NCBI GenBank assembly: GCA_041674765.1
Contig: JBAYVE010000002.1
Span: forward strand, 113,467-177,466
DNA from: Patescibacteria group bacterium
GTDB taxonomy: Bacteria; Patescibacteriota; UBA1384; XYA2-FULL-43-10; 1-14-0-10-43-13
DNA: 64,000 nucleotides
Direction of reading: 5' to 3'
The notes beneath the pieces are model-generated. The model saw nothing but the letters and a program-made list of their open reading frames with translations. It was not told the origin of the DNA and ran no database searches. Shown in pieces: positions 1 through 64,000 of this stretch. Numbering within the stretch: the stretch's first letter is position 1; the number at the start of each line of letters is the position of its first letter. The translations under genes were made by a program, and so were the position numbers.

Positions 1-2
1 CT

Positions 3-113
3 AAGGACAAGGGAAAGAGAGCCGAGATCCGAAAACATTATAATCAAGCCTTGAAAGAGGCGAGAGAAGTCATGCAGGCAGCGAAGAAAGAAGCTGTGAT
101 CACTACCAGATAG
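3..113 (+). CDS. 3' end of an unidentified upstream gene (partial, runs off window start)
   Basis: Open frame from the window edge to TAG at 111-113 (…KDKGKRAEIRKHYNQALKEAREVMQAAKKEAVITTR*). Not in the ORF track because it is partial. Confidence 0.3.
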   Translation, partial: KDKGKRAEIRKHYNQALKEAREVMQAAKKEAVITTR

Positions 114-120
114 GATGCAG

Positions 121-190
121 AGTAGAAGGTGGAATGTGGAACGTGGAATGGGGAATGTAGGGAATGGGGAGTGTGGAATGGGGAACGGGT
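121..190. repeat. G-rich degenerate tandem repeat (GGAATGK / GTGGAAYGGG units); second copy of this family lies at 57187-57284
   Basis: ggaatgtggaacgtggaatggggaatgtagggaatggggagtgtggaatggggaacggg lies directly after a stop codon. It contains four GGG tracts compatible with a G-quadruplex. Confidence 0.6.
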
Positions 191-217
191 GAGAGGAGAA
201 TGGATCTGAGATTTTAG

Positions 218-250
218 AAATGCCGCTCTCTAACGGGCGGCATTTTTATA
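218..250 (+). terminator. Rho-independent terminator
   Basis: aaATGCCGCtctctaacggGCGGCATTTTTat is a 7-bp GC stem followed by a T-run. Confidence 0.6.
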
Positions 251-300
251 TTGTGGATAACGTGTTCAACTTTTGTTCGGTATAGTGTAGACTGATAAAT

Positions 301-1527
301 ATGTCTATTACTAATCAACCAAAAGACTATCAAGTTCTGTTCCTTGACATGAATTCCTTCTTTGCCTCTGTCGAGCAACAAGTTCAGCCGGCACTCCGGG
401 GAGTTCCTCTCGGAGTTGCGCCTTATACCGGCGATACCGGTTGCATTATCGCTGCTTCCAGAGAAGCGAAGGCATTGGGGATTAGCATATCCAGAATTGG
501 CGAAGCAAAGAAAATTTATCCCCAGATAAAAATTATTGAGGCGAGGCCGGCGCTTTATATGATTTATCATAAGGAGATCTGTAAAGTGATTGAGTCATTT
601 ACGCCATACTTTGAGGCTTTGAGCATTGATGAATTTGCAATCAGACTAACACCGCAAGATCAAAATTATTTTTCCTCAATCAAATTGGCCGATGAATTGA
701 AGAGGGCTATTTTGGCAAGAGTGGGAGATTGGCTTACCTGTTCAATCGGAATAGGACCGTCAGTCTTTTTGGCGAAAGTAGCGGGGGAGCGACACAAGCC
801 GAACGGCTTGACCACAGTGGCCTTAAAAGATTTAGAGGACTTTTATTCAAAATTGAGGTTGACCGACCTGGTTGGGATAAATTGGCGAATGGAGATTCGC
901 TTGAAAAATTTTGGGATTGACTCCCCTCTTACTTTTTATAAAACTTCGATGGGGGATTTGATCCAAATGTTGAAACATGGAGGCCGGCTCTGGTATTTTC
1001 GTCTCCGCGGTCACGAGGTCGACGATTATATTATTAAAAATAAAACCATTGGCCATTCCCATGTCCTTCCGCCAGAGTTCCGGACCAAGGAAGGTGCTCT
1101 GCAAGTATTACGACGATTAATATTCAAAGCCGGTTACCGTATTAGGAAGGAAAATTACTCTGCTGGTGGAGTCGCTATTTCCATCAATTTTGTAGATAGG
1201 CAGGGATTTCAGCAGAGCCGTAAATTTGCCTCTTTCTCAGATAACGATAGCTTTTTAAAAAACGCATATGAAATTCTCAAGGATTGTCCCTGGCGAAGCC
1301 GGCCCATCTTAGTTTCAGTTTCTGCTTTTAACTTGGTAAGAAGAGACGGCATTCAAATTTCTATTTTTGCGGACATTGAAAAATCCCGACGAATTTCTGA
1401 GGCTTTAGATCAGGTTAATGATGATTATGGCGCCGATACTATTTATCCCGCCTCGACGTTTCAGTCTCGAGAAACAGCGCCAGATCGAATTCCTTTCGGC
1501 AAACCGAGATACGAGATATTGCATTAA
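301..1527 (+). CDS. dinB: Y-family DNA polymerase (DNA polymerase IV-like)
   Basis: The N-terminal FLDMNSFFASVEQ motif is characteristic of the UmuC/DinB family. Length is 408 aa. Confidence 0.85.
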   Translation: MSITNQPKDYQVLFLDMNSFFASVEQQVQPALRGVPLGVAPYTGDTGCIIAASREAKALGISISRIGEAKKIYPQIKIIEARPALYMIYHKEICKVIESFTPYFEALSIDEFAIRLTPQDQNYFSSIKLADELKRAILARVGDWLTCSIGIGPSVFLAKVAGERHKPNGLTTVALKDLEDFYSKLRLTDLVGINWRMEIRLKNFGIDSPLTFYKTSMGDLIQMLKHGGRLWYFRLRGHEVDDYIIKNKTIGHSHVLPPEFRTKEGALQVLRRLIFKAGYRIRKENYSAGGVAISINFVDRQGFQQSRKFASFSDNDSFLKNAYEILKDCPWRSRPILVSVSAFNLVRRDGIQISIFADIEKSRRISEALDQVNDDYGADTIYPASTFQSRETAPDRIPFGKPRYEILH

Positions 1528-1634
1528 TTAGTGGAAAGTTCATAAAGTTAAAAGTCTTTTTTGAAGTGAGATACAAGTTGCTTTATAAACTTTAAGAACT
1601 TTCAGACTTTATAAACTTAATAAACTTATTTTTA

Positions 1635-1663
1635 TTGCAATAAAAAGGTGGCTTGTTTATAAT
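1635..1663 (+). promoter_or_regulatory. sigma70-like promoter (TTGCAA-N17-TATAAT)
   Basis: ttgcaa at 1635-1640 and tataat at 1658-1663 with a 17-nt spacer, upstream of the 1710 CDS. Confidence 0.45.
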
Positions 1664-1709
1664 GTAAGAAAGGCGTTTTGTGCCTAAGTTTTTAGTTAGG
1701 AAGGGATCT

Positions 1710-2045
1710 ATGGGCAAAATGACAATTGATGAGTTGGCGATGATTGTTGCTAAAGGATTTGAGGAAATGAGTGCAAAGATTGAATCTGAAGTCTCTTTGG
1801 TTCGAACTGACTTAAGCAATGAGATATCAGCTGTTCGAACTGACTTAAGCAACGAGATATCCTCAGTCAGGATGGATATTCACCGCCTTGATAGCAAGAC
1901 AACATCGATGCAGCAGGACATCGCTTTTATCAGAAAGAGGACGCTGGAAGACGATAATGCCATTGTAGCTGACGTCGTACAATTAACCAAAAAATTGGAT
2001 TCTTTTGATAAAAGAATCACCAAATTGGAAATTGCTAAAGTATAA
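1710..2045 (+). CDS. small coiled-coil protein with an internal tandem repeat (SLVRTDLSNEIS x2.5)
   Basis: The ATG at 1710 is preceded by AGGAAGGG. The track ORF 1680-2045 begins earlier without an RBS. Confidence 0.5.
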   Translation: MGKMTIDELAMIVAKGFEEMSAKIESEVSLVRTDLSNEISAVRTDLSNEISSVRMDIHRLDSKTTSMQQDIAFIRKRTLEDDNAIVADVVQLTKKLDSFDKRITKLEIAKV

Positions 2046-2066
2046 AACTATAAGTTGAGGGGAATA

Positions 2067-4778
2067 ATGGTAAAACTTTCTATTTCGAGAGTCTTTCATC
2101 GACGAAAAAAGATCAGGATTGTGTCGTTACTAGCGTTGATAATTTTGCTGGTTTTCTCATTTCAATTAATGACAAACGGACCAAGACAAACTCATGCTAT
2201 CGGTGAAACTCCCGATAATCCGATTGCTATAACGACTGACGGTTTTGTCCTGAATAACACTTTTTGTCCTGTCGGCAGCGGTAACTATATTGATGGGGGA
2301 GTTTATAACCCAAACGGAGAATTTTCGGGCGTTATTTGTAATAATTCAGTCGAGTTAGCTTCCTTTGGCTGGTATCAAAATAAATGGCAATATATTTATA
2401 AATATATTGAAATCAGAGGTAATATTACAGTCACTCTTTGGGGAACTCTAACTGCCAAGGGATTGACGCTCAAGGATGGGGCAAGTGTCACTCATGCGCC
2501 TCTGGTGTACTATGACAATACTCCCAAACTTGATTATAACAATACGTCATATGGTAATCTTCGGACTCCTGGATACCAGGTTACTGGCACAGAACATGAT
2601 TTCGACCAGAATACTGGGATTTTATCGAGTTTAGGCAGTCTCAAAAAAGTCGAAATCAGTGCGACTGATTTCATCCGAGTCGAGGATGGCAGTAAGCTTG
2701 ATGCAACTGGTCGTGGTTATCCGGGAGGAAATGCCAGTCATGTTGGATATCCTATCAACAACGGCGGCGGTTATCCGACCGTGATATCGGATGCAAACGA
2801 ATACGGCGTAGGGGTTTCCGGCGGCTCACCGGTGGTTGCGGGTGGAAGCGGACGAACTGCGGATGGCAACATTAACACCAGCAATGGGGTTGTCTATAAT
2901 AGCAAAAAGACCCCGACCTATTATGGCGGAGGCGGAGGAGCTGTCATGTATAGCTCGACACTTCAGGCTTTGGGTGGCAACGGCGGCGGTTATATCAAGA
3001 TTTACGGCCAAGGGCGGTTAGAATTGTTTCCAACTGCTCAGATATTAGCAAACGGTACGTCTGGCCTTCCTCAAGCCGGAGGAATTGGCGGCGGCGGCGC
3101 AGGAGGGGCCGGAACTATCGACATTGGCGTCAATACAATAAAATCGGTTCCAACCTTTAGCAAATCCCCGAATGTTGCCGGAGGTGTCTTGATCGGGGCC
3201 AAAAGTTATCCAAACATGACTCTGACACAACTAAGAGGCGGTTCCGGATCACTTACAAACGGAGCACCTTATCTTTTAATCGGTGATATCCAAGCTGTCG
3301 GGGGTAACGCTGTCGTATTAAGCACAAATGCGGCTGTTTCTGGTTATACGGGATCTAGCGGCGCCGGAGGGAGGATTACCATAGCCGGAGCGTATGAACC
3401 TTTATGTGAAATTACAGCCAATAGCGGTTTGACATCTATTCCGGCTCAGTGCGAAGGCAAAGACGTTACGCTAAATGGGCAGAACCAAGATAATTTTTAT
3501 GTTTACGCTGATGGCGTTACAATTTGGCAGCCAGGAGTAACCGGTCAAACCGCCGGAACCGCTTGTAACGATTCGAACAATCAATTTTGCAATACAAAAA
3601 GAGTTTTTAGCAGTTTGACGATTAGTAATAAAGCCATTTTGACTCATCAAGCTGTAAGCATACCGGAGATGTCAAATTCAACGGGAAATTCCTTGGCAAA
3701 TGCCGTCATAGGCACCGGCCGATGGCATAAAGTTGATATAACGACAGCCGGAAATATTAATTTCTCCGGTGGGGGTAAAATCGATGTGTCGAGCAAAGGT
3801 TATCCGGGCGGCACTTCTACCCATCTTCCGGGATATGGAATTGGCGGCGGTGGCGGTCAGCAGATCAATGAAGGAGACTCAGGAATCGGAAGCGGTGGCG
3901 GCGGACATGGTGGTGTTGGTGGTCGGGGTGAGTCTGATGGCGGCTTGACTGCAACTGGAGGGATTTCATATGAAAGCGAGAGTTCACCCGTAGATTTTGG
4001 CTCGGGGGGAGGTTGGGCTAACAATAGTGGCGATGGATCTATTAACGGTGCGCCTGGCGGAGGTAGAGTAAAGCTCGCGATAAATTCTCTGATCATCGGG
4101 ACCGGATGCACTGCTTCTACTTGCGGTGTTTTTGCCAATGGTGGAGACGGAGGTATCAGTGACGGTAGTTATGCTGGTGCTGGTTCGGGCGGGTCTATCT
4201 GGATCGAAGCTGAGGGATCAGTGGCCGGAATAGGGCAGGTAAATGGGGGAACGGGCAAAGAGAACGGCAGCAAAGGAACCTTCGTGTCGGCAAATGTTCT
4301 GATTTCTTCAAACGAATTCTATCTGACGGCAAATGGCGGTAACGCGAGTAATGCCGGCACCCGACGTGGTGGCGGAGGTGGGGGCGGCCGGATTTATCTC
4401 TTAAAACAGATTGAACAGATAAATGCAGTTTCGATTAAGAAAACGCTAAGAGCCCGGTTTAGAGATGGTAGCGGTGAAGCGATTCAATGTCCGGATGTGC
4501 CTAATAGTGACAATAAAAATTGTTTTAATCCTTATGCAATTCGCTACAAAGATACTATCGAGGTTCAGATTGATATTGCCAATCTCAATCTGGAGAAACC
4601 GGTGCTTATTGAGGATGAGTTTCTCAACTTGCATAACGCTTCCGGCACGAAATGTAGTCCCGTGGATGGCCATTATGTCGGTCCGACTCAGCCTATTGTC
4701 AGCGGAAGCAAGTTATCATGGTCATTTGTGCCATCGTACGAGACTGAAGTTTTAAAGTATTGGTGTAAAGTACAATGA
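2067..4778 (+). CDS. large glycine-rich secreted protein (putative beta-helix/adhesin-like surface protein)
   Basis: The ATG at 2067 follows GAGGGG. There is an N-terminal hydrophobic segment. GYPGG and GGxGGxG glycine runs recur throughout. Length is about 900 aa. Confidence 0.6.
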   Translation: MVKLSISRVFHRRKKIRIVSLLALIILLVFSFQLMTNGPRQTHAIGETPDNPIAITTDGFVLNNTFCPVGSGNYIDGGVYNPNGEFSGVICNNSVELASFGWYQNKWQYIYKYIEIRGNITVTLWGTLTAKGLTLKDGASVTHAPLVYYDNTPKLDYNNTSYGNLRTPGYQVTGTEHDFDQNTGILSSLGSLKKVEISATDFIRVEDGSKLDATGRGYPGGNASHVGYPINNGGGYPTVISDANEYGVGVSGGSPVVAGGSGRTADGNINTSNGVVYNSKKTPTYYGGGGGAVMYSSTLQALGGNGGGYIKIYGQGRLELFPTAQILANGTSGLPQAGGIGGGGAGGAGTIDIGVNTIKSVPTFSKSPNVAGGVLIGAKSYPNMTLTQLRGGSGSLTNGAPYLLIGDIQAVGGNAVVLSTNAAVSGYTGSSGAGGRITIAGAYEPLCEITANSGLTSIPAQCEGKDVTLNGQNQDNFYVYADGVTIWQPGVTGQTAGTACNDSNNQFCNTKRVFSSLTISNKAILTHQAVSIPEMSNSTGNSLANAVIGTGRWHKVDITTAGNINFSGGGKIDVSSKGYPGGTSTHLPGYGIGGGGGQQINEGDSGIGSGGGGHGGVGGRGESDGGLTATGGISYESESSPVDFGSGGGWANNSGDGSINGAPGGGRVKLAINSLIIGTGCTASTCGVFANGGDGGISDGSYAGAGSGGSIWIEAEGSVAGIGQVNGGTGKENGSKGTFVSANVLISSNEFYLTANGGNASNAGTRRGGGGGGGRIYLLKQIEQINAVSIKKTLRARFRDGSGEAIQCPDVPNSDNKNCFNPYAIRYKDTIEVQIDIANLNLEKPVLIEDEFLNLHNASGTKCSPVDGHYVGPTQPIVSGSKLSWSFVPSYETEVLKYWCKVQ

Positions 4779-5707
4779 TTCACCGATTGATAACAAAAAT
4801 TATATTTTGGTTATTGTTGATTGTTTTTTTTAGTAATAGTACTGCCAAAGCGGCTGATATGCCAAAGGATATGGCTGTGGGCCAAACCACGGTAACGCAA
4901 GGCGATACGATTACTTTCGGCGGCAATTCGGGTAATTTTTCTGTTTTGAACGATATCAATGCCAGCATGGATTATGGTTTTCAAAATAGTATTTTAAATA
5001 ACAGCGCTTGCTTTGATGTGCCCATCACTCGAGCTGGTTACTGTTTTATTTTGGGTACCGGTCTGACGGGGAACGGTTTAGCCGGATCGAACCGTTTATT
5101 AGTTAGCCGTACATACATTAAGGTTGGCGAGGAAGAAATGGCTGAGTTCTTAGAAACACCGGCTCTTTATCTGGGCGGTACAAATATAACCGGAGATGCG
5201 TATGGCAATGATTATCTGAAAGATTTTTCTTTTTGGGGAAAAAATTTGGCACAGGGCGAAGGACAAACAGGCTCAGTTGATAACGGAGCAACATGGCAGA
5301 TGGAAAACTACTCATTGAATTCCGATGCACAGTCCTCCTGGTTAGACGAGACCGGGCAGGAGGCACAGGTTTTTGAAGATTATCGTGCAAAAATTTCACA
5401 ATTGACTGGTGGCGCCGAATCAATTGACAGTGCAGTTTTGATGGGCCGGAATATCTGGAATCTACAATCATCAGTTCCAAAATTTGGTACTGAAGCTGAT
5501 GGAGGCTCAGAACAAAACAAATTTCCTGATGGCAAAGTTTGGATTGTTGACGCTGGAGGCTCAGAAATTGTGATCAGCCAAGATGTGACATATTATGGCT
5601 TGGGAACCCTTATCGTTAAAAATGGAATTTTCAAAATCGGCGATAATGTGGAGATTTCACCAAATAATCCCAGTACGGATCACTTAGGCATTATGATTAT
5701 AAACTAA
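4775..5707 (+). CDS. secreted hypothetical protein
   Basis: Start overlaps the upstream stop by 4 nt (ATGA). There is a signal-peptide-like N-terminus (LLLIVFFSNSTAKAAD). Confidence 0.55.
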   Translation: MIHRLITKIIFWLLLIVFFSNSTAKAADMPKDMAVGQTTVTQGDTITFGGNSGNFSVLNDINASMDYGFQNSILNNSACFDVPITRAGYCFILGTGLTGNGLAGSNRLLVSRTYIKVGEEEMAEFLETPALYLGGTNITGDAYGNDYLKDFSFWGKNLAQGEGQTGSVDNGATWQMENYSLNSDAQSSWLDETGQEAQVFEDYRAKISQLTGGAESIDSAVLMGRNIWNLQSSVPKFGTEADGGSEQNKFPDGKVWIVDAGGSEIVISQDVTYYGLGTLIVKNGIFKIGDNVEISPNNPSTDHLGIMIIN

Positions 5708-5712
5708 CAAAG

Positions 5713-7326
5713 ATGATGAAAGTAAAAATATTTAATCGGATTGCTACGAGAAAACGGCTTATTGCAATTTCAAGCCTTTCTGGTATCGGCTTGATCGTCG
5801 GTTCGTTTTTGGTTTTTAAATTCATTTTAGCGGCTCCGGGGGGGAGTTTGGCGATTACAAATTTTACTTCTAGCTGGTATTCGCCGCCGGCCACCCAGCG
5901 GATTACACTGACAACAAAGACGGCTGCCATCAATATCACTGATCCTATTGTTTATACCTACTATTGTGACACTAGTCTTAGCAGTCCGTCTGGTAGTGAA
6001 ATCAAGCAACCAGGGGAGGAAAGTCTTTTTTACTGTGTTTACAATACTGTAGGCGATAGGACCGCTCGAGTAACCGCAAGTGCGGAAGGTCTCAGCAACA
6101 GCGCCAGTTTGGTAATAAGTGTTGTTAGTGCGCCAACAAGCGGTTTTAAAAGTGTTAGCTTGACTCCCTCCAAAACGACGGTTGATTATGGAAAAAATGA
6201 TGTTACGCTCCACGCCACTGCTATTAGCGCTAGCGCGGGTTCGTCATCTACTTGTTATCTGTCCCCGGGGGAGTTAAATGGAGACTTCAACCAGATTCCG
6301 ACCCAACAGAGTATTGACGAAAATATCGCCAGAAGTTTTTGGAGAGACACAAAAACATGGCCGTCTGATATTGATAGTTTTGTGGATATTCCCTCGAACT
6401 TGACAGAGAATACTACCTTCAATTTATTTTGCTATTGTGACACATGCGGCAGCAAGCCCGAAAATCTATGGATTGATAAGGTGAATATCGCTGTTAACAC
6501 TGATCCTCCGAGTATTAATTTCTTGATAAATGAACAAGTGGGATCTTTTCAGATCGATGATTCCGCAAATCTAAATCTTCGATGGGCGGCAAGTGGAAAT
6601 TATCTTGACCCTCCGGTATTAGATATTTCCTCTTCTGGAGAATCTACGCTTCCTAACGGAAGCACGTCCAAAATAATTGATCATAGCGAATTAACGGTCG
6701 GTACAAATGTCCTCAAGATCGGTTATAGGTCATCTGTTACACAATCAGTTGTTTGGTCTGAGCCGGTTACTGTGGTTGTTAGCCAATCTCTGCCATATCC
6801 TATTGTCCGGCTATCCTTCTCTGATGACAGTGACCAGAAATCTGTTGATCAGGGAGGACAGGTCGGGGTTGAATGGAATATCACGACGTCTGAAGGAGGA
6901 GAAGTCAATTCCACCGATTATTCTTGCACATGGAAAAATATGACTGGCGGAACGAACTTGCCCCAACCGATAGGCAGTTTAAATTCTGGAACCGTCGAAA
7001 ATATTACCAAAAGCGGCGAGATCACCCTGACCTGTTGGATTTTAAACCATGAAGAGACTACAACCGCCAAGGATAGTATTAAGGTACTTATCAACTCTGC
7101 CCTGGTATTTGGAAAAAACAGTAAATTTCAGGGAGTTGTTTTTTCCGAGGGCACTATCACTATAAATAGTAATTCGGAGTTGAAGGGTTCATTTGTTGGT
7201 AAGGATTTCGATATGACTAGTATGTCAAATATTAATATTTTCTATGATTATAATTTAGATGAGGGATGGCCGCCTGGATTCCGGTATCTGAAAATGCCAT
7301 CGCCAAAAGAAATAGGCAACAGATAG
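5713..7326 (+). CDS. membrane-anchored extracellular hypothetical protein
   Basis: An N-terminal TM segment is followed by a 500-aa Ser/Thr-rich region. The gene sits immediately upstream of the pilus locus. Confidence 0.55.
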   Translation: MMKVKIFNRIATRKRLIAISSLSGIGLIVGSFLVFKFILAAPGGSLAITNFTSSWYSPPATQRITLTTKTAAINITDPIVYTYYCDTSLSSPSGSEIKQPGEESLFYCVYNTVGDRTARVTASAEGLSNSASLVISVVSAPTSGFKSVSLTPSKTTVDYGKNDVTLHATAISASAGSSSTCYLSPGELNGDFNQIPTQQSIDENIARSFWRDTKTWPSDIDSFVDIPSNLTENTTFNLFCYCDTCGSKPENLWIDKVNIAVNTDPPSINFLINEQVGSFQIDDSANLNLRWAASGNYLDPPVLDISSSGESTLPNGSTSKIIDHSELTVGTNVLKIGYRSSVTQSVVWSEPVTVVVSQSLPYPIVRLSFSDDSDQKSVDQGGQVGVEWNITTSEGGEVNSTDYSCTWKNMTGGTNLPQPIGSLNSGTVENITKSGEITLTCWILNHEETTTAKDSIKVLINSALVFGKNSKFQGVVFSEGTITINSNSELKGSFVGKDFDMTSMSNINIFYDYNLDEGWPPGFRYLKMPSPKEIGNR

Positions 7327-7422
7327 TAACTAAAGCCCGAGTTCTAAATATGGTAAGCCTTGTATTAATTTTCAAGTAAAGATAAAATATAAATGACTAC
7401 TGGTTAAGATCTAGGAGGGACA

Positions 7423-8130
7423 ATGGGAGGAACAATTCATGGAGGACAGGCGGCAATGCCAGCGATGGCACAGGTCTCTTCTGACGAATTCACGACCTTT
7501 TCCGACAAAAAGGGGACCAATCTCGGACTACTTTTTTGTTGGTTTGGAGCTATTATCGCACTCATTGCGACTATTTTATTTGGATTGATGCAATATAGCT
7601 CTAATCAGAGGTTGAATACGAAGAAGGGTGAATTAGAGCAGGTTGTTAGTGATATAAACAGCCGTTTTTCCGGTGTGGAAAGTCAGGCCACCTCTTTTAA
7701 ATCTGCTGTTGCCGGGCTTGCAAAAGCCGAAAAAGACAGATACGAAGTCGAGCCCTTTTTAAAAGAACTTTATACTAAAATCAGTAAGAACGTTGTCATC
7801 AGAAACCTTAGTATCAATAGCGATGGTCGGATAAGTATTGACGGTAATACAGATAGTTACCGGTCTGTTGCAGATCAGATGGTCACGTTAAAAGAATGGA
7901 AATCCGGCAAGAAGAATATCCTCAAGAATGTAGAATTGAAAGGGGTCAGTGAAAATATAAATTCTGGTACTCCGATAGTTCAGTTCTCTCTTTCGGCTCA
8001 GATTGACAAAGACGTCTCTCTGGAACTACCGGAGACGGCTGATCTGACAGGTGAAAGTACTGGTGCTGACTCTGAAGCAGATTCTTTGCCCGATATTATG
8101 CTTGATGGAGGTGATGATGCAGAAATCTAA
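7423..8130 (+). CDS. PilN-like type IV pilus assembly protein (bitopic)
   Basis: An AGGAGGG RBS precedes the start. A single TM is followed by a coiled coil and a C-terminal VVIRNLSINSDGRISIDG-type PilN fold signature. Position is 5' of pilO/pilB. Confidence 0.5.
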   Translation: MGGTIHGGQAAMPAMAQVSSDEFTTFSDKKGTNLGLLFCWFGAIIALIATILFGLMQYSSNQRLNTKKGELEQVVSDINSRFSGVESQATSFKSAVAGLAKAEKDRYEVEPFLKELYTKISKNVVIRNLSINSDGRISIDGNTDSYRSVADQMVTLKEWKSGKKNILKNVELKGVSENINSGTPIVQFSLSAQIDKDVSLELPETADLTGESTGADSEADSLPDIMLDGGDDAEI

Positions 8131-8704
8131 TAGAAACCCTCTTAGCGTTTTAACAGCAATTTTATTGATTGGTATTTGCTATATCGTTTCATACATCTTT
8201 TTGATTCCCAAATATACTAGTATCAGACAAGACCTAGCCCAGAAGGAAGCCGAGGTCACGGCGGCTGCGGCAAAGAGAGACTCTTTGGCAAAAAGTAAAG
8301 AGACTCTAAATGGATTAGGAAGCATCGTCGATCAACTGTTTGTTTCAATGCCCATTGATAAAGATGAACCAAACCTAATCGCTGAATTAGAGGCGATTGC
8401 TGCTAAAAATAAGACATATATACCTTCAATACAAATTTCCGATGGCAAAGCAGACATAAATAAAAATCTACTTACAACTGTTTCGTTCTCGGTAAATGGA
8501 TCTTTCTCGGACTTAAACCAATTCATCTCATCTCTAGAGAACAACATTAAATTTTTCTCGATTAAAAGCATGAGCCTGACAACTGCAGGATCCGACGTTG
8601 TCTCCCTCTCAATTTCTATGGATGCTTACCGGTTGCCCGATAACAGTTATTCTCTTTCGACGAGATTGGATCCAAGCAGTTCTTCACAGAATATAATACA
8701 ATAA
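8114..8704 (+). CDS. PilO-like type IV pilus assembly protein
   Basis: In-frame ATG ATG at 8114 overlaps the PilN-like stop. A TM is followed by a coiled coil and a C-terminal domain. The track start at 8051 lacks an RBS. Confidence 0.45.
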   Translation: MMQKSNRNPLSVLTAILLIGICYIVSYIFLIPKYTSIRQDLAQKEAEVTAAAAKRDSLAKSKETLNGLGSIVDQLFVSMPIDKDEPNLIAELEAIAAKNKTYIPSIQISDGKADINKNLLTTVSFSVNGSFSDLNQFISSLENNIKFFSIKSMSLTTAGSDVVSLSISMDAYRLPDNSYSLSTRLDPSSSSQNIIQ

Positions 8705-8712
8705 AGGAAACG

Positions 8713-8988
8713 ATGAAGAAGCAAATAAATTATAAAACACTGGGGATTATAGGGGGGGCATGCATTTTTGCTATTAGTGCTATCTTATTTTACGATCTTT
8801 GGAACAAAACCGTTCCGGAGATTGACTATACTGCTAGAGTCGGCGCTCAATACCAGGTTGTAAATATCGAGAACGAAAAGCAAGAGGCTGAAGAATTAGT
8901 CGCGGGCAAAGAAAATAATGTTCCCATGCCTATTTCACCGCTTTCTGGGGATAAAGTCGGTAAAGAAAACCCTTTTTCTAGTTTATAA
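8713..8988 (+). CDS. small membrane protein in pilus locus (PilP-like position)
   Basis: An AAGGAA RBS precedes the start. There is one TM. Length is 91 aa. Confidence 0.4.
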   Translation: MKKQINYKTLGIIGGACIFAISAILFYDLWNKTVPEIDYTARVGAQYQVVNIENEKQEAEELVAGKENNVPMPISPLSGDKVGKENPFSSL

Positions 8989-8998
8989 GAGATAAAAA

Positions 8999-11389
8999 AT
9001 GGATACCCAGGCGGAAAACTATTATAATTTTAGTAATAATCTTTTAGCTGACCAGTCGATTCTGGATGTTTTTGTTTTGCAAAACTTAATTGACCAGGAT
9101 GACGCAGGTAGAATCAAGAAACGGTATAAAACCAACAGAGAAATCGAGGATTTTCTTATAAAAAATAATATTGTTACTGCAGATACGATCAACAAGGCTT
9201 ATAGTATTATTTTGAAACTTCCGTTCATTGAAATCAAAAATGTGGAAATACCCGATAGTTTAAAAAGTGTAATTCCATTTAAGATTGCCAGAAAATTTGG
9301 GATCATCCCTTTTTCAATAGAGGATGGAATTATCAGACTCGCAGTATCGAGACCTTCGGACTTGCTGGTCGGATACCAATCAAGTATTGCCAAAATCATC
9401 AATCAAAAGAAACTGGAAGTTGAAATTTTCATCACGGGTGAGAGCGATTTTCGTGAGGCCTTAAGTCAATACAATCTGAAGGCCGATAAGCTATTGATGA
9501 AAAAAGGAAGTTTGCCGGTGGTTTATCTCCGCAATCAGCTGATACCCGATTCTTTTTTGAACAAGATTCCAGTCGAATTTATCTCAAAATATAGGATGGT
9601 AGTCTTCGGTCAGAATCATAAAGGAACCTATTTTCTCGCTTCTGCGCAACCAGACTCTCCGATTACTTTAAAAATTGTTGACTTTATAAAAAGGGAAAAC
9701 AATATAGATATCGAAGTGTTTGCGACTTCCAAGGAGGATATCGATTATGTTTTAGAGCAGATTGGAAAAGAAAAATCCTCTAAAATAGTGCCCGAAAAGA
9801 AACCTCTCAGCCGGCCGACTACTGTAATCAATGTAGAGCCTCAACCGGAGGAGCCGGTTGAAGACAAGGGCTCGATAAGGGATATCTTAGATTCTATTTT
9901 TAGTCCTGAACCTCAAGTTACTATCGATTCAGTTATCTCGAATGATCCGAATAACAAAAGTGACGAAGCTAGTGTACCGGAGAAAAATCTTATACAGGAG
10001 CCTGTGAAACAAGAACCAAAACATACCGATTATCAGGCAGACCAGATAAGCATAAATCAAAGTGAATCCAAGACAGAGCTCAAAAAGACCGATGAGAATG
10101 TAAACAACGACAACGATACCAAAGAAGCCAATATCGGTTCGCTTATTGAAACAGAGATCACCACTTTGGAGATGCTCAATAAGTCTGTAGCTAGCTCTTC
10201 TGTTCCAAAAGTTGTGGCAGCAATTATCAATTTTGCGTTGAATAGCAGAGCATCAGATATACATATTGAGCCTGAAAGCAAGATATTGCGTGTAAGATGC
10301 CGGATCGATGGGGTTTTGCGTGACATTGTTAAGTTGCCGCTCGCAATACACCCGCCGATGATCAGCAGAGTAAAGATTATGGCTAAATTAAAAATCGATG
10401 AGGCGAGAGTGCCTCAAGACGGCCGTTTTGATATTATTTTCAAGAGCAAGGAAGTTGATGTCCGAGTTTCGACTCTTCCGACTGTAAACGGAGAGAAAAT
10501 CGTGATGAGACTTTTAGACAAGAGTCAGGGTATCCTGTCGCTGGAAGATCTCGGAATGCAGGGTAGCGCTTTTCTGGCAACAAATGAGGCAATCAAAAAG
10601 CCGTATGGTATTGTCCTTTCTACCGGCCCGACAGGCTCAGGCAAATCAACCACACTTTATGCGATTTTAAACAGGATAAGCATTCCGGGTGTCAATATTG
10701 TTACACTAGAGGACCCTGTCGAATATGAAATTAAAGGTGTCAATCAGTGCCAAATCAAGCCTGAAATAGGTTTCACCTTCGCAACGGGGCTTCGTAGCAT
10801 CTTGCGTCAGGACCCCAATATTATTATGGTAGGTGAAATACGTGATGCTGAAACTGCTGGGATGGCTACTCATGCGGCGCTGACAGGGCACCTAGTTCTT
10901 TCGACGCTTCATACAAACGATACGGCAGGAGCATTGCCGAGAATGATAAACATGGGAGTAGAACCTTTTCTCATCACTTCTTCAATAAATCTAGTGATTG
11001 CTCAGCGTCTTGTCAGACGGATCTGTCCCAAATGTCGTGAAGAAATGAAGGTTCCACAGAAATTGATGGATGAGATTAAAACAGAAATGGCTAAAATCTC
11101 ACCCAAAAATATTGAGGATAGAAAGCGAATTCCTGCCGATTTCAAGCTTTATTATGGTAAAGGATGTTCGGAATGTGATCATGGCTATAAAGGCAGAATA
11201 GGTATCTTCGAAGTGATGCAGATTACACCGGAAATAGAGGAACTGGCAATCGCCAAAAAACCTGCAAGCGAGATCAAAGAAGCAGCAATACGGGACGGGA
11301 TGATAACAATGAAGCAGGATGGTATCATAAAAGCTTTCTTGGGTCAGACTAGTATCGATGAAGTTTTTCAGGCGGTTATCAATAACTAG
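8999..11389 (+). CDS. pilB: type IV pilus assembly ATPase PilB (GspE family) with a long low-complexity insertion
   Basis: An N-terminal GspE-N domain is present. The Walker A motif is GPTGSGKSTT. It also has the GEIRD…TGHLVLSTLHTN motif and a tetracysteine cluster (CPKC…CSECD). At 796 aa it is about 200 aa longer than typical PilB. Confidence 0.9.
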   Translation: MDTQAENYYNFSNNLLADQSILDVFVLQNLIDQDDAGRIKKRYKTNREIEDFLIKNNIVTADTINKAYSIILKLPFIEIKNVEIPDSLKSVIPFKIARKFGIIPFSIEDGIIRLAVSRPSDLLVGYQSSIAKIINQKKLEVEIFITGESDFREALSQYNLKADKLLMKKGSLPVVYLRNQLIPDSFLNKIPVEFISKYRMVVFGQNHKGTYFLASAQPDSPITLKIVDFIKRENNIDIEVFATSKEDIDYVLEQIGKEKSSKIVPEKKPLSRPTTVINVEPQPEEPVEDKGSIRDILDSIFSPEPQVTIDSVISNDPNNKSDEASVPEKNLIQEPVKQEPKHTDYQADQISINQSESKTELKKTDENVNNDNDTKEANIGSLIETEITTLEMLNKSVASSSVPKVVAAIINFALNSRASDIHIEPESKILRVRCRIDGVLRDIVKLPLAIHPPMISRVKIMAKLKIDEARVPQDGRFDIIFKSKEVDVRVSTLPTVNGEKIVMRLLDKSQGILSLEDLGMQGSAFLATNEAIKKPYGIVLSTGPTGSGKSTTLYAILNRISIPGVNIVTLEDPVEYEIKGVNQCQIKPEIGFTFATGLRSILRQDPNIIMVGEIRDAETAGMATHAALTGHLVLSTLHTNDTAGALPRMINMGVEPFLITSSINLVIAQRLVRRICPKCREEMKVPQKLMDEIKTEMAKISPKNIEDRKRIPADFKLYYGKGCSECDHGYKGRIGIFEVMQITPEIEELAIAKKPASEIKEAAIRDGMITMKQDGIIKAFLGQTSIDEVFQAVINN

Positions 11390-11453
11390 CCTATTTGCAA
11401 GTTTGTGACTTTGCAATAAAATAAAAGAGATATAATCAAGAAATTGGAGGGAA

Positions 11454-12521
11454 ATGGTTGATACAAATAAAACAGAGATTGCTAAATATCTGGATTACGC
11501 AATTGCGAAAAACGCGTCAGACGTACATATCACTGTCGGTGTCCCCGGGACTGTCCGCATCGATGGAAAGTTGGCGCCTATCCCCGATGCACAAATAATT
11601 ACTGATGAGAAAGCCGTTGAATTAATTAAAACATTTACCCCACCGGAGCTGCTTCTAGCTCTGAAGCAAAAAAGAGAGATTGATTTTTCTTTTGGTTATC
11701 AGAGTATGCGCTTTCGGGCCAACGCTTATTATCAGAAGGGTTCTTTATCTGCCTCCCTCAGGTTGATCCCCAAAGATCTGCGTAGTTTTACCGATTTGGG
11801 GCTTCCACCGATTCTAGAAAAATTCACAGAACCAAATCAGGGTTTTGTTATTATCACCGGCCCCACCGGCTCGGGGAAGTCGACCACTCTAGCGGCTCTG
11901 ATAAATAAAATAAACACCGAAAAGAAAAAGCATATTGTGACCATTGAAGATCCGATCGAATATGTTTTCGAGCATCGCGAGAGTCTAGTCTCTCAGCGAG
12001 AAGTCGGATCTGACACAAATTCTTTTGCCAGAGCTTTGAGATCTGCCCTGAGAGAAGATCCAGATGTTGTTCTGGTAGGGGAGATGCGTGATCTGGAGAC
12101 AATCGAGGCTGCCTTGACATTGGCCGAGACGGGACATTTGGTTTTCACTACTCTCCATACCAATTCGGCGGCTCAAACTGCAGACCGTATTATCTCTGTC
12201 TTTCCACCACATTTACAACAGCAAATATCAAGTCAGCTCGCCTCAGTTTTGTTAGGTGTTGTTTCACAGAGACTTGTGCCAAAAATTGGCGGGGGACGGG
12301 TGCTTGCATGTGAAATAATGATCGCAAACCCAGCGATCAAAAGTTTGATCCGTGACGGTAAGACATATCAAATTCCAAATGTTATTCAAACCTCCGCTTC
12401 TGAGGGTATGATCAGTCTGGATAAGGTCCTGGCCGAATACGTATCACGTGGTGATGTTCAGCTCGAGGAAGCCTTGAATTACTCTGTCGATCCTAAGAGC
12501 TTCAAAATGATGGTATACTAA
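11454..12521 (+). CDS. pilT: twitching-motility retraction ATPase PilT
   Basis: Carries the GPTGSGKSTT Walker A, EDPIEYVF and GEMRDLETI…TGHLVFTTLHTN motifs. Length is 355 aa. Confidence 0.9.
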   Translation: MVDTNKTEIAKYLDYAIAKNASDVHITVGVPGTVRIDGKLAPIPDAQIITDEKAVELIKTFTPPELLLALKQKREIDFSFGYQSMRFRANAYYQKGSLSASLRLIPKDLRSFTDLGLPPILEKFTEPNQGFVIITGPTGSGKSTTLAALINKINTEKKKHIVTIEDPIEYVFEHRESLVSQREVGSDTNSFARALRSALREDPDVVLVGEMRDLETIEAALTLAETGHLVFTTLHTNSAAQTADRIISVFPPHLQQQISSQLASVLLGVVSQRLVPKIGGGRVLACEIMIANPAIKSLIRDGKTYQIPNVIQTSASEGMISLDKVLAEYVSRGDVQLEEALNYSVDPKSFKMMVY

Positions 12522-12582
12522 ATAAGAATTACAGTTTCAATTTCTGGTTCAGTTTCATGTTATAAATTATAAGGTTAATCAG

Positions 12583-13785
12583 ATGCCAAAATTCCTCTAT
12601 AAGGCAAAGAACAGTAAAGGTGAGATAGTCACCGGAACTGTCAAGGCCTCTACTTCTCAGGAAGCAGAGAATATTTTAGTTAAGCACAATCTTGTTGCAA
12701 CTGAGCTTATCATAGAAAAGAGAACGTCTTGGGAAAAGTTTTCAATCAGGAAAGTATCTGCCAGGGATAAAGCAGTTTTTTCCCGACAAATGGCTACGAT
12801 GCTGAATGCGGGACTTTCACTTACCAAGACAGTCAGCGTGATTGCGAAACAGACTCAGAGCGATAAGATAAGACAAATATTTTTAGATGTTTATAATGAT
12901 CTGGAGGAAGGCTATAGTTTATCTTCTGCGATGTCTCGCCACCCAGAGGCCTTCGATCGTGTGTATGTTAGTGTTGTTAATTCCGGTGAAGCGACAGGCA
13001 AACTGGATTTAGTTTTGAATGAGATGGCCAATGAACTGGAAAATGATAGCCAATTCATGTCAAAAGTCAAATCCTCCCTTTATTATCCGGCATTTATTCT
13101 AATATGTTTAATTGCCGCCGGTATTTTCATGCTGACGTTTGTAATTCCTAAACTGAAATCGATGTTTGAGAGCGCGCAGCAACAGTTACCAATTTTGACA
13201 AGAATTTTGATTTTTGTCTCAAACGCTTTGGTAAATTGGTGGTGGCTGATTATCATACTTTTTATCGGGATTGTAATCGCTGTTAGATTTTGGTCCACTA
13301 CAGAAGCAGGCGCGCGTTTCATGCATAATATGCAACTTACATTGCCGGGGATATCTACAATTTTTACAGGTATGTACATGTATAGATTCAATCGAATACT
13401 TTCGATGTTAATCGGTGCCGGTGTACCTTTGCTTGATGCCTTAAGGATTGCCGGCTCAGTAATTAATAACGTTGTTTATGAAGAAAGTATTATGAATGTG
13501 GCGGCGCAAGTGGAAAAGGGTGTCGCTTTATCAAATCAACTTGAGAAAGAGGCCTTTTTCCCTCCTCTTGTTAGCCAAATGGTTGCAGTTGGGGAGGAAA
13601 CCGGTGAGCTAGACAAAATTCTATCCAAGCTGGCAGATTATTATGAACAGAGTACAAATGATGTCACAAAAGCAATAAGTTCCGTAATAGAACCAGCCGT
13701 CTTGGTCTTGGTCGGTATTGGAGTTGCTTTTATGGTGTTTGCAATTTATCTGCCAATCTATCAATTAAATCAAGTCATAAGCTAG
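12583..13785 (+). CDS. pilC: type IV pilus inner-membrane platform protein PilC (GspF family)
   Basis: 400 aa with two GspF repeats and three TM blocks. Confidence 0.9.
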   Translation: MPKFLYKAKNSKGEIVTGTVKASTSQEAENILVKHNLVATELIIEKRTSWEKFSIRKVSARDKAVFSRQMATMLNAGLSLTKTVSVIAKQTQSDKIRQIFLDVYNDLEEGYSLSSAMSRHPEAFDRVYVSVVNSGEATGKLDLVLNEMANELENDSQFMSKVKSSLYYPAFILICLIAAGIFMLTFVIPKLKSMFESAQQQLPILTRILIFVSNALVNWWWLIIILFIGIVIAVRFWSTTEAGARFMHNMQLTLPGISTIFTGMYMYRFNRILSMLIGAGVPLLDALRIAGSVINNVVYEESIMNVAAQVEKGVALSNQLEKEAFFPPLVSQMVAVGEETGELDKILSKLADYYEQSTNDVTKAISSVIEPAVLVLVGIGVAFMVFAIYLPIYQLNQVIS

Positions 13786-13847
13786 CTAAAAAGGACAGGT
13801 CGATCAGCTACAGAAATAATTATCAAATATTTAATATTGGAGGAAGA

Positions 13848-14258
13848 ATGCAGAAGAAATTTAATGGCTTTACTTTAATCGAACTTCTAGTTGTCATTGC
13901 AATTATCGGAATATTAGCCACAATTATCATTTTTAATTTTGGGAATGCAACTCAAAAGGCCAAGCGTGCAGCAGCGATAGAGAATTTAAACAATTCAATT
14001 AAAACCGCTCGAGCCTGTTTGGTTGGTGACGATTATTTGATACCCAAGGGTAATGTCGCAAAACCTGGGGACAAGATTTGCAATAGTGGCTCTGATGCCA
14101 CATGGCCGGTATTGAAGGGATATTATTATAAAGTCCTAATCAATGCAGACGGTGATGATTTTGGAAGTGCTAACCCATTTACTATTTATCAGGGCGAGTC
14201 TCCAACTGGCACCACCATTTCGACTGATTTTACCTGTACCAGTTATGGGTGTAAGTAG
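13848..14258 (+). CDS. pilA: type IV (major) pilin, prepilin-type N-terminus
   Basis: GGAGGAAG RBS. The GFTLIELLVVIAIIGILA class-III signal has Glu at +5. Confidence 0.8.
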   Translation: MQKKFNGFTLIELLVVIAIIGILATIIIFNFGNATQKAKRAAAIENLNNSIKTARACLVGDDYLIPKGNVAKPGDKICNSGSDATWPVLKGYYYKVLINADGDDFGSANPFTIYQGESPTGTTISTDFTCTSYGCK

Positions 14259-14703
14259 ATATCTTAAGGGATTTCTGGCATTGGAGTTTTTGTTATCGGC
14301 AGCAATCATTTGTGTATTGTTGGGCATAACATTTATCGGGGTGGATAATTCGCTCCGGTCCAGGAGGGATACTATCCGCAGAGACAATCTTCATGCGTTG
14401 AAAATTGCGATAGATATAAGCTTTGGAGTTGATATCGACGGGGTTAAAAAAGCCGGTTCTTACTATGCTGCTGAGACTCCAGTAGAAGTTTCATCGCTGA
14501 CATGGTTAGCTCCGGCCTACATCCCAACTATACCTCCAGACCCAAAAAAGAATGGTTATCTTTATCAAACAGATAGCGAAGGTAAAGTCTTCGCTGTTTA
14601 CGCAAAACTCGAAGACAATTCCAATACCGATCTTAAAAGTTCAGGCCCTTTTCCGGAATGGAAATTACCAGACGGTTTCAACTATTGGCTAAAAAATAAT
14701 TAA
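14245..14703 (+). CDS. minor pilin-like protein
   Basis: The in-frame ATG at 14245 overlaps the pilA 3' end. KGFLALEFLLSAAIICVLL has G-F-x-x-x-E spacing. The track ORF starts at 14143, inside pilA. Confidence 0.5.
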   Translation: MGVSRYLKGFLALEFLLSAAIICVLLGITFIGVDNSLRSRRDTIRRDNLHALKIAIDISFGVDIDGVKKAGSYYAAETPVEVSSLTWLAPAYIPTIPPDPKKNGYLYQTDSEGKVFAVYAKLEDNSNTDLKSSGPFPEWKLPDGFNYWLKNN

Positions 14704-14714
14704 ACAAGAGGCTT

Positions 14715-15482
14715 ATGGCTCTTACTTACAATATAATTCTATTTATACTGGGATTGACGGTCGGGTCATTTTTGAATGTGGTTATCTCGCGTATGGACGA
14801 ATTAAAAACAATTCTGACCGGGCGTTCTCATTGTCCGATATGCAAAGAAATGCTTTCATGGTATGAAATGATACCTTTATTATCCTTCTTGCTTCTTCGA
14901 GGAAAATGTAGGCATTGTGGAGTTAAAATATCTCTGCAATATCCAATTGTAGAGATAGTAACCGGTATTTTGTTTTTGATACTTTTTCAGTTCTTCGGAC
15001 TAAGCTTCGCTCTTCTTTTCTATCTGATACTTTTCTCAGTATTGATTGTGATTTTTGTCTATGATTTGCAAACTAACCAGACGCCTGAATATTTTGCTTG
15101 GTTTGCGCTGTTATTTGCTTTGATTTTCGGCTGGTACTTTACTGGATTGTCTTTTAGTCAGACGCTTTTTGGCGGACTGATATCCGGCGGGGTCCTGGCG
15201 TTTTTGGTGTACGGATCAGGTGAGAGGTGGATGGGCAAGGGGGATATCAAGATTGGAGCAATAATTGGTTTGTTGGCAGGGCCGAAGGGTGCGGTGTTAG
15301 GTTTGTTTATGGCCTTTGTGCTGGGTGCAATCATCAGCGTATTATTTTTATCGCTGAAAAAGAAGACCATGAAAGAGAGCCTCCCCTTTACACCTTTTTT
15401 GATTATATCAGCGCTGATTACTCTTCTTTATGGAAATTATATCATCAGCTGGTATACAGGTAACTTTTTCAGTTTTTATTAG
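14715..15482 (+). CDS. pilD: prepilin peptidase / N-methyltransferase PilD (A24 family)
   Basis: The N-terminus has CPxC…CxxC zinc-binding pairs. There are about eight TM segments and the protein is glycine-rich. Confidence 0.85.
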   Translation: MALTYNIILFILGLTVGSFLNVVISRMDELKTILTGRSHCPICKEMLSWYEMIPLLSFLLLRGKCRHCGVKISLQYPIVEIVTGILFLILFQFFGLSFALLFYLILFSVLIVIFVYDLQTNQTPEYFAWFALLFALIFGWYFTGLSFSQTLFGGLISGGVLAFLVYGSGERWMGKGDIKIGAIIGLLAGPKGAVLGLFMAFVLGAIISVLFLSLKKKTMKESLPFTPFLIISALITLLYGNYIISWYTGNFFSFY

Positions 15483-15492
15483 GAGGTCGATA

Positions 15493-16002
15493 TTGGTTAA
15501 AGCGGAGGCATATACTTTAATAGAACTGTTGATCGTGATAGTCATAATAAGCTTGACTATCGCTTTCGGTATTCCTGCTTTTTCTGAATATGGCAAGAAG
15601 GTGGAATTTAATCAAAAGATTGGTGAGGTCAAAGAGTTAATAAGTCAAGTCCGTCTTCTGGCCAAAAATCCCTCGAAAGATGGTAATTTTTACCAGGTTA
15701 GTCATATCCCTGAATCCGGTTTTGTTTTGGAGAGCTGCCAGGATTTTATTAATAAAGTTTGTACGGATAGAAAAAAGATTAGGGAAGTGAAATTCAACGA
15801 GTTTGAGTCTGTGCCGCCAAACTATGCCACCCTGGCCTATATCTGCCCCGCGAACTTATCTCAAGGCTGTAGTTATTATTACACTGGCAGCGATATTATT
15901 AATGATCCGATCCTGACTTTTCAGAACGCAGAGTTTCAGAAGATAGTTAGATTTCTGCTGAAGAATGACGGTTCGGTAATTGAAGAAATTACAAATCTAT
16001 GA
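15493..16002 (+). CDS. pilin-like protein with non-canonical Ala at the cleavage position (AYTLIELLIV)
   Basis: The TTG at 15493 lies 8 nt after AGGAGG. The prepilin-like hydrophobic helix has Glu at +5. Confidence 0.5.
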   Translation: MVKAEAYTLIELLIVIVIISLTIAFGIPAFSEYGKKVEFNQKIGEVKELISQVRLLAKNPSKDGNFYQVSHIPESGFVLESCQDFINKVCTDRKKIREVKFNEFESVPPNYATLAYICPANLSQGCSYYYTGSDIINDPILTFQNAEFQKIVRFLLKNDGSVIEEITNL

Positions 16003-16673
16003 AGCAAGATATCTCCAAAAAAAATGGTTTTGGCATCATTGAAGTACTAGTAGCCGCAACAATTATAATAGTGATCTTGGCAGCTTTGACTTCCGTCGGA
16101 AAGGCGGCCCTGACAAACAATTCCTCTCTTCAGGAAAGATCAAATGCTATCTATCTGGCTCAGGAGGGTTTAGAGATAGTAAGACAGATCAGAGATTCCA
16201 ATTGGATAGACGATCAGGGTAATAATGCAGTCGGTATCGACGGTCAATCCAGAAATTCTGAGTGGCATGATCTTACTTTTGATGAGAACAGAAAAATGCT
16301 CAGGGAGGTGACTATTTCAAATACGGGGGTTGTTAACCCCAATTTAAGCCATTGTTATGCTATAGGTTTTATCAATGATGGTTTAGCTACAAATCGTTTT
16401 GCTTTGATCAACGAAGGTTTATGCGAATTGTATGACAAAAAAGAGATTGTTGATTTGAATATAATCGGCCAGCAATCAAAAAAGATTTCATTCAATCGTC
16501 ATATAAGAATCGAGGCAACGGGAGGTTTAATTCCGTCATTACCCAATGGCACAAACCAGCTTTTCGATGTTCATACTGAGCAAAATGCCCTGAAAATAAC
16601 TTCGATCGTTGAATGGAAAAATAGGAAGGTCGAGACTAGCGAGATTCTGACAAACTGGCGTCCGAATTATTAA
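15999..16673 (+). CDS. minor pilin-like protein (PilV/PilW-like)
   Basis: Start overlaps the upstream stop (ATGA). The motif is NGFGIIEVLVAATIII. Confidence 0.6.
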   Translation: MKQDISKKNGFGIIEVLVAATIIIVILAALTSVGKAALTNNSSLQERSNAIYLAQEGLEIVRQIRDSNWIDDQGNNAVGIDGQSRNSEWHDLTFDENRKMLREVTISNTGVVNPNLSHCYAIGFINDGLATNRFALINEGLCELYDKKEIVDLNIIGQQSKKISFNRHIRIEATGGLIPSLPNGTNQLFDVHTEQNALKITSIVEWKNRKVETSEILTNWRPNY

Positions 16674-16702
16674 CAGCTGTCCAGAGCAGGAGAAAACGTT
16701 CA

Positions 16703-17515
16703 ATGAAAAAAAATCAAAATATGAAAGCTTTTACCTTACTTGAGGTCTTAATAGCAACCGCAATTTTTGCCTCAGTTATGGTGATTGTAAGTATAGTTGT
16801 GATGCAAAGCTCCAATATCAGCATGAAGCTAAAGGCTGAGAGGGATGTCAACGAAGAGAGCAGCCGCATTGGCGATATCTTAAGCAGAGATATCAAGTCT
16901 GCAAGAAATGCTGTGAATATTACAATTGATAATATTTGCGATATCACAACGGGAGTTTGCGACGCAAGTCCCAAGACGTTTGAATACAAATCTGGACTAG
17001 CGCTTTTTTCGATGACCGCCGATGAGAAGATATACAAAAGTTACAGCAGTGCCCCCGAAAGTTATGACCATTTTATTGCCCCAACCAATTTTTCTGCCTT
17101 TGAAAAAAGTCTTTTAGTCATCTCCGGCAATCAGCTTCAGGGAGAAACGCTCAATTCAATCTTTATCGTCTATCTGGCGAAGAAAGATATTATGGATGTT
17201 TCCGGACAAACAGAGTATTCAAATGGAAAGTTATATAGAACTGTGATACCTGCTGATTCTTCATATAGTATAAACATAAGTCAATTTTCTAATTTTGAAA
17301 AGGACGAAAACCTTGTGTCAGGAAACGATGAATCATCAATAATCTCCTTTTATGGCTATGCTCCGGGTGAGGGCAGTTGTCTGGAGCAAAGCTGGTGCAA
17401 ACAGCAACCGTATATAGGCTTTTTGCTGCAGATTGATACAATCGAGCAAAGCCAATATAGGAAGGCGACAGCCATACTTCGTTCTCTCATAACCGTTAGA
17501 AACTATAATATATAA
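16703..17515 (+). CDS. minor pilin-like protein
   Basis: AGGAGA RBS. The motif is KAFTLLEVLIATAIF. Confidence 0.6.
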   Translation: MKKNQNMKAFTLLEVLIATAIFASVMVIVSIVVMQSSNISMKLKAERDVNEESSRIGDILSRDIKSARNAVNITIDNICDITTGVCDASPKTFEYKSGLALFSMTADEKIYKSYSSAPESYDHFIAPTNFSAFEKSLLVISGNQLQGETLNSIFIVYLAKKDIMDVSGQTEYSNGKLYRTVIPADSSYSINISQFSNFEKDENLVSGNDESSIISFYGYAPGEGSCLEQSWCKQQPYIGFLLQIDTIEQSQYRKATAILRSLITVRNYNI

Positions 17516-17581
17516 CTTGTTTTAATATCTTGCTTTGGATATTATTAGACCAGTGTTTACAAAATAGCGAAAGGGCAAATA

Positions 17582-18571
17582 GTGAATCGAATATTCTCGG
17601 GCATTAAACCAACTGGACTCTTGCATATTGGTAATTATTTTGGTGCTATCAAGCAATGGGTTGATCTTGCAAAGGAGTCTAGCCAATCGGTTTTTTGTAT
17701 TGTTGATCTACACGCTATTACAGTTCCGGAAGAGCCGAGTGAATTAGCCCACAATACTCTATCAATCGCTGCCTGGTATCTAGCCGCTGGTATTGATCCA
17801 GATAAATCTATTGTTTTTGTCCAATCAACAAGACCTGAGCATTCTGAATTAGCTTGGATTTTGAACTGTCAGACCAAGATGGGGGAACTTTCTCGGATGA
17901 CTCAATTCAAAGATAAAATGTCAGGAGGATCAGCAGAAGCAGCAGGCGTAGGCCTATTTGATTATCCTGTGTTAATGGCGGCGGATATTTTGTTATACAA
18001 TACGGATAAGGTACCGGTAGGACAGGATCAAAAGCAACACGTGGAATTGACTAGAGACTTGGCGATTAGATTTAATAATAAATTTGGTGAGACATTTGTT
18101 ATCCCAGAACCGGTTATCACCAAGACCGGAGCCAGGATTATGGGGCTGGATAATCCATTGAAGAAAATGAGCAAAACGGCTGTTACTCCTTTGAATTACA
18201 TCGCTTTGACCGATGATGAAGACAGTATTCGGGAAAAGTTGAAAAAAGCAGTGACAGATTCTGGCGCTGAAATCAAAGCCGTTCCAGGAAAGCCCGCACT
18301 TACAAATTTACTAAATATATTTAGTGAAGTTTCGGGTAAAACTGTCGTCGAAATTGAAGAACAATTCGAACACTCTGGTTATGGAGAATTCAAAAGTTCC
18401 CTCGCCGAGGCGATTATCGAATATTTAAAGCCGGTCAGAAAAAGGTATGATGATTTAATCAGCGATCACGAGGAGTTAAAAAAGATTTTGAAAAGAGGTA
18501 GTGACAAAGCCGCACCTATAGCCGAGAAAACCCTTAAGCAAGTTAAAGAAAAGATAGGATTGGGAATATAA
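17582..18571 (+). CDS. trpS: tryptophanyl-tRNA synthetase
   Basis: GTG start. Carries the HIGN (HIGH) and KMSKT motifs. Length is 329 aa. Confidence 0.9.
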   Translation: MNRIFSGIKPTGLLHIGNYFGAIKQWVDLAKESSQSVFCIVDLHAITVPEEPSELAHNTLSIAAWYLAAGIDPDKSIVFVQSTRPEHSELAWILNCQTKMGELSRMTQFKDKMSGGSAEAAGVGLFDYPVLMAADILLYNTDKVPVGQDQKQHVELTRDLAIRFNNKFGETFVIPEPVITKTGARIMGLDNPLKKMSKTAVTPLNYIALTDDEDSIREKLKKAVTDSGAEIKAVPGKPALTNLLNIFSEVSGKTVVEIEEQFEHSGYGEFKSSLAEAIIEYLKPVRKRYDDLISDHEELKKILKRGSDKAAPIAEKTLKQVKEKIGLGI

Positions 18572-18617
18572 AGAATAGTTTATAAAGTCAAAAGTTTATC
18601 AAGTTTATAAGGTAGGG

Positions 18618-19082
18618 ATGAAGCAAAATAATAACTCAACAATCTATATTAATACCGATGGCGGATCCAGGGGCAATCCAGGCCCAGCGGCGATAGGTGT
18701 TGTTTTCACCGATGATGATGGAGAAGAAATTTACTGCTGCCAGAAGTTTATCGGCAGGGGTACTAATAATGAGGCGGAATATCAGGCCATAATTACTGCG
18801 CTCGAGGTTCTTCTAAAAAGCAAATGGTTTGTTGAAAATAATTCTGACTCACACAATGTCATATGCCGCTTGGACAGCAAATTGGTTGTTGAACAGATAA
18901 ATGGAAATTGGAAAATAAAGCAGGATCATATCGCCGTATTTATCAAAACAATCAGGGAATTGATCGCCCGGATGAAGTTGAGGATTTCTTTTATTCATAT
19001 TCCGAGGGAACAGAATAAACGGGCTGATTGTTTGGTAAACCTGGCTCTAGATGAAGAACTAAAATCAAAGACCGTTTCATGA
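18618..19082 (+). CDS. rnhA: ribonuclease HI
   Basis: INTDGGSRGNPGPAAIG…EAEYQAIITALE…NKRADCLVN gives the catalytic DEDD arrangement. Confidence 0.85.
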   Translation: MKQNNNSTIYINTDGGSRGNPGPAAIGVVFTDDDGEEIYCCQKFIGRGTNNEAEYQAIITALEVLLKSKWFVENNSDSHNVICRLDSKLVVEQINGNWKIKQDHIAVFIKTIRELIARMKLRISFIHIPREQNKRADCLVNLALDEELKSKTVS

Positions 19083-19303
19083 TGATAAATGTCAGAGTTA
19101 TCCCGAATAGAGCTCGAGAAGAAATCGAACGGTTGAAGGACGGTTCTTTGAAAGTCTGGATTAAGGCCAAACCAATCGAAGGCGAAGCGAATAAGCGTCT
19201 GACCGAAGTTCTAGCGAAACATTTTAATATCCCCAAAAGTTTTATTGAAATAGTGAAAGGCCAGAAAAGTCGCGATAAGATAGTAGATATTCTAGAAGTT
19301 TAA
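19079..19303 (+). CDS. DUF167 (YggU-like) protein
   Basis: 74 aa. Contains the KAKPIEGEANKRLTEVLAKHFNIPKSFIEIVKGQKSRDK pattern. The ATGA start overlaps the rnhA stop. Confidence 0.7.
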   Translation: MMINVRVIPNRAREEIERLKDGSLKVWIKAKPIEGEANKRLTEVLAKHFNIPKSFIEIVKGQKSRDKIVDILEV

Positions 19304-19316
19304 TTATTAGGATTTA

Positions 19317-19646
19317 ATGCAAAATTTTATTCTGGGATTTGTGGTTGGGGGCGGGCTTGCAAGCTTGTTGTTCTTTTTTAAAAATAAAAAAGAGATTGTC
19401 CGAGATACTAGTGATGACTCCAAAAAGGAATTTATTACTGAAAAAGAGGAGATAAAATCGGCGAATCTGGAGAAATTGAAAGTGATGATATTTGATTCGA
19501 GCGATAAAGTTACAAACAGACAAGTATGCGAACTCCTTAAAGTATCTGACGCTACGGCTGTTCGGTACTTGGACGAGCTTGAGAAAGAGGGGATAGTCAG
19601 GCAGATCGGCAGAACCGGCCGTTCGTCTTATTACGAAAAGGCTTAA
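19317..19646 (+). CDS. small membrane-anchored winged-helix (HTH) protein
   Basis: An N-terminal TM is followed by a C-terminal RQVCELLKVSDATAVRYLDELEKEGIV helix-turn-helix. Confidence 0.45.
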   Translation: MQNFILGFVVGGGLASLLFFFKNKKEIVRDTSDDSKKEFITEKEEIKSANLEKLKVMIFDSSDKVTNRQVCELLKVSDATAVRYLDELEKEGIVRQIGRTGRSSYYEKA

Positions 19647-19670
19647 ACACCTCAATGGATCGAGGTGTTT
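19646..19670 (+). terminator. hairpin after HTH gene
   Basis: AAACACCTCaatggatcGAGGTGTTT is a 9-bp stem with a weak T-tract. Confidence 0.35.
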
Positions 19671-19802
19671 AAGTAGTTGTATCTGAGATTGAAAGGGGGG
19701 GTATTTTATTGTATGATTAGCATGCAAAGAGACCGGTTAATTTTGGATTTTGCATACAACTATTATATAGATCCCGGTTTTGCCGGGAACGATAAGGAAC
19801 AA

Positions 19803-22742
19803 ATGTTTAAAGAAATTGATTCAAAGATGAATTTGCCCAAGGTCGAGGAAGAAATCCTTGATTTTTGGGATATGGGTAAAACATTTGAGAAATCTATTGA
19901 AAATCGCAAAGATGCCAAATTATATAGCTTCTATGACGGGCCGCCTTTTGCGACCGGAACTCCTCACTATGGCCACATTGTAGCCAGCACGATGAAGGAT
20001 GTTGTGCCAAGATATTGGACGATGAAAGGAAAAAGAGTAGACAGAGTTTGGGGCTGGGATTGCCATGGTTTGCCGATCGAAAATATTGCCGAAAAAGAGC
20101 TCGGATTTACGCATAAGAAAGAAATTCTGGATCTGGGGGTAGAAAAATTTAACGCAGTTTGCCGCTCAAAAGTTTTGGGCTATGTTTCCGAGTGGGAAAA
20201 AGTTATCCGGCGGCTTGGGCGCTGGGCCGATATGAAAAATGCCTACAAAACGATGGATCTCTCCTATATGGAGTCTGTCTGGTGGGTGTTTAAGCAGCTT
20301 TGGGACAAAGGGTTAATATATGAAGGATACCGTTCGATGCATATATGTCCCCGTTGCGAAACCACACTTTCGCAATCAGAAGTTAGTGAAGGCTATAAGA
20401 CAGTTAAGGATCTTTCTGCGATTGCCAAATTTGAAATGGTAGATGAGCGATCGACTTACTTTCTGGCTTGGACCACAACACCTTGGACATTGATTGGCAA
20501 TGTTGCATTGGCGGTTGGTCGGGATATCGATTATGTAAAAATCGAAACTCAAAATGAAGACGGGAAAATAGAAAACTATATCATGGCCAAAGATCGGTTG
20601 AAAGATGTAATGAAGGAGCGAGAATACCGGGTTGTAGATAATTATACTGGTCTTAATCTGGTTGGCCGGGCATATGAGCCACTTTTTGATTATTATATAA
20701 AAAAGCCAGGCCTTCTGAATAAGGAAAATGGCTGGAAAACAGTCACTGCAGACTTCGTGACTACTGAAGAGGGGACTGGTATTGTCCATATCGCTCCGGC
20801 TTTTGGTGAAGATGATATGGCTTTGGGCAAGGACCAAAACCTGCCGTTTATTCAACACGTGGGAATGGATGGTGTTATTAAACCTGAAGCCGGTGAATTT
20901 GCCGGTATGCACGTCAAAGATATTGAGGATAACCAAAAAACCGATATTGAAATTATAAAATACCTTGCGAAGAAAGAACTGCTTTTCTTCAAAGAAAAAT
21001 ACGAGCACTCTTATCCGCATTGTTGGCGCTGTGATACGCCGCTTCTAAATTATGCTACTTCCTCCTGGTTTGTCGCAGTTACCAAGGTAAAAGAGGATGC
21101 TTTGGAATTGGCCAAGGAGATCAATTGGTCGCCAAAACATATCAAGGAAGGTCGTTTCGGCAAGTGGCTTAAAGGCGCCAGAGATTGGTCTATTAGCCGC
21201 CAGCGCTTCTGGGCTTCAGTCATTCCGATTTGGAAATGCGATAAATGTGGAGAGATGAAGGTTTTCGGATCAGTCGCCGAATTGGAAGATCTAAGCGGTC
21301 AAACTATTTCGGATATTCATAAGGATACCGTTGATAAAATTATCTTTCCTTGTCAAAAGTGCGAGGGCCGGATGAAGAGGATTCCAGACGTGCTCGATAC
21401 CTGGTTTGATTCAGGTTCGATGCCTTATGCCCAGCTTCACTATCCTTTTGCAAATCAGGAAAAATTTGAGCAGACTTTCCCGGCTGATTTTATTGCTGAA
21501 GGACAAGACCAGACAAGAGCCTGGTTTTATTATTTGCATATTATCGCCACCGCAATTCAGAAAAAAGTGGCTTTCAAAAATGTCGAGGTCAACGGAATTG
21601 TTCTGGCGGAAGACGGCAAGAAGATGTCCAAGAAATTGCAAAATTATCCCGATCCTACGCTGATGTTTGACAAATATGGCGCTGATACAATGAGACTTTA
21701 TCTTCTGACTTCGCCTGTAATGCAAGCGGAAAATCTGAATTTCAAGGAAGCCGATATGGCCGAATTGTCCAGAGGCATCTTCCGGATGCTTTGGAACTCT
21801 TATTCCTTTTTCACTCTCTATGCGAATATAGATCGCTGGACACCAGCTCAAAGTCAAAAGTCAAAAGCCAAAAGCCTGAATTTGCTAGACCGTTGGATTA
21901 TTTCTGAATTAAATACCTTAATTCTTGAAGTGGATAAGTCCATGGAGAGCTATGAATTGATGAAGGCGTCCCGTCTTTTTCAGCCGTTTATCGACAACTT
22001 ATCAAACTGGTATATTCGCCGCTCGAGAAAGAGATTTTGGAAGTCAGAAAATGACGGAGACAAAGAAAATGCATACCAAACTCTCTGGACGGTGCTCGTT
22101 GAACTGTCGAAATTGATGGCGCCATTTACTCCATTTGTCGCAGAGGAAATATTCAAAAATCTGACAGGCAAGGAGTCTGTTCATCTGGAAAATTATCCTT
22201 CGGCTGATCAAGAAATGATTGATAATGATTTGAATTTGGCTATGGCGGAGACCAGGAAAGTGGTTGAACTCGGCCTATCTGCTAGAGCACAAGAAAGAAT
22301 TAAAGTCCGTCAACCGCTAAAGTCATTACAATATTCCGGGAGAAAATTAGAATCTGAGCTAGAGTCAATTATCGCGGAAGAAGTCAATGTTAAAGAGATT
22401 GTTCATATCGATGAAAGCAAGGATGCCCCGGGGCTAACGGTCGGCTTAGACTATAGCATTACAAAAGAGCTAAAACTCGAGGGATATGCCCGGGAAATCA
22501 TCAGAAATATTCAATCTTTACGTAAAGAAAGCGGATTCAACGTTGCCGATAGGATTTGCGTTTATTACAAGACTGATTCTGCGGAAATTGGAAAAACGTT
22601 TGAAAACTTCAGTAGTCTGATTGCTCATGAAGTTCTGGCAAATGAGATAATTGCTGGTTTGCCGGAAAAAATAGAAGGACGGCAGTTATTCAAAATTGAT
22701 GGCGAAGAAATATTGATTGGTTTAAACAGAGCTGCTAGATGA
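19803..22742 (+). CDS. ileS: isoleucyl-tRNA synthetase
   Basis: ATG at 19803 after AAGGAA. The conserved N-terminus begins MFKEIDSK…ILDFW. Carries the PHYGH and KMSKK motifs. The track ORF is extended 42 codons upstream with no RBS. Confidence 0.9.
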   Translation: MFKEIDSKMNLPKVEEEILDFWDMGKTFEKSIENRKDAKLYSFYDGPPFATGTPHYGHIVASTMKDVVPRYWTMKGKRVDRVWGWDCHGLPIENIAEKELGFTHKKEILDLGVEKFNAVCRSKVLGYVSEWEKVIRRLGRWADMKNAYKTMDLSYMESVWWVFKQLWDKGLIYEGYRSMHICPRCETTLSQSEVSEGYKTVKDLSAIAKFEMVDERSTYFLAWTTTPWTLIGNVALAVGRDIDYVKIETQNEDGKIENYIMAKDRLKDVMKEREYRVVDNYTGLNLVGRAYEPLFDYYIKKPGLLNKENGWKTVTADFVTTEEGTGIVHIAPAFGEDDMALGKDQNLPFIQHVGMDGVIKPEAGEFAGMHVKDIEDNQKTDIEIIKYLAKKELLFFKEKYEHSYPHCWRCDTPLLNYATSSWFVAVTKVKEDALELAKEINWSPKHIKEGRFGKWLKGARDWSISRQRFWASVIPIWKCDKCGEMKVFGSVAELEDLSGQTISDIHKDTVDKIIFPCQKCEGRMKRIPDVLDTWFDSGSMPYAQLHYPFANQEKFEQTFPADFIAEGQDQTRAWFYYLHIIATAIQKKVAFKNVEVNGIVLAEDGKKMSKKLQNYPDPTLMFDKYGADTMRLYLLTSPVMQAENLNFKEADMAELSRGIFRMLWNSYSFFTLYANIDRWTPAQSQKSKAKSLNLLDRWIISELNTLILEVDKSMESYELMKASRLFQPFIDNLSNWYIRRSRKRFWKSENDGDKENAYQTLWTVLVELSKLMAPFTPFVAEEIFKNLTGKESVHLENYPSADQEMIDNDLNLAMAETRKVVELGLSARAQERIKVRQPLKSLQYSGRKLESELESIIAEEVNVKEIVHIDESKDAPGLTVGLDYSITKELKLEGYAREIIRNIQSLRKESGFNVADRICVYYKTDSAEIGKTFENFSSLIAHEVLANEIIAGLPEKIEGRQLFKIDGEEILIGLNRAAR

Positions 22743-23857
22743 ATAGAAGAGCCGACTTTATGGATTGGCGGATTGTGATTATCCCGATACTTTTGATAGC
22801 GGTAGGGGTAGCAGTGATTTATAGCCTGGTTATGGGATCACCGAGTTCCGGTATAGCCTTGAAGCAGGGTATTATAGCGATGATCGGACTTTCATTGGCA
22901 GTAATAGTCTCTTTTGTCGATTATCGTCTGTACAAAGGTTTCTTTTGGATCTTCTATCTAATTTCGATTTTGCTGTTGCTTTACGTCGGATTATTCGGCA
23001 AGACCGTCAATGGAGCGATGAACTGGATTGATCTTCGGTATTTTCAGTTACAACCATCTGAAGTAGCGAAAATTTCTCTTATCATTTCATTAGCTTCTTT
23101 TTTCTCAGATAAAGTGGGTAAACTTCGCTGGAGGGACTTTTTGTTCTCCTTTGCCATGATGGCCTTTCCGCTATTTTTGATTTTGAAGGAGCCTGATATG
23201 GGTACAGGGATGGTTCTCTGTTTTATCTATCTAATTATGCTCCTAGTCGCCAAACCAACAAAAATTCAATTGGCGATTATTTTCACATCTCTATTTATCT
23301 TCTTTGCTTCAGTTTTCTTGGCATACAAGGATATCCAGCCATTTGGCTCCATGATGAAACAATATCAGAGAGACCGCATCTCTGTTTTTCTAGACCCAGC
23401 CAAATATCCGACCGACAGTGGCTACAATGTGCGTCAGGCCCAAATCACCATTGGTTCAGGAGGGCTGACAGGCAAAGGGCTCGGCAAGGGTTTGCAAAGT
23501 CAACTTAAATTCCTACCTGAAGTAGAGACTGATTTTATTTTTGCAGGGATTGCCGAATCATTTGGCTTTACCGGTTGTATAATAATCCTTGGTCTGCTTA
23601 GTTATCTGATTCTTCGGCTGGTAGAAATAGGTTCTATCGCGAGAGATAATTTTGGGTCTCTAATGGTATACGGAATTGCAGCCATGCTTTTTTTCCATGT
23701 CCTAGTTAATGTTGGGATGAACATGGGGATATTACCAGTGGCGGGAATTCCCTTGCCCTTTTTGAGTTCCGGTGGCACTTCCTTGTTAGTTTCACTTTTC
23801 TCAATTGGTCTGGCTCAGAGCGTATTTATTCGTCACAGGAAAATTACTTTTAGTTAG
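22739..23857 (+). CDS. ftsW: SEDS-family peptidoglycan glycosyltransferase (FtsW/RodA)
   Basis: Ten TM segments. Contains the FAGIAESFGF motif. Start overlaps the ileS stop by 4 nt. Confidence 0.85.
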   Translation: MNRRADFMDWRIVIIPILLIAVGVAVIYSLVMGSPSSGIALKQGIIAMIGLSLAVIVSFVDYRLYKGFFWIFYLISILLLLYVGLFGKTVNGAMNWIDLRYFQLQPSEVAKISLIISLASFFSDKVGKLRWRDFLFSFAMMAFPLFLILKEPDMGTGMVLCFIYLIMLLVAKPTKIQLAIIFTSLFIFFASVFLAYKDIQPFGSMMKQYQRDRISVFLDPAKYPTDSGYNVRQAQITIGSGGLTGKGLGKGLQSQLKFLPEVETDFIFAGIAESFGFTGCIIILGLLSYLILRLVEIGSIARDNFGSLMVYGIAAMLFFHVLVNVGMNMGILPVAGIPLPFLSSGGTSLLVSLFSIGLAQSVFIRHRKITFS

Positions 23858-23966
23858 CAATATCATGTATAGGCTACATAAAATAAGCGGTGATCTTGAC
23901 AATTCTATAGGTTATGATAATATTTATTTATTAGACCTCGGGTCTTTTTTAAGTTAGGAGAGAATT

Positions 23967-24275
23967 ATGTTTGCAGTAGTATCTTATCAGGGCAATCAGA
24001 CGAAGGTTGAGGCAGGGAAAGAATATAAAATGGATATCACCGAATCTGACGATAAAAAGATAACCTTCGATGAGGTTCTTTTGATCAGCGACGGAGAAGA
24101 GATCAAAGTCGGTGCACCATTCATCGAAGGAGCTAAAGTCGAGGCAGAAGTTATTGCTTCCGGCAGGGGCGAAAAAGTTTCCGGGATCAAGTTCAAGGCC
24201 AAAAAGAGGTACAAGCGGACTTTTGGTCACAGACAGCAGTATCAGCTAGTCAAAATTCTAAGCATTAATGCTTAA
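23967..24275 (+). CDS. rplU: 50S ribosomal protein L21
   Basis: AGGAG RBS. The sequence MFAVVSYQGNQTKV…RQQYQLVKI is typical of L21. Confidence 0.9.
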   Translation: MFAVVSYQGNQTKVEAGKEYKMDITESDDKKITFDEVLLISDGEEIKVGAPFIEGAKVEAEVIASGRGEKVSGIKFKAKKRYKRTFGHRQQYQLVKILSINA

Positions 24276-24277
24276 TT

Positions 24278-24472
24278 ATGGTCAATACAATTACAAATTA
24301 TTTTAAAGGTGTTTGGTCGGAAATGAAAAAGGTCAGTTGGCCGACCAGAGCAACCGTATTAAATCATACAATCATTGTGATAGCATCAATTGTTATCGCG
24401 ATTGGTCTAACAGCAGCTATCGACGCCGGGCTTACTAAACTGGTCCAGCTGATAGTTCAAAGTAAAAACTAG
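24278..24472 (+). CDS. secE: preprotein translocase subunit SecE
   Basis: 64 aa with a single C-terminal TM. Contains EMKKVSWPTR. Position is immediately 5' of nusG. Confidence 0.8.
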   Translation: MVNTITNYFKGVWSEMKKVSWPTRATVLNHTIIVIASIVIAIGLTAAIDAGLTKLVQLIVQSKN

Positions 24473-24480
24473 GGGTAAAA

Positions 24481-25092
24481 ATGGCATTGAAAGTCAAAAG
24501 TGAGGACGAAAACGTGCAAACAGAGAAAAAGGAAGAAGGGAAGAAATTCCTTACTTTAAAGCAGACAGGTGAGCGTAATTGGTATGTAATACATACTTAT
24601 TCTGGCTACGAAGAACAGGTTGCCGACTCTCTTAAACAGAGAATTGAATCTCTTGGTATGCAAGAGAAGATATTCGATGTGATTGTTCCTAAAGAAAAAC
24701 AGATCGAGATCAAGAATGGCAAACGCAAAATTGTCGAGAAAAAAATATATCCCGGCTATGTGCTTGTTGATATGATCGTCACAGATGACTCCTGGTACGT
24801 TGTAAGAAATACACCAAATGTGACAGGTTTTATCGGTTTCGGTGTTAGACCTACACCAATGTCAAAAGAGGAAATCGATCGTATCAAAAAGCGGATGGGT
24901 GTAGAAGAGCCGAAATACCAGGTTGATCTTACTGTCGGAGATCTTGTAAAGATCAATGATGGGGCGTTGAAGGGTTTTGAGGGTAAAATTGAAGAAGTTG
25001 ATCACAACAAAGGCAAGGTTAAAGTCTTGGTAAATATGTTCGGCAGAGAAACTCCGGTAAATTTAGATTTCTTGCAAGTTAATAAGATATAA
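24481..25092 (+). CDS. nusG: transcription termination/antitermination factor NusG
   Basis: An NGN domain (NWYVIHTYSGYE) and a KOW domain (GDLVKINDGALKGFEG). Confidence 0.9.
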   Translation: MALKVKSEDENVQTEKKEEGKKFLTLKQTGERNWYVIHTYSGYEEQVADSLKQRIESLGMQEKIFDVIVPKEKQIEIKNGKRKIVEKKIYPGYVLVDMIVTDDSWYVVRNTPNVTGFIGFGVRPTPMSKEEIDRIKKRMGVEEPKYQVDLTVGDLVKINDGALKGFEGKIEEVDHNKGKVKVLVNMFGRETPVNLDFLQVNKI

Positions 25093-25101
25093 ACAATAAT
25101 T

Positions 25102-25140
25102 AAAATTCGAAATCCTAAATTCGAAATCCGAAACAAGTTC
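25102..25140. repeat. AAATTYGAAATCC repeat element (intergenic copy)
   Basis: aaaattcgaaatcctaaattcgaaatccgaaacaagttc. A near-identical copy sits in-frame inside dus at 34728-34765. Confidence 0.6.
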
Positions 25141-25210
25141 TAGATGAAATTTAAAAATTGTTTCGAATATCGTGCTTCTAATTTAGCGCTTCCGAGTATA
25201 ACGAGGTAAC

Positions 25211-25636
25211 ATGGCAAAAGCAATAAAAGCAATTATAAAATTACAGTGTCCGGCTGGGAAGGCAAATCCTGCTCCTCCTGTTGGTCCTGCTTTGGGTCAG
25301 CATGGTGTGAATATTATGGAGTTTTGCCAACAGTTTAACGAAAAGACCAGAGAAAAGGGTGATACAATCATCCCTGTGGAAATCACCGTATATGAAGACC
25401 GTACTTTCTCCTTCATTATGAAACAGCCCCCGGCAGCAATCTTAATTTTGAAGGCACTCGGAATCAAATCCGGATCTGATAATTCCAAAAAGAAGAAAGT
25501 CGGAAAACTAACTCAGGCTCAGCTTGAAGAGATCGCAAAAGCCAAAATTGAGGATTTGAACGCAAATGACGTTGAAGCCGCAAAGAAGGTTATTGCAGGG
25601 ACTGCCAGAAGCATGGGTATTGAGATCGAAAAATAG
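25211..25636 (+). CDS. rplK: 50S ribosomal protein L11
   Basis: [38 protein letters not shown] is a canonical L11 sequence. Confidence 0.95.
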
Positions 25637-25665
25637 ACATCAAACTCGAAATATGATAGAAAAAA

Positions 25666-25697
25666 GAATCCCCCGAAATATCGTGGGATTCTTTTCT
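25666..25697 (+). terminator. Rho-independent terminator after rplK
   Basis: GAATCCCccgaaatatcgtGGGATTCTTTT. Confidence 0.55.
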
Positions 25698-25808
25698 TAA
25701 AGTAGGTGCCGTCTGTGATTTGAAAGTGAAAGGAGGGGCAACACTTTGAAAAATCACAGACAACACTAAGTCAATAAAAACTTAGCATTTAATGATAGTG
25801 CTTGTCAA

Positions 25809-27653
25809 ATGATGGAAAAATCTCTTTTCATAAAAGTAGGAAGAAATCATACTCCAAATAAATTAGCCTCAGAGCTGATCGTATTAGGTTATGATAGGTC
25901 AGACGGGCAGACGTTAAAACCAGGGCAGTTTTTTAATATCGGTGATCTCTTTAAACTATATAATATTAATGATGGTTTGCCCCTGAAAATTGATTTTTTT
26001 GGAGACGAAATAGAGAGGATGTCCTATTACGATCAAGTTACCGGTAAAAAAGTATCGGACACCAATTCTATTGAGATCTTGCCCAATATACTTTTATTGC
26101 CTGATAAAACAATAATTCATGTAGATGATTATGTGGTCCACGACGATCATGGGATTGGTCTTTTCGCTGGTTTTGAGAATAAGAATGTTGACGGTGAAAT
26201 AATAAAATATGTTTTGATAAAGTATTTAAAGGATGACCTTCTATACTTGCCGATAAATCAACTTATTAAGTTGACTCCATATATAGGAATCGGTAGAAGA
26301 AAGCCGAAGTTGAATCGGCTAGGAAGCGGAAGCTGGACCAGAACCTATAAAAAAACGTATGAAGATATCATAAAAATGGCCAGAGAACTTCTTCTAATCT
26401 ATGCCGAAAGAGAGGTAACAAGAAGACCTAGCTATAAAATTAATCCTGAATGGAATGCTGTATTGGAGTCAAACTTTGGATTTGATGAGACTATCGACCA
26501 GGTAAAAGCAATCGAAGAAGTTATGAATGATCTTTCATCGGAGAAACCGATGGATCGTCTAATTTGCGGTGATGTCGGCTTTGGCAAAACAGAGGTAGCT
26601 ATCCGGGCTGCAGCTCAGGTCATTGCTAATGGCGGCCAAGTGGCATTGCTCGTTCCGACAACCATCTTAGCGGAGCAACACTTCACAACTTTATCAAAAA
26701 GATTTGCTGCTTTACCGGTGAGAATAGAGAGAGTTAGCCGTTTTATTGATGGTCAATCACAAAATACAATTCTAAAAGATCTGATTGACGGCCGGGTAGA
26801 CTTGCTAATTGGCACGCATCGTCTTCTTTCCGAAAAGATAGTCTTTCGAAATTTGAAGCTCGTAATTATTGATGAAGAACAAAAGTTTGGTGTCAAACAT
26901 AAGGAAAAGCTCAAAGATATTAATAAAGAGGTAGATGCCCTAACTCTCACAGCAACACCAATACCGCGGACACTATTCATGTCTCTTTCAGGTATTAGGG
27001 ATATATCGATGATCGCTTCATCTCCGGCAGGTCGAAAATCAGTTGATACTGAAGTTTCGAAATTTGATGAGTCAAAAATCAAGAAATATATTGATAGGGA
27101 ACTTAGCAGAGGCGGCCAAATATATTATCTGCATAACGAAGTCTCAACTATTAACGGCAAGAAACGAAAACTTGATAGATTGCTGCCGGGATTGAGAATT
27201 GAAGTTGCGCATGGCCAGATGGGCGAGATGGCTTTGGCAAAAACAATGTCAGCCTTTGCAAGGGGAGATATAGATGTATTAGTGTGTTCTACTATTGTTG
27301 AGAATGGCCTAGACCTTCCCAATGTGAACACTTTGATCGTCGAAAACGCAGATAAATTTGGTCTATCTCAACTTTATCAGATCCGAGGCAGGATCGGCCG
27401 TAGCAAGAAGCAGTCTTATGCTTTGTTTACTTTTCCTCAAAAAGAAATTACTGCCAATGCAGTAAAGAGACTCAAGGTATTGGTTGAAAATACGGAGTTA
27501 GGTACGGGGTATAATATTGCACTTCGTGATTTAGAGATAAGGGGTGGCGGCAATATTTTGGGTAGAGATCAACATGGTAGTATGGAGGCAGTCGGATTGG
27601 TTCTTTATTCCAAGCTGCTAAAAATGGCGGTAGAGAAGATCAAAGAGGTATAG
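25809..27653 (+). CDS. mfd: transcription-repair coupling factor, short form (Mfd lacking N-terminal UvrB-homology domains)
   Basis: Has a CarD/TRCF RNAP-interaction segment (DYVVHDDHGIGLF). The superfamily-2 helicase motifs are GFGKTEVA, IIDEEQKFG and TATPIPRT. At 614 aa it is about half the length of E. coli Mfd. Confidence 0.8.
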   Translation: MMEKSLFIKVGRNHTPNKLASELIVLGYDRSDGQTLKPGQFFNIGDLFKLYNINDGLPLKIDFFGDEIERMSYYDQVTGKKVSDTNSIEILPNILLLPDKTIIHVDDYVVHDDHGIGLFAGFENKNVDGEIIKYVLIKYLKDDLLYLPINQLIKLTPYIGIGRRKPKLNRLGSGSWTRTYKKTYEDIIKMARELLLIYAEREVTRRPSYKINPEWNAVLESNFGFDETIDQVKAIEEVMNDLSSEKPMDRLICGDVGFGKTEVAIRAAAQVIANGGQVALLVPTTILAEQHFTTLSKRFAALPVRIERVSRFIDGQSQNTILKDLIDGRVDLLIGTHRLLSEKIVFRNLKLVIIDEEQKFGVKHKEKLKDINKEVDALTLTATPIPRTLFMSLSGIRDISMIASSPAGRKSVDTEVSKFDESKIKKYIDRELSRGGQIYYLHNEVSTINGKKRKLDRLLPGLRIEVAHGQMGEMALAKTMSAFARGDIDVLVCSTIVENGLDLPNVNTLIVENADKFGLSQLYQIRGRIGRSKKQSYALFTFPQKEITANAVKRLKVLVENTELGTGYNIALRDLEIRGGGNILGRDQHGSMEAVGLVLYSKLLKMAVEKIKEV

Positions 27654-27899
27654 AGTCAAAAGTATTCAGTATAAGTTATAAATATACTTTGCAAGGATAA
27701 CACGAGAATGTGCTCTTAGGTACTTGGAAGGAGCAATATAGCTGCTTGAAGACAAGTTAAGATTGGCAAACGAATTCTTTCGGGAGGACTATTTGTCCAA
27801 ATTTGCTATAATATAGAAAATGGAGGGATTATCGATACTAAATATTTACTTGCTTTAAATGCTCACCCGAAGATCGGCAGTCAAACTCTCAAAAAGATT

Positions 27900-28910
27900 T
27901 TGGCAGCTTTCGGCGATCCTGCAAAGATATGGAAGGCTGAATCTGTAACTAATCAAGTTAAACTTGATGAAAAAATTATGGCTCTGGTTAGAGAGTGTAG
28001 GAAGAACTATGATCCAGACCGAGAGCTTCTGAAGTTGGCCAAATTGGATTTGGGATATGTTACGTTGTATGACAAAGAATATCCAGCACTGCTGAAAGAA
28101 GTGTATGATGGCCCGGTGGTTTTATACATTCGAGGCAATGCATCAGTTTTGAATACCCAGTCTCTTGCTGTTGTGGGGAGCAGAAAGTTCACTAACTATG
28201 GCAAGAGAATCGCATATTCATTGGCCAAAGAATGCGCCTTGGCCGGCTTGACCATCGTTTCTGGCCTCGCCCTGGGAATTGATGCTGAGGCTCATCAAGC
28301 GGCGCTTGATGTCGATGGCATCACCATTGGGGTCGTCGGGAACGGGCTCGACCGTATCTACCCTGTCAGCAACTACGATCTGGGTCGAAAGATCATTCAA
28401 AAAGGCGGAGCAATAATTTCTGAATTTCCACCGGGTACGCCACCTATGAAACATAATTTTCCGGCGAGAAATCGTATTATCGCAGGCCTCTCACAGGGTA
28501 CTTTGGTGATTGAGGCCGCCTCTCAGTCCGGTGCTCTGATCACCGCTATTCAAGCGTTGGAATATAATAGGGAAGTCTTTGCGATCCCCGGCAATATTGA
28601 TTCCCCGACTTCAGAGGGTACAAATGCCCTGATCCAAAAAGGGGCAAAATTGATTACAAAAGCAGAAGATGTTCTGGTTGAATTAAATGTCGAAGTTAAA
28701 AACCACCAAGCTAAAGCCAAAGCAATTTTGCCCGATACCGAAGAGGAAAGCCAGATAGTTGAGACACTAAAAAGAGGTGAAATGCTCGCCGATGAAATTA
28801 TTAGGGTCACCGGCTTAAATGTGATCCTTGTAAACTCGACATTGACAATGATGGAGATGAAGGGAATAATAACAAATCTGGGCGGGGGAAGATATTGTTT
28901 GATCAAATAA
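27900..28910 (+). CDS. dprA: DNA processing protein DprA (Smf)
   Basis: Rossmann-fold DprA core (VVGSRKFTNYGKR…GLALGIDAEAHQ…FAIPGNIDS). The first canonical start is the TTG at 27900, but conserved N-terminal sequence continues in-frame upstream (see finding). Confidence 0.85.
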   Translation: MAAFGDPAKIWKAESVTNQVKLDEKIMALVRECRKNYDPDRELLKLAKLDLGYVTLYDKEYPALLKEVYDGPVVLYIRGNASVLNTQSLAVVGSRKFTNYGKRIAYSLAKECALAGLTIVSGLALGIDAEAHQAALDVDGITIGVVGNGLDRIYPVSNYDLGRKIIQKGGAIISEFPPGTPPMKHNFPARNRIIAGLSQGTLVIEAASQSGALITAIQALEYNREVFAIPGNIDSPTSEGTNALIQKGAKLITKAEDVLVELNVEVKNHQAKAKAILPDTEEESQIVETLKRGEMLADEIIRVTGLNVILVNSTLTMMEMKGIITNLGGGRYCLIK

Positions 28911-29098
28911 CTAAAGTTTGTAAAGAATAATATTAGTTAGGATTTTTCGTTAGGTTTTCTTTATAGCTTTGAACTATATAAACTTTATCAACCTTCAACT
29001 TTATAAACTTTATAAACTCTCTTATTTGAATAAAATCCTCTCTTCTGTTAATTTAAGTAATAGTTTCAAAAACCAAAACAAAATAATTTAAGGAATAA

Positions 29099-31201
29099 AT
29101 GAATTTAGTAATCGTTGAGTCGCCGGCAAAGGCAAAAACAATTGAGAAATTTCTTGGCAAGGATTATAAGGTTCTTGCTTCTTTTGGCCACGTCCGTGAC
29201 TTGCCGCAGAAGTCCCTTGGTATAAATGTTGAAAAAAATTATGCTCCTGAATATTCGATTCTACCAAAGGCGAAGAAAACTATCTCAGATCTCAAGGGCT
29301 ATGCGGATAAGGCGGATATAATCTATCTGGCAACCGACTTAGACCGTGAAGGGGAGGCAATCTCCTGGCATCTGGCAGAAGCGTTGAAAATCAAGGATAA
29401 AGGTAGATCAAAAAGAATTGTTTTTCATGAGATCACCAAATCTGCTCTGGAAAAAGCGGTCCAAAATCCTCGGGACCTTGATATGAATTTGGTTGATGCG
29501 CAGCAAGCCAGAAGAGTTTTAGACAGGCTCGTCGGTTATAAACTTTCTCCCTTTCTCTGGAAAAAGGTAAAAGCCGGATTGTCAGCCGGACGCGTCCAAT
29601 CCGTGGCAGTCAGATTAGTCGTTGAGAAAGAACGTGAAATCATAGCTTTCAAACCGAGGGAATTCTGGGTTTTGGGGGTAGATTTATCTAAACAAAATAA
29701 CAAAAAAGTATTCTCGGCATACCTTGTTGAAATTGACGGTAAAGGTATGACAAAGTATGACATTGGTGATAAAAAAGCTGCTGATCTGATTGAAAAAGAT
29801 CTAAAAGATGCGTCTTACAAAGTTCTTGATGTCAAGGAAAAGGAAAGCATTCGCAAACCCTCGATTCCTTTCACAACATCCGCTCTTCAGATCGAAGCTT
29901 CGAGGAAGCTTGGTTTTTCGCCAAAGCAGACGATGATGCTGGCACAACATCTTTATGAGGCAGGTCATATTACCTATATGCGTACTGACTCAACTAACTT
30001 ATCGGACGAGGCGTTATCTGCTATTCAAAAAGTTATCATCGGTGAATTCGGCCAGAATTATTTGGAGTCCAGAAAATTTAAGACTAAGGCCAAACATGCA
30101 CAAGAGGCTCACGAGGCTATCCGTCCTTCGCATTTTGAAAATAAAAAGGTAACAGACGATGCGCGCGGTCAAAGACTTTATGATCTAATCTGGCGCCGAA
30201 CGGTAGCCTCCCAAATGAAAGATGCAATTTTCACAGTCATCAATGCTAGAATTAGTGCAAAGACAGCTAAAGAATTCATTTTCTTAACCAGCGGCGAGAA
30301 AATGAAATTTGACGGCTTTATGAAAGTTTATGTTGAGAGTTCAGAGGAAGAGGAGATAAAGGAGAGCACAATTCCGGCGCTTGCAGCGGGTGAAATTCTT
30401 GACTTCCACGAACTAATTAAAGATCAGAAATTTACAGAACCGCCAAAACGCTACTCTGAGGCTATGCTTGTCAAAAAGTTAGAAGGTCTCGGAATTGGCC
30501 GTCCATCGACTTATGCGCCGACCTTGGAGACTATTCAGCATAGAGGATATGTAATTTTAGAGGAGAAGAGGTTTAAGCCCCAGGAAATCGGCATGATCGT
30601 AACTGATCTATTGGTTGCCAACTTCCCCCAAATCGTAGATTACAAATTTACTGCAGAGATGGAAGATGAACTTGATGATATCGCGGACGGAAAACGTGAA
30701 TGGGTCTCGGTCATCGACGAATTTTATAAACCTTTTGAGAAAAATTTAGAGGTGAAGAGCAAAGAGATCAATAAAAAAGATATCATCAAAGATGAAATTT
30801 TGGAAGAAAAATGTCCCGAATGTGGTGAGCATCTGGTTATCAAACTGGGCCGTTATGGCAAATTTATTGCCTGTTCCGGATATCCGAAATGTAAATATTC
30901 GAGGCCTCTGGAGATTAGCGCTGAGGAAAAAGTGGAGGCAGCGGGCGAGGTTTGTGAAAAATGCGGGGGAAAGATGATTTTGAAAGAGGGTCGTTTTGGT
31001 AAATTCCTAGCCTGCGAAAATTATCCTAAATGCAAGAACACAAAACCGATTTCAAGCAAGACTGGTATTAAATGTCCCAAATGTGATAGTGGTGAGCTGG
31101 TTGAGAAGAAAACCAAAAGAAGAAGAACTTTTTGGGGTTGCTCGCGTTACCCGGAGTGCGATTATGCAACTTGGGAAGACCCGGCCAAAAAACCCGAATG
31201 A
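29099..31201 (+). CDS. topA: DNA topoisomerase I with C-terminal zinc ribbons
   Basis: Toprim N-terminus (MNLVIVESPAKAKTIEKFLG). There are three C-terminal C4 zinc fingers. Length is 700 aa. Confidence 0.9.
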   Translation: MNLVIVESPAKAKTIEKFLGKDYKVLASFGHVRDLPQKSLGINVEKNYAPEYSILPKAKKTISDLKGYADKADIIYLATDLDREGEAISWHLAEALKIKDKGRSKRIVFHEITKSALEKAVQNPRDLDMNLVDAQQARRVLDRLVGYKLSPFLWKKVKAGLSAGRVQSVAVRLVVEKEREIIAFKPREFWVLGVDLSKQNNKKVFSAYLVEIDGKGMTKYDIGDKKAADLIEKDLKDASYKVLDVKEKESIRKPSIPFTTSALQIEASRKLGFSPKQTMMLAQHLYEAGHITYMRTDSTNLSDEALSAIQKVIIGEFGQNYLESRKFKTKAKHAQEAHEAIRPSHFENKKVTDDARGQRLYDLIWRRTVASQMKDAIFTVINARISAKTAKEFIFLTSGEKMKFDGFMKVYVESSEEEEIKESTIPALAAGEILDFHELIKDQKFTEPPKRYSEAMLVKKLEGLGIGRPSTYAPTLETIQHRGYVILEEKRFKPQEIGMIVTDLLVANFPQIVDYKFTAEMEDELDDIADGKREWVSVIDEFYKPFEKNLEVKSKEINKKDIIKDEILEEKCPECGEHLVIKLGRYGKFIACSGYPKCKYSRPLEISAEEKVEAAGEVCEKCGGKMILKEGRFGKFLACENYPKCKNTKPISSKTGIKCPKCDSGELVEKKTKRRRTFWGCSRYPECDYATWEDPAKKPE

Positions 31202-31295
31202 TTTTTTGGAATTTCTAGATGCAGATCCCTCGGCAGGTTTTCAACCGCTCGGGACGACAGAGGCGCTGCGATTTCTAAACAAATCCTAATGACCG

Positions 31296-31445
31296 TGATT
31301 CCAAAAACCTTGCTATTACCCTGTTTATTATTGTTCGAGGAGGAACGACGAGAACTTTGGTCATTTGTTAGTATGGTGACAGACTTCTCATTTTTAAGAG
31401 CACCATTCGAAGAATAAATACATTTGATGGGTTTTAGGGAATTAC
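31296..31445 (-). mobile_element. MITE-like 150-bp repeat element, copy A (inverted relative to copies B and C)
   Basis: The reverse complement matches copy B (35687-35838) nearly base-for-base, including gttctcgtcgttcctcctcgaacaata. The ends are tgattccaaaaacc and gggttttagggaat. Confidence 0.6.
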
Positions 31446-31526
31446 TGCCAATGATTTAATTTCTAGATGACAAAATCTGAGTTTAAAAATTGAATAAAAA
31501 TTAAGAATTAAAAATTAATAATTTTA

Positions 31527-32126
31527 ATGTTGCCAACAAGTATCCAAAATCTAATCGATGAGTTCTCAAAACTTCCGGGAGTAGGGCCGAAAAGTGCGGC
31601 AAGACTGACCTTTTATCTGCTTACCAAGCCAAAAGGCGATATAGAGCAGCTTGGCAGTTCTGTTTTAAATTTGGCTCGGAATTTGAAATATTGTAAAGAG
31701 TGTTTTAATATTTGCGAAAACGATCTTTGTCAGATTTGTGCCGATGATCGTCGGAACCACCAGATTGTGATTGTTGTAGAAGAGCCTCTTGATGTTTTGG
31801 CGTTGGAAAAATCGGGCGGAATAGACGGAATTTACCATGTTCTTGGAGGCGTGATTTCTCCGATTAATGGCATCGGTCCGGATGATCTACGTATCAGTCA
31901 GCTCCTCGACCGGCTCGACGAAAGTGAAGATTTGGAAGTAATTTTGGCCACCAATCCAAACCTAGAAGGTGAAGCGACCGCAACTTATGTTAAAAACAAA
32001 ATTGCAGCATTGGGCAAAAATATCAAAATCACCAGAATCGCCCGGGGATTGCCTATCGGTGGTGATCTCGAATATGCCGATCAGGTCACTCTGAAACGAT
32101 CTCTCGAAGGAAGACGCGAATACTAG
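31527..32126 (+). CDS. recR: recombination protein RecR
   Basis: Has a helix-hairpin-helix (PGVGPKSAARL), a C4 zinc finger (CKEC…CQIC) and a Toprim domain. Confidence 0.9.
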   Translation: MLPTSIQNLIDEFSKLPGVGPKSAARLTFYLLTKPKGDIEQLGSSVLNLARNLKYCKECFNICENDLCQICADDRRNHQIVIVVEEPLDVLALEKSGGIDGIYHVLGGVISPINGIGPDDLRISQLLDRLDESEDLEVILATNPNLEGEATATYVKNKIAALGKNIKITRIARGLPIGGDLEYADQVTLKRSLEGRREY

Positions 32127-32357
32127 ATCCACCTTCGGTGGAATTTTTAAGTCCTAATTTCTAATTTTTAATCAAATTATAATTAAAAAATTAAAAATTC
32201 AATAAAAATTAAGAACTAAAAATTAAGAAATTATTTCGCATCAGACAAGCAAAAGCAATGCGCTAAATAGTTGGGGATAAGTTTACTTGACATTACCGAA
32301 AAATCACCGCTAAAATCGTTTAGTTAGCTTAAAATTAAAAACAAAAAAAGAGGTCAA

Positions 32358-32591
32358 ATGAGGGTCGAAGATAAATACTGTTGCCCCAATCCGGATTGTG
32401 CTTATATCGATTACAATGATGGCGAATGTCCTGAGTGCGGGAAAAAATTAGACAAAATAAAGGGTGATGAGTATCTTGCCTCCAATGATAATTTCGAGGA
32501 TGATAAAATTCAGCCGTTGGTATCGGATTTTGACGATGACCCTGATATGTGGTACGTAGATGGGGCTGACGAACAACTTGGCGCTATGTAA
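32358..32591 (+). CDS. small zinc-ribbon protein with acidic C-terminus
   Basis: AGAGG RBS. Contains CCPNPDC…CPEC. Confidence 0.5.
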   Translation: MRVEDKYCCPNPDCAYIDYNDGECPECGKKLDKIKGDEYLASNDNFEDDKIQPLVSDFDDDPDMWYVDGADEQLGAM

Positions 32592-32724
32592 TTGATAAAG
32601 TCCAACAAGATATAAAATTGAAAATTTAATAAAGTCTAACAAATAAAATAAATCGCTTCATCTACCTGAGGCGATTTTATTTTAGAATCATTTGTGCTAG
32701 GATTAGGGTAAAATTAAGGAGAAA

Positions 32725-34074
32725 ATGAAATTTTTTAACACTTTGAGTTCGAAAATCGAAGAATTTAAACCGATGAATCCGAGCGAGGTTACGATGTACA
32801 CTTGCGGACCTACAGTCTATGATTCGGTCCATATTGGCAATCTGCGTGCCTACGTTTTTGTTGACCTTCTAAAAAGAGCCCTGATTGCCGAAGGCTACGG
32901 AGTGAAACACGTAATGAATATCACCGATGTTGATGATAAGACCATAAGGAAATCGGATGGCAAAAGGGATAAGATTAAATCTTTGACGAAGAAATATGAG
33001 GATAAATTTTGGCAAGATTTCGATGAATCGAACAATATCCGACCCGATGTTGTAACGCGGGCGACTGAGTATGTGGAGAAAATGATTGTTTTCATCGAGG
33101 AATTGATTAAAAAAGGTTTTGCCTACAAAGCTACTGACGGCTCGGTATATTTTTCGATTGCTAAATTCACGGATTACGGTAAATTGGCAAAGTTGGATTT
33201 GTCAGAGCTAAAATCTGGTGCCAGAGTGGCCCAGGATGATTATACAAAAGAGAATCCTGCCGACTTTGTCCTTTGGAAAGCCTGGGACGAAAAAGACGGC
33301 GAAATCTTCTGGGATTCTTCTTTGGGTAAGGGCCGTCCTGGCTGGCATGTCGAATGCTCTGTTATGTCTACTGATGTCCTAGGGCCAACTATCGATATCC
33401 ATGCCGGTGGCATTGACCTTGTTTTTCCCCATCATGAAAATGAGATTGCACAATCAGAAGCCAAATCAGGTCAGAAGTTTGTCAACTTTTGGGTGCATAA
33501 TGAGCATCTACTGGTTAGCGGACAGAAGATGTCCAAGAGTTTGTCTAATTTTTACACGCTGGATGATATCAGGGAAAAAGGATTTTCAGCACTTGATTTC
33601 CGCTACTATGCTCTTGGCGCTCATTACCGTTCCAAGATGAACTACACTTGGGAAGGAATTGAGGGGGCTAAAAATGCGAGAGAGAGGCTGATGCGTTTGG
33701 TTGCGGGAATGAAAAGTCATAACGGCAAGGTTATTCAAAAGTATCTATCACAATTTAATGAAAAAATCTTTGATGATTTGAATGTTCCGGAGGCATTGGC
33801 GATTCTTTGGGAACTTGTTCGAGATGCTGAAATCCAACCTGAGAATAAACTTACGACAATTCTGGAGATGGACAAAGTTCTAGGATTGAACCTAGGTAAA
33901 AAACAGGAACCAGAAGTAATTCCGGCCGAGATCATTAAATTGGCGGATGAGCGTAAACAAGCTAGAAATGATAAAAAATTTGGCAGATCAGATGAGATAC
34001 GGGAAGAAATGCTAGAAAAGGGTTGGAGAGTAGAGGACTTGGCTAATAATAATTATAAGATAGTTAAAGCATAA
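32725..34074 (+). CDS. cysS: cysteinyl-tRNA synthetase
   Basis: AAGGAG RBS. Carries the CGPTVYDSVHIGN (HIGH) and KMSKSLSN motifs. Confidence 0.9.
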   Translation: MKFFNTLSSKIEEFKPMNPSEVTMYTCGPTVYDSVHIGNLRAYVFVDLLKRALIAEGYGVKHVMNITDVDDKTIRKSDGKRDKIKSLTKKYEDKFWQDFDESNNIRPDVVTRATEYVEKMIVFIEELIKKGFAYKATDGSVYFSIAKFTDYGKLAKLDLSELKSGARVAQDDYTKENPADFVLWKAWDEKDGEIFWDSSLGKGRPGWHVECSVMSTDVLGPTIDIHAGGIDLVFPHHENEIAQSEAKSGQKFVNFWVHNEHLLVSGQKMSKSLSNFYTLDDIREKGFSALDFRYYALGAHYRSKMNYTWEGIEGAKNARERLMRLVAGMKSHNGKVIQKYLSQFNEKIFDDLNVPEALAILWELVRDAEIQPENKLTTILEMDKVLGLNLGKKQEPEVIPAEIIKLADERKQARNDKKFGRSDEIREEMLEKGWRVEDLANNNYKIVKA

Positions 34075-34176
34075 AGCTTAAAGCGAAAAGCATAAAGCCT
34101 AAAGCCGAAAGCGAAAAGCTTAAAGCATAAAGCAGAAAGCATAAAGCATAAAGCAGAAAGCATAAAGCATAAAGCG
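34064..34176. repeat. heptamer/nonamer tandem array (NNAAAGC)n, left arm of an inverted repeat flanking the four-helix-bundle gene
   Basis: ttaaagcataaagcttaaagcgaaaagcataaagcctaaagccgaaagc…cataaagcataaagcg. The array starts inside the cysS 3' end. A partner array with reversed polarity lies at 34541-34569 (ggctttcggctttgagctttttgcttta). Confidence 0.6.
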
Positions 34177-34182
34177 ATTGTG

Positions 34183-34536
34183 ATGAATACGATAAAAAAA
34201 TTTGAGGATCTCATTGTTTGGCAAAAATCCAGGTTATTGGTAACTGACTGTTATTTCACTTTTGAGTTTATCAAGGATTTTTCATTTAAAGATCAATTAT
34301 GCAGGGCTGCCGTTTCTATTATGAACAATATTGCTGAGGGTTATGAAAGAAAAGGAGACAAGGAATTCGGACGGTTTCTTTATATCGCAAAAGGCTCTTC
34401 AGGTGAATTTAGATCCATGCTTTATGCGGCTTCAGATCTAAAGTATATTACAAAAGACCAATTTTTAAATTTTTGTGGCCGATCCGAAGAGATCTCTCGG
34501 CTTTTAGTTGGTTTAATAAAAAGAATGAATACTTAA
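34183..34536 (+). CDS. four-helix-bundle protein (23S rRNA intervening-sequence-type protein family)
   Basis: About 117 aa. The IKKFEDLIVWQKSRLL…IAEGYER…GSSGEF pattern is typical of this family. Confidence 0.75.
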   Translation: MNTIKKFEDLIVWQKSRLLVTDCYFTFEFIKDFSFKDQLCRAAVSIMNNIAEGYERKGDKEFGRFLYIAKGSSGEFRSMLYAASDLKYITKDQFLNFCGRSEEISRLLVGLIKRMNT

Positions 34537-34576
34537 TGGAGGCTTTCGGCTTTGAGCTTTTTGCTTTAAACTTATT

Positions 34577-35626
34577 ATGAATTTTTGGAAAGATGTTGAT
34601 AGACCAATCAAAGTTCTCTCACCGATGGCCGGATATACCGACTCGGCTTTTCGTGTTCTGTGCCGCGAATTTGGCGCTGATGTGGTGATCACGGAGCTGA
34701 TTTCTGCAGATGCTATAGCCTACGGCAAATTTGAAATCCAAAATTTGAAATCCGAAACAAATTCTAATTCTAAAATTCAAAAACTAAATCAAACAATAGT
34801 TACAGGAAAAAATACTTCTACGGCGGAGATGTTATCTTTTTGCGAAGAAGAACGGCCTTTGGTGGTCCAATTATTTGGAAAATATCCAGCAAAATTTGGC
34901 ATAGCGGCTAAATGGGTTACTGAAAATTTAAAGCCAGATGGGATCGATATCAATATGGGTTGTCCCGCTAGAAAAGTGGTCAATTCTGATCATGGCGCAG
35001 CATTGCTAAAAAATCCTGATTTAGCTATCGAAATTGTAAAAGCAGTGAAGGAAAATACCGATTTGCCGGTCTCTGTCAAAACAAGACTTGGCTGGGACAA
35101 TGACGACCAAATTCTAGAGTTCGCGCCGAAACTCGCCAGCGCGGGGATTGACGCTTTGATTGTTCATGGGCGAACCTATAAAGATGGGTTCAAAGGGAAG
35201 GCTAGGTGGGAAAATATTTATAAGGTGAAAGCGTTGCTTCCGAATTTAACTGTAGTTGGCAACGGAGACATAGATTCAATTTTCAGTGTCATGCCCGTGA
35301 AGGCGGACCAGGAAAATAATGAATTGGATCCCCGGGTCAGGCCCGAGGATGACACTATTGGGCTGGACGGCTATGCCATCGGCCGAGCAACTTTTGGCAA
35401 GCCATGGATATTTTCGAAAGCTGAAGTTTCGAAAGACGAGTTGAAGGTGATAATTTTGCGGCATGCTAAACTTGTCTATCGAACAAAGGGTGATTATGGC
35501 ATGGTTGAATTTAGAAAACATCTCCTGGCTTATCTAAAAGATTTTCCAGGGGCTAAAGAGCTGAGGAAGAAAGCAGTTGCGATTAAAACACTTGATGAGG
35601 TTAAAGGAATTCTGGAATTGGTTTAA
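34577..35626 (+). CDS. dus: tRNA-dihydrouridine synthase with an in-frame repeat-derived insertion
   Basis: Flavin-binding TIM-barrel motifs are present (LSPMAGYTDSAFR…VQLFG…DINMGCPARKV…KTRLGWD). The segment YGKFEIQNLKSETNSNSKIQ is encoded by a copy of the AAATTYGAAATCC repeat. Confidence 0.85.
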   Translation: MNFWKDVDRPIKVLSPMAGYTDSAFRVLCREFGADVVITELISADAIAYGKFEIQNLKSETNSNSKIQKLNQTIVTGKNTSTAEMLSFCEEERPLVVQLFGKYPAKFGIAAKWVTENLKPDGIDINMGCPARKVVNSDHGAALLKNPDLAIEIVKAVKENTDLPVSVKTRLGWDNDDQILEFAPKLASAGIDALIVHGRTYKDGFKGKARWENIYKVKALLPNLTVVGNGDIDSIFSVMPVKADQENNELDPRVRPEDDTIGLDGYAIGRATFGKPWIFSKAEVSKDELKVIILRHAKLVYRTKGDYGMVEFRKHLLAYLKDFPGAKELRKKAVAIKTLDEVKGILELV

Positions 35627-35686
35627 GGTCTATCGTTCGAACAAGGTGAGAACTAATCTATTTTTACGTGAGAACAAAACAAAACC

Positions 35687-35838
35687 GTCATTCCCTAAAA
35701 CCCTATTAAATGTATTTATTCTTCGAATGGTGCTCTTAAAAATGAGAAGTCTGTCACTGTATTAATAAATGACCATAGTTCTCGTCGTTCCTCCTCGAAC
35801 AATAAGAAACAGGGAAATAGCAAGGTTTTTGGAATCAC
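35687..35838 (+). mobile_element. MITE-like 150-bp repeat element, copy B
   Basis: Begins immediately after the dus stop. The termini are cgtcattccctaaaacc and ggtttttggaatca. It shares an internal core with copies A and C. Confidence 0.6.
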
Positions 35839-35850
35839 AGAACGAAACTA

Positions 35851-35879
35851 TTGACAAGATAATAATCTTATGGTAATAT
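35851..35879 (+). promoter_or_regulatory. candidate promoter abutting MITE copy B (TTGACA-N17-TAATAT)
   Basis: ttgaca at 35851-35856 and taatat at 35874-35879. It would drive the structured leader and the GC-rich gene pair at 36352-38450. Confidence 0.4.
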
Positions 35880-36351
35880 AACAAAGTAAGTTAACGCTTA
35901 GGCGTTTAATTCACAAAGCGAGGGCTGGGACGCAAATTTTTTTTTATTTGCATTCCATTCTCGTTTTTTGTTTCTTCAAATCCGACTGGGACCTTGGGAC
36001 ATTAGGGCACTAGGTTTTCCGGCTGACTAGCAGAGAGGCCCCTTAAAAAATGCGGGTCTTGCCAAGTCAGCTTCTAGCGTTTCTCACCTTCTTCCTGGTT
36101 GGATTCGAGGAAACAATTTGTGAAAATTTTACAAATAGGTAGTCGAATGCTTGTACAATTGAACAAATTTGCTAAAAAAATAGAGCGTTGTAGAGATTAA
36201 AATAGTGTTTAAATATTCTGATTGCCAGAGTTAAGCTTTAACTTTGGCAAGCGGAATTTTCCGCTAATCGACTCAACCATGACGTGCCAATCCCATGGTG
36301 GGGTGGCACATTTTCATTTTGAGGACCTTTTAGGACAAGGAGGCGCACAAG

Positions 36352-37614
36352 ATGCGTAAACTGCTGGCCGTATTAACGGTAGTTCTTCTGCTGACCATTG
36401 CGGTCAGCACCGGCGCTTATGCCGAAGGATTTCTTTTGCTTCCACTGACGTTTACCCACAGCGAGAAGGAGGCTAAGGCAGCGATTTTTGTCGAGGCCAA
36501 CAAGTATGACCCCAGTGGAAAACCACAGGGTTGGACTGACGCGGAGAAAAAAATGCTCAGTCCCGTCTTCGGGAGCACGCTGGAACTCCGATTTACCGCA
36601 GCTCTAAAAACAGTGACAGAGAATAAGAGCCATAAGGTAAAACGGCCCGTTTCCACGGAGTGGTACAGCCCAAGATCAACTACATCGGGCGTGCCTTATG
36701 ATTATTCGGATAATGCGAAGGCACGTGCCGAAAATGAGGCACTGAGATTAAGGCCTTCGGATCCGACTGACGCGTGTTCGCCAGTAAAGCTCATGTTGTA
36801 TCCGGCGCAAGTGTTGAATAGGAACACTTATACACCGGGTATCAATAACAAGTCGATGTGGTTACGAGTGGTCAACGGATTGTACATCGTAGACCAGCTC
36901 AAGATGATCTTCAAGATTACCCAGGTATCGGGAAATGATATCTGGGTGCAGGTCGTCTGTCAGTTCGTTGCCACTTGCGACGAGATCTATCCTGTCGACA
37001 CCGGCAATGCCGGAAAGAAAACGGCGACACAGGATGTGATCGATGATATCTTCTGCCGGCTGGATGAGCTTGATGAGATAGACACTGATCATGCCGATCA
37101 GATCACCGCTGTAAAAAACGATATCTGCACGCTAGCGGCTCAGATCGGCATCATCACTGATGACATTGCCGAACTGAAGCGCAAGCTGAACGAGTATGCG
37201 GCGGAGGCTAACAAGCCAAGACCGCCAATCGTTGTCTACGGAGGTCACCAGGGTCAACCTGGTCCTATCACGCACCAGACTCGCAGAGTCAGGTTTACCA
37301 TCGCGTTCGTTGATTATATCAGCGCGAAGATGCCGGTCGACAGTAAAGGTCGGTATGTGGCCGGTTCTCTCGAGGAACTGCGCCGTTATGGCTGCCGTCT
37401 GACGGCAACGACGATGGAGTGTATCAGCGGGAACGAGTGGATCGGAGACGGGCTTGCCCGTTATCATGATACGCCCATTGAGGAAGGAGTTCAGATGTTC
37501 AGCATCCTTGCGGCGAAGGACGATTGGCGCGAGAAGACGATATTCGTGGACTTCGGCCTGGAAAATCGATATCTTGTTGTCCCTGTGAAGGGGCGAGAGT
37601 ATGAGGTGAGATGA
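36352..37614 (+). CDS. secreted hypothetical protein (GC-rich island gene 1)
   Basis: AAGGAGG RBS. The signal peptide is MRKLLAVLTVVLLLTIAVSTGAYA. Composition is clearly GC-richer than the flanks. Confidence 0.55.
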   Translation: MRKLLAVLTVVLLLTIAVSTGAYAEGFLLLPLTFTHSEKEAKAAIFVEANKYDPSGKPQGWTDAEKKMLSPVFGSTLELRFTAALKTVTENKSHKVKRPVSTEWYSPRSTTSGVPYDYSDNAKARAENEALRLRPSDPTDACSPVKLMLYPAQVLNRNTYTPGINNKSMWLRVVNGLYIVDQLKMIFKITQVSGNDIWVQVVCQFVATCDEIYPVDTGNAGKKTATQDVIDDIFCRLDELDEIDTDHADQITAVKNDICTLAAQIGIITDDIAELKRKLNEYAAEANKPRPPIVVYGGHQGQPGPITHQTRRVRFTIAFVDYISAKMPVDSKGRYVAGSLEELRRYGCRLTATTMECISGNEWIGDGLARYHDTPIEEGVQMFSILAAKDDWREKTIFVDFGLENRYLVVPVKGREYEVR

Positions 37615-38450
37615 TGATGAAATTATTCATACTGTTGGCGTTTATCGCCTGCTCATTCGCGGCAGCAATGCCTGCACCGGACAAATCTTATGCCCAGAAT
37701 CATTCTGGGCAGCCGGAGACGGCAATGACACCCGTTGGTCTCGAAGGCGCTGTTGTGACCACGGATTGGGTCAAACAGCGGATTACGATCATCATTCCTG
37801 CTCAGAAGATCGTCGGTGATGTCATCATCGACTTGCCGAAGATCTCAAACGAACAGGAAGTTCGTGCGAAAATCCGAGTGTGGATTCGCGAGCAGGAGCG
37901 TTGCCGCAAAGGCAAATGGAGCGCCAATTACAAGTGGGGCCTTGAGGAAAGGATGGTTCAACTTGTCCGCGGCAAAGCGGCGCATTTCCCGCTCTACCGT
38001 GACAACTTGAGCTACGATGCCCAATATCAGGGCATCGAAGTGATCGCGGAATTCGCGAAAGCGATCGGCTACACCTCGGAGATTTGTATCGAGGTGGATA
38101 TACCCATCGCGCCGAAATTTCCTTCTTTCGAGACGAGGAGCTCCTCCTTTACGTTAGAGTCGACGAAGCTTGGCGAACCGCTTCGTCCGACAATTCACAA
38201 GAAGGATCGTGAGGAAAAGCAGGAATGTAAAGAAACTCCTGTGGTAAGCGAAGCATTGGTTAACCCCGGGCTTCGCATTGCGGATCTGCTCCGCACTCGC
38301 GATTCCCAGATCGGGTACTTCGGGTATGGCTGGTGGAGTAGACAGATACAGCAGTGCACTCCACCTCAACCGGGGCCAAACCCGACCCCGCCCTGTACGC
38401 CCCTACCTCCGGTCCAAAACCCGCCCGGAATTTCGACCGGCAACACCTAA
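37611..38450 (+). CDS. secreted hypothetical protein with Pro-rich C-terminus (GC-rich island gene 2)
   Basis: ATGA overlap with the upstream gene. There is a signal peptide. The C-terminus is CTPPQPGPNPTPPCTPLPPVQNPPG. Confidence 0.5.
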   Translation: MMMKLFILLAFIACSFAAAMPAPDKSYAQNHSGQPETAMTPVGLEGAVVTTDWVKQRITIIIPAQKIVGDVIIDLPKISNEQEVRAKIRVWIREQERCRKGKWSANYKWGLEERMVQLVRGKAAHFPLYRDNLSYDAQYQGIEVIAEFAKAIGYTSEICIEVDIPIAPKFPSFETRSSSFTLESTKLGEPLRPTIHKKDREEKQECKETPVVSEALVNPGLRIADLLRTRDSQIGYFGYGWWSRQIQQCTPPQPGPNPTPPCTPLPPVQNPPGISTGNT

Positions 38451-38671
38451 GGAGTGTTTGCCGGATATATCCTCCCCCGACCGCCACGTGTAACGTGGGG
38501 CGGGGGTCTCTCTAGAGCGATCAACAGATCAATATTAAGGCATGAATATCAAGCTTTAAGTCGAAATGTTTATCCCTCTAGTAGCGATTAAAAAGAATTG
38601 CTATTGAATTATTTGAACAAGTAGGTATTAATTAATTAGCTTTATGCTAAAAGTTATCAAGAAAGGTAAAA

Positions 38672-39883
38672 ATGCGTTTTCTTAAATGCAAAAACGGTAA
38701 AATAAGTAAGTTCCTGTTCGCCGGAGCTGCTCTTTTACTGACTGTGTCTCAGTTTCTTACTCCCGGTGTCGCTTTGGCTGATGGCCCGAGATTCAATGAT
38801 GTACAGGGAGATTATCAGCTAATTCGTGGCACAAACAAGACCAGGAACGATTCTACTTGGCAAAATCCGGTTTCCGGAAATGCCGGAGATGAATTTTCCG
38901 CGATTGTTTACTATCACAACGGGGTACTAAACACGACCGCGAACGATGTCCGGATCAAGGTCAATTTGCCAAGTCAGACGACCAACAAATCGGCACTTAT
39001 TACGGCATCTATCTCTGCAGACAATGCACCTACAGTCACTGATACTATTGTAGGTGGCCAGATTGTTGGCAGCCACGGTTTAAGGGTAAATTTGGACCAG
39101 GATGCAGATATTACTTTTGTCCCAGGATCGACGAAATGGTTTTCTGATGTGACTTATGCAGATAAACCGGCTGGCCCTTTGCTTTTTGGGCAGGATGGTA
39201 GCGAATTATTTTCTACCGGTGGCCTGAAAATCGGCAATATCGCTGGGTGCTGGGAACATATCGGTTATGTTTCCTTCCGTTTCAAGACTAGTGCCAAGAC
39301 GGTAACCGCACCAAAGTTCACAATTGATAAGTTTGTCAGAAATGTGACTGTAAATGAAGCTAACTTCATCAAATACAATGATGCGAAGCCAACAGATATT
39401 TTGGAATATAAGATTGCATTTGCCAACACTGGTAACGCTTCAGCCAGCAATGTTTATTTAACCGATGTTATTCCCACAAACACTGCTTATGTCGCTGGAA
39501 GTACAAGGCTCTTTCTTGGTAATACCGCCACAAGCTTGCCTGATAAGATAACCGGAAATGATGGTCTGAATATCGGCACACTTGAAGCTGGCCAATCTGG
39601 TTATCTTCTTTTCAGAGTCAAAATTGCAAGCGGAGTCGCTAATGGCGAAATTCTCGTTAATACAGCAACATTGATTTTCAACAAAGAGAAAATCAGCGCA
39701 ACTGCACGGACAAAAGTGGTCGTTACACCAGTAACGCCCGGCCAACCAGACACAGGACCGGGTCTGCCCGAGACAGGAGCAGGTACCATACTGCTCTCGA
39801 CTCTAGCGGCGGCAGGAGCGATCATTTTCCTGAAATACAACCAAATCCGAACAAAAATGAAAATGCTTTCAAAGACTCTATAA
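38672..39883 (+). CDS. LPXTG-anchored cell-surface protein with DUF11-type repeats
   Basis: There is a signal peptide and a DUF11-like repeat (NVYLTDVIPTNTAYVAGSTRL). The C-terminus is LPETGAG followed by a hydrophobic helix and a KYNQIRTKMK tail, which is a sortase sorting signal. Confidence 0.75.
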   Translation: MRFLKCKNGKISKFLFAGAALLLTVSQFLTPGVALADGPRFNDVQGDYQLIRGTNKTRNDSTWQNPVSGNAGDEFSAIVYYHNGVLNTTANDVRIKVNLPSQTTNKSALITASISADNAPTVTDTIVGGQIVGSHGLRVNLDQDADITFVPGSTKWFSDVTYADKPAGPLLFGQDGSELFSTGGLKIGNIAGCWEHIGYVSFRFKTSAKTVTAPKFTIDKFVRNVTVNEANFIKYNDAKPTDILEYKIAFANTGNASASNVYLTDVIPTNTAYVAGSTRLFLGNTATSLPDKITGNDGLNIGTLEAGQSGYLLFRVKIASGVANGEILVNTATLIFNKEKISATARTKVVVTPVTPGQPDTGPGLPETGAGTILLSTLAAAGAIIFLKYNQIRTKMKMLSKTL

Positions 39884-39891
39884 CAAATAAA

Positions 39892-39920
39892 ATCATCCCG
39901 CCGGCGGCGGGATGATTTTA
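39892..39920 (+). terminator. Rho-independent terminator
   Basis: ATCATCCCGCCGGCGGCGGGATGATTTTA is a perfect 12-bp palindromic stem with a T-tract. Confidence 0.75.
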
Positions 39921-39949
39921 TTAAAGCTCTGTGATAAACTATTTGGTAT

Positions 39950-40975
39950 ATGGATCTAAGAGAACGACTCTCACAACTCAAAGCGATTCTTCAAATCGAT
40001 GCAAAGAAGACTGAAATTCATAAACTCCAGGCGGAAATGAATCAGCCCGGATTTTGGCTCGATGACAAAACCGCCGGTCAAGTCAGCCAGAGACTAAAAA
40101 ATCTACTGCAGGAAGTGGAGCCTTTTGATGACTTATATGATTTAGCTCAAATTTCCTCTCTTCAGGAACTTGAAGTCTTAAGGCCTGAAATCGAAAAATT
40201 GGAGATCCTAGCTCTGCTCTCGGAAAAATATGACCAAAACAATGCCATAATCAATTTCTATGCCGGCGCGGGTGGGGTAGATGCGCAGGACTGGACCGAA
40301 ATGCTCCTTCGGATGTATCTTAGGTTTGCGGAAGAGAATGGTTTCAAAAGTAACATCATCGATGAAACCAAGGGGACGGAGGCCGGTATAAAGAGTGCGA
40401 CTGTTGAAATTACCGGACCTTATGCCTACGGTAAATTGAGAGGGGAATCTGGCGTTCATCGGCTGGTCCGCCAATCACCATTTAACGCAAAATCCTTGCG
40501 TCAGACTTCATTTGCGCTAGTCCAAATTTTCCCCGAAGTAGAATCTTCAGCAGAAGTTAATATTGATCAGAAGGATCTTCGAATTGATGTGTATCGTGCA
40601 GGCGGACATGGCGGGCAGTCTGTCAATACGACCGATTCAGCTGTTAGAATTACTCATATTCCGACTGGGATTGTTGCTACCTGTCAAAACGAAAGAAGTC
40701 AGTTGCAGAATAAAGAGATGGCCATGAAGATACTACGTTCCAGATTGGCTAAATTGATGCTAGAGCAACACAAAGAGAGAATAGAGGAGTTAAAAGGGGA
40801 TTACTCCGCCCCTGAATGGGGAAACCAAATTAGATCTTATGTCTTGCATCCATATAAAATGGTTAAGGACCATCGCACCGGGTATGAATCAAAGAATCCA
40901 GATGCAGTTCTAAATGGAGAAATAAGCGGGTTTATTGAAGCAGAGCTTAAACAAGCAGTAAGTAGTAAGCAGTAA
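39950..40975 (+). CDS. prfB: peptide chain release factor 2 (uninterrupted ORF, no programmed frameshift)
   Basis: Carries the SPF (QSPFNAK) and GGQ (GGHGGQSVN) motifs. The 3' end (SSKQ*) is encoded by an AGTAAGC heptamer array at 40955-40980. Confidence 0.85.
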   Translation: MDLRERLSQLKAILQIDAKKTEIHKLQAEMNQPGFWLDDKTAGQVSQRLKNLLQEVEPFDDLYDLAQISSLQELEVLRPEIEKLEILALLSEKYDQNNAIINFYAGAGGVDAQDWTEMLLRMYLRFAEENGFKSNIIDETKGTEAGIKSATVEITGPYAYGKLRGESGVHRLVRQSPFNAKSLRQTSFALVQIFPEVESSAEVNIDQKDLRIDVYRAGGHGGQSVNTTDSAVRITHIPTGIVATCQNERSQLQNKEMAMKILRSRLAKLMLEQHKERIEELKGDYSAPEWGNQIRSYVLHPYKMVKDHRTGYESKNPDAVLNGEISGFIEAELKQAVSSKQ

Positions 40976-41039
40976 GCAGTATCGGCCAGAGGCCGACCGG
41001 CCTTTAATCATAGCAATAAGTAATTGCATCGGAGGGGAT

Positions 41040-41795
41040 ATGAATTTACCAAAAATGAACGTTAATTTCGAAACAGAAAAGATCAAAGATTACTTTCTGC
41101 AGATCAATTGGCATTCGGGCTATTTTCAACTCATGTTACTTATCATAATCGTATTTCTGCTCTCATATATTATCGATTTTCTTTTGTCGAGATCAATCTT
41201 TGGTAAGCGTTACCGAATATTTGTGGCTCCGGGCATTATTCTGCATGAGCTCTCGCATGCTTTGTTCTGCCTTGTCACTGGTGCCAAGATTACCAAGGTC
41301 TCTTTATTCGAAGCGGAAGGCGGTAGCGTCGAACACTCTGCTCCGAAGTTGCCAATTCTAGGACAGATGATGATTTCTCTGGCTCCTTTTATCACTGGTA
41401 TTGTTGCTATTTACTTTCTCGCACATTTTATCGGCATCAAACCGATAGAGTTTAGCCCGACAGACCTGTCGTATGAAAAGATCATACATTATTTTGTTGC
41501 CTCTTTTTCGGCCATCAATGTGTCCAGTTATCGTAACTGGATTATCTTATATTTTATTATCTCAATAATTGTTACTATGACCCCTAGCATTCAAGATTTC
41601 AAAAATTTATTAATGTCTACCTTGGTGTTCACGTTATTGATAATACTAGCTGCTCAGCTTAGGCTTTTGAACTTTATCGCCAATTTACAATATGCGCCGG
41701 CTATATCGATAATGTCTTCAGTTGTTTCCTTGTTGCTTTTGGCCTGCCTTTTCAGTATTATCATATTTGGCATAACGAAGTTTATAAAAAGATAA
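41040..41795 (+). CDS. polytopic membrane protein with HExxH motif (putative intramembrane zinc metalloprotease)
   Basis: GGAGGGG RBS. HELSH lies within a TM helix. There are six or more TM segments. Confidence 0.5.
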   Translation: MNLPKMNVNFETEKIKDYFLQINWHSGYFQLMLLIIIVFLLSYIIDFLLSRSIFGKRYRIFVAPGIILHELSHALFCLVTGAKITKVSLFEAEGGSVEHSAPKLPILGQMMISLAPFITGIVAIYFLAHFIGIKPIEFSPTDLSYEKIIHYFVASFSAINVSSYRNWIILYFIISIIVTMTPSIQDFKNLLMSTLVFTLLIILAAQLRLLNFIANLQYAPAISIMSSVVSLLLLACLFSIIIFGITKFIKR

Positions 41796-41858
41796 TTTGA
41801 GCTTAAAAGACAAAGATTTTTTTCATTATTTAGTATTTAATAAGAATCAGGGAGCAAT

Positions 41859-42164
41859 ATGGTTGATTTGGGAAAGATGAAGGATCTCTACGCATTACAG
41901 AAAAAGGCTAGACAGATCCAAAAAGAATTAAAAAACGTCGAAGTTGAAGCATCTAGTAACGATGGCTGGGTTACTGTAGTTTTCAATGGAGAACAGCATC
42001 TTACTGAAATTAATTTGGCAGAAGAAGCGCTCCGACCTGAAAACAAGAGAGAACTCGAAAAAGATCTGAAAAATTCAATCTCCCAGGCTATTTCAAGGGC
42101 TCAAGCAGTCGCAGCTGAAAAGATGAAAGATATTGCAGGGGGAATGGGAATACCGGGACTTTAA
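41859..42164 (+). CDS. ybaB: nucleoid-associated protein YbaB/EbfC
   Basis: 101 aa with the typical YbaB pattern (DLGKMKDLYALQKKARQIQKEL…GGMGIPGL). The last codons lie inside the 69-bp repeat. Confidence 0.85.
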   Translation: MVDLGKMKDLYALQKKARQIQKELKNVEVEASSNDGWVTVVFNGEQHLTEINLAEEALRPENKRELEKDLKNSISQAISRAQAVAAEKMKDIAGGMGIPGL

Positions 42165-42316
42165 GACCCAGCTACCCTAAAGTCCCCATACGAATTACGA
42201 ATGTACGAATCTTACGAATGCTGAAGGAAACTATTTGTTGGATTTAGTACCGGGACTTTAAGACCCAGCTACCCTAAAGTCCCCATACGAATTACGAATG
42301 TACGAATCTTACGAAT
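42151..42316. repeat. two identical 69-bp direct repeats (42151-42219 and 42248-42316), each a 9-bp-stem hairpin plus (TACGAAT)x4
   Basis: taccGGGACTTTAagacccagctacccTAAAGTCCCcatacgaattacgaatgtacgaatcttacgaat is present twice, separated by 28 bp. Confidence 0.8.
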
Positions 42317-42332
42317 ATAATTTTCCTAAAAT

Positions 42333-42430
42333 GTCATCCTCGGGCAGGCAACGCCATGACCCGGGGATCCAATTCCTTATACTGGATTCCAGCCCGCCAG
42401 CTGGCGGATCAAGCTCCAGTCTGGAATGAC
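42333..42430. repeat. GTCATCC-type palindromic repeat element (copy 1)
   Basis: gtcatcctcgggcaggcaacgccatgacccggggatccaattcc…cgccagctggcg…tggaatgac. The termini gtcatcc and ggaatgac are inverted repeats. There is an internal 12-bp perfect palindrome. Confidence 0.6.
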
Positions 42431-42474
42431 AAATGTAATAATTTGAAATTAGTTTAATTTGGAATTGTAAAATT

Positions 42475-43104
42475 ATGCTGCTGATCGTCGGTCTTGGTAA
42501 TCCAGGGAAAGAATATGAAGGCACCCGTCATAATGCCGGTTTTATGTTTGTCGAAAAAATGGCTGGCCAGCCAGAAATTGCTCCAGTTGAAGGTCCTCTC
42601 AATTTTAGACTAGAAAAAAAGTTTAGCGGATTGATTGCGGAGACAGAGGCCAAGGGCGAAAAAATAATCTTACTAAAGCCTCTGACCTTTATGAATCTAT
42701 CGGGGCAAGCTGTTCAAAAAGTAATGGATTATTATAAAATTTTACCTAAAGATTTGATTGTTGTGTCTGATGATGTTGATATACCGCTTGGAACAGCCAG
42801 AATTCGCCACGAGGGCTCGAGTGGGGGACAGAAAGGATTGCAGAATATTATTGACAGTGTTGGAACTGATCAATTCACAAGAATCCGGATTGGGATCAAT
42901 GCAATCGGCGGTGATGCTGACCAAACTTTTGAAATCACAAATAGGCCCGACACTACGCAATTTGTATTAAGTCAATTCAACAAGAGGGAAGCGGATATAA
43001 TCGATAATACAATGCAGGAAGCAGTTCGCTATCTCATTCAATATATCGGCGAAAAAGGCGAAATGCCGGCACATACGATTGAGGTGAAAATAGATTCATT
43101 GTAG
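42475..43104 (+). CDS. pth: peptidyl-tRNA hydrolase
   Basis: MLLIVGLGNPGKEYEGTRHNAGFMFV is a canonical Pth N-terminus. Confidence 0.9.
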   Translation: MLLIVGLGNPGKEYEGTRHNAGFMFVEKMAGQPEIAPVEGPLNFRLEKKFSGLIAETEAKGEKIILLKPLTFMNLSGQAVQKVMDYYKILPKDLIVVSDDVDIPLGTARIRHEGSSGGQKGLQNIIDSVGTDQFTRIRIGINAIGGDADQTFEITNRPDTTQFVLSQFNKREADIIDNTMQEAVRYLIQYIGEKGEMPAHTIEVKIDSL

Positions 43105-43110
43105 CGCTTG

Positions 43111-43524
43111 CCCTATGGACTATCATTTTTAGGATGAAAAAGGGCTATTCTAAATAGTGTCATCCTCGGGACCAATGGTGTTCTTGGAAATGGTGTCCGG
43201 GGATCCAATACCATATTATTGTTCGAACAAAGTGAGAAGTGATTCTTAGAACGTCATCCTGAACCGACGCAGTCGTCCCGAGCAGAGTCGAGGGATCTGT
43301 ATCTTGTTTCAGGATCTAATTCTTTTATTTGAGGACAAAGGGGCTCTTTCCGACCTGCCCGCAGATGCTAAAGCATCAGCTTTTGCAGGCGGGGGTCGCC
43401 CCTCTATCCTCAAACTCCAACTCCCTACACGGTATAGAGGAATTCTTTTTCTTCATAAAAAATCACTGGCTACGCCGTGGTCCTATGGGCTATCATTTTT
43501 TATGACGCAAAAGGACTATTGTAG
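43111..43524. repeat. ~45-bp direct repeats (43111-43157 and 43482-43524) bracketing two GTCATCC-type elements (43159-43212 and 43253-43316)
   Basis: ccctatggactatcatttttaggatgaaaaagggctattctaaatag is matched by cctatgggctatcattttttatgacgcaaaaggactattgtag. Between them lie gtgtcatcctcggga…tccggggatccaata and gtcatcctgaaccgacgcagtcgtcccgagcag. Confidence 0.5.
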
Positions 43525-43616
43525 TTGCTACAAATCAATTTTTCTGTTATATTTTATCAAATATTAATAATGTGGGAGCTTATAAAATAGGCGTTTGCAC
43601 CACAAAGGAGAACATT

Positions 43617-44423
43617 ATGTCCAAGAAAGACGAACTAGAGACAGCGGGAACAGAGGAAGTTTCCGAGAAAGAGCTGCTGAAGGAAGCAGAAGAGAGAGAA
43701 AAGCTTCGAAAAGAAAAAGAGGAAGCAGAAAAAGAAGCTCAAAAGGAAGAAGAAGCTGAGCAGAAAAAAGAGGAGAAAGCAGAGAAGGAAGCAAAGCGCC
43801 AGCAAACACAACGCCGAAAGCCACGACACGGTAAAAAATACAGAGCTTTGGCTGAAAAAGTCGAGAAAGACAAAGAGTACTCAATCGATGAATCAATTGA
43901 GCTCGCGATTAATACAAATCCATCAAAATTCGATGCGACTGTTGAAATGCACGTGAAAATAAATCCAAAGGAAAAGAGCGTTATTCGCGGAATGGTGAAG
44001 TTGCCTGGAGGCGTCACCAAGGAAAAGAAAGTTTTGGAAGTTACTATCGAAAATGTCGACGAAGTTGTTGCTAGCATTAAGGCTGGAAAAATTGATTTTG
44101 ATATTATGATCGCTGATATTAAGGTTATGCCAAAATTGGCTCAGCTTGCAAAGGTCTTAGGACCAAAGGGATTGATGCCTTCGCCAAAAGCGGGAACAGT
44201 GGTTCCGGACGTGAAAAAAGCAGCAGAGGAAATGGCCGGTGGAAAAGTTGAATATCGCGCTGACAAACAAAATATCGTGCATATGGCGATCGGAAAAATC
44301 TCGTTCGGACCAGAAAAGATAAAGCAAAATTTTGAAGCAATCTTAAGTCATCTGCCGAAAAAAATTGATTCTATCTATCTTACGACAACAATGGGTCCAA
44401 GCATCAGAGTCGCCAAGAAATAA
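43617..44423 (+). CDS. rplA: 50S ribosomal protein L1 with ~75-aa Lys/Glu-rich N-terminal extension
   Basis: AAGGAG RBS precedes the ATG at 43617. The L1 core runs from KYRALAEKV… to GPSIRVAKK. The track ORF starts at 43572. Confidence 0.9.
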   Translation: MSKKDELETAGTEEVSEKELLKEAEEREKLRKEKEEAEKEAQKEEEAEQKKEEKAEKEAKRQQTQRRKPRHGKKYRALAEKVEKDKEYSIDESIELAINTNPSKFDATVEMHVKINPKEKSVIRGMVKLPGGVTKEKKVLEVTIENVDEVVASIKAGKIDFDIMIADIKVMPKLAQLAKVLGPKGLMPSPKAGTVVPDVKKAAEEMAGGKVEYRADKQNIVHMAIGKISFGPEKIKQNFEAILSHLPKKIDSIYLTTTMGPSIRVAKK

Positions 44424-44566
44424 CATGACATAGATAGCAAATAAATTGATAGAGGATTGAGATAAAGTATAGAATAGGGCTGCCAAAAGGCGGCTCTATT
44501 TTATACTTTACGAACTTTACAGACTTTAAGAACTTTATAAACTTTACGAACTTCTTAAACTGTCTG

Positions 44567-44596
44567 TTGCACTATTTTTCACTTATTTGTTATAAT
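44567..44596 (+). promoter_or_regulatory. sigma70-like promoter of the giant gene (TTGCAC-N18-TATAAT)
   Basis: ttgcac at 44567-44572 and tataat at 44591-44596, 25 nt upstream of a GAGGGG RBS. Confidence 0.5.
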
Positions 44597-44621
44597 GTAG
44601 ACAAGTTAATTCGCGAGGGGA

Positions 44622-47600
44622 ATGAACCCGGACCAGTTTAAAAATCTTGATCGATTAGATCAGGAACTTGCACGAATTCAAAGAAGTACGAAGACATCGT
44701 GGCGGTTTTTTGCTGCACCACATGACTGGCTCCGAATGAAATTTCGCTGGTACTATAAGTGGCACCTAAACCCTTGGGCTCAAATGGTGCACAAATTCAG
44801 TTTTGGTCTTGTTACTGCAGGGATTTTGCTTATTGTGCTGACTCAATTCGGTCTGTTTGACTTTAATCAATCCACAAAAGCAGCAGCTGTTTCTGTTGAT
44901 ACCTCTACGACTGGGGAAGCGACCAATAATAGCTCTCAAAGAAAAACCTTTACCGATACTGTTAATAATACTCAATGGGCTTTTTATAATAATGGAGAAG
45001 CGATAGAATATTCGTACTCTTCTGATGGAAGTTCGTGGGTAAGCGCTGGAACATTGGCGCATAATACTCAATATTTTAGTACTAATTACAAAGCCATATC
45101 CGGCGCTGGTTACGTTCTCTTGGCTACGGAATGCAATACTTATGATGTTTGTATTTACCAAGGTTCATTGACTGGAACTAGCATTTCCTTTGGCAGTGCG
45201 GCAACTGTTTTTGACGGCGTATCTTTATCAAATAATTATTCTAGACCCACAGTTACTTATGATGGCGACAACTATATTTGGGTTGGAGCGGTAAAGGATT
45301 TCGGTAATTCTTCTCCCGATCACCTTCAAGCTCAGACTAAAAAATCATCTTCTGCTAACAATATCTCCGGCTGGGGATCAGTTCTGACAGCAGGTAATAA
45401 GATGAAAATACTCACCAATGTAATTATCCTCAATCAGTCCGGTTCAAGTATGTATCTTGTTGCCTCAAATGGTTCTAGTGTTACCGGATTTAAATATACA
45501 ACCGAAGTTCCGGTGTGGACGAGTGCCAATGATGGTGGGGAGGCTGCCTGGTTTGAGTTTGGGGATGGGGGATTCAGTGCGGCGGTTAATGCGGTAGCTA
45601 TATCCGGAACTGATGTTTATGTCGGTGGCAGTTTTATCAAAATTGATTCGTTGACAACGAACTTCATTGCTAAATGGAATGGCTCTTCGTGGTCTACTCT
45701 CGGAAGTGGTGTCGGCGGCCCAGTTTATGCCCTAGAGGTTGTTGGGACGGATCTTTATGTCGGCGGAAGTTTCAATAGCGCCGGAGCGGTTGCTGTCAAC
45801 AATCTTGCCAAATTTAATACACTTACTTCTGAATGGTCAAGTGTTGGTGGCGGCGTAGTTGGTGTGGAAGAAAATAGTGCCATTGTATATTCTTTAATCG
45901 AATCAAATTCCAGCCTCTATATCGGAGGAAGCTTTGTTTTAGCAGGTGAAACGAGCGCAAAATCAATTGCTAAATGGGATATTGCGGCTGAGTCATGGAG
46001 CGCTCTAGGGAATGGCCTTATTGATATGAATGATAGCACCGCAATTGTACGCAGTATTGCGATTGATGGTTCAAGTGTTTATGCAGGTGGGATGTTCGTT
46101 CAGGCTGGCGAGGTAGCCGCCAATGTAGTGGCGGTCTGGGATGGTAATTCATGGTCCAGTATGGGGTCTCCTCAAATGGATATGGCGATGACGGTCGCAA
46201 TTTATAATTCGGAAGTGTATATCGGTGGTCTGGGCTGGAGTGAGGGCAATGCAGCAAAATGGAATGGTTCTGCGTGGGAATATATTAATTTTACGAGCGA
46301 AGTCAGAACCCTTGTAGTCAATGATGGCAAATTGTATGCGGGTGGAGGTTTTCAGGCTCTTGGCGAGGATTCTTTTAAGTTTATCGCTGTTTATAATGGA
46401 GTTTCTTGGAGTGGGCTCGAGCAAGATCTAAACAATACTGTGTCTCAGCTAACTTTTTCAGGTAACGATTTATATACCGTGGGATCCTATACGGCTGCAG
46501 GCACTGTTGCAGCGAAGTATTTTGCAAAATATAGTGATGGACAATGGCAGGCCCAAGGGAGTGTTGGGGGGATAGACGGTGATGTAAATACAATCGCAGT
46601 TGATGACAGTAACAATATTTATATTGGGGGCACTTTCAGAACAGCTGGCGGTATTTCTGCTAACAGAATTGCGAAATATGACGGAGATACCTGGAGCGCT
46701 CTTGGGACAGGGACTTCTGGCGAAGTTAAGGTAATAAAAGTGGTTGATGATATTGTTTACGTAGGCGGATCCTTTGCAAGTGCGGGAGGGGAAGCTACCT
46801 CAAACATCGCGTCATGGAATCCTGCAACTAGTACATGGAGTGCTTTGGGCAGCGGCACCGATAGCACGGTTTATACACTTGCTGATTTTGGGAGTTCTCT
46901 ATACGCAGGAGGTAATTTCTCTACGGCTGGAGGAGGAGCTGCTAGCAAAGTGGCAACATGGAATATGACTGCAGGAACTTGGAGTGCTCTTGGTAGTGGC
47001 GTTAACGACTTAGTTCTTTCAGTCGCCACCGATCCAGAAGGGAATTTATATGTTGGCGGAAGCTTTACTTCGCCTGGCTCGAAAATTGCTAAGTGGAATG
47101 GCTTGGAGTGGTCGGCATTAGGAACTGGCGTCAATAATTTGGTTCGATCATTGATATTTGTTGATAGTAAACTATATGTGAGTGGACATTTTACAACGGC
47201 TGGCGGCGTATCGTCAAACTTGGTGGCAATGTGGGATGGGGAAAACTGGAATAGTATGGGTCTGGCTGGGAGCGTTGTATACACGATCGCTGCTGACGCT
47301 TCAAATAATATTTATGCTAGTGTTCCGACTAATGGAAACCGCAGTGCTCAAGTAAAATGGAATGGCGAAGTTTGGGATAACTATAGTAACGGTTTTGCTG
47401 GTTCTGGAGTTTATTCGTCTTTATTTATTGGCGATAGATTGTACATCGGCGGTTCAACAACAGTTTTTTCTTCTTATGGAATGAGCGGAACTTCCCTCGG
47501 CTACCTTGAGAATGCTATCGCAAGGAGTACAGATTCAGGGTCAGAAGTGTCTGCAGTAACCGACTCTCTCGGTAATATTCATCTGGCATATTCTGCTTGG

Positions 47601-50600
47601 TATAATTCCGGACGAGCAATGTATAGTAAGCATTTTGATGCATCTACCAGCCGATGGGGGATTGATTACTCGATTGGAACCGAAGGATCACAACCTTCTC
47701 CGAGCATTGCGGTAAATCCTTCCAACAATGATATTTATGTGTTTTTGATTGCTAGCAACAACAGTGTTAAATACTACAAATGGGCCCTATCGACTGATCC
47801 AGAAGTACCTTCGTCTTGGGAACTTGTCGATAATATTTATAGCACAGGCACTAATACAGGTGTTTCTGTTAGTGAATATGTTTCAGGGTATAAGCTTGGA
47901 ATGATATGGACCAACGGCACTGGCTCTCCTTATACTGTTTATGCTGATTCCTTAAATTTTATTACATATGGTACTTTGAGTGGTACTGTTTACACGGATC
48001 GTACGGCAGCTACTCATGCTGGTGCCGGTGTGCAGGTCAGATTGGTAATCGATGGTACTTTAAACGAAGAAGTTGCTACTACCGATGAGAATGGCGCTTA
48101 CTCTTTTGTAACAGAGGTTGGGACGAACGATAACGTCCTAATATTTGCTGATCCTAGCGCCGGCAATATTTATGGAAATGTCGTGATGACTGCAAGCGGT
48201 GCAGATTTAACGGGCATCGATATTTACGGTAATGCTGTTATTGCTAGAAACGAAACGGCTTCGCAGGTTACAAATGAAACATTTCAAGCTGCTCACGGCT
48301 CTCTCACAGAGACAGGGATATTGTATTCCTCCGGGTTACCCATCGATTCGTCGGTGGATGGAACTTATTTTGACCTTTTGGTTTGGCCTGGCAAGAGTAT
48401 GACAGCTAGTGCGGACGTTCGTGTTGAAGATCTTGTGATAGGTACTGGTGCTACTCTAAGTGGAATGGCCTCTGCAGGTGAAAATGCATTTATGGTTTCC
48501 GGAGACTTTGTGAATAATGGTACTTTTGTTGCCAATCAGCAAAAGCTTATAGTTGAATGCTACGAAGGCTTTTGTAATGGCAGCAGTTCCCAAATTGTCA
48601 CTACTGGGGGAACCAATGCCACCTTTTACGATATTGATATTTCTAAACAGATTGGAGATTCTGTAATTATCGATGGAGACCTTAAAATTACACATGATCT
48701 CAATGTGATACACGGAACAATTGATTTGCTCACAAATACCCCTGATATAGATCTTTCTAATGATCTCTATATTTATACAAATGGTGATATGACAACAATG
48801 CCAGGAGATCTAACTTTTCTTGGGGACAGTGAATCCGAGCTGAGATTGATGAATTCTGATGTTTTTAGCCATATCATCATCGGCGGAGGAGAGGGCAAAA
48901 TTTTATCGTTGATCACATCATCCCTCTTGGCTGATACATTTACTATCAATGCCGGCAATATTTTCAAGCCGCCATACGAAGCGACGGCCACGATCAATGT
49001 GAATTGGGAAAATTATGGTACTCTTGATACTTCAAGCGGAAACTTGGCGTTGGTTTTAGAAGGTTCCGCGGAATCAAAAATATACGGCAACAATACTTTT
49101 TCTCAATTTTACTGCACAACCCCTGATAAAACGATTAAATTTGAAAGTGGTAAAACTCAAAATATTACCGGTGCTTTGAATATTACTGGTACCTCTGGGC
49201 ATAATGTTGTCTTGGCAATGCAGGGCGGGACTTCTGGTGTCGACTTTTGGAATATCGATCCCGATACCAGCTCTAGGACGGTTGATTACGTTAAAGTTAC
49301 TGATTCGACAAATTTAGACGAAGTTTATATCGATCCTCCAAATTACGATCCGGAGAGCAGCCATACTGTAAATTGGTTTCCAGCCGCTCCAACGGTAACA
49401 ACAGGAGCAAAGGATTCTTATCTAACGACGGATTTTTCATCCGACTGGATTGAGGCAAAGGGATCCATCACTGCTACTGGAGGTAAAAATCCGACTATTC
49501 GGGGTTTAAAATATAGCACTGTTGGCGAGCAGGACGATAGCTCTTCGTTTGACAGCGGTGATTACTCAACAGGCGATTTCACAAAAACTCTTTCCAATCT
49601 TGAAGTGAATACTCTCTATTATATCCGCGCCTATGCTACAAATACCGGCGGGACAGGTTACGGCAGCTGGATTTCAATGTATACCAAGGCCAATACTCCG
49701 GGCATTTCCGTTGCCGGGGATTATGACGAGGTCAGCGGCTATCATCTGGACGCTACTATTTCGCCGAATCTAAATTCCGATGGTACAGAATATTACTTGC
49801 AATATTCAACCGACGGAACCAATTTTTATGATCCAACGGGAATGGCTTGGGGGCAGACTGAAAAATCATACATTTTCACAACTGATAAAGACGGTGCTCA
49901 TATTCAACCATATACCCAATACTGGCTAAAGGTTAAAGCTCGAAACGGGGATAATATCGAGACCGACTATTCATCTTCATCAGCCGATGTTACGCCGCCA
50001 GCTGCACCAACAATAACAAATCCGGCAGTTTCAAATATCTGCAGCACTACAGCAACTGTGTCTTGGACAGCTTCCGTAAGTGGGGACAAATACGACCTAT
50101 CTTATGGTACTGATGCTAGCGCCAGCAATACCGCAGTTATCAATAATATCGCAACAACTAGTTATGAGTTGACGAATTTAGTAGAAGGTGACAAGTATTA
50201 TTTCAAAGTAAGGGCAGTTTCGAATGCAAATGGAACGGGTGCTTATTCATCAATTTCTGATCCTTTTACTCCAACAGCATGTGTGGCTCCTATTGCGCCA
50301 AATGATTTTTCGGGGACCCCTGCTTCAGCCTCAAGTATTGATTGGTCCTGGACTGATAGCTCGACGATCGAAACGGGCTACAAAGTGCATAATTTGACGC
50401 ATAGTTCTTTGTCCGGCGATCTTCCTGCAGATTCTATTGCCTGGAGCGAACAAAGTTTGGAAGTCAATACTGCGTATACTCGCCACGTTAATATTTTTAA
50501 CGAGATAGGCAATAATGATTCAAATTCGGCCACGGTTTACACAAAAGCAAATACTCCGGGCCAACCATCGGTTAACCAAATTGATTCAATTTCCTTAAAA

Positions 50601-53600
50601 GTTATTGTTTCTGAAGGGACAGATAATCCAAGCTATACCCATTATGAAATATATGAAACAACTACCGGTAAATATGTCAGGCAAAGTGATGGCACGCTGC
50701 AAGCAACTGAGGATTGGCAAACTTATTCCGGCTGGGGTGGAGCGAGTGGAATAACAATCAACGGATTAGACAGCAATACAAGCTACACCTTCCAAGTTCG
50801 AGCTGCTAACAAAGCTGCTATGGGTCTAGACAATGTTTTGACAGATTGGTCTGCTAGCACAACCAATTCGACTTATCCAAAATATTCTATAACTATCTCT
50901 ATAGACGGCACGGGAGAAGGCACTGTTTCTCCTTCCGCTGTTGATCCGGTCAATAGAGGAACAAGTGTTGACCTTACAGCCTCTCCATCGATTAACTCAA
51001 ATTTCACAACTTGGACCGGATGCACCTCTGTATCTGGCAATGTTTGCCATCTTTCCAATATTACTTCGGACAAATCTGTCACAGCTACTTTTGCGATCAA
51101 AACTTTCACCGTCCAGATATCCAAAGCAGGAAACGGAGCTTCCGTAAGTGATACTTCGCCAAATACAGAGCAGACAGTAAATTATGACGGAAGCATCGAC
51201 ATCACGGCTTTACCCCATATTTCAGCGAACTTTACCTCCTGGTCTGGATGCGATTCTGTCGAAGGTGCAGTCTGTCACCTCACAAATATCACATCCAACA
51301 AATCTGTCACAGCTACTTTTGCGATCAAAACTTTCACTGTTGCGGCAACATCCACCGGTTGTGGTTCGGTTTCAAACTCTTCGCAAGCAATAAATTACGG
51401 CTCGGATTCTGCTGTTATGACCTTCATTCCAAACTCAGGCTGCTATGTCTTCAATGTTGTCGCCGATGGCGATTCAGTCGGTTCGCCATCTTCCAAACAA
51501 TTTACAAATATCACACAAAATCATACCGTCGACGTGGAATTTCGTGAATATCCTACGGCAACGCTATCGATTAATTCCGGTAGCCTAAAAACCAATCAGG
51601 ATACAGTATCATTATCAATAACCCACAATACTACTGCCTTGGAAATGAAAATATCAAATAGCTCTGATTTAACGGGTGCAGAGTATACGCCGGTTCGATC
51701 ATCTATTAGCAATTGGATTTTGGCCGATTCATCTAACGACGGCGTTAAGACGGTCTATCTAAAGGTGAAAGACTCAGTTGGCCATGAGTCTGGAGTGGTT
51801 TCCGCCACCATATCACTCGATAAAACTCCGACTGATGCCCCGCTTAACTTAGTGGCTGTTGGCGGTAAAACCACTACTTCTCTCTCCTGGAAGAATCCTG
51901 TGGCCACCGACTTTACAAAAATGGCGGTTTTTCGTTCTACATCGCCGAATTTCATTCCGGATCTGGGTGCAAACAAGATCGGCGACACCAGAAATAACCT
52001 TGAGCATAGTTATATCGATACCAACGTAGCCAATGGTGTTCTTTACTATTATCGGATAAAAGCAGTTGATGATGCTGATAATTATTCAATATCCTCTAAT
52101 GAGGCATCAGCAAAAGCTGATAACGATCTACCTTCCGCACCAGGTCTGCCGACAATCACCGAAAAAACAAACTCAATTGATGATATAGAGTACACAAATA
52201 GGGGAAATAATACGATAACATGGCCAGCCTCTACAGATCTTAACTCTGGCTTGAAGCATTACTCAATTATGCTTACCATACCCCCGCTAGCTTCGAACAA
52301 TTGCGCTGAAACCACTACCGCTAATTCCCTAACATGTAATTTTTCAGATGGTATCTATAGTATCGCCGTTCAGGCACATGACAATACCGGTAATTCCAGT
52401 GCTTTCTCGCAAACATTATATTTTAATGTCGATACGTCAGCCCCGACGCTGACTGAACCACTTAGTATCTCCGATGCTCCTACCGATAGGTCAGCGCTCG
52501 ATTACAAAGCGCTTCTCTCGTGGAGCAAAGCTTCAGATGGCAATACGGGCGGTATCAGCAGCGGAATACTGGGCTATATCGTCTATCGGTATGAAGATCC
52601 GATCTTACTTCCAAATCAAATAGTAACGAAGGTCAGTACTGATTCCAGCGGAAATCCAAGCTATGTTGACGCAATTACCCCTGATAAAAACTATGATTAT
52701 TCGGTGCTTGCTGTAGACAAAGCAATGAACCGCTCGAGTAAAATCTCAAATAGTATAAATGTTGCCGGAATATTGCCAGGGGAGGGAGAACTGATAATCT
52801 CTGATATAACATCAACACCATCTGATCAGATGGGAGAGAAAACATTTGCTACTATTTCGTGGAAAACATCTGTTCCTTCTACCAGTATGGTCAGTTATGG
52901 TCTTGATACCGGTTATTCTCTGCAATCTCCACTTGACACCGGTCTAAATACGATCCATACAATGGTACTTAGCGATTTGGAGTTCAGCAAAACTTATCAC
53001 TTCAAAGTTTTCTCCGAGGCGGCAAATGGAGATCGTGCAAATTCTGATGATTACACTTTTACTACCAAGGATATCTTGAAGGATGATGATGTCTGGAGTG
53101 TTATACCAGGGGTGATTATTCGAATTGACGATGTTATTTCAAGAATAATCAATGAAATCAACGTTCGAGGGACTGCGCAGACTGTAGCCTTGCCTGTCGC
53201 TAGTTCGGCTGCTGTAGTTGCGGCATCTGGGGCAGCTGCTGCCGCTGCGCCGATTGCCAATGCGATGACCCTCTTTTCATTCCCAGAATATTTACGGGCA
53301 TTGTTATATTCAATATTATCAATCGGTTCAAGGCGTAAAAGGCGGGAATGGGGCAAGGTTGTCGAAGAGGGGACTGGCATCCCGATCGCACAAGCACGGC
53401 TAAGCCTGATTAGGTTGGAAAAGAATATTGCCGGTAACCCAATTGAAAAGATAGTTGCAACTACATATTCTGACAAGAAGGGCAATTATGCTTTCATCGC
53501 GGAGAAAGGTTCCTACCGTCTCTCAGTAGATAAAGATCTTTACAAAGTCTCGAATCTAAAGGACGTTTATCATCCCTCTGATGTTATAAAGGTAAAGGAA

Positions 53601-54116
53601 GACAAAGAAGGGCTGATTATTCCAAGTATCGTCCTTTCGATGGACAGCCATTCTGCAAAAAAGAAATTGTTGAGTTTAAATAGACTTAGTAAGTTTGAAA
53701 AAGTACTTTTCTATGTTTCCCTGGTCTTCCTGATTTTCGGCACTTATACATCGATACTAAATCTTCTAGCCAATCCCCGAAATCCGCTGAACTTTCTGAT
53801 TATTATTTATCCGATTCTCTGGGTTGTTACTCTGGCGAGTTTATTCAAAGTCTCCCCATGGGGCAATGTCGTTGATAAAACAAATTCTCAGGGTGTTTCA
53901 TTGGCTTTGGTTAGGATTATGGATAAAGGCGGAAAAGTGCTCGTAAAGACAGCAATTACCGACCAACAGGGCAAATACCAGACCACCGTGCCTAAAGGTG
54001 AGTACAAGATTCTGGTAGCCAAACAGGGCTACTTCCAAGCTGAGCCGGAGACCTTGAATGCGACAAATGAACTAAATGCTTTGAACAAACAGATTGAGGT
54101 CGTTCAAAGAAATTAG
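44622..54116 (+). CDS. giant (3164 aa) membrane-anchored surface protein with repeated beta-propeller-like, fibronectin-III/Ig-like and carboxypeptidase-regulatory-like domains
   Basis: An N-terminal TM is present. There are about 15 units of LYVGGSF…AGG…IAKWNG..WSALG (~50 aa). These are followed by fn3-like blocks (TPPAAPTITNP…VSWTAS) and a near-duplicated segment (CHLSNITSDKSVTATFAIKTFTV and CHLTNITSNKSVTATFAIKTFTV). The C-terminus has 3-4 TM segments flanked by CarbopepD_reg-like motifs (DKKGNYAF…GSYRLSV; DQQGKYQTTVPKGEYKILV). Confidence 0.8.
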   Translation: MNPDQFKNLDRLDQELARIQRSTKTSWRFFAAPHDWLRMKFRWYYKWHLNPWAQMVHKFSFGLVTAGILLIVLTQFGLFDFNQSTKAAAVSVDTSTTGEATNNSSQRKTFTDTVNNTQWAFYNNGEAIEYSYSSDGSSWVSAGTLAHNTQYFSTNYKAISGAGYVLLATECNTYDVCIYQGSLTGTSISFGSAATVFDGVSLSNNYSRPTVTYDGDNYIWVGAVKDFGNSSPDHLQAQTKKSSSANNISGWGSVLTAGNKMKILTNVIILNQSGSSMYLVASNGSSVTGFKYTTEVPVWTSANDGGEAAWFEFGDGGFSAAVNAVAISGTDVYVGGSFIKIDSLTTNFIAKWNGSSWSTLGSGVGGPVYALEVVGTDLYVGGSFNSAGAVAVNNLAKFNTLTSEWSSVGGGVVGVEENSAIVYSLIESNSSLYIGGSFVLAGETSAKSIAKWDIAAESWSALGNGLIDMNDSTAIVRSIAIDGSSVYAGGMFVQAGEVAANVVAVWDGNSWSSMGSPQMDMAMTVAIYNSEVYIGGLGWSEGNAAKWNGSAWEYINFTSEVRTLVVNDGKLYAGGGFQALGEDSFKFIAVYNGVSWSGLEQDLNNTVSQLTFSGNDLYTVGSYTAAGTVAAKYFAKYSDGQWQAQGSVGGIDGDVNTIAVDDSNNIYIGGTFRTAGGISANRIAKYDGDTWSALGTGTSGEVKVIKVVDDIVYVGGSFASAGGEATSNIASWNPATSTWSALGSGTDSTVYTLADFGSSLYAGGNFSTAGGGAASKVATWNMTAGTWSALGSGVNDLVLSVATDPEGNLYVGGSFTSPGSKIAKWNGLEWSALGTGVNNLVRSLIFVDSKLYVSGHFTTAGGVSSNLVAMWDGENWNSMGLAGSVVYTIAADASNNIYASVPTNGNRSAQVKWNGEVWDNYSNGFAGSGVYSSLFIGDRLYIGGSTTVFSSYGMSGTSLGYLENAIARSTDSGSEVSAVTDSLGNIHLAYSAWYNSGRAMYSKHFDASTSRWGIDYSIGTEGSQPSPSIAVNPSNNDIYVFLIASNNSVKYYKWALSTDPEVPSSWELVDNIYSTGTNTGVSVSEYVSGYKLGMIWTNGTGSPYTVYADSLNFITYGTLSGTVYTDRTAATHAGAGVQVRLVIDGTLNEEVATTDENGAYSFVTEVGTNDNVLIFADPSAGNIYGNVVMTASGADLTGIDIYGNAVIARNETASQVTNETFQAAHGSLTETGILYSSGLPIDSSVDGTYFDLLVWPGKSMTASADVRVEDLVIGTGATLSGMASAGENAFMVSGDFVNNGTFVANQQKLIVECYEGFCNGSSSQIVTTGGTNATFYDIDISKQIGDSVIIDGDLKITHDLNVIHGTIDLLTNTPDIDLSNDLYIYTNGDMTTMPGDLTFLGDSESELRLMNSDVFSHIIIGGGEGKILSLITSSLLADTFTINAGNIFKPPYEATATINVNWENYGTLDTSSGNLALVLEGSAESKIYGNNTFSQFYCTTPDKTIKFESGKTQNITGALNITGTSGHNVVLAMQGGTSGVDFWNIDPDTSSRTVDYVKVTDSTNLDEVYIDPPNYDPESSHTVNWFPAAPTVTTGAKDSYLTTDFSSDWIEAKGSITATGGKNPTIRGLKYSTVGEQDDSSSFDSGDYSTGDFTKTLSNLEVNTLYYIRAYATNTGGTGYGSWISMYTKANTPGISVAGDYDEVSGYHLDATISPNLNSDGTEYYLQYSTDGTNFYDPTGMAWGQTEKSYIFTTDKDGAHIQPYTQYWLKVKARNGDNIETDYSSSSADVTPPAAPTITNPAVSNICSTTATVSWTASVSGDKYDLSYGTDASASNTAVINNIATTSYELTNLVEGDKYYFKVRAVSNANGTGAYSSISDPFTPTACVAPIAPNDFSGTPASASSIDWSWTDSSTIETGYKVHNLTHSSLSGDLPADSIAWSEQSLEVNTAYTRHVNIFNEIGNNDSNSATVYTKANTPGQPSVNQIDSISLKVIVSEGTDNPSYTHYEIYETTTGKYVRQSDGTLQATEDWQTYSGWGGASGITINGLDSNTSYTFQVRAANKAAMGLDNVLTDWSASTTNSTYPKYSITISIDGTGEGTVSPSAVDPVNRGTSVDLTASPSINSNFTTWTGCTSVSGNVCHLSNITSDKSVTATFAIKTFTVQISKAGNGASVSDTSPNTEQTVNYDGSIDITALPHISANFTSWSGCDSVEGAVCHLTNITSNKSVTATFAIKTFTVAATSTGCGSVSNSSQAINYGSDSAVMTFIPNSGCYVFNVVADGDSVGSPSSKQFTNITQNHTVDVEFREYPTATLSINSGSLKTNQDTVSLSITHNTTALEMKISNSSDLTGAEYTPVRSSISNWILADSSNDGVKTVYLKVKDSVGHESGVVSATISLDKTPTDAPLNLVAVGGKTTTSLSWKNPVATDFTKMAVFRSTSPNFIPDLGANKIGDTRNNLEHSYIDTNVANGVLYYYRIKAVDDADNYSISSNEASAKADNDLPSAPGLPTITEKTNSIDDIEYTNRGNNTITWPASTDLNSGLKHYSIMLTIPPLASNNCAETTTANSLTCNFSDGIYSIAVQAHDNTGNSSAFSQTLYFNVDTSAPTLTEPLSISDAPTDRSALDYKALLSWSKASDGNTGGISSGILGYIVYRYEDPILLPNQIVTKVSTDSSGNPSYVDAITPDKNYDYSVLAVDKAMNRSSKISNSINVAGILPGEGELIISDITSTPSDQMGEKTFATISWKTSVPSTSMVSYGLDTGYSLQSPLDTGLNTIHTMVLSDLEFSKTYHFKVFSEAANGDRANSDDYTFTTKDILKDDDVWSVIPGVIIRIDDVISRIINEINVRGTAQTVALPVASSAAVVAASGAAAAAAPIANAMTLFSFPEYLRALLYSILSIGSRRKRREWGKVVEEGTGIPIAQARLSLIRLEKNIAGNPIEKIVATTYSDKKGNYAFIAEKGSYRLSVDKDLYKVSNLKDVYHPSDVIKVKEDKEGLIIPSIVLSMDSHSAKKKLLSLNRLSKFEKVLFYVSLVFLIFGTYTSILNLLANPRNPLNFLIIIYPILWVVTLASLFKVSPWGNVVDKTNSQGVSLALVRIMDKGGKVLVKTAITDQQGKYQTTVPKGEYKILVAKQGYFQAEPETLNATNELNALNKQIEVVQRN

Positions 54117-54129
54117 AGTCCTATGACCA

Positions 54130-54279
54130 TGATTCCGAAAACCCTAATAAACGTATTTATTCTTTAAATGGTGCTCTTAAAAATGAGAACTTCTGTCACT
54201 GTACTAATAAGTGACAGAAGTTCTCGTCGTTCCTCCTCGAACAATAAGAAACAGGGAAAGGGTAAGGTTTTCGGAATCA
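54130..54279 (+). mobile_element. MITE-like 150-bp repeat element, copy C (perfect 14-bp TIRs)
   Basis: Begins 14 bp after the giant-gene stop. The 5' TIR is tgattccgaaaacc and the 3' TIR is ggttttcggaatca. There is an internal perfect hairpin (CTTCTGTCACtgtactaataaGTGACAGAAG). Confidence 0.65.
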
Positions 54280-54564
54280 CGTTTGATGATTATTGACAGC
54301 TTACTTAAATTATGATAAATTAATAGAGTCCAAAGACCACTAGCCTTCGCTAAAACTACAGCCGGCAAACCAGCCCGGATAGCGATAGAAGTCTTGTGCA
54401 GGAATTCCGTTAGTATAGAGTAAATATTATTGATATATGTCTATCAGCATTCTGCTGCCATCATATACAATAAATTTTATACTTTCTTGATTTCTGCGCT
54501 AGTCGCAGATTTTTTTAAATAGAGTCACAAAAAAGTAACGAAATTTACGAAAGTAAAGGAATTC

Positions 54565-55083
54565 ATGGCAAAAACAAGAGAGAAAAAAGAGGAATTGATT
54601 GCTAGATTAGAAGAGGAAATTTCTGGTGCCAAAGCTGCAGTGTTAGTTGACTACAAAGGTCTGAAAGTCAAAGAAACTGAGGATTTGAGGAACGCTTTGC
54701 GTGAGAAGGGCATTAGTTTCAATGTTGCTAAAAACTCCTTGGTTAAAATCGCTTTAAAGAAAAATGGGATTACTTTTGAGGAAGGTATCTTCAAAAAACC
54801 TATTGCGATCGCTTTTGGCAAAAACGATGAGGTTGCCGCTGCAAAAGAGATAGATCTTTTCGCAAAGAAACATGAGGCCATGGAAATTCTTGGCGGAATT
54901 CTTGAAAAGAAGATGATTGATGCTGAAATGGTCAAGAAATTAGCTTCCTTGCCATCACGCGAAGAGCTTTTGGCCAAAATGGTCGGATCGATCGCTTCAC
55001 CACTATCCGGCATGGTCAACGTTCTTGCCGGCAATCTTCGGGGTTTGGTCAACGTGTTAAAAGCTGTAAACAACAAGCAGTAA
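54565..55083 (+). CDS. rplJ: 50S ribosomal protein L10
   Basis: MAKTREKKEELIARLEEEISGAKAAVLVDYKGLKV is a canonical L10 sequence. Confidence 0.9.
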   Translation: MAKTREKKEELIARLEEEISGAKAAVLVDYKGLKVKETEDLRNALREKGISFNVAKNSLVKIALKKNGITFEEGIFKKPIAIAFGKNDEVAAAKEIDLFAKKHEAMEILGGILEKKMIDAEMVKKLASLPSREELLAKMVGSIASPLSGMVNVLAGNLRGLVNVLKAVNNKQ

Positions 55084-55103
55084 TCTTATAAACTGAGTAT
55101 AGT

Positions 55104-55144
55104 GTCATTCTCGGGCAGGCAACGCCATGACCCGGGAATCCAAT
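55104..55144. repeat. GTCATCC-type palindromic element (copy between rplJ and rplL)
   Basis: gtcattctcgggcaggcaacgccatgacccgggaatccaat. Confidence 0.5.
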
Positions 55145-55181
55145 ACATTAGGTTAATTAAAAACGTTTAATAAGGAGAATC

Positions 55182-55589
55182 ATGGAAGAGAAGAAAGAAG
55201 TAGAGGTTCCTGAGAAATTCAAGGATCTCGTCGAAAAAATTGAGAAATTAACAGTTCTCGAATTGGCAGAACTTGTAAAAGTTCTCGAAGAGAAGTTTGG
55301 TGTCTCAGCCGCTGCTCCAATGATGATGGGCGCGATGCCTGCCGCTGGTGCCTCATCTGAGCCAGTTGAAGAGAAAACAGCATTTGATGTTGTTCTGACT
55401 AGCGCAGGCGCACAGAAGATCAACGTTATCAAAGCTGTTCGTGAAATCAAGCCAGAACTTGGTTTGAAAGAAGCCAAGGATTTAGTTGATGCTGCTCCAA
55501 AAGATATCTTGAAAGGTGCTAAGAAAGAAGATGCTGAAGCTGCAAAGGCAAAGCTTGAAGCTGCCGGCGCAACTGTCGAAATGAAATAA
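55182..55589 (+). CDS. rplL: 50S ribosomal protein L7/L12
   Basis: AAGGAGA RBS. Has an Ala-rich hinge. The C-terminal domain runs [24 protein letters not shown]…[14 protein letters not shown]. Confidence 0.95.
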
Positions 55590-55645
55590 GCAAGCGAATA
55601 AGCTAGTAAGCTGATAAGCTTGTAAGTGATAAGAATATACCACCT

Positions 55646-55667
55646 GGAGCCGAAAGGCTCCTTTTGG
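55646..55667 (+). terminator. Rho-independent terminator after rplL
   Basis: GGAGCCgaaaGGCTCCTTTTGG. A second hairpin (CCTCCCCttttcgaGGGGAGG) follows about 50 bp later. Confidence 0.6.
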
Positions 55668-55794
55668 TATAATATTAATAGTCTTTTTACATCCTTTCTT
55701 TTGTCATTCTTGGGTTTCATTCCTCCCCTTTTCGAGGGGAGGTTAGGTGGGGTTTATTGAATTTCAATACCTTGTATTAGTTGCTTGCAAATAA

Positions 55795-55842
55795 GGAATT
55801 GGATCCCCGTGTCATGGCTGCCGCCTGCCCGAGGATGACACT
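55795..55842. repeat. GTCATCC-type palindromic element (reverse orientation, between rplL and tgt)
   Basis: ggaattggatccccgtgtcatggctgccgcctgcccgaggatgacac is the reverse complement of the copy-1 core. Confidence 0.55.
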
Positions 55843-55871
55843 ATTGAGAAGACCAATTAAAAATTTACAAA

Positions 55872-57206
55872 ATGTCTTTTAAATTAATCAAAAAATTAGA
55901 TAACGGTACCCGAATCGGGGAACTGGCGACGCCTCATGGTAAGATTGAGACGCCCTTTTTCATGCCGGTTGGAACTGTCGGCAGCGTGAAATCGGTTTCG
56001 CCGAATGAATTAAAAGAGCTAGGTTCAGAGATCATACTTAGTAATACTTATCATTTGTACTTGCGACCAGGGGAGAAACTGATCAAGGATTTTGGCGGAC
56101 TCCACAAATTTATGAGATGGGATCGGCCAATCCTTACAGACTCTGGGGGATACCAAGTTTTTTCTTTGGCAAGAGGGGACAACCATAATAAGAATGTCAT
56201 TTATGGTTCTGTCATTCCCGCGGAGGCGGGAATCCAGAAGACCAAGGAATTGGATCCCCGGGTCACCGTTCGACCCCGAGCGACTCACGGTCGAGGGGAG
56301 CCCGAGGATGACACCATTATTAGGGACAGCAAAAGGGGTCTTGTCAAAATTACCGAGGAAGGTGTGGAATTTAAATCATTTCTCGATGGCAGCAAACATT
56401 TTTTCACTCCTGAGAAAGTTATCCAAATTCAGCTTGATCTGGGCGTCGATATTCTGATGCCGCTAGATGTTTGTCCGAGCGGCAAAGCAACTCGAAAAGA
56501 AGTGGAAGAATCGGTTCGATTAACTATTTTATGGGCAAAAAGAGCAAAAGAATATTTTGATTGCAAGATACAAGAAACAAGAGACAATAATCAAAAAAAT
56601 AACAATACAACAATAAAACAATATGACAATCGACCTCTTCTTCATGGTATCGTTCAGGGTGGTTTATATGAAGATTTAAGAAGAGAGTGCGCCAAAGAAC
56701 TTATCAAATTGGACTTCGATGGCTATTCGGTCGGCGGATTGGCTGTTGATCATGAAACAAGGGATATGTGGGAGACGGTAAAACTGATGGGGGAGATATT
56801 GCCTCAGGATAAACAAAGGTATCTGATGGGTGTCGGTACACCGGATGATATTATAAAAGCTACAGAATTAGGCATGGATATGTTTGATTGTGTCTTGCCG
56901 ACACGTTTGGCGAGACACGGAAATGTGTATGTCAGAGCAGAAAGCCAAAAACAAAAAGCTAAAAATATTAACCTATATGAACTCATTAACCTCCTCAAAT
57001 CCGAATATCGAACCGATAGGGGAGTGATAGATGAAAATTGTGGCTGTGAAGCTTGCCAGAAGGGAACGGGTTTCTCAAAGGCCTACATTTCCCATCTAAT
57101 TCGTTCAAATGAGATTTTAGGGCTCAGACTTGCGACGTTGCACAATCTCTATCAATATCTGGAGCTTATGAGAGAACTCGGTTGGAGAGTGGAACGGGGA
57201 AAGTAG
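55872..57206 (+). CDS. tgt: queuine tRNA-ribosyltransferase carrying an in-frame repeat-element insertion
   Basis: Conserved Tgt blocks are present (FMPVGTVGSVK, PILTDSGGYQVFSL, YLMGVGTPDD, CxCxxC zinc site). An extra ~45-aa segment (…NVIYGSVIPAEAGIQKTKELDPRVTVRPRATHGRGEPEDDTII…) is encoded by a GTCATCC-type element. Confidence 0.85.
   Translation: MSFKLIKKLDNGTRIGELATPHGKIETPFFMPVGTVGSVKSVSPNELKELGSEIILSNTYHLYLRPGEKLIKDFGGLHKFMRWDRPILTDSGGYQVFSLARGDNHNKNVIYGSVIPAEAGIQKTKELDPRVTVRPRATHGRGEPEDDTIIRDSKRGLVKITEEGVEFKSFLDGSKHFFTPEKVIQIQLDLGVDILMPLDVCPSGKATRKEVEESVRLTILWAKRAKEYFDCKIQETRDNNQKNNNTTIKQYDNRPLLHGIVQGGLYEDLRRECAKELIKLDFDGYSVGGLAVDHETRDMWETVKLMGEILPQDKQRYLMGVGTPDDIIKATELGMDMFDCVLPTRLARHGNVYVRAESQKQKAKNINLYELINLLKSEYRTDRGVIDENCGCEACQKGTGFSKAYISHLIRSNEILGLRLATLHNLYQYLELMRELGWRVERGK
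56211..56316. repeat. GTCATCC-type palindromic element inserted in-frame inside tgt
   Basis: gtcattcccgcggaggcgggaatcc…ggaattggatccccgggtcacc…gggagcccgaggatgacacc. It includes an 8-bp perfect hairpin (ATTCCCGCggagGCGGGAAT). Confidence 0.6.
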
Positions 57207-57284
57207 AATGTAGAGAGTGGAATGTAGAATGGGGAGTGTAGAGCGTAGAATGTAGAACGTAGAATGGGGGGTGTGGAACGGGGC
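57187..57284. repeat. G-rich GTAGAATG/GGAATG tandem repeat (second copy of the 121-190 family)
   Basis: gagtggaacggggaaagtagaatgtagagagtggaatgtagaatggggagtgtagagcgtagaatgtagaacgtagaatggggggtgtggaacgggg. It starts within the last codons of tgt. Confidence 0.55.
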
Positions 57285-57389
57285 ATGTTCATCTGTGGAT
57301 TAGCCTTGACAGTCTTCTCTAGTTGCTTGATAATTGAATTAGCGATAGTCCAATCAATTCAAAGCATCATTTTTAAAATTTGGAGGAAG

Positions 57390-58766
57390 ATGACAAATAG
57401 TGCCGAACAGCAAGCGCCAGCCGAAGCGCGGCAAGCTGAGGCTGAGCAACAAGCACCTCAGATGACTCCCGAACAGCAACTGGCAGCCAATCGATCCACT
57501 GTATTGCAGAAGTCGCGGCAGGAAGCAGGATTTCTAAACTTCTTAACGAAAGCTTCAAAAGCTGCCGGAAATCTTGAGAAAGGTGGCGTTTTAGCTGAAG
57601 GTAGTGCAGAAGATTTAGAGGGATATATCCAGAAATATGAGCAGGTCAAGGAAGTTACAAAAGACCTCTCGGACGTTTATGAAAAGTCTATCTTCAAGGG
57701 GGTCGGCAAGATACCAAATGAGGCAAAGGCGAAAATTGTCGAATATTTAAATGAGTTGGCAATCAACGATGGATCAGAGTTTCAAAGAATCACCCAAGAT
57801 GTCAAAGATTTCAAGCAATTAGAAGGAGCTATCGGTCAGCAAGAAAAAGAACTTGAGAAATATGGTGATCTTGAAAAAATAAGAGAGGAAAGAGAGAAAT
57901 CGGATTCTGCCGCACAGGAGAAAGAGGCAGAGTTGGAGGCACTCAGGAGCGAGCGAGAAGAAAATGGTGACCTTTACGCTGGTGCCTCTATAAAAGTTGG
58001 TTGGATAAAGAAGAGAGATACTGATCCTGATGAGGCCGCAAGGCTTGCAAAGCTTATCCAGGAAAACGATGGCAAAATCAAGGCAGTTAGCGGCGAACTC
58101 GAGGCTTTGCGAAAAAAATCCAATGATGCAGGGGAAGCGATTCAAAAAGCTAAGGATACAGATACGGAAAAGTCACAGTCTGAATTCCGCTATGATGTCT
58201 TGAAAAAACAATTTATCGAAGAGGTTGGCGTCGTCAAGGATTTGAAGAATATCGCTATCAAAACTGTTGAGGAGCGATGCAAGGCACAAGCCTATACGAC
58301 AGAGACTGTCCACAATGATGATACCGACGAAGACGAGGAAGTGACTGAATTATCTGAAGACTTTGATAGTCTGTCAGCCGCAGCCGCCCAATTCGAAAGG
58401 GTGGCGGATAATCAGGAGCTTGATGTCGCCGGTACTGGTGGAGCGACCGCGAAAGGCGCTAGGGAAACTTATAAGACTGTCTTTGAGCAGCTGAAAGCGG
58501 TTATGTCGCTGAAGGTTTCCGATACTGTTTCCAATACCTCCTTCACCATAGAAAGTAATCTTGGTCAGATGGAGAAGGCGCTTGGTAATTTCGTTAAAAA
58601 AACTGAGGGCAATCCAGGGCAGCGGGCAGAATTGATAAATGCGTTGAAGGATACCAGAAAAGAGATGGCAGGATCTATCCAAAAGAAAGAGGCGGTCACG
58701 GGCGAGGAACAGAAGCTGATGGCGCTCAATTTGATTATTGGTGATTTAGAGACAGGAGGTAAATAA
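57390..58766 (+). CDS. cytoplasmic Glu/Lys-rich coiled-coil protein (GC-rich island 2)
   Basis: The ATG at 57390 is preceded by GGAGGAAG. The track ORF begins 42 codons earlier without an RBS. Composition is GC-rich. Confidence 0.55.
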   Translation: MTNSAEQQAPAEARQAEAEQQAPQMTPEQQLAANRSTVLQKSRQEAGFLNFLTKASKAAGNLEKGGVLAEGSAEDLEGYIQKYEQVKEVTKDLSDVYEKSIFKGVGKIPNEAKAKIVEYLNELAINDGSEFQRITQDVKDFKQLEGAIGQQEKELEKYGDLEKIREEREKSDSAAQEKEAELEALRSEREENGDLYAGASIKVGWIKKRDTDPDEAARLAKLIQENDGKIKAVSGELEALRKKSNDAGEAIQKAKDTDTEKSQSEFRYDVLKKQFIEEVGVVKDLKNIAIKTVEERCKAQAYTTETVHNDDTDEDEEVTELSEDFDSLSAAAAQFERVADNQELDVAGTGGATAKGARETYKTVFEQLKAVMSLKVSDTVSNTSFTIESNLGQMEKALGNFVKKTEGNPGQRAELINALKDTRKEMAGSIQKKEAVTGEEQKLMALNLIIGDLETGGK

Positions 58767-59059
58767 TGGCTAATTTCGATTATACAAGACTAGAGCAGCT
58801 GCAAGATGCAGGGGATTGGGCCGGCGCCAAGGCGATGATCAAAGGTTTCTTTGAAACTGAAGTAACCGCGGGGGATATCGGCGAGGTTTATGCTCGTCTC
58901 TCAATTGCTTATATCAGGGTTAGTAATGAGATCAATCAAAAGTATTCTCAGTTTTTGGCGGCCACTCTGGATGCGCTAAAAAAGGTGGATCAGGCAAAAA
59001 ATGAGAACGATAAGCAGATTGATATTGAGGCAGTCAGGAATCAAATCGCGGGATTGTAA
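58766..59059 (+). CDS. small hypothetical protein, translationally coupled to upstream gene
   Basis: AGGAGG RBS. The taATGg start overlaps the upstream stop. Length is 97 aa. Confidence 0.5.
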   Translation: MANFDYTRLEQLQDAGDWAGAKAMIKGFFETEVTAGDIGEVYARLSIAYIRVSNEINQKYSQFLAATLDALKKVDQAKNENDKQIDIEAVRNQIAGL

Positions 59060-59086
59060 TATTTGAAACAGGTGTCGAAACGAGAT

Positions 59087-59116
59087 AGCGCCGGGATAAG
59101 TTCGGCGCTTTTTTTG
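59087..59116 (+). terminator. Rho-independent terminator
   Basis: AGCGCCGggataagttCGGCGCTTTTTTTG. Confidence 0.7.
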
Positions 59117-59135
59117 TATGACGGAACCAAAACTC

Positions 59136-59163
59136 TTGACAAAAAATATAATTCTGATACAAT
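59136..59163 (+). promoter_or_regulatory. near-consensus promoter P1 (TTGACA-N16-TACAAT)
   Basis: ctcttgacaaaaaatataattctgatacaat. It shares the CTCTTGACAAAAA -35 context with P2. Confidence 0.55.
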
Positions 59164-59169
59164 GATCAG

Positions 59170-59530
59170 TTCTGAGGGTATGGTTCGACTTAGCTCGCCA
59201 TGAAGGAGTGCGGAAGTCCTCAGGAGGTAAATACATCTTTTAAAAAACAGATTACAGATAATACGGATATACAGAATATTCGTAAATTCATATCCATTCG
59301 TAATCTTCGTTTAGTACTTGCGTCAATGTGCTGGTAGTCAATCCATTTAATTGGAAATGTAGGTTCCCCCTCCGCCTGCATGATTATCAGCACAGTGCTG
59401 CAAGTCATATTACACCAATCTGATATTCTTCGACTCCGCGGTAATTCGAGGGTGGAGAAGTTCTCCACCTACTACGTAGAGTCGAACAATAGATATGTCA
59501 GAACGGCAGACGAGTTATTGATAAAGGGGC
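59170..59530 (+). ncRNA. candidate small RNA 1 (C-rich loop hairpin at 59357-59381)
   Basis: Lies downstream of P1. The hairpin is ATGTAGG-ttccccctccg-CCTGCAT. No RBS-led ORF is convincing. The 3' end is undefined. Confidence 0.3.
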
Positions 59531-59539
59531 GTATTCCTC

Positions 59540-59568
59540 TTGACAAAAACAAAGCAGTGTGATATAAT
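59540..59568 (+). promoter_or_regulatory. consensus promoter P2 (TTGACA-N17-TATAAT)
   Basis: ctcttgacaaaaacaaagcagtgtgatataat. Confidence 0.6.
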
Positions 59569-59574
59569 ATAAAG

Positions 59575-59790
59575 TGTTGGTTGATAGACCAGCAGTAAAA
59601 GATTACTTGATCATAAGATTGGCAGGTGGGAATGAGGGATCGGATGCCGATATAATGAATCGAAGAAATTGCAGGCGGCAGCGTCCTGCATAGCTCACAC
59701 CATCGCAAGATGGACAATGGGTTCCCCCTCCGCCCATTGAAGAGTTATGTAGGACATTGTTGCCTGTTTTTTAAAGCAAAACGGCATCAA
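59575..59790 (+). ncRNA. candidate small RNA 2 (C-rich loop hairpin at 59715-59739)
   Basis: The hairpin is CAATGGG-ttccccctccg-CCCATTG, with an 11-nt loop identical to that of sRNA 1. It is followed by a T-tract (tgcctgtttttt). Confidence 0.3.
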
Positions 59791-59930
59791 AACAGATTAC
59801 GGATTATTTAAGTATACAAATTTTGGATATTTAAGTAATCCTTTGAACTTTGACAATAGAATATTTATCCGGAGCAAGAAATTTTCATACATTGTTCGGC
59901 AATATTTGCATGCGAGATTCCCGCCTTCGC

Positions 59931-60063
59931 GGGAATGACAAAGAAATAGGGGAATGACAGAAAGTCTGGGGAATGACAAAGAAAACAGGAGAATGACAAA
60001 AAAAGGGGGAATATCAGAGAAATATGGGAATAATAGAGAAATAAGGGAATAGTAGATAGACAG
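59931..60063. repeat. iteron-like array: seven ~19-bp direct repeats of GGGAATGACAAAGAAA decaying 5'->3'
   Basis: gggaatgacaaagaaatag / gggaatgacagaaagtctg / gggaatgacaaagaaaacag / gagaatgacaaaaaaag / ggggaatatcagagaaatat / gggaataatagagaaataa / gggaatagtag. It is preceded by the hairpin ATTCCCGCcttcGCGGGAAT and lies 105 bp upstream of the 60169 gene. Confidence 0.6.
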
Positions 60064-60168
60064 AGAAGTTGGCAAACTATTGAAAATTTCTTTGCTCCGT
60101 ATAAAGCAGAGTCCGTCGATGCAATCCTGCTAGACGGTTGACACATATATCCTGAGGAGGATACGACG

Positions 60169-61017
60169 ATGAGGTTTTTATTCCTCTTAGTGTTGGCCGT
60201 CGCATTATTGTCGACGACGGCAGCGTGGGCAAGTGGCTCAACCATGCCCGCGCCGGACAAAAAAGGTGCCCCGTCGGCTTCGCTGAAAAAAGACGGAAGT
60301 ACCTATGAATTCCACTTCCATTTCGATGGCAGTGGAAATCGGCGTACTACCCGCCGTCAGCATTCGCAGCCCTCTGTGTCTCCTGCAACCACCCGGTCGC
60401 AGGAAGACAGCCAGAACAAAAACATCTCCCGTTTGGACAGCAATCAGCAGGAGATGGGGGCAGCGATCAATCAGCTCGCTGCCAATGACACCTCACAGAA
60501 TCAGGCGATTGCAGCTGGCCAGCAAAAAGACCAGCAGCAAGACAATCAAATCCAGGCGAATGAAAAAAAATTGGAGGAGAACATTATGCCGATGTGGGCA
60601 ATAATCTTAGGCCTTGTACTGCTGTTCTTGTTAGTTGCTGGCACGATCACATTCATGTGGATCCGTGCATCCATCGCTGGTAAGGCAGCAGCTGCGGCAA
60701 CACCGCCGCCGACTACTCCTGGCGATCCACCCCTGAACCCTCCGTTGCTCCCTGTCGATCTTAACCTCGACGGGATCAAGGAGGTCAACCCCGACGAAGT
60801 CATCAAAGCGAATTTCGCTTTGGATTACCGAAATGATAGGCTTCGAGGGGTTCGATTGAGCCTACGTCCGGGATCTGCGCCGGCTGAGTCCGCCTCGGAC
60901 CGCAGCGGAGGTGGAAATGTTATTAACAATAGCATTTTCCTGAATGGCGCGAAATCCCTCGGAGATGCTCTTCGGGGCGACGCGCCGGAGCCCGAGGCCC
61001 CTCCGCAAACATCTTAA
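60169..61017 (+). CDS. signal-peptide + mid-protein TM hypothetical protein, Gln-rich, Pro-rich linker (GC-rich island 2)
   Basis: GGAGG RBS. The signal peptide is MRFLFLLVLAVALLSTTAAWA. The internal TM is WAIILGLVLLFLLVAGTITFMWI. Confidence 0.55.
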   Translation: MRFLFLLVLAVALLSTTAAWASGSTMPAPDKKGAPSASLKKDGSTYEFHFHFDGSGNRRTTRRQHSQPSVSPATTRSQEDSQNKNISRLDSNQQEMGAAINQLAANDTSQNQAIAAGQQKDQQQDNQIQANEKKLEENIMPMWAIILGLVLLFLLVAGTITFMWIRASIAGKAAAAATPPPTTPGDPPLNPPLLPVDLNLDGIKEVNPDEVIKANFALDYRNDRLRGVRLSLRPGSAPAESASDRSGGGNVINNSIFLNGAKSLGDALRGDAPEPEAPPQTS

Positions 61018-61162
61018 CTGCCCCGCCCCCAGGGATGGGAAACGAGGGAATACCGAATGGGAAGTTGCTCAAGTCTTCGGACAAGGGCTCTTCCCATTTT
61101 TTTATTACTAAAATACCACCTGCAAGTGCCAGGTGGTATTTCAAAAAGGTTATCATTTTATG

Positions 61163-64000
61163 CTAAGCGTGGCCGTGTCTTGCTTCCATATCTTTCTTCC
61201 ATTTCTCGAAATTCCCAGTTAGAAAAGAATACTTTTGCGCCGTCAAATTCTTCTGAAATTCCCCAACAGAGATCGGTTTGAGCGGCGCTGAGGTGAAAAT
61301 AATTTTTCCTTTTTGATCTAGTCCGAAGGGAGTGGTAGTAATTTTGCCGTCACTGATATTATCTACCTTCAGGAATTCCATTGTGCCGTCGGTTAGCTCC
61401 CGTATGAAAACCTGTTCCGGCTTAACTTCGAGTTCCGAAGCTGCCTCAATGTTGCCTTCTGGAGTCAACCTCGGCACGCTGATCTTTGGGGCGGCTTGTG
61501 GTTCTTTCTCTTTCTTAAACTCAGTGACGATGGCATAAAAATCATTGAACTTTGCGTTCTTACTTTTGCCTGCTTTTATGAGCGCATCGATAATCTCAGG
61601 GAGAGATCTGGAATCCTCTTTTAGTAGAGTAGCGCTAATCTTTTTCTTGTCTTTATCTTGCAAGGCAGCCAGATAGGGATCCAGCAAAGCGATTCGGTCT
61701 CCATCGGACATAATCTGATCGCCGAAAAAATAATCGGTATTCTTCTTTTGTTTCGAAAAGATTTCCTCAACTTCGCCGACTTTCGGTATTTGCAGGACAA
61801 GGGCTTTGTCATCGTTATGACGGTAGGCGAAAAATTTGCCTTCTTGTGTCGTCACTATCAGAGTAAGGGAGATATCCGCCCCGGCAACTCTAGCACAGAG
61901 ATCGGAGAGTTTTTTTGTATTTTTATCGGCGGCTGCATCAGACTGCTCAAGATCATCGGCAATTCCAGCATAGGCGCTACCCAATTCTGCGGCTGCTTTT
62001 TTCAAATCTGCGATTTTCTTTTCACTTTTATCCGGAGAAGAGATAGAAACAACTAATTGCTGTCCGTTCGGTAGTCGGCCAAACGTAAATGTTTCCCGAA
62101 GGGCCTTTTCTTTTTGGTCAGGGTTGGCTTCATGTTGTCCGGCTGTTTCATAATTACCGACTCGGCCTGACTGTTTTTCGAGGAGTTTGCCGCCCTCGGT
62201 TTTCTGCATACCTTCGGGCACGTTTTCCGCTGGTTCTTGTACGGGCGTAGGGCCTTCGCTACCGCTTTCGCCGGATCCGAAGCTTGATGGTCCTCGCCCA
62301 GATGGTGCGGCTCCAGCACCGGTACTAGCGGTTCCTCTTCTTTCCTCTTCTTTTTTCTTGGCAAATTTTTCATTTCGGATAACCATAATGAACCGGGAAT
62401 CGGCGCGTACCAAGTCTATCAGGGGTACTCTTTGAACAGGGTTGAATTCCTTGGCCTCATTAACAACTTGCATATCAACACAACTTCTCTCGGGATGATC
62501 CAGATCAATCTCATCGGTACGAATAACTTTCATAATTTGGTTAGCTGAATTATCTCCATTTTCGCTTAAATCCTGAAGATAATATTGACCGGGGAGAGGC
62601 AGACGGTTGTTCCTCGCCATTTCTAGAAGTTGATCACGAACGTCGCCTTCGGGCAGCAGACGGCGGCGCTTCATCTCCTGATTGTGGATAAATTCTGTTC
62701 TGGTATCAGCATCTCTCTGGTGACGGCCGTCATTGAAAAATTTACCGATAAAGAATCTGCCGACGGTTGCTGCCATTACTCCCGCAAGCTGGATACCGAC
62801 TCGTTTGACTGCTTCGCGGTAAAAAGCTTCTTTGCCCAGCTGCCCCAAAGCAATTGCTCCCTCATAAAGCAGATGCCCGCCATGTTCGGCGATACCTTTA
62901 AAACCATCCAATGCGGCTGCCCCGACATCGCCGATTCTCTCGGCTGCCAGGCGCTCACCAACACTTTTATATAGATAGTAAGCCTGATCTTGAATTTGCT
63001 TGACGGGATGAGAAACGCCATCGCGGTCAATATCGATGCCTTTGACAGTTTCTCCGCTATTGTATGCATTCGTCATATTGTCATAGGCTTTGCCGGTCAG
63101 ATGACCCCAGCCGCCGTTTAGAAGAGTTACTGCCGTTACTGCCATGCTGCCGATCATATCGCCCCATTCCGAACGGTTTTCCCAGTTGTGACGCTCTGAC
63201 TCTAACTTATTGCGAAGCTCTGCCATTGTTGTTGAATCGGGCGAAACGTAACTAGGTTGATACATCTCTGTCCCGTCGCGTTTTTCCGGATTGTTATCGC
63301 TGTGCTCTAGGTCTATATATGGATCAATATCGGCTTCTTTGCCAAAAAGTTTACCGAGGAATCCCTTTGTCTTCTTGTTTGGAGTACCGTCATCGTTTTC
63401 CTCTTCGCCCTGTTGGTATTGAATGTCGACTGAGAGATGTTCGAAGCTGTTTTGAAAATTGACGCGATCGATAACTGCTTGATTATGCCGAAGTTCCCAA
63501 GTCTCTCGTGTGATCGGTTCGTCGGTGAATGGATCGGTCGGATCTGTTTCATCAAATTTCTGGTAGGCAATTTCTCGTTCATTTAACTTATTTAGTTTTT
63601 TGAAGTATCGAAGCGTGGCAGCAATTTCTTGTTGTTTTAAGTGCCGTTCCTGGCTACTGAAATGTCTGGTGAGTTCGACGGATCCACGTCCGATTGCACT
63701 GCCCAAGACTGTTCGGCCAACCATATCAGCAACTGCCGCTGAGCCCACCTCCGCGCCCAAAAGCCAATTCATGGCCATAGCAACGCCGGCCGTAATTGCG
63801 CCTTTTAAGACTATCTTTTCAGCAAAGTTAATAGTCTCCCGAAGGGCGGCGTGACCCCTTCTGTATTCAACCGAACCGGTCCGTTTGTTTATCCGAAAAT
63901 CGCTACCTTGTAGATCAATATCTACTATTTTTTTATTTTCATCCCGCTTGATTTCCCAATGTCCATCGCCCGAGAGATATGACTGAGCCCGTCCCCAAAA
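61163..64000 (-). CDS. large (>945 aa) hypothetical protein, 5'-partial (continues past window end); N-terminal glycine-zipper-like hydrophobic region
   Basis: The frame is open from 64000 down to the stop at 61163. The track called only 871 aa from the internal Met at 63778. There is an upstream GxxxG-rich segment (GAITAGVAMAMNWLLGAEVGSAAVADMVGRTVLGSAIGRG). Composition is GC-rich. Confidence 0.6.
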   Translation of the reverse strand, partial: FWGRAQSYLSGDGHWEIKRDENKKIVDIDLQGSDFRINKRTGSVEYRRGHAALRETINFAEKIVLKGAITAGVAMAMNWLLGAEVGSAAVADMVGRTVLGSAIGRGSVELTRHFSSQERHLKQQEIAATLRYFKKLNKLNEREIAYQKFDETDPTDPFTDEPITRETWELRHNQAVIDRVNFQNSFEHLSVDIQYQQGEEENDDGTPNKKTKGFLGKLFGKEADIDPYIDLEHSDNNPEKRDGTEMYQPSYVSPDSTTMAELRNKLESERHNWENRSEWGDMIGSMAVTAVTLLNGGWGHLTGKAYDNMTNAYNSGETVKGIDIDRDGVSHPVKQIQDQAYYLYKSVGERLAAERIGDVGAAALDGFKGIAEHGGHLLYEGAIALGQLGKEAFYREAVKRVGIQLAGVMAATVGRFFIGKFFNDGRHQRDADTRTEFIHNQEMKRRRLLPEGDVRDQLLEMARNNRLPLPGQYYLQDLSENGDNSANQIMKVIRTDEIDLDHPERSCVDMQVVNEAKEFNPVQRVPLIDLVRADSRFIMVIRNEKFAKKKEEERRGTASTGAGAAPSGRGPSSFGSGESGSEGPTPVQEPAENVPEGMQKTEGGKLLEKQSGRVGNYETAGQHEANPDQKEKALRETFTFGRLPNGQQLVVSISSPDKSEKKIADLKKAAAELGSAYAGIADDLEQSDAAADKNTKKLSDLCARVAGADISLTLIVTTQEGKFFAYRHNDDKALVLQIPKVGEVEEIFSKQKKNTDYFFGDQIMSDGDRIALLDPYLAALQDKDKKKISATLLKEDSRSLPEIIDALIKAGKSKNAKFNDFYAIVTEFKKEKEPQAAPKISVPRLTPEGNIEAASELEVKPEQVFIRELTDGTMEFLKVDNISDGKITTTPFGLDQKGKIIFTSAPLKPISVGEFQKNLTAQKYSFLTGNFEKWKKDMEARHGHA

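Follow-up and report, generated by a model that had tools for sequence, protein, structure and literature searches.

A segment of deviant GC content that lies beside a mobile repeat is normally annotated as a foreign island. Such a segment is found in the 64-kb stretch of Patescibacteria DNA analyzed here, hereafter called the window, and the question arises whether its two secreted-protein genes, A and B, were recently acquired or belong to the genome in which they reside. In this case, the segment is a core locus. A promoter, a leader, gene A, gene B, and a palindrome follow each other in one row (35851-38507; Table 1). On balance, this row probably represents a single operon that is fixed and syntenic in a Berkelbacteria-like group of Patescibacteria, and in which an RNA serves as the cis leader of a swappable cassette.

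Table 1 Positions of the features of the locus within the window
Feature	Position	Strand	Remarks
MITE-like repeat, second copy	31295-31442	-	one of three in the window
MITE-like repeat, copy B	35694-35838	+	~150-nt element; insertion between dus and the operon promoter
Sigma-70-type promoter, extended -10	35851-35879	+	TTGACA, 17 nt, TGgTAATAT
Conserved structured leader RNA (rod RNA)	35969-36115	+	rod-like hairpin, five helices, 147 nt; covariance-model match 35967-36118
Second leader hairpin	36284-36320	+	GTGCCA...TGGCAC, then AUUUUCAUUUU; ends ~30 nt 5' of the Shine-Dalgarno sequence
Shine-Dalgarno sequence of gene A	36337-36343	+	AAGGAGG; 8 nt before the ATG at 36352
Gene A, secreted protein	36352-37614	+	420 aa; ORF with signal-peptide pattern
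Gene B, secreted protein	37611-38450	+	279 aa; proline-rich C terminus; ATGA overlap with the stop of A
GC-rich palindrome	38475-38507	+	25 nt past the stop of B
DUF11/DUF7619 surface-protein gene	38672-39883	+	Pfam DUF7619 6e-10, DUF11 1e-6
MITE-like repeat, third copy	54132-54281	+	one of three in the window

The gene pair and its genomic setting

Both gene products begin with a basic and then a hydrophobic stretch that ends in an AxA-type pattern, as read from the sequence. Together with the overlap of the reading frames, this confirms the two overlapping signal-peptide genes that a preliminary description had proposed. Protein A consists of the signal peptide, a conserved β-rich N-terminal domain (residues ~44-208), a long helix (227-286), and a C-terminal β-domain (311-419), that is, of Ig-like β-domains and a coiled coil, Ig-like folds being generic. 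It has no match in Pfam or, by sequence, in the PDB. Among 1.84 billion representative proteins, seven real homologues of A were found, and the four of these whose context was read all lie in the same type of locus or gene pair. An eighth match, a repeat protein of 3392 aa, looks spurious. For B, a single-sequence search of 5.8e9 proteins returned B itself only; it is linked to the second genes of the relatives pairwise and transitively, for example with E = 4e-9 to the second gene of locus L003. Collagen triple-helix repeats occur in 4 of the 27 members of the B family, and the AF2 model of B is unusable (pLDDT 37). Where housekeeping proteins are 82-86% identical, A shows 63% and B 44% identity. 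The DUF11/DUF7619 protein encoded next to the pair ends in an apparent LPETG sortase signal, followed by a hydrophobic stretch and a basic tail. The signal peptides, the generic Ig-like folds, the few collagen-like B tails, and this adjacent LPETG protein suggest that A and B are cell-surface components.

The neighboring genes in the window are cysS, a 23S-IVP protein gene, dus, the DUF11 gene, and prfB. Relatives whose dus is 51-65% identical keep the order cysS-dus-gap-DUF11-prfB, the gap always being occupied by two signal-peptide ORFs, whose homology to A and B follows from a transitive blastp network and from direct matches. Every relative with this synteny carries a homologous A/B pair at the same position; the preliminary description had raised the question whether sister genomes lack the segment at 35.85-38.5 kb. 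The DUF11 gene lies 3' of B in every locus long enough to show that position. Four loci (L010, L018, L020, and L021) contain an extra gene between dus and the RNA, and the RNA stays with A there.

The base composition of the two genes is indeed raised, as had been described. In 500-nt windows from 36501 to 38500, the GC content is 0.49-0.56 compared with ~0.41 for the whole window, and the GC3 of A (0.59) and B (0.62) stands clearly above the background, other genes having values of 0.31-0.47 except for one ORF at 60169-61017. This composition, the MITE-like repeat at the left edge, and the lack of Pfam families and near lack of homologues for A and B would all suit a recent, repeat-bounded island that came from a GC-richer donor with its own regulatory leader. 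However, the GC3 of A/B exceeds that of the neighbors by 0.15-0.35 in most lineages. Of 15 genome loci, 12 show the rise, as do the majority of metagenome loci, with little excess in L006, L008, and L015; ribosomal-protein genes are without high GC3. A GC deviation common to the orthologous pairs of most relatives is not a sign of recent arrival. The context-read homologues of A likewise include none from a GC-rich outsider, and the flanks beside them have a normal GC3 (0.44-0.46).

The repeat at 35694-35838 shows the traits of a MITE, being short, noncoding, multicopy, and flanked by terminal inverted repeats of ~12 nt (ATTCCnAAAACC / GGTTTTnGGAAT). Its three copies in the window are 84-93% alike and all intergenic, and no target-site duplication is evident at any of them. 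It had been taken as a boundary of the segment; however, it occurs on one side only, 5' of the conserved promoter, and none of the relatives' loci contains it. Copy B is thus a lineage-specific insertion outside the conserved system. Neither an integrase, nor a tRNA, nor direct repeats were found at the borders, the 64-kb window being devoid of tRNAs altogether. Of the properties of an island, the segment therefore displays the deviant composition, whereas it is present at the relatives' site and its borders are without mobility signatures. The pair, the RNA, and the promoter occupy the same site in all syntenic relatives, which is the very conservation that the preliminary description had named as speaking against a horizontally acquired module. 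A foreign island is accordingly very improbable.

Promoter, leader, and a conserved rod-like RNA

The promoter that had been proposed at 35851-35879 is present, with the -35 element TTGACA at 35851-35856, a 17-nt spacer, and the -10 element TAATAT at 35874-35879 preceded by an upstream TG. Of the 14 relatives scanned, 13 carry the pattern TTGACA-17-TGnTAnnnT (L020 showing a weak match only), which sits 43-225 nt 5' of the RNA described later; the gap from the promoter to the upstream gene is ~15-220 nt in relatives, mostly <90 nt. Transcription would start near 35886, and the transcription of the leader, the co-transcription of A and B, and any processing are likewise predictions from the DNA sequence. 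The resulting leader (35886-36354, 469 nt) folds at -162.4 kcal/mol compared with -117.9 +/- 5.4 kcal/mol for dinucleotide shuffles (z = -8.2), and no ORF of at least 40 aa is present on either strand in 35885-36221. Thus, the claim of a structured, ORF-free leader of ~470 nt stands. A simple terminator scan called no canonical intrinsic terminator in it.

Three hairpins had been named in this leader, and all of them exist, although two at shifted positions. The first, TTAACGC-ttag-GCGTTTAA, lies at 35891-35909 and is imperfect because of one extra T. The second, GCGGAATTTTCCGC, is found at 36251-36264 exactly as claimed. The third, the GTGCCA...TGGCAC inverted repeat, spans 36284-36309 rather than 36282-36307. 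Only the last recurs in relatives, neither of the other two doing so: in about one-third of 43 loci, a similar hairpin of the form G[UG][GU][CA]C...GCAC, its tail rich in A/U, is located ~15-60 nt 5' of the start codon. Three of its seven base pairs covary (13 hand-picked sequences), its U-tract is poor or absent in several loci, and at 36284-36320 the simple scan for terminators gave no call. The AAGGAGG described upstream of the gene pair is present; in relatives, mostly a GGAGG-type site is situated ~6-10 nt before the start of A, with a few weaker purine-rich sites. The terminal palindrome was located one nucleotide off, at 38475-38507 instead of 38476-38508. It has a weak U-tract (UCUCUCU) and was not called by the same scan; it is likely the operon terminator and the 3' edge of the variable cassette.

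The conserved element of the leader is none of these hairpins. It is a rod-like RNA at 35969-36115, to which the preliminary description had not pointed. Its suggestion of riboregulation holds insofar as the leader is long and structured and contains a conserved RNA, which makes a role at the RNA level plausible. The rod RNA was recovered from relatives by nhmmer and blastn at 70-80% nucleotide identity, nhmmer finding it in 17 loci. According to RNAalifold, the structure comprises 50 pairs, of which 33 show compensatory changes, and the covariation rests on 46 distinct sequences. In the alignment, 94.5% of cells are paired; slid 3' partners give 39-56%, and none of 500 shuffles reached the observed values. 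The pairing result was repeated on 34 metagenome sequences left out of model building. Covariance model R1 places one rod RNA in each of 58 loci (19 genome loci, 37 metagenome loci, L135, and L137), always on the plus strand relative to A; the family was gathered via dus synteny and via a pattern drawn from its conserved core, so that copies in different settings may have been missed.

Architecturally, the rod RNA is an unbranched helix without a junction pocket, the largest loops of which are one-sided and 6-9 nt long. All five helices covary, and in the upper helices structure is kept more than sequence. Invariant blocks are CUGGGA, GGG, CUCnCCUUCUUCCUGG, and the apical UAAAA. The rod starts 40-220 nt past the predicted transcription start, is kept at 70-98% identity throughout the clade, and is far better conserved than anything 3' of it. 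Between the rod and the ATG of A lie 72-515 nt, with spacer sequences that show no relationship from locus to locus. No Rfam 15 family reaches its gathering threshold in the 64-kb window. At E <= 10, the region 35600-36400 gives chance-level matches only, none of them over 35969-36115. In seven relatives' loci, the sole match is an L10 leader elsewhere in the locus. The leader is therefore no known Rfam family, as had been considered, and the rod RNA constitutes a new RNA family of which no description was found in Rfam 15 or the literature searched.

A conserved structured RNA within a 5' leader, followed just 5' of the Shine-Dalgarno sequence by a U-tailed hairpin in the window and in some relatives, is reminiscent of a riboswitch or a protein-responsive attenuator. 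The rod would be the sensor, and the GC-rich hairpin a terminator or a platform sequestering the Shine-Dalgarno sequence. In addition, as read from the sequence, the 3' strand of the rod contains the pyrimidine run CCUUCUU, which resembles an anti-Shine-Dalgarno sequence and is complementary to AAGGAGG. However, the variable rod-to-start distance and the unrelated spacers leave no conserved switching partner, the unbranched rod offers no pocket, the second hairpin is confined to about one-third of loci and often lacks a U-tract, and no Rfam riboswitch matches. Hence, a sensor coupled to a conserved expression platform is not seen, and this type of regulation is quite improbable.

Alternatively, the rod RNA could be an independent trans-acting RNA, be it 6S-like, a protein sponge, or a base-pairing sRNA, that either shares the promoter region or is cut from the leader. 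It is far more conserved than the downstream genes and has a strong promoter of its own; its 5' and 3' ends are paired in a rod, and the invariant blocks resemble binding sites. A stem of 23 bp, as in its closing stem, is long enough to be a substrate of RNase III. On the other hand, no terminator was found directly 3' of the rod, and gene A usually has no second promoter, a promoter-like site between the RNA and A being present in merely 3 of 15 loci. Moreover, the rod is linked to A-B in 58 of 58 loci, even where the linkage to dus is broken. With 6S RNA (150-185 nt), it shares the rod shape, the paired ends, a strong promoter, and the occasional co-transcription with a downstream gene; it differs in having no large central bubble that would mimic an open promoter, in the covariation of its middle helices (3-5), and in its strict tie to one operon. 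As 6S RNA proper, it was rejected, there being no match to RF00013 or any other Rfam family at E <= 10 and all five helices covarying. A trans-acting RNA is thus unlikely, and the reading as a cis leader is retained in the following.

Replacement of the gene pair between conserved flanks

In some relatives, the flanks are 81-98% identical, whereas mature A and B cannot be aligned. L006 and L111 are collinear at 81-88% nucleotide identity over >12 kb, and their RNAs are 98% identical; similarity ceases ~70 nt into A and is missing through the end of B. The A-B pair of L111 matches that of L004 instead (A 68% at the amino acid and 67% at the nucleotide level), the flanks of L111 and L004 being just 66-75% identical. 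In line with its flanks, the DUF11 protein of L111 is 90% identical to that of L006 versus 44% to that of L004. Between L090 and L104, the RNA is 97% and the DUF11 gene 93% identical, while A shows 66% identity and B is unalignable. Additional pairs of loci display this pattern. In the strain comparisons, similarity returns directly past B. Conserved flanks around a nonalignable center and incongruence between cassette and flanks characterize a recombining surface-antigen cassette, and both are found here. Homologous recombination between lineages replaces mature A and B, which together make up a hypervariable cassette. The lateral acquisition that had been proposed thus survives as replacement recombination within the clade and fails as a foreign island. 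The promoter and the RNA 5' of the cassette and the DUF11 gene 3' of it are the conserved arms of the exchange.

The 5' break falls directly past the rod RNA in L090 versus L104, which, along with the preservation of structure over sequence in the upper helices, may recall an element acting as DNA, namely an attC-like recombination site folded as a single strand or cruciform at the 5' boundary of the cassette. In L006 versus L111, however, the break is located 300 nt further, inside A. Neither an integrase or recombinase gene nor a cassette array is found nearby, and the conserved promoter points into the element. The strand asymmetry (94.5% of cells paired on the plus compared with 78.2% on the minus strand) and the G-U pairs, which make up 17.8% of cells, fit RNA. 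A DNA site is accordingly very improbable.

Recombination and GC content are reported to be linked in bacteria (PMC4450053). Most economically, the GC3 excess of the cassette would be explained as a by-product of frequent recombination by GC-biased gene conversion.

Proposed function and comparison with known systems

A mechanism that draws together the anatomy, conservation, covariation, linkage, and cassette swapping of the locus may be sketched as follows. The strong sigma-70 promoter would drive the ~470-nt leader carrying the rod RNA and then the two translationally coupled secreted proteins, next to the gene of the sortase-anchored DUF11 protein. The rod RNA would act in cis on its own transcript from outside the swapped segment and would work whatever the distance and the downstream sequence, thereby ensuring that each cassette that comes in is expressed. 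Tentatively, it may be a protein- or RNA-polymerase-binding element that prevents premature termination in the leader and the atypical genes, like processive antitermination; its position and distance independence fit antitermination RNAs of the put and EAR type. Speaking against antitermination, the leader holds no canonical intrinsic terminator to overcome, and the second hairpin often has a poor U-tract or none. A gene for a NusG paralogue or an RNA-binding protein linked to the locus was not found. An RNase III-type processing or stabilizing hairpin is a nearly equal, if somewhat more doubtful, alternative. Speculatively, the rod RNA could represent a new class of cis "expression adaptor," binding a protein or the polymerase and placed outside a recombination hot spot, with the GC3 excess of the cassette as the footprint of intense GC-biased gene conversion. 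If true, such an adaptor would allow a Patescibacterium with a reduced genome to express whatever surface-protein cassette comes in, and the GC3 footprint would indicate intense gene conversion in a group usually thought to be recombination-poor.

Regulatory RNA is almost unexplored in Patescibacteria, to which the rod RNA adds an unusually clean case of covariation. Among the surface-protein loci of these episymbiont-type bacteria, this one seems to diversify fastest; the RNA, being tied to it, points to proteins likely relevant for contact with hosts or phages. The promoter-leader unit is defined and can be used by experimenters. The conserved arms, the exchange of cassettes, and the excess of GC3 across the clade, all against an AT-rich genome, make up a compact natural system in which GC-biased gene conversion and selection could be told apart as causes of GC heterogeneity within bacterial genomes.

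Leaders of S-layer genes offer one comparison. The slpA gene of Lactobacillus acidophilus, which encodes an S-layer protein, reportedly has an mRNA-stabilizing 5' untranslated leader, the UTLS. The reference list of PMC3666127 cites Narita et al. 2006 on this element. Similar to the present locus, such leaders combine a strong promoter, a long structured leader, and a strong Shine-Dalgarno sequence with a rapidly diverging signal-peptide protein. In contrast, they are ~100-200 nt long, sit at the extreme 5' end, and are not known to be conserved in distant relatives, unlike the rod RNA with its internal position and clade-wide identity.

Surface operons that are long or foreign can be licensed by elements in their leaders, such as ops/JUMPStart with RfaH, the Bacteroides UpxY 5' UTRs, the LoaP leader hairpin, EAR, and the put RNA of phage HK022. 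As in these systems, the element lies in the long 5' leader of a variable surface operon, outside the variable part, cis action and distance independence being suggested here by its placement. It differs in that no NusG paralogue is linked and no leader terminators are evident. In architecture, ops comprises 8 nt of DNA, put two short stem-loops, and EAR, whose Rfam family does not match the rod RNA, a pseudoknotted fold, whereas the rod is a single unbranched structure of 147 nt.

Recombinational switching of surface cassettes between conserved flanks is known from the S-layer cassette of Clostridioides difficile and from capsule and O-antigen loci. With these, the A-B locus shares unalignable alleles between conserved flanks, conflicting relatedness of cassette and flanks, secreted or surface products (a surface location being presumed here), and a composition atypical for the genome. 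Unlike these loci, which are usually AT-rich relative to the genome, it is GC3-rich in ~50 lineages, and its exchanged unit consists of just two small genes of unknown fold in a Patescibacterium with a reduced genome.

The A–B locus and its conservation

The window comes from a Patescibacteria MAG (ENA ERZ27247358), in which its contig measures 222 kb. The region of interest follows the gene order cysS, 23S-rRNA-IVP protein gene, dus, A–B region, DUF11/DUF7619 gene with an LPETG sortase signal, prfB, and membrane protein gene. Gene A carries the NCBI name "hypothetical protein WC107_02685." About 20 tandem units of 7 nt (xAAAGCx) lie between cysS and the 23S-rRNA-IVP (four-helix-bundle) gene. 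In the species-representative collection, the nearest genomes encode dus proteins that are 51–65% identical, and several are labelled Candidatus Berkelbacteria.

With dus used as an anchor, the synteny cysS–dus–(2.5–4 kb)–DUF11–prfB is conserved among the relatives. In every relative, the gap contains two signal-peptide ORFs of 340–460 and 220–310 aa, which are homologous to A and B by a chain of significant pairwise matches; the direct match to the pair of locus L003 shows 32% identity for A (E = 8e-35) and 23% for B (E = 4e-9). The preliminary description took the segment for a horizontally acquired island, a reading contradicted by the conservation of the gene pair at the same site in related genomes, which that description had itself named as a refuting outcome. 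The near-absence of database relatives would fit an orphan island, but the dus-anchored synteny speaks against it. Context was read for four of the database homologues: L135 and L137 show the same arrangement, and L003 and L136 are short contigs with the gene pair alone; the flanks adjoining the L137 pair have a normal GC3 of 0.44–0.46. Lateral acquisition applies in a restricted sense, namely that mature A and B are exchanged between lineages, and not in the sense of a foreign island. The MITE-like repeat of ~150 nt, proposed as the island boundary, is absent from all relatives and is an insertion between dus and the conserved promoter in this lineage. Copy C of this repeat contains a perfect 16-bp internal hairpin and is located just upstream of the L10 (rplJ) leader promoter, and a TTGACA promoter is found within ~15 nt 3′ of each of copies B and C. 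A further repeat, of 64 nt, has one copy between the genes for L10 and L7/L12 and the other adjoining a perfect 69-nt direct repeat.

The observations on which the island had been based are confirmed, and their interpretation is supported in part. Promoter, Shine-Dalgarno sequence, overlapping gene pair, and GC-rich palindrome were all found. The leader of ~470 nt 3′ of the promoter is free of ORFs and strongly structured, with a folding energy of −162.4 kcal/mol compared with −117.9 ± 5.4 kcal/mol for shuffled controls (z = −8.2). All three hairpins named in it are present, two of them shifted by 2 nt and the first with a one-base bulge; comparative support exists for the hairpin preceding A and for neither of the other two. 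In about one-third of the loci, a GC-rich hairpin of this kind, followed by an A/U-rich tail, occurs ~15–60 nt 5′ of the start codon; three of its pairs covary in a hand-picked set of sequences. A sigma-54 or second sigma-70 promoter as a reading of TGGCAC...TTGATAAT near the Shine-Dalgarno sequence was rejected: there is no −12 element, and transcription would have to begin within the Shine-Dalgarno sequence itself. The higher GC content was reproduced by a GC-window computation (0.49–0.56 at 36501–38500 versus ~0.41 for the window).

Features of the A–B locus and of other candidate units in the window
Feature	Position	Strand	Description
MITE-like repeat	31295–31442	−	~150 nt, terminal inverted repeats
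7-nt tandem array	34050–34196
MITE-like repeat, copy B	35694–35838	+	~150 nt, terminal inverted repeats
Promoter	35851–35879		TTGACA-17-TAATAT with TG extension
Rod RNA	35969–36115	+	conserved block in the leader
GC-rich hairpin	36284–36320		precedes A
Gene A	36352–37614	+	420 aa, signal-peptide-like start; AAGGAGG 8 nt 5′ of the ATG at 36352
Gene B	37611–38450	+	279 aa, signal-peptide-like start; ATGA overlap with A
GC-rich palindrome	38475–38507		3′ of B
DUF11 gene	38672–39883
69-nt direct repeat	42151–42219, 42248–42316		perfect
64-nt repeat	42316–42379, 55087–55150		83% identical, containing TGTCATYCTCGGGCAGGCAACGCCATGACCCGGG
Large ORF	44622–54116	+	3164 aa, fn3- and Ig-like domains
MITE-like repeat, copy C	54132–54281	+	~150 nt, terminal inverted repeats
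Strong promoter-like site	59137–59165	+	TTGACA-17-TACAAT
Strong promoter-like site	~59540–59570	+	TTGACA...TGTGATATAAT
Tandem repeat	59932–60070		~seven copies of a ~20-nt GGGGAATGACAAAGAAA-like unit
GC3-rich ORF	60169–61017	+	282 aa, GC3 0.58; signal peptide, MPAPDK as in mature B, internal hydrophobic helix, proline-rich stretches

The conserved rod RNA

Comparison of the dus–A spacers yields a block of ~155 nt with 70–80% nucleotide identity in all relatives, the protein genes flanking it being much more diverged. By RNAalifold, it forms a single long, unbranched, irregular hairpin of five helices and 50 pairs, 33 of which show compensatory double changes. Herein, 94.5% of the cells are paired, as opposed to 39–56% with the partners slid by one to three columns, and in 500 column shuffles covariation never came up to the level observed. 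With a covariance model trained on 17 sequences, every locus yields exactly one copy. Outside the seed, the model picks up a copy at the corresponding position of two genome loci (L026, E = 3e-11; L032, E = 0.006). It further matches the loci of the A homologues P0004 and P0009 and confirms 37 of 51 metagenome contigs fetched with a degenerate core pattern; the pairing statistics of the metagenome set are the same. The pattern gave no match in viral contigs. G-U pairs account for 17.8% of the cells, and pairing reaches 94.5% on the + strand versus 78.2% on the − strand. Since the structure holds on the + strand and not on the − strand, the RNA is oriented as A–B.

Among 46 distinct sequences, little or no variation is seen in CUGGGA and GGG (5′ strand), CUCnCCUUCUUCCUGG (3′ strand), and the apical-loop UAAAA. 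CUGGGA/GGG pairs with CUCnCCUUCUUCCUGG into a stem that contains tandem U-G/G-U pairs, a 3 × 3 pyrimidine loop, and a bulge. A K-turn or loop-E motif in this lower stem was dismissed by sequence inspection, as the stem is without tandem G-A pairs. Scans of the leader in the window and in seven relatives against Rfam, at gathering thresholds and at E ≤ 10, matched no known riboswitch or ncRNA family, and ARAGORN found no tRNA or tmRNA. A literature search for an RNA or surface locus of this kind in Patescibacteria or Berkelbacteria returned nothing relevant. Judged by comparative sequence analysis, the rod RNA is a new, well-supported structured RNA family. It goes with a recombining cassette of putative surface proteins with unusual composition, in bacteria about which little is known, and is of greater interest than a generic island.

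Exchange and composition of the cassette

Divergence is far more rapid in A and B than in the adjoining genes: the two are 63% and 44% identical where housekeeping proteins are 82–86% identical, and ~20% identical where these are 60–70%. Fast divergence as the sole explanation is ruled out by the conflict between cassette and flank relatedness. L006 and L111 are collinear over >12 kb at 81–88% nucleotide identity, with RNAs that are 98% identical, and yet show no similarity from ~70 nt into A through the end of B. The L111 pair instead resembles that of L004 (67% nucleotide identity; A, 68% amino acid identity), whose flanks are only 66–75% identical to those of L111. Likewise, L090 and L104 are 97% identical in the RNA, 93% in the DUF11 gene, and 66% in A, with B unalignable, and several further pairs show a like mismatch. 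The well-conserved flanks, the unalignable segments, and the L111–L004 match indicate that mature A and B are replaced by recombination between lineages, the conserved arms being the leader on one side and the DUF11 gene region on the other.

The GC excess of the pair resides at third codon positions (GC3 of 0.59 for A and 0.62 for B versus 0.31–0.47 for all other window genes except the ORF at 60169–61017) and recurs in the pairs of 12 of the 15 genome loci and of most metagenome loci. Donor composition was rejected as its cause, since a search of 1.84 billion representatives gave no outside donor, as was expression-linked codon use, since the ribosomal-protein genes in the window are normal (GC3 of 0.40–0.43). 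The excess is not general to the large surface proteins of this genome, given the ordinary GC3 of 0.37 of the single 3164-aa ORF, whose surface-protein domains derive from precomputed Pfam annotation. GC-biased gene conversion at a recombination hot spot would fit the swapping, and a link between recombination and GC content has been reported in bacteria (PMC4450053).

Neither A nor B has sequence relatives in Pfam or the PDB beyond sub-threshold noise (such as DUF1664, Tox-GHH, and SlpA at E = 2.8); among 37 family members of A and 27 of B, Pfam recognised nothing but collagen repeats, in four B proteins. For A, a word-based search found one distant homologue, and an exhaustive HMMER search of the same 1.84 billion representatives gave eight matches besides itself, or seven without a 3392-aa repeat protein whose match looks spurious. 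For B, a single-sequence search found no homologue and a profile search three proteins only. The AlphaFold model of A, from eight sequences, is of moderate quality (mean pLDDT of 62, ~80 in the N-terminal domain) and consists of a β-rich N-terminal domain, a 60-residue helix, and a C-terminal β domain; that of B is useless (pLDDT of 37). The B family has proline-rich C termini, with collagen triple-helix repeats in four members. From the signal peptides and the sortase-anchored neighbour, it would be natural to regard A and B as putative cell-surface fibril or coat components.

The ORF at 60169–61017 is probably the second "GC island" of the preliminary description. It was rejected as a paralogue of B, as the MPAPDK motif alone is in common and the match is not significant. 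The tandem copies and a GAGGAGG site precede it. Farther upstream, GGTTCCCCCTCCGCC occurs ~200 nt 3′ of each of the two strong promoter-like sites, at 59363 and 59721, which suggests two related non-coding units at 59130–59760 (+); Rfam gave no match there.

Possible action of the rod RNA

The order RNA, A, B, DUF11 gene is found in every locus with enough sequence, and the RNA remains with A where another gene separates it from dus (L010, L018, L020, and L021). An extra gene of ~265 aa (MxxxLxPxxGLPVxL...) lies between dus and the RNA in a sub-group (L018, L020, L021, L010, and L013); in L018, the leader 3′ of it extends to ~1 kb. The promoter (perfect TTGACA, 17-nt spacer, −10 element with TG extension) is located 43–225 nt upstream of the RNA in 13 of 14 relatives scanned, L020 having a weak match. 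An excised or independent trans-acting RNA is unlikely beside this linkage, and a promoter-like site between RNA and A is present in 3 of 15 loci only. No terminator-like feature lies directly 3′ of the RNA. A riboswitch or attenuator is improbable. Between the RNA and the start codon lie 72 to 515 nt of spacer, unrelated among loci and structured in each in its own way.

The strict cis linkage, the conserved promoter, and the lack of an adjacent expression platform, together with the free variation in distance and intervening sequence, the position just outside the swapped segment, and an invariant irregular lower stem resembling a macromolecular binding site, argue for a cis-acting leader module, which would secure the expression of whichever cassette follows. 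That the element is instead a DNA-level recombination site is very improbable. The long hairpin could be one for RNase III-type processing or stabilisation, a tentative reading only slightly less probable than antitermination, for which S-layer gene leaders, as cited in PMC3666127, provide an analogue. Some other role takes the remaining share of probability.

As a cis-acting leader module, the RNA might, as the leading but tentative guess, work by processive antitermination or an anti-Rho type of action, although the leader contains no predicted terminators and no gene for a specialised factor is linked to the locus. The systems ops/RfaH, UpxY, LoaP, EAR, and put serve variable surface or foreign operons. 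The rod RNA resembles them as the leader of a variable, putative surface cassette.

Follow-up and report, generated by a model that had tools for sequence, protein, structure and literature searches.

A giant, adhesin-like protein with a predicted membrane anchor in a Berkelbacteria-like CPR bacterium

What does a Patescibacteria group bacterium encode in a 9.5 kb reading frame set among its ribosomal protein genes, and how might so large a product be exported, anchored and used? The window considered here is a 64,000-nucleotide stretch of contig JBAYVE010000002.1. A first-pass annotation made from the letters alone had read the product as a giant adhesin typical of ultrasmall bacteria. The surface-protein architecture and the CPR host are borne out, the latter by the NCBI Patescibacteria entry and by the Berkelbacteria relatives of the anchor, whereas the adhesin role is a reading of that architecture.

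The gene and its locus

The ORF at 44622..54116 (+) is a real, intact gene. The ORF listing and its translation give 3164 codons and a stop, in a single frame that stays open across 9.5 kb, and the GC content is that of the neighbouring genes. The product is identical to protein P0001, encoded on a 222-kb ENA contig. Upstream, rplA (ribosomal protein L1; 43617..44423, +; a called gene of 268 aa with a Pfam Ribosomal_L1 match) ends 198 nt before the giant gene. Downstream are rplJ (54565-55083), rplL (55182-55589) and tgt (55872-57206), all on the same strand and all recognised with Pfam. The position between rplA and rplJ had not been pointed out in the first-pass annotation. These ribosomal neighbours offer no hint as to the function of the giant protein.

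The block from the giant gene through rplJ-rplL-tgt is repeated in two related genomes, L003 and L004, and the two orthologues at this locus are colinear with the giant protein over their C-terminal ~900 aa. In both genomes a MacB-type ABC transporter is encoded beside the orthologue. Scans of the window for tRNA and Rfam families gave no matches, including no L10 leader between the giant gene and rplJ, and promoter and terminator scans gave signals no stronger than the shuffled expectation. The closest relatives of the giant protein are in Candidatus Berkelbacteria (Patescibacteria/CPR) genomes. A genome scan with alignment A3, which is narrower than the diverse alignment A1, found close relatives of the C-terminal anchor only in Candidatus Berkelbacteria MAGs; more distant members of the anchor family carry the names Parcubacteria or Patescibacteria.

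A head of constant size on a long stalk

The N-terminal third of the protein is a split domain with a propeller array inserted between its halves (aa ~90-1112). The first half, aa 90-322 (44889..45587, +), is all-beta with about 18 strands, delimited by conservation among homologues and by an AlphaFold2 model (m9e47bff933c4; pLDDT mostly 85-93 in this part). It is conserved in P0002, P0007, P0012, P0013, P0017, P0022, P0033, P0036, P0048 and other proteins. The second half, aa 956-1112 (47487..47957, +), has about 12 strands and was found with jackhmmer and in the model. Between them, aa 323-955 (45588..47486, +) hold Rax2/Kelch-like four-stranded blades.

These tandem units, at aa ~322-955, are about 46-54 aa long, carry the motifs LY[VI]GG.F, IAKW[ND] and W.ALG, and match one another in internal BLASTP with E values down to 3e-17. 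The array and its motifs had been recognised in the first-pass annotation, with a count of about 15; motif counting and the AlphaFold2 model both give 14. Pfam Rax2 (PF12768) scores 111.3 bits against a cut-off of 28.8 and DUF5122 (PF17164) 29.5 bits against 27, with weak Reg_prop matches besides. In the predicted structure the repeats fold as four-stranded blades that close into propellers, and as modelled the 14 blades suffice for two of the 7-bladed kind. The two flanking halves probably come together as a third propeller-like domain, with a 4+3 blade reading taken from strand counts only.

The size of this head, which had gone unremarked, is constant. With jackhmmer the second half is found at a constant distance from the first, giving a span of 1011-1034 aa in six homologues. 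Proteins that carry the head at their C-terminus have a span of ~985-1043 aa, and the same span is seen in over a dozen unrelated homologues. The ~1,020-residue unit occurs in many phyla, at protein termini. Blades of the Rax2/DUF5122 type, at 30-46% identity to those of the giant protein, are present in more than 100 large bacterial proteins. Proteins of that type (Rax2 and the DUF5122 delta-60 repeat) are close known counterparts, and the 14 blades pass both Pfam cut-offs, but here they are inserted within another conserved domain to make a supradomain of fixed size. The first half of the head has no sequence match in Pfam or PDB, a profile of the split domain without its blades has none in PDB or Pfam, and aa 1-1113 belong to no NCBIfam family.

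After the head comes a stalk of ~1,700 residues (aa ~1118-2852). It begins with a weak transthyretin/CarboxypepD_reg-like sandwich, aa ~1118-1195 (47973..48206, +), for which Pfam CarboxypepD_reg gives E=0.027, below its cut-off; repeated sandwiches of this kind also come after the head in P0012, P0033 and P0036. The beta-rich region that follows, aa ~1196-1690 (48207..49691, +), is partially conserved, with aa 1444-1604 shared at 31-37% identity with proteins of P0121, L004 and L005. It is possibly a beta-solenoid. It has no match in Pfam, NCBIfam or PDB sequences, and a PDB sequence search with aa 1104-1693 was likewise empty.

The fn3/Ig-like modules reported earlier are present, with fn3 and Flg_new_2 above their cut-offs. 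Domains of the fn3 type occupy aa ~1691-2087 (49692..50882, +), with Pfam fn3 at 76-87 bits in three stretches (PF00041, 86.9 bits against a cut-off of 25). Three Flg_new_2 (divergent InlB B-repeat) domains follow at aa 2088-2318 (50883..51575, +; PF18998 in three stretches, 71.4 bits against 23.6). The last part (51576..53177, +) consists of Ig-like and fn3-like domains at aa 2319-2815, matched by Pfam Big_13 (weakly), fn3 (25.7 bits) and Pur_ac_phosph_N (31.5 bits), and a short amphipathic helix linker at aa ~2816-2852. Over ~890 aa this distal region is colinear with P0121 and with the protein of L004, to which it is 43-45% identical.

A near-perfect internal duplication, indicating recent repeat expansion, had been proposed from the sequence. 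The two units concerned, Flg_new_2 units 1 and 2 (aa 2088-2164 and 2165-2240), are identical at 43 of 77 aa and 135 of 231 nt, or ~56-58%. Near-identity is confined to a 23-aa tail (21/23 aa, 58/69 nt), and within the whole gene the sole exact direct repeat of at least 20 nt is a 40-nt patch, 51070-51109 being equal to 51298-51337. Tandem Repeats Finder and a repeat finder brought up nothing else of note in the gene. With identity at this level and one such patch, a recent duplication of the units is rejected; the patch resembles a short conversion tract more than it does the trace of a recent expansion.

An extended leader and a C-terminal membrane module

The N-terminal hydrophobic segment seen in the first-pass annotation lies at aa 57-79 by hydropathy (44790-44858, +), and it is the core of a conserved leader that had been missed, aa 1-87 (44622..44882, +), delimited by hydropathy, jackhmmer and a MAFFT alignment of 20 leaders (A5). 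The basic n-region has invariant S22, T23, H34, R38, W43, Y44, Y45, W47, H48 and H57, making the motif ST...H...R...WYYxWH...H, and the giant protein has every invariant position. A87 is also invariant, at a fixed distance past the hydrophobic core in the 20 aligned leaders, and forms position -1 of an AxA-like site, T85-K86-A87|A88. One metagenome scan found 138 relatives of the leader among metagenome contigs; neither Pfam nor NCBIfam has a matching family.

The leader is read as an extended signal peptide, predicted to be cleavable from the conserved AxA-like site, although it might not be cleaved. Conservation of the three His and of WYYxWH exceeds the needs of a plain signal n-region, and the leader may do more than targeting. 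Very large surface proteins are known to carry extended signal peptides, such as the ESPR of type V secretion, the YSIRK-G/S signal and the KxYKxGKxW signal of serine-rich-repeat adhesins. Like these, the leader has a conserved extension before its hydrophobic core and is enriched on very large exported proteins, but it has no sequence similarity to them. Searches of Pfam and NCBIfam with the protein and with the leader found neither the beta-barrel translocator or ESPR of type V autotransporters nor the RTX repeats and T1SS signal of type I giant adhesins.

At the other end of the protein is a membrane module, aa 2853-3164 (53178..54113, +). It consists of an Ala-rich helix (aa 2859-2882, 53196-53267), a short second helix (aa 2887-2900, 53280-53321), the basic cluster RRKRR (aa 2904-2908, 53331-53345), a beta-sandwich D1 (aa 2911-3006, 53352-53639), a basic juxtamembrane helix with TM3 and TM4 (aa 3009-3074, of which the TM part is 53703-53843) and a second beta-sandwich, D2 (aa 3080-3162, 53859-54107), all on the forward strand. 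Hydropathy, Pfam and AlphaFold2 bear out the earlier description, with hydrophobic helices (aa 2859-2900, 3028-3050 and 3055-3074) alternating with two CarboxypepD_reg domains (PF13620, 60.5 bits against a cut-off of 32.3), although the first two helices are modelled at low confidence.

The same order of helix, helix, basic cluster, beta-sandwich, TM hairpin and beta-sandwich defines a family (alignment A1), which the giant protein matches over aa 2853-3161 with a best relative at 52% identity. An exhaustive HMMER search found 1,142 cluster representatives at E<=1e-10 and 3144 at E<=1e-3. The module is near full-length in 121 of the 150 best matches and, with few exceptions, lies no more than ~30 residues from the C-terminus, in proteins of 237-5960 aa whose ectodomains are sandwiches of extracellular type (Flg_new_2, fn3, Big_12, Calx-beta). 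No single Pfam or NCBIfam model spans it. The earlier comment that adhesins do not usually have such a helical bundle is right in that the module is unlike the anchors of model organisms, but as a C-terminal unit the module is conserved and widespread.

From the distribution of Lys and Arg in 37 family members (~11.7 against 1.7), the positive-inside rule would place both CarboxypepD_reg sandwiches on the cytoplasmic side, a tentative assignment of the topology. A cytoplasmic location would be unusual for the beta-sandwich fold of D1 and D2.

The module differs from the anchors of LPXTG/MSCRAMM adhesins, such as SdrD and CnaB-domain pilins. The giant protein has no LPXTG, and its anchor would be an integral-membrane module rather than a sortase signal; its hydrophobic segment and RRKRR lie 260 residues before the end. 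The FPEY, hydrophobic and RRKRR series was considered as a PEP-CTERM or LPXTG-like sorting signal and rejected, as the PEY is not kept in distant members and the chain runs on for another 260 residues. A gene 5 kb upstream (38672-39883) does encode a genuine LPETG protein, with the motif at its end; both anchoring systems are therefore present in this organism.

The two terminal cassettes are not strictly coupled. The leader is borne by 20 of 109 proteins with the C-terminal module, with enrichment in the large ones (12/20 of those of at least 1500 aa against 8/89 of the shorter). Among 19 complete leader-bearing ORFs, three end in the module and 16 are without it; many leader-bearing proteins of the latter kind end in the same fn3-like domain and amphipathic helix as the end of the stalk. 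On this pattern the leader behaves like an export signal in its own right. A strict pairing of the leader helix with the module, by which the protein would be anchored at both ends, is rejected on these counts.

Function, alternatives and relation to known systems

With moderate confidence, the gene is taken to encode a giant, Sec-exported, membrane-anchored and adhesin-like surface protein laid out as head, stalk and anchor. The basic n-region, hydrophobic core and AxA-like site of the ~87-residue signal peptide would bring the growing polypeptide to the Sec translocon, and the peptide would probably be removed after Ala87. About 2,770 residues would then be exported, with the ~310-residue C-terminal module holding the protein in the cytoplasmic membrane. 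The mature N-terminus would be the ~1,020-residue multi-propeller head, held off the cell by the transthyretin-like domain, the beta-rich segment of ~500 residues and some twelve domains of the fn3, Flg_new_2 and Ig-like types. We infer that the head recognises a ligand, most likely a surface glycan or protein, that is carried by a partner cell or present in the environment, and that the protein acts as an adhesin.

Other functions can be envisaged for the same layout. The protein might be a structural envelope or coat component, a fibrous surface layer or spacer without specific recognition of a partner. This is unlikely, as both the size and the sequence of the head are conserved and it stands at protein termini in many phyla, which is typical of a binding or catalytic module, and Pfam and NCBIfam reveal no SLH or other S-layer domains. 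If the head were catalytic, it could be a glycoside hydrolase or polysaccharide lyase acting on host or environmental polysaccharide, with stalk and anchor serving only to position it. Its fold resembles enzymes (CylK, PL42, GH145, GH74) and binding proteins equally well; lectins, integrins and WD40 proteins score as high, so the signal is that of a 7-bladed fold and not of a catalytic family. For GH145, PL42, GH74 and PL25 there is fold likeness only, at 9-13% identity, with sequence and profile searches of PDB and Pfam empty. There was no sequence match to any enzyme family in Pfam, NCBIfam or PDB, even with the split-domain profile, and an enzymatic head is quite improbable. A transmembrane sensor, in which the propellers bind a ligand and the C-terminal module relays the signal to two cytoplasmic beta-sandwiches, would suit both the predicted cytoplasmic side of these domains and the best Foldseek matches of the head, the periplasmic sensor domains of BT4663 and BT4673 (E 1e-18 to 1e-16). 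The TM-scores of these matches are low, however, at 0.2-0.3, the protein has no kinase, receiver, cyclase or DNA-binding domain, and ~1,700 residues of stalk between sensor and membrane are hard to square with signal transmission, all of which makes a sensor very improbable.

There is also a slight chance, well below that of any of these, that the ORF is a chimera or that a metagenome assembler collapsed or expanded its repeats. The L003 orthologue is interrupted by a run of N exactly within the Flg_new_2 repeats, which shows that assembly can be difficult here, and the two contigs with the protein seem to be one assembly present in several sources and thus give no independent confirmation. 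Against this, the frame is open throughout, the GC content matches that of the neighbours, the longest exact internal repeat (40 nt) is far shorter than the k-mer of 141 suggested by the contig name k141_, the head has the same span in unrelated homologues, and the last ~900 aa are colinear with the two orthologues.

The adhesin-like reading has precedents. Giant CPR membrane proteins with fn3 and DUF11 domains have been described and a role in host attachment proposed for them; the ten longest proteins of Vampirococcus lugosii are 1392-4163 aa (PMC8080830). By description these resemble the giant protein in size class, in being predicted to lie in the membrane, in having domains of adhesion type (fn3, DUF11-like, propellers) and in coming from an ultrasmall CPR bacterium. 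V. lugosii belongs to the Absconditabacteria, however, whereas the present organism is Berkelbacteria-like, and the leader, the ~1,020-aa head and the C-terminal module do not appear in that paper. The giant proteins of the Omnitrophota, also ultrasmall bacteria, have been proposed to function in attachment to host or prey (bioRxiv 10.1101/2023.11.21.568195). They too consist mostly of extracellular domains with C-terminal transmembrane regions, but they are 10-25 times larger, and the giant protein has neither their SecA-like DEAD domains nor their numerous TM regions. The Bacteroides hybrid two-component sensors BT4663 (PDB 4a2m) and BT4673 (PDB 3ott) likewise hold tandem 7-bladed propellers outside the cytoplasmic membrane, but the giant protein lacks their kinase and regulator output, and the likeness is at a TM-score of 0.23-0.33 and 11-12% identity.

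This kind of protein is already known, while its leader and anchor cassettes, which many surface proteins of ultrasmall bacteria have in common, are undescribed. It is conceivable, as a tentative proposal, that the two are parts of a CPR-specific route of export and anchoring, in which the leader, with its invariant His and WYYxWH, would represent a new kind of extended signal peptide with a recognition factor dedicated to it, and the C-terminal module an integral-membrane anchor with both transthyretin-like sandwiches in the cytoplasm. If so, giant adhesins would be linked to the cell interior, physically or by signalling. If the cassettes are plain signal and anchor sequences, this is an ordinary, well-annotated giant adhesin-like gene.

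A large part of bacterial diversity falls within the CPR/Patescibacteria, the majority of which are believed to be attached to other cells, by means about which little is established. The leader, the multi-propeller head of fixed size and the C-terminal membrane module are three reusable, searchable cassettes, none of which has a whole-unit model in Pfam or NCBIfam. Profile models of them could help to flag CPR surface proteins and to choose heads for ligand screening, and would let a coupling between binding at the surface and the cytoplasm be tested.

Anatomy and locus of the giant protein

The giant protein is encoded by a single unbroken ORF of 3164 codons, identified from the ORF listing and translation at window positions 44622-54116 on the + strand, with a GC content of 0.41-0.45, like that of its surroundings. 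An identical protein is recorded on a 222-kb metagenome contig under the NCBI name 'MAG: fibronectin type III domain-containing protein [Patescibacteria group bacterium]'. The several records of it apparently represent one assembly and are therefore not independent confirmation. By hydropathy, a single segment stands out near the N-terminus (aa 57-79) and several cluster near the C-terminus (aa ~2855-2900, 3028-3046, and 3056-3074), and there are Pfam matches to Rax2 propeller repeats, fn3, Flg_new_2, and two CarboxypepD_reg domains. Since these segments and domains agree with it, the anatomy proposed in the first-pass annotation, with an N-terminal TM segment and C-terminal hydrophobic helices accompanied by CarboxypepD_reg-like sandwiches, is largely correct, apart from its blade count and its internal duplication.

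The gene is 198 nt downstream of rplA and 448 nt upstream of rplJ-rplL-tgt. An orthologous giant gene is upstream of the same rplJ-rplL-tgt block in two related genomes, a 971-kb JGI contig (L003) and Berkelbacteria ELA241 (L004), and the last ~900 residues are colinear with the orthologues at 43-45% identity. Three genes separate the giant gene from rplJ in each of these genomes (L003 10833-13787; L004 6780-9728), namely a small fn3-like gene, one of ~100 aa, and a fused MacB-type ABC transporter; the window has none of the three at the equivalent position. The L003 gene is broken into 5255 and 1588 aa by an N run (5966-5975) amid near-identical Flg_new_2 repeats, a region that is evidently difficult to assemble. 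Its intact product is probably ~6,800 aa. In a scan with each species represented by a single genome, the only close relatives of the C-terminal part were in three Candidatus Berkelbacteria MAGs. More distant family members carry the names Parcubacteria or Patescibacteria, with one cluster member named Promethearchaeota.

The rplA ORF (43572-44423) has a ~85-residue Glu/Lys-rich N-terminal extension ahead of the canonical start 'HGKKYRALAEKV', and its Pfam L1 match is restricted to aa 163-276 of 283. Between pth (42475-43104) and rplA, positions 43105-43616 contain no rplK (L11), just one ORF of low quality (87 aa), which leaves the usual rplKAJL cluster interrupted on both sides of rplA. Stretches at 36000-38500 and 60000-64000, with a GC content of 0.48-0.50 versus ~0.41 elsewhere, may be acquired DNA. 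None of their ORFs (36352-37614, 37611-38450, 60169-61017, 61163-63778 on the minus strand) has a Pfam hit, and several begin with signal-peptide-like segments. The window also encodes a PilB/T2SSE-type ATPase bearing an MshEN domain (8999-11389), a sign of a type IV pilus or competence system.

Head and stalk

The propeller-like array matched by Rax2 has 14 blades by motif count, and the structure model agrees with 14 units of four strands each, rather than the ~15 repeats previously annotated. Most homologues from the full-protein search share the blades alone, and a subset share a larger unit. This comprises an N-part of ~235 aa (consensus 'QRKTFyD.vN..HWAFYYNG.AIEYSYS.D..tW'), the blades, and a C-part of ~155 aa (consensus 'GN..L.Y ... 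W ... FWI ... YKK ... WT.G.GSPY'). The N-part-to-C-part span is 1011-1034 aa in six proteins and about 985-1043 aa in eight others, where the unit is C-terminal. Because this span is near constant across homologues, the head is, on sequence comparison, a fixed-size supradomain placed at one or other terminus depending on lineage. With about 18 strands counted in its N-part and about 12 in its C-part, the split domain may itself form a third propeller, with roughly seven blades. A profile of this domain alone has no matches in PDB or Pfam.

The stalk follows the head and includes first a weak transthyretin-like sandwich, followed by ~500 residues that are partly conserved in relatives and have no match in Pfam, NCBIfam, or PDB sequence searches. 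Then come fn3 domains and three Flg_new_2 domains, both from Pfam, and more Ig-like and fn3-like domains, with a short amphipathic helix at the end. The near-perfect duplication reported earlier lies in two adjacent Flg_new_2 domains (aa 2088-2164 and 2165-2240), which on pairwise comparison have just 43 of 77 residues and 135 of 231 nt identical, near-identity being confined to a 23-residue tail. Within the gene, no exact direct repeat reaches 20 nt other than one 40-nt patch (51070-51109 = 51298-51337), the rest of the two units having ~58% DNA identity. Identity at every synonymous site of its 13 codons suggests a short tract of gene conversion and not the recent repeat expansion that had been proposed.

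Leader and C-terminal membrane module

An iterated search of proteins with the C-terminal membrane module (C-module; aa 2853-3164) recovered the giant protein's ~85-residue leader from 20, all C-module proteins. Residues 12-74 are conserved in paralogues too. In the alignment, S22, T23, H34, R38, W43, Y44, Y45, W47, H48, and H57 are invariant, and a hydrophobic core of ~22 residues is followed a few residues on by an invariant Ala at -1 of an AxA-like site. Among C-module proteins, those of at least 1500 aa carry the leader in 12 of 20 cases, versus 8 of 89 for the shorter ones, which mostly have ordinary short signal peptides. It is best read as a predicted extended, cleavable signal peptide of large exported proteins. 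ESPR, YSIRK, and KxYKxGKxW leaders are parallels in concept; in sequence it is related to no Pfam or NCBIfam family.

A metagenome scan found 138 leader relatives. Only 3 of 19 leader-bearing ORFs with a complete 3' end terminate in the C-module. Many other large proteins with the leader end in an fn3-like domain and a ~20-residue amphipathic helix (for example '...LEIIINALESAFAGLSKIGK') with no TM segment, as seen in contigs L071, L080, L030, L024, L008, L014, and L022. Because of these differing ends, leader and anchor are, by comparison of ORFs, independent cassettes. The same fn3-like domain and helix precede the C-module in the giant protein.

When the last 341 residues served as query in an exhaustive HMMER search, the matches numbered 3144 cluster representatives at E<=1e-3, 1142 at E<=1e-10, and 45 at E<=1e-30. 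Among the best 150, nearly the whole ~300-residue module is matched in 121, in proteins of 237 to 5960 aa, and there are seldom more than ~30 residues between the end of the match and the C-terminus. Where scanned, the ectodomains are extracellular-type sandwiches. An alignment of 37 sequences has a mean column identity of 38% with conserved landmarks. The AlphaFold2 model (pLDDT 83) has, in order, an Ala-rich 24-residue helix and a 14-residue helix, both at low confidence, a beta-sandwich, a 42-residue helix consisting of a basic juxtamembrane part and a TM segment (TM3), a second TM helix (TM4), and a second sandwich. Across the family, K+R cluster just past helix 2 (4.7 per 10 residues), ahead of TM3, and beyond TM4, and are almost absent from the TM3-TM4 loop and the stretch preceding helix 1. 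The positive-inside rule would place both sandwiches in the cytoplasm, with helix 1 as the first membrane span and helix 2 at the inner interface. Such a placement would be unusual for sandwiches of this fold.

Standing and proposed role

The location and layout of the giant protein are well supported. An assembly artefact is unlikely because the frame is open throughout, the gene has no long repeats, head size is constant among homologues, and the orthologues are colinear. The defining features of LPXTG proteins, autotransporters, RTX adhesins, and SLH proteins were each looked for and are absent, so it is outside these classes. A true LPETG protein is encoded 5 kb upstream, and the cell therefore has sortase-type anchoring too. 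This 403-aa protein (38672-39883) has a signal peptide, DUF7619/DUF11 domains, and a C-terminal LPETG followed by a hydrophobic stretch and basic tail, a classical sorting signal. A 907-aa protein (2055-4778) with an N-terminal TM segment, long Gly-rich repeats, and no Pfam matches is a probable further surface protein.

Giant surface proteins of ultrasmall bacteria are, as a kind, already known, and a role in host attachment has been proposed for those of CPR bacteria (PMC8080830). What is new, as read from the alignments, is the bracketing by two conserved cassettes, leader and C-module, together with the fixed-size head. None of the three has a whole-unit Pfam or NCBIfam model. Novelty is judged from these models for leader and head, and for the C-module also from the full-text literature on giant CPR surface or transmembrane proteins and on a CarboxypepD_reg anchor in CPR, in which no paper on it was found.

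Less probable readings of the protein are an enzyme acting on glycans and tethered to the cell, a structural protein of the coat, or a sensor. The preferred explanation, from architecture, fold analogies, and the published CPR proposals, is an adhesin. The long leader would direct Sec export and probably be cut after Ala87, and the C-module would keep the protein in the cytoplasmic membrane. The long stalk would then present the multi-propeller head at its tip for binding to a partner cell or substrate, with a glycan or protein as the ligand.

Follow-up and report, generated by a model that had tools for sequence, protein, structure and literature searches.

The hairpin repeats scattered through this part of a Patescibacteria genome are probably CGTC/TGTC-tagged hairpins, and their inverted pairs non-autonomous derivatives which have settled in surface loops of the enzymes Tgt and Dus. 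The evidence comes from the anatomy of the hairpins in the stretch analysed (64,000 nucleotides, here called the window), their membership of a published family, the in-frame position of two pairs, the variability of the same loops in orthologues, the predicted disorder of the inserted segments, and the association of similar hairpins with GIY-YIG genes in relatives.

Anatomy and census of the hairpins

One tagged hairpin makes up the repeat unit. A structural census limited to GTCAT[TC]C hairpins detected ten clean TGTC- or CGTC-tagged hairpins in the window, which is far above chance (Table 1); an over-permissive version of the census, giving 37 matches versus 27 in random sequence, was dropped in favour of the restricted one. 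The motifs GTCATYCYSGG and CCSGGGRATCCA were each matched six times, versus 0.23 and 0.77 expected respectively, and in both cases six matches were attained by no shuffle. The unpaired 5' tag is TGTC in nine hairpins and CGTC in one. All ten stems start with AT (first pairs A-T and T-A) and are 8-9 bp long, with 8 bp in the two type A hairpins whose loop is short (56211 and 59917) and 9 bp in the other copies. A C is found directly 3' of the stem in ten out of ten, and the 3' tail is CCA in nine. Canonical loops of 4-5 nt are present in three hairpins (GGAG at 56211, GAAG at 59917 and CCTGA at 35328), while seven carry expanded loops of 15-42 nt.

Table 1. Hairpins, hairpin pairs and host genes in the window, with the coordinates of the clean hairpins of the census.
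Feature	Coordinates	Strand	Census hairpin	Remark
dus, tRNA-dihydrouridine synthase, 349 aa	34577..35626	+		second host gene
dus hairpin A, degenerate (TGTCATGCCCGTGAAGGCGGACCAG)	35287..35312	+		position and frame as in tgt, stem decayed
dus hairpin B, short form, 5-nt loop	35324..35354	-	35328-35353	9/9 stem pairs, CCA tail
Intergenic pair, half 1: hairpin B, 15-nt loop	42332..42380	+	42333-42368	ybaB/pth spacer
Intergenic pair, half 2: hairpin A, 24-nt loop	42383..42431	-	42386-42430	
Single hairpin B, 25-nt loop	43158..43216	+	43159-43204	downstream of pth
CGTC-tagged hairpin, other stem subfamily (ATCCTGAAC / GTTTCAGGAT), 42-nt loop, tail CTA	43252..43318	+	43253-43315	
Single hairpin B	55103..55151	+	55104-55139	rplJ/rplL spacer
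Single hairpin B	55791..55844	-	55803-55839	rplL/tgt spacer
tgt, 444 aa, host of insert	55872..57206	+		same ORF called in public assembly
Possible left relic of older element, GTCATT + TATGGTTC	56196..56209	+		suggested by L090 alignment
tgt hairpin A, TGTC / ATTCCCGC / GGAG / GCGGGAAT / CCAG	56210..56237	+	56211-56233	CGTC-1 / NTS-like type
Spacer between tgt-pair hairpins, 12 nt	56238..56249	.		read from sequence
tgt hairpin B, TGTC / ATCCTCGGG / 38-nt loop incl. inner hairpin / CCCGGGGAT / CCAA	56250..56313	-	56254-56312	
Possible right relic of older element, CCATTATT + AGGGAC	56314..56327	+		suggested by L090 alignment
Single hairpin A	59913..59940	-	59917-59939	sole copy matching strict published SRM pattern

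A preliminary description of this DNA had listed six copies, all of which exist, and had placed the intergenic ones correctly at the ybaB/pth, pth/rplA, rplJ/rplL and rplL/tgt junctions; its list missed the in-frame dus pair and the single hairpin at 59913-59940. The common termini GTCATYC/GRATGAC which it gave for the family are those of the inverted pairs at 42333-42430 and in tgt, the other listed copies being single hairpins, and its copy at 43253-43315 belongs to another stem subfamily. A short-loop form of this other stem is present at L095:625-650, and one further inverted pair at L095:about 575-650. Only three inverted pairs with GTCAT...ATGAC at both ends are found in the window, the intergenic one, the tgt copy and the dus copy. 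None of the three is flanked by a direct repeat that could represent a target-site duplication, the ends being inverted (TGTCAT...ATGACA), and Rfam at the gathering threshold gave no family anywhere in the window. Near-identical copies with a common extended consensus are found in four spacers, and the intergenic spacers carry hairpin DNA in both orientations.

Pairs in frame in tgt and dus

Two of the three window pairs are in-frame in genes. The product of tgt matches the E. coli and Z. mobilis TGT with E about 1e-86, and the in-frame copy lies, as had been described, inside an ORF which the public assembly likewise calls as a gene of 444 aa. The window's own Tgt was missing from the homologue-search listing, though the gene is on record. 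Residues 101-157 are without counterpart in the E. coli and Z. mobilis enzymes, the loop exceeding that of E. coli Tgt by 57 aa. The insert is an inverted pair of two hairpins (56210-56313) which from GTC to GAC (56211-56312) measures 102 nt or 34 codons, instead of the roughly 45 residues first estimated. Hairpin A has a perfect 8-bp stem, a 4-nt loop and a CCA tail, and folds as expected; the 9-bp stem of hairpin B includes one T.G pair. Folded as single-stranded DNA the whole pair has z = -4.35 on the plus and -5.21 on the minus strand. In the AF2 model residues 95-153 have a pLDDT <50, which predicts disorder in the insert loop, and the core aligns with solved TGT structures at TM 0.87-0.89; the comparison with reference TGTs which the preliminary description had called for places the insert in an extra loop predicted to be disordered.

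The search for further in-frame insertions, also proposed there, yielded dus in the window. Dus matches PDB 1vhn (E=1e-39) and has a 100% identical counterpart in an NCBI Patescibacteria MAG. Its pair (35288-35353, 66 nt from GTC to GAC) is in the same frame as that of tgt, and apart from a single loop base its hairpin B equals the commonest cross-phylum 30-mer. The AF2 model has a pLDDT of 89.7, with a low-confidence coil at about residues 238-264 (pLDDT 53-58). The intergenic pair at 42333-42430 measures 98 nt from GTC to GAC, which is not divisible by 3. An insertion in L1, suspected from two Pfam stretches, turned out to be an N-terminal Lys/Glu-rich extension with no hairpin.

The frame being kept in two genes, and being the same frame in both (VIP...LDPRV...EDD), would also be expected if the peptide were a selected functional module, for instance a binding loop, whose likeness to the intergenic repeats was secondary. 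We consider this very unlikely. Non-coding spacers contain the same DNA, in either orientation, the same peptide is found in unrelated genes, the segment is predicted to be disordered, and the closest orthologues have a different peptide or none; moreover four to five of the six hairpin frames, read from the consensus, are stop-free. There is equally little to recommend an intervening sequence (intron-like, translational bypass or intein) removed before or during translation to leave a canonical mature Tgt. The element is strongly structured, and PMC11270868 reports many insertions in Patescibacteria rRNA genes; however, no Rfam family matches in the window, 34 codons are far too few for an intein, and all intragenic cases examined keep the reading frame, which removal would not need.

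Variation among relatives and association with GIY-YIG genes

Among relatives the loops of Tgt and Dus are hypervariable. Those of orthologues carry other hairpin pairs (57 nt, 60 nt) or none, and this holds at the same loop for the closest Tgt orthologues. In the closest of them, L090, its own 57-nt hairpin pair begins at the same AAT/GTCATT as the left flank in the window, and CCATTATT + AGGGAC on the right aligns with CAGGATGAC/AGGAAA. Judged from this alignment, the tgt pair appears to be nested inside the relic ends of an older element.

The two-hairpin unit was found in many phyla. The commonest form of hairpin B, TTGGATCCCCGGGTCAAGCCCGAGGATGAC, accounts for 34 of 89 genome matches, and at 41 of the 89 loci a tagged hairpin lies no more than 90 nt upstream; among these 41, pairing is conserved in twenty different stems and 30 tails are CCA. 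Tags in the related loci are TGTC in 27 and CGTC in 13, and over all loci retrieved the CCA tail is present in 288 of 355 hairpins. Other Patescibacteria housekeeping genes with an in-frame pair include those of LeuRS, LepA, AhcY, MutM and RNase HII. The GTC-to-GAC length is divisible by 3 in the four Tgt/Dus cases (102, 66, 57 and 60 nt) but in only six of eleven pairs of other genes, a span which need not equal the insertion boundaries. A literature search with repeat-derived peptide strings returned nothing relevant. The insertions had been presented as undescribed in Patescibacteria; no such paper was found, in a coverage of the literature which is incomplete and does not prove absence.

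This diversity could alternatively stem from one ancient hairpin insertion in the Tgt (and Dus) loop, now immobile, which has since changed by decay, slippage and gene conversion with the intergenic copies. Many close orthologues do share the left boundary, ARGNNHNK and then GTCATT, hairpin A of dus has decayed, and no empty-site allele was found. We nevertheless regard this explanation as unlikely, given that P0030, with different flanks, carries an independent pair, that the pair of P0015 is in the opposite orientation, that the stems of the tgt pair are perfect and apparently nested in relic ends, and that near-identical copies with their common extended consensus occupy four spacers. The Tgt loop as such may descend from one old insertion.

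No GIY-YIG gene was detected in the window by motif scan or tblastn. Two such genes (90 and 83 aa, at L095:990-1262 and 1482-1733) precede the window by about 9 kb on the source contig (k141_1527432 of ENA ERZ27247358); their products are 35-40% identical to that of a hairpin-flanked gene in a relative and gave with NCBIfam only a weak, sub-threshold match to group I intron endonucleases, and the genes themselves are without clear flanking hairpins. The gene of the relative lies between cysS and dus with hairpins on either side. Of 80 metagenomic loci of related small GIY-YIG genes, 40 carry hairpins to the left and right of the gene, their tags directed outward, and hairpin density in this survey is 2.82 per kb near the gene versus 0.16 per kb further off. 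Strand bias of G.T wobble pairs was absent in the GIY-YIG loci and mild elsewhere (T.G 15 versus C.A 5), and was not taken as evidence.

The inverted-pair layout recalls REPINs and BIMEs, so that classical REP/REPIN elements mobilised by a RAYT (an IS200/IS605-type tyrosine transposase), or a TIR-type MITE with a DDE transposase, may come to mind. The tags are, however, TGTC or CGTC and not the GTAG of the REP/REPIN-RAYT systems, CGTC repeats are reported without an associated tyrosine transposase (PMC3733652), a MITE is contradicted by the lack of target-site duplication at the three pairs, and the gene between such hairpins in relatives is GIY-YIG, all of which makes this origin highly improbable.

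Under the reading that we prefer, the pairs are derived from GIY-YIG-associated hairpins. The elementary unit comprises an unpaired TGTC/CGTC tag, an AT-start stem of 8-9 bp, a loop of 4-5 nt or expanded, and a C that usually opens a CCA tail. When two units meet at their tails, tags outward, they give a pair of 57-104 nt, arranged as are the hairpins flanking small Ssn-type GIY-YIG genes, minus the gene. This shared layout gives the pair the appearance of a MITE-like, non-autonomous derivative of that IS-like unit. Such pairs would have landed in, or turned over within, the surface loops of Tgt and Dus, and the frame-keeping copies would have been retained because a GC-rich hairpin is poor in stop codons and the disordered peptide that it encodes spares the enzyme core. 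The elements would presumably move as single-stranded DNA, a GIY-YIG nuclease may cut or mobilise them in this organism, and the inserted peptide is presumably translated. A bolder proposal, which we put forward as speculative and rather doubtful, is that the tail-to-tail pairs of Patescibacteria are active non-autonomous derivatives of a GIY-YIG (Ssn) IS-like unit which transpose as single-stranded DNA and home preferentially into existing copies, giving hot-spot loops with nested or replaced elements in essential enzymes (for instance Tgt, Dus, LeuRS and LepA). If true, this would amount to transposition by means of a GIY-YIG nuclease and to a steady source of new disordered loops in ultra-small genomes.

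In these streamlined genomes the repeats turn up time and again in the reading frame of core genes for translation and tRNA modification, and the loops of Tgt and Dus are sites which tolerate large insertions. Annotators gain a simple source for the odd peptides VIPAxAGIQ, LDPRVKPEDD and DSRLRGND in candidate-phyla proteins, whose length variation the repeats also account for, and the nested or replaced elements at one loop offer natural test material for hairpin mobilisation by Ssn-type GIY-YIG nucleases.

Comparison with known hairpin repeats

Hairpins of the NTS/SRM type are the single-strand cleavage motif of the Ssn GIY-YIG nucleases, the cytosine directly 3' of the palindrome being critical for SsnA binding (Chenal et al. 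2025, PMC11893778). The role of the Ssn nuclease as a transposase is a hypothesis only in that work, which makes no mention of Patescibacteria. The NTS consensus is CGTCATTCCCGCGMAVGCGGGAATCYRG versus TGTCATTCCCGCGGAGGCGGGAATCCAG in the window, hairpin A of tgt being identical to NTS apart from two positions, and the related GIY-YIG genes are hairpin-flanked on both sides like NTS-ssnA-NTS. The strict SRM search pattern, HGTCWYN(0-2)YYVSBRHN(0-5)WNVSBRGN(0-2)RNCYNB, has one match in the window versus 0.08 expected; tgt hairpin A is off at one loop base, and the type B copies are off on loop length. A difference is that two of the three window pairs are in genes, whereas in N. meningitidis only 2% of NTS are (PMC11893778).

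REPINs and BIMEs are likewise inverted doublets of short hairpins that spread in a genome, with a single-copy gene between such hairpins, but theirs have a GTAG tag and the Y1 (HUH) transposase RAYT, in the place of the TGTC/CGTC tag and the GIY-YIG gene seen here.

RPEs, as Ogata et al. are cited in PMC3733652, are palindromic repeats located between genes and in-frame in functional genes. Here too the repeats occur both between genes and in-frame in intact conserved genes (Tgt and Dus), to which they add a peptide. In the original Ogata work RPE-1 reportedly forms a sequence family of its own and has a greater length (about 100-150 bp). The CGTC type is stated for RPE-4 and RPE-6 only, so that the likeness is one that passes through the published classification. 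The view taken in the preliminary description, of a selfish, RPE-like in-frame insert, agrees with the spacer copies in both orientations, the variable loops of the orthologues and the predicted disorder of the insert.

A close agreement is with the CGTC-tagged REPs (Di Nocera, De Gregorio, Rocco 2013, PMC3733652). These have an unpaired CGTC tag (variants TGTC and CCTC), a stem of 8 or 9 bp with A-T and T-A as first pairs, a loop which measures 4 nt in family 1 and 5 nt in families 2-4, with variants in some species, and a short unpaired 3' tail which is mostly CCA; they form inverted pairs including heterodimers, and some copies are in-frame in genes and encode 20-30 aa. CGTC-1 corresponds to Neisseria dRS3 and R. 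conorii RPE-6, and CGTC-4 to RPE-4. The survey reported them from five phyla, mostly alpha-proteobacteria, and not from Patescibacteria. The window hairpins share the tag, stem, CCA tail, inverted pairs and in-frame copies, and differ in that most have loops of 15-42 nt, that in the window pair an 8-bp/4-nt unit is combined with a 9-bp unit, and that the host genes encode tRNA-modification enzymes and not mainly DNA repair functions. The window repeats fit the CGTC-tagged REP superfamily, and their family is not specific to the source genome. As they conform to the definition published for CGTC-tagged REPs, a group that includes RPE-6 and RPE-4, their likeness to RPEs is likely to be homology rather than analogy, and the range of an established class of repeats (CGTC-REP, NTS/SRM, RPE-4/6) is thereby extended to Patescibacteria.

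Tagged hairpins and other repeats of the window

All six repeat copies named in the preliminary description are present on re-reading of the window sequence, and the spacers to which the intergenic ones were assigned are correct, with YbaB, Pth, L1, L10 and L7/L12 confirmed by Pfam. Both halves of the repeat are enriched in the window: GTCATYCYSGG was observed 6 times versus 0.23 expected and CCSGGGRATCCA 6 times versus 0.77 expected, and for neither did any shuffle reach 6. A repeat search of the window added two copies absent from the earlier list, at 35316-35353 and 59916-59940. In a structural census, clean hairpins were defined as a [T/C]GTC tag followed by an 8-9 bp stem that begins with AT and encloses a loop, with a C after its second arm. 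Ten were found, with the tag TGTC in nine and CGTC in one, and with a CCA tail in nine. Six of the ten share a longer consensus, ATAGTGTCATCCTCGGG...CCCGGGGATCCAATTCCTTAT, and were designated type B, type A being TGTCATTCCCGCGRAGGCGGGAATC. Folding as single-stranded DNA gave the expected structures (z of the tgt element: plus strand -4.35, minus strand -5.21).

The architecture of the genic pairs recurs in the intergenic pair 42333-42430, whose length of 98 nt is not a multiple of three. A variant of hairpin B with a 15-nt loop, CAGGCAACGCCATGA, occurs three times in the window (42333-42368, 55104-55139 and 55803-55839) and recurs with 1-2 changes in genomes of Saccharibacteria (L018, L076, L079). 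This shared loop suggests spread between distant Patescibacteria lineages.

Tandem arrays whose period is 7 nt or a multiple thereof are present in many intergenic spacers (TAAAGCA x16, GAATGTG, TACGAAT and others). A 19-nt unit, GGGAATGACAAAGAAATAG, is repeated about six times at 59931-60056; this array starts right at the stem-and-tag end of hairpin 59913-59940 and looks as if seeded by it. An element of about 145 nt has terminal inverted repeats ATTCCSWAAAACC / GGTTTTYGGAAT, folds as a long hairpin, has no Rfam match and carries a CGTC tag on the 35686 copy only; possible identities are a hairpin of this type whose loop holds a large cargo, and a distinct MITE or RNA. A 69-nt sequence is repeated exactly and in direct orientation at 42151-42219 and 42248-42316; its first copy overlaps the ybaB 3' end and its second stops shortly before the hairpin pair at 42333. 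Ribosomal protein L1 has a Lys/Glu-rich N-terminal extension of about 90 residues (43572-43850), and a 3164-aa ORF (44622-54116) separates rplA from rplJ, a region in which ribosomal protein genes usually neighbour one another directly.

Features of the window and of the source-contig segment preceding it (L095)
Feature	Position	Remarks
tgt	ORF 55872..57206	matches E. coli and Z. mobilis TGT, E about 1e-86
tgt hairpin A	56210-56237	
tgt pair spacer	between hairpins A and B	12 nt
tgt hairpin B	56250-56313	tag on minus strand; 38-nt loop with inner hairpin
dus	ORF 34577..35626	dihydrouridine synthase; PDB 1vhn match, E=1e-39
23S-rRNA-IVP gene	within 34075-34576	cysS-dus spacer; four-helix-bundle, 118 aa
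Two small GIY-YIG genes	L095:900-1740	bracketing tRNA-Trp
7-nt-period arrays	34065-34175, 125-185, 57185-57280, 42189-42220, 55598-55633, 44499-44561, 25103-25133	
Conserved element, about 145 nt, three copies	35686-35842, 54125-54283, 31290-31445 (reverse)	84-93% identity

In-frame pairs in tgt and dus

Tgt residues 101-157 are without counterpart in the E. coli and Z. mobilis enzymes. The tgt element is a tail-to-tail pair of 102 nt from GTC to GAC, that is 34 codons encoding VIPAEAGIQKTKELDPRVTVRPRATHGRGEPEDD; the copy is thus in-frame as first described, and shorter than the roughly 45 residues then claimed. The AlphaFold2 model of Tgt (73-sequence alignment) has a confident core (mean pLDDT 82, pTM 0.82) which superimposes on Z. 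mobilis TGT, the TM-score relative to that target being 0.87-0.89. Residues 95-153 lack secondary structure, and their pLDDT is below 50. The insert is probably translated. Tgt has two more insertions relative to E. coli TGT (56559-56636 and 56943-56984; residues about 230-255 and 358-371), both of low complexity, KIQETRDNNQKNNNTTIKQYDN and SQKQKAKNINLYE, the latter resembling the intergenic AAAGCAN heptamer repeat.

A second in-frame pair, 66 nt from GTC to GAC (35288-35353), is found in dus in the same orientation and frame and encodes VMPVKADQENNELDPRVRPEDD; its hairpin B is intact and its hairpin A decayed. The Dus model (pLDDT 89.7) shows a low-confidence coil at about 238-264, where canonical Dus has a helix.

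The nearest Tgt proteins belong to Patescibacteria and Berkelbacteria, measure 353 to 527 aa and reach 71% identity by blastp. In an alignment of 120 of these, the stretch from QVFSL to LVKITEDGVEF is a hypervariable loop. It is short (GDRGGKKNGS) in about a quarter, some proteins contain recognisable hairpin-derived peptides (VIPAKAGIQNLDPRVKSEDDT; VIPAQAGISKIPDQVRDD; DSRLRGND, from the opposite strand; VILNESEESPEILRSTQDD; VILSETKNL...QDD), and some contain low-complexity runs. The Dus loop from GNGDI to LDGxAIGRA is equally variable among 120 homologues. Low-complexity peptides in these loops of relatives (KFKISNLKSN etc.) are similar to the intergenic 7-nt arrays of the window. At the DNA level, the closest tgt orthologue (L090) carries a different pair of 57 nt, GTCATTCTGAAT...CAGGATGAC, and another orthologue (L092) an A-plus-B pair of 60 nt. 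At the L090 boundaries the window tgt still has GTCATT (left) and AGG-GAC (right), enclosing in order TATGGTTCT, the 102-nt pair and ACCATTATT, an arrangement in which a newer pair would be nested within the relic of an older one.

Association with GIY-YIG genes

No GIY-YIG gene was found in the 64 kb of the window. In a relative (L094), the cysS-dus interval contains one tagged hairpin, then a GIY-YIG gene of 94 aa and two hairpins in inverted orientation (L094:1527-1985). In the window the gene at this place is instead of the 23S-IVP type and is enclosed by inverted heptamer arrays (34087-34112 / 34542-34567); the slot seems to be a collector of small selfish cassettes. Metagenomes were scanned with a three-protein GIY-YIG alignment, and the best 80 loci were kept. 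In 40 of these, tagged hairpins flank the gene on both sides with tags pointing away from it; up to 350 nt from the gene there are 2.82 hairpins per kb, versus 0.16 per kb farther away. The A-plus-B pair thus shares its ends with this unit and has no gene between them.

Two GIY-YIG genes are located some 9 kb ahead of the window on its source contig (ENA ERZ27247358, k141_1527432; 222 kb), and their products are 35-40% identical to the L094 protein. A degenerate partial tRNA-Trp copy precedes the first gene, which suggests insertion at the tRNA-Trp gene. The two proteins are candidate members of the Ssn clade and may act on these hairpins in this organism.

Spread across phyla and comparison with known systems

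Scanning one genome per species for TTGGATCCCCG-N7-37-CCCGAGGATGAC gave 89 loci from many groups, including many Patescibacteria classes, Alpha- and Gammaproteobacteria (among them cultured Agrobacterium, Labrenzia and Pararhizobium), Campylobacterota, Nitrospira, Thermodesulfovibrionales and Verrucomicrobia. One 30-mer makes up 34 of these matches. At 41 loci a tagged hairpin lies tail to tail within 90 nt upstream; these have 20 different stems, with pairing kept in all, tags TGTC (27) or CGTC (13), and a CCA tail in 30. Eighteen of the 89 matches lie in frames that continue without a stop for 60 codons or more to either side. Patescibacteria hosts, named from conserved sequence motifs alone, include LeuRS, LepA, AhcY, MutM, RNase HII, a methyltransferase and a glycosyltransferase, and these open-frame matches show in-frame insertion to be common in the phylum.

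The observation is confirmed, and its initial reading as an in-frame repeat resembling Rickettsia palindromic elements (RPE) is supported. The element is a member of an already described superfamily. The CGTC-tagged REPs defined by Di Nocera et al. 2013 (PMC3733652) have the tag CGTC, often TGTC, stems of 8 or 9 bp starting with AT, loops of 4 or 5 nt and a CCA tail. They are mainly dimers, some intragenic copies encode 20-30 aa, and a dedicated transposase was not known at the time of that survey; dRS3 of Neisseria and RPE-6 of R. conorii are equated with CGTC-1, and RPE-4 with CGTC-4 (PMC3733652). SsnA is a single-domain GIY-YIG nuclease of family cd10448 (Chenal et al. 2025, PMC11893778), which binds the Neisseria NTS (CGTCATTCCCGCGMAVGCGGGAATCYRG) in single-stranded form and cuts a few nucleotides upstream. 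Related motifs (SRM) flank ssnA-homologous genes of many phyla, and the NTS-ssnA-NTS layout was likened to an insertion sequence (PMC11893778). The window element may move via single-stranded DNA.

Patescibacteria are mentioned in neither paper, and a search of the literature, itself incompletely searchable, found no description of the element in them. Apparently new are its occurrence there, how often core genes carry in-frame copies, and the pattern of hot spots and nesting seen in Tgt and Dus. Hairpin A differs from NTS at two positions, and the C after the stem, critical for SsnA binding (PMC11893778), directly follows the stem in every window copy.
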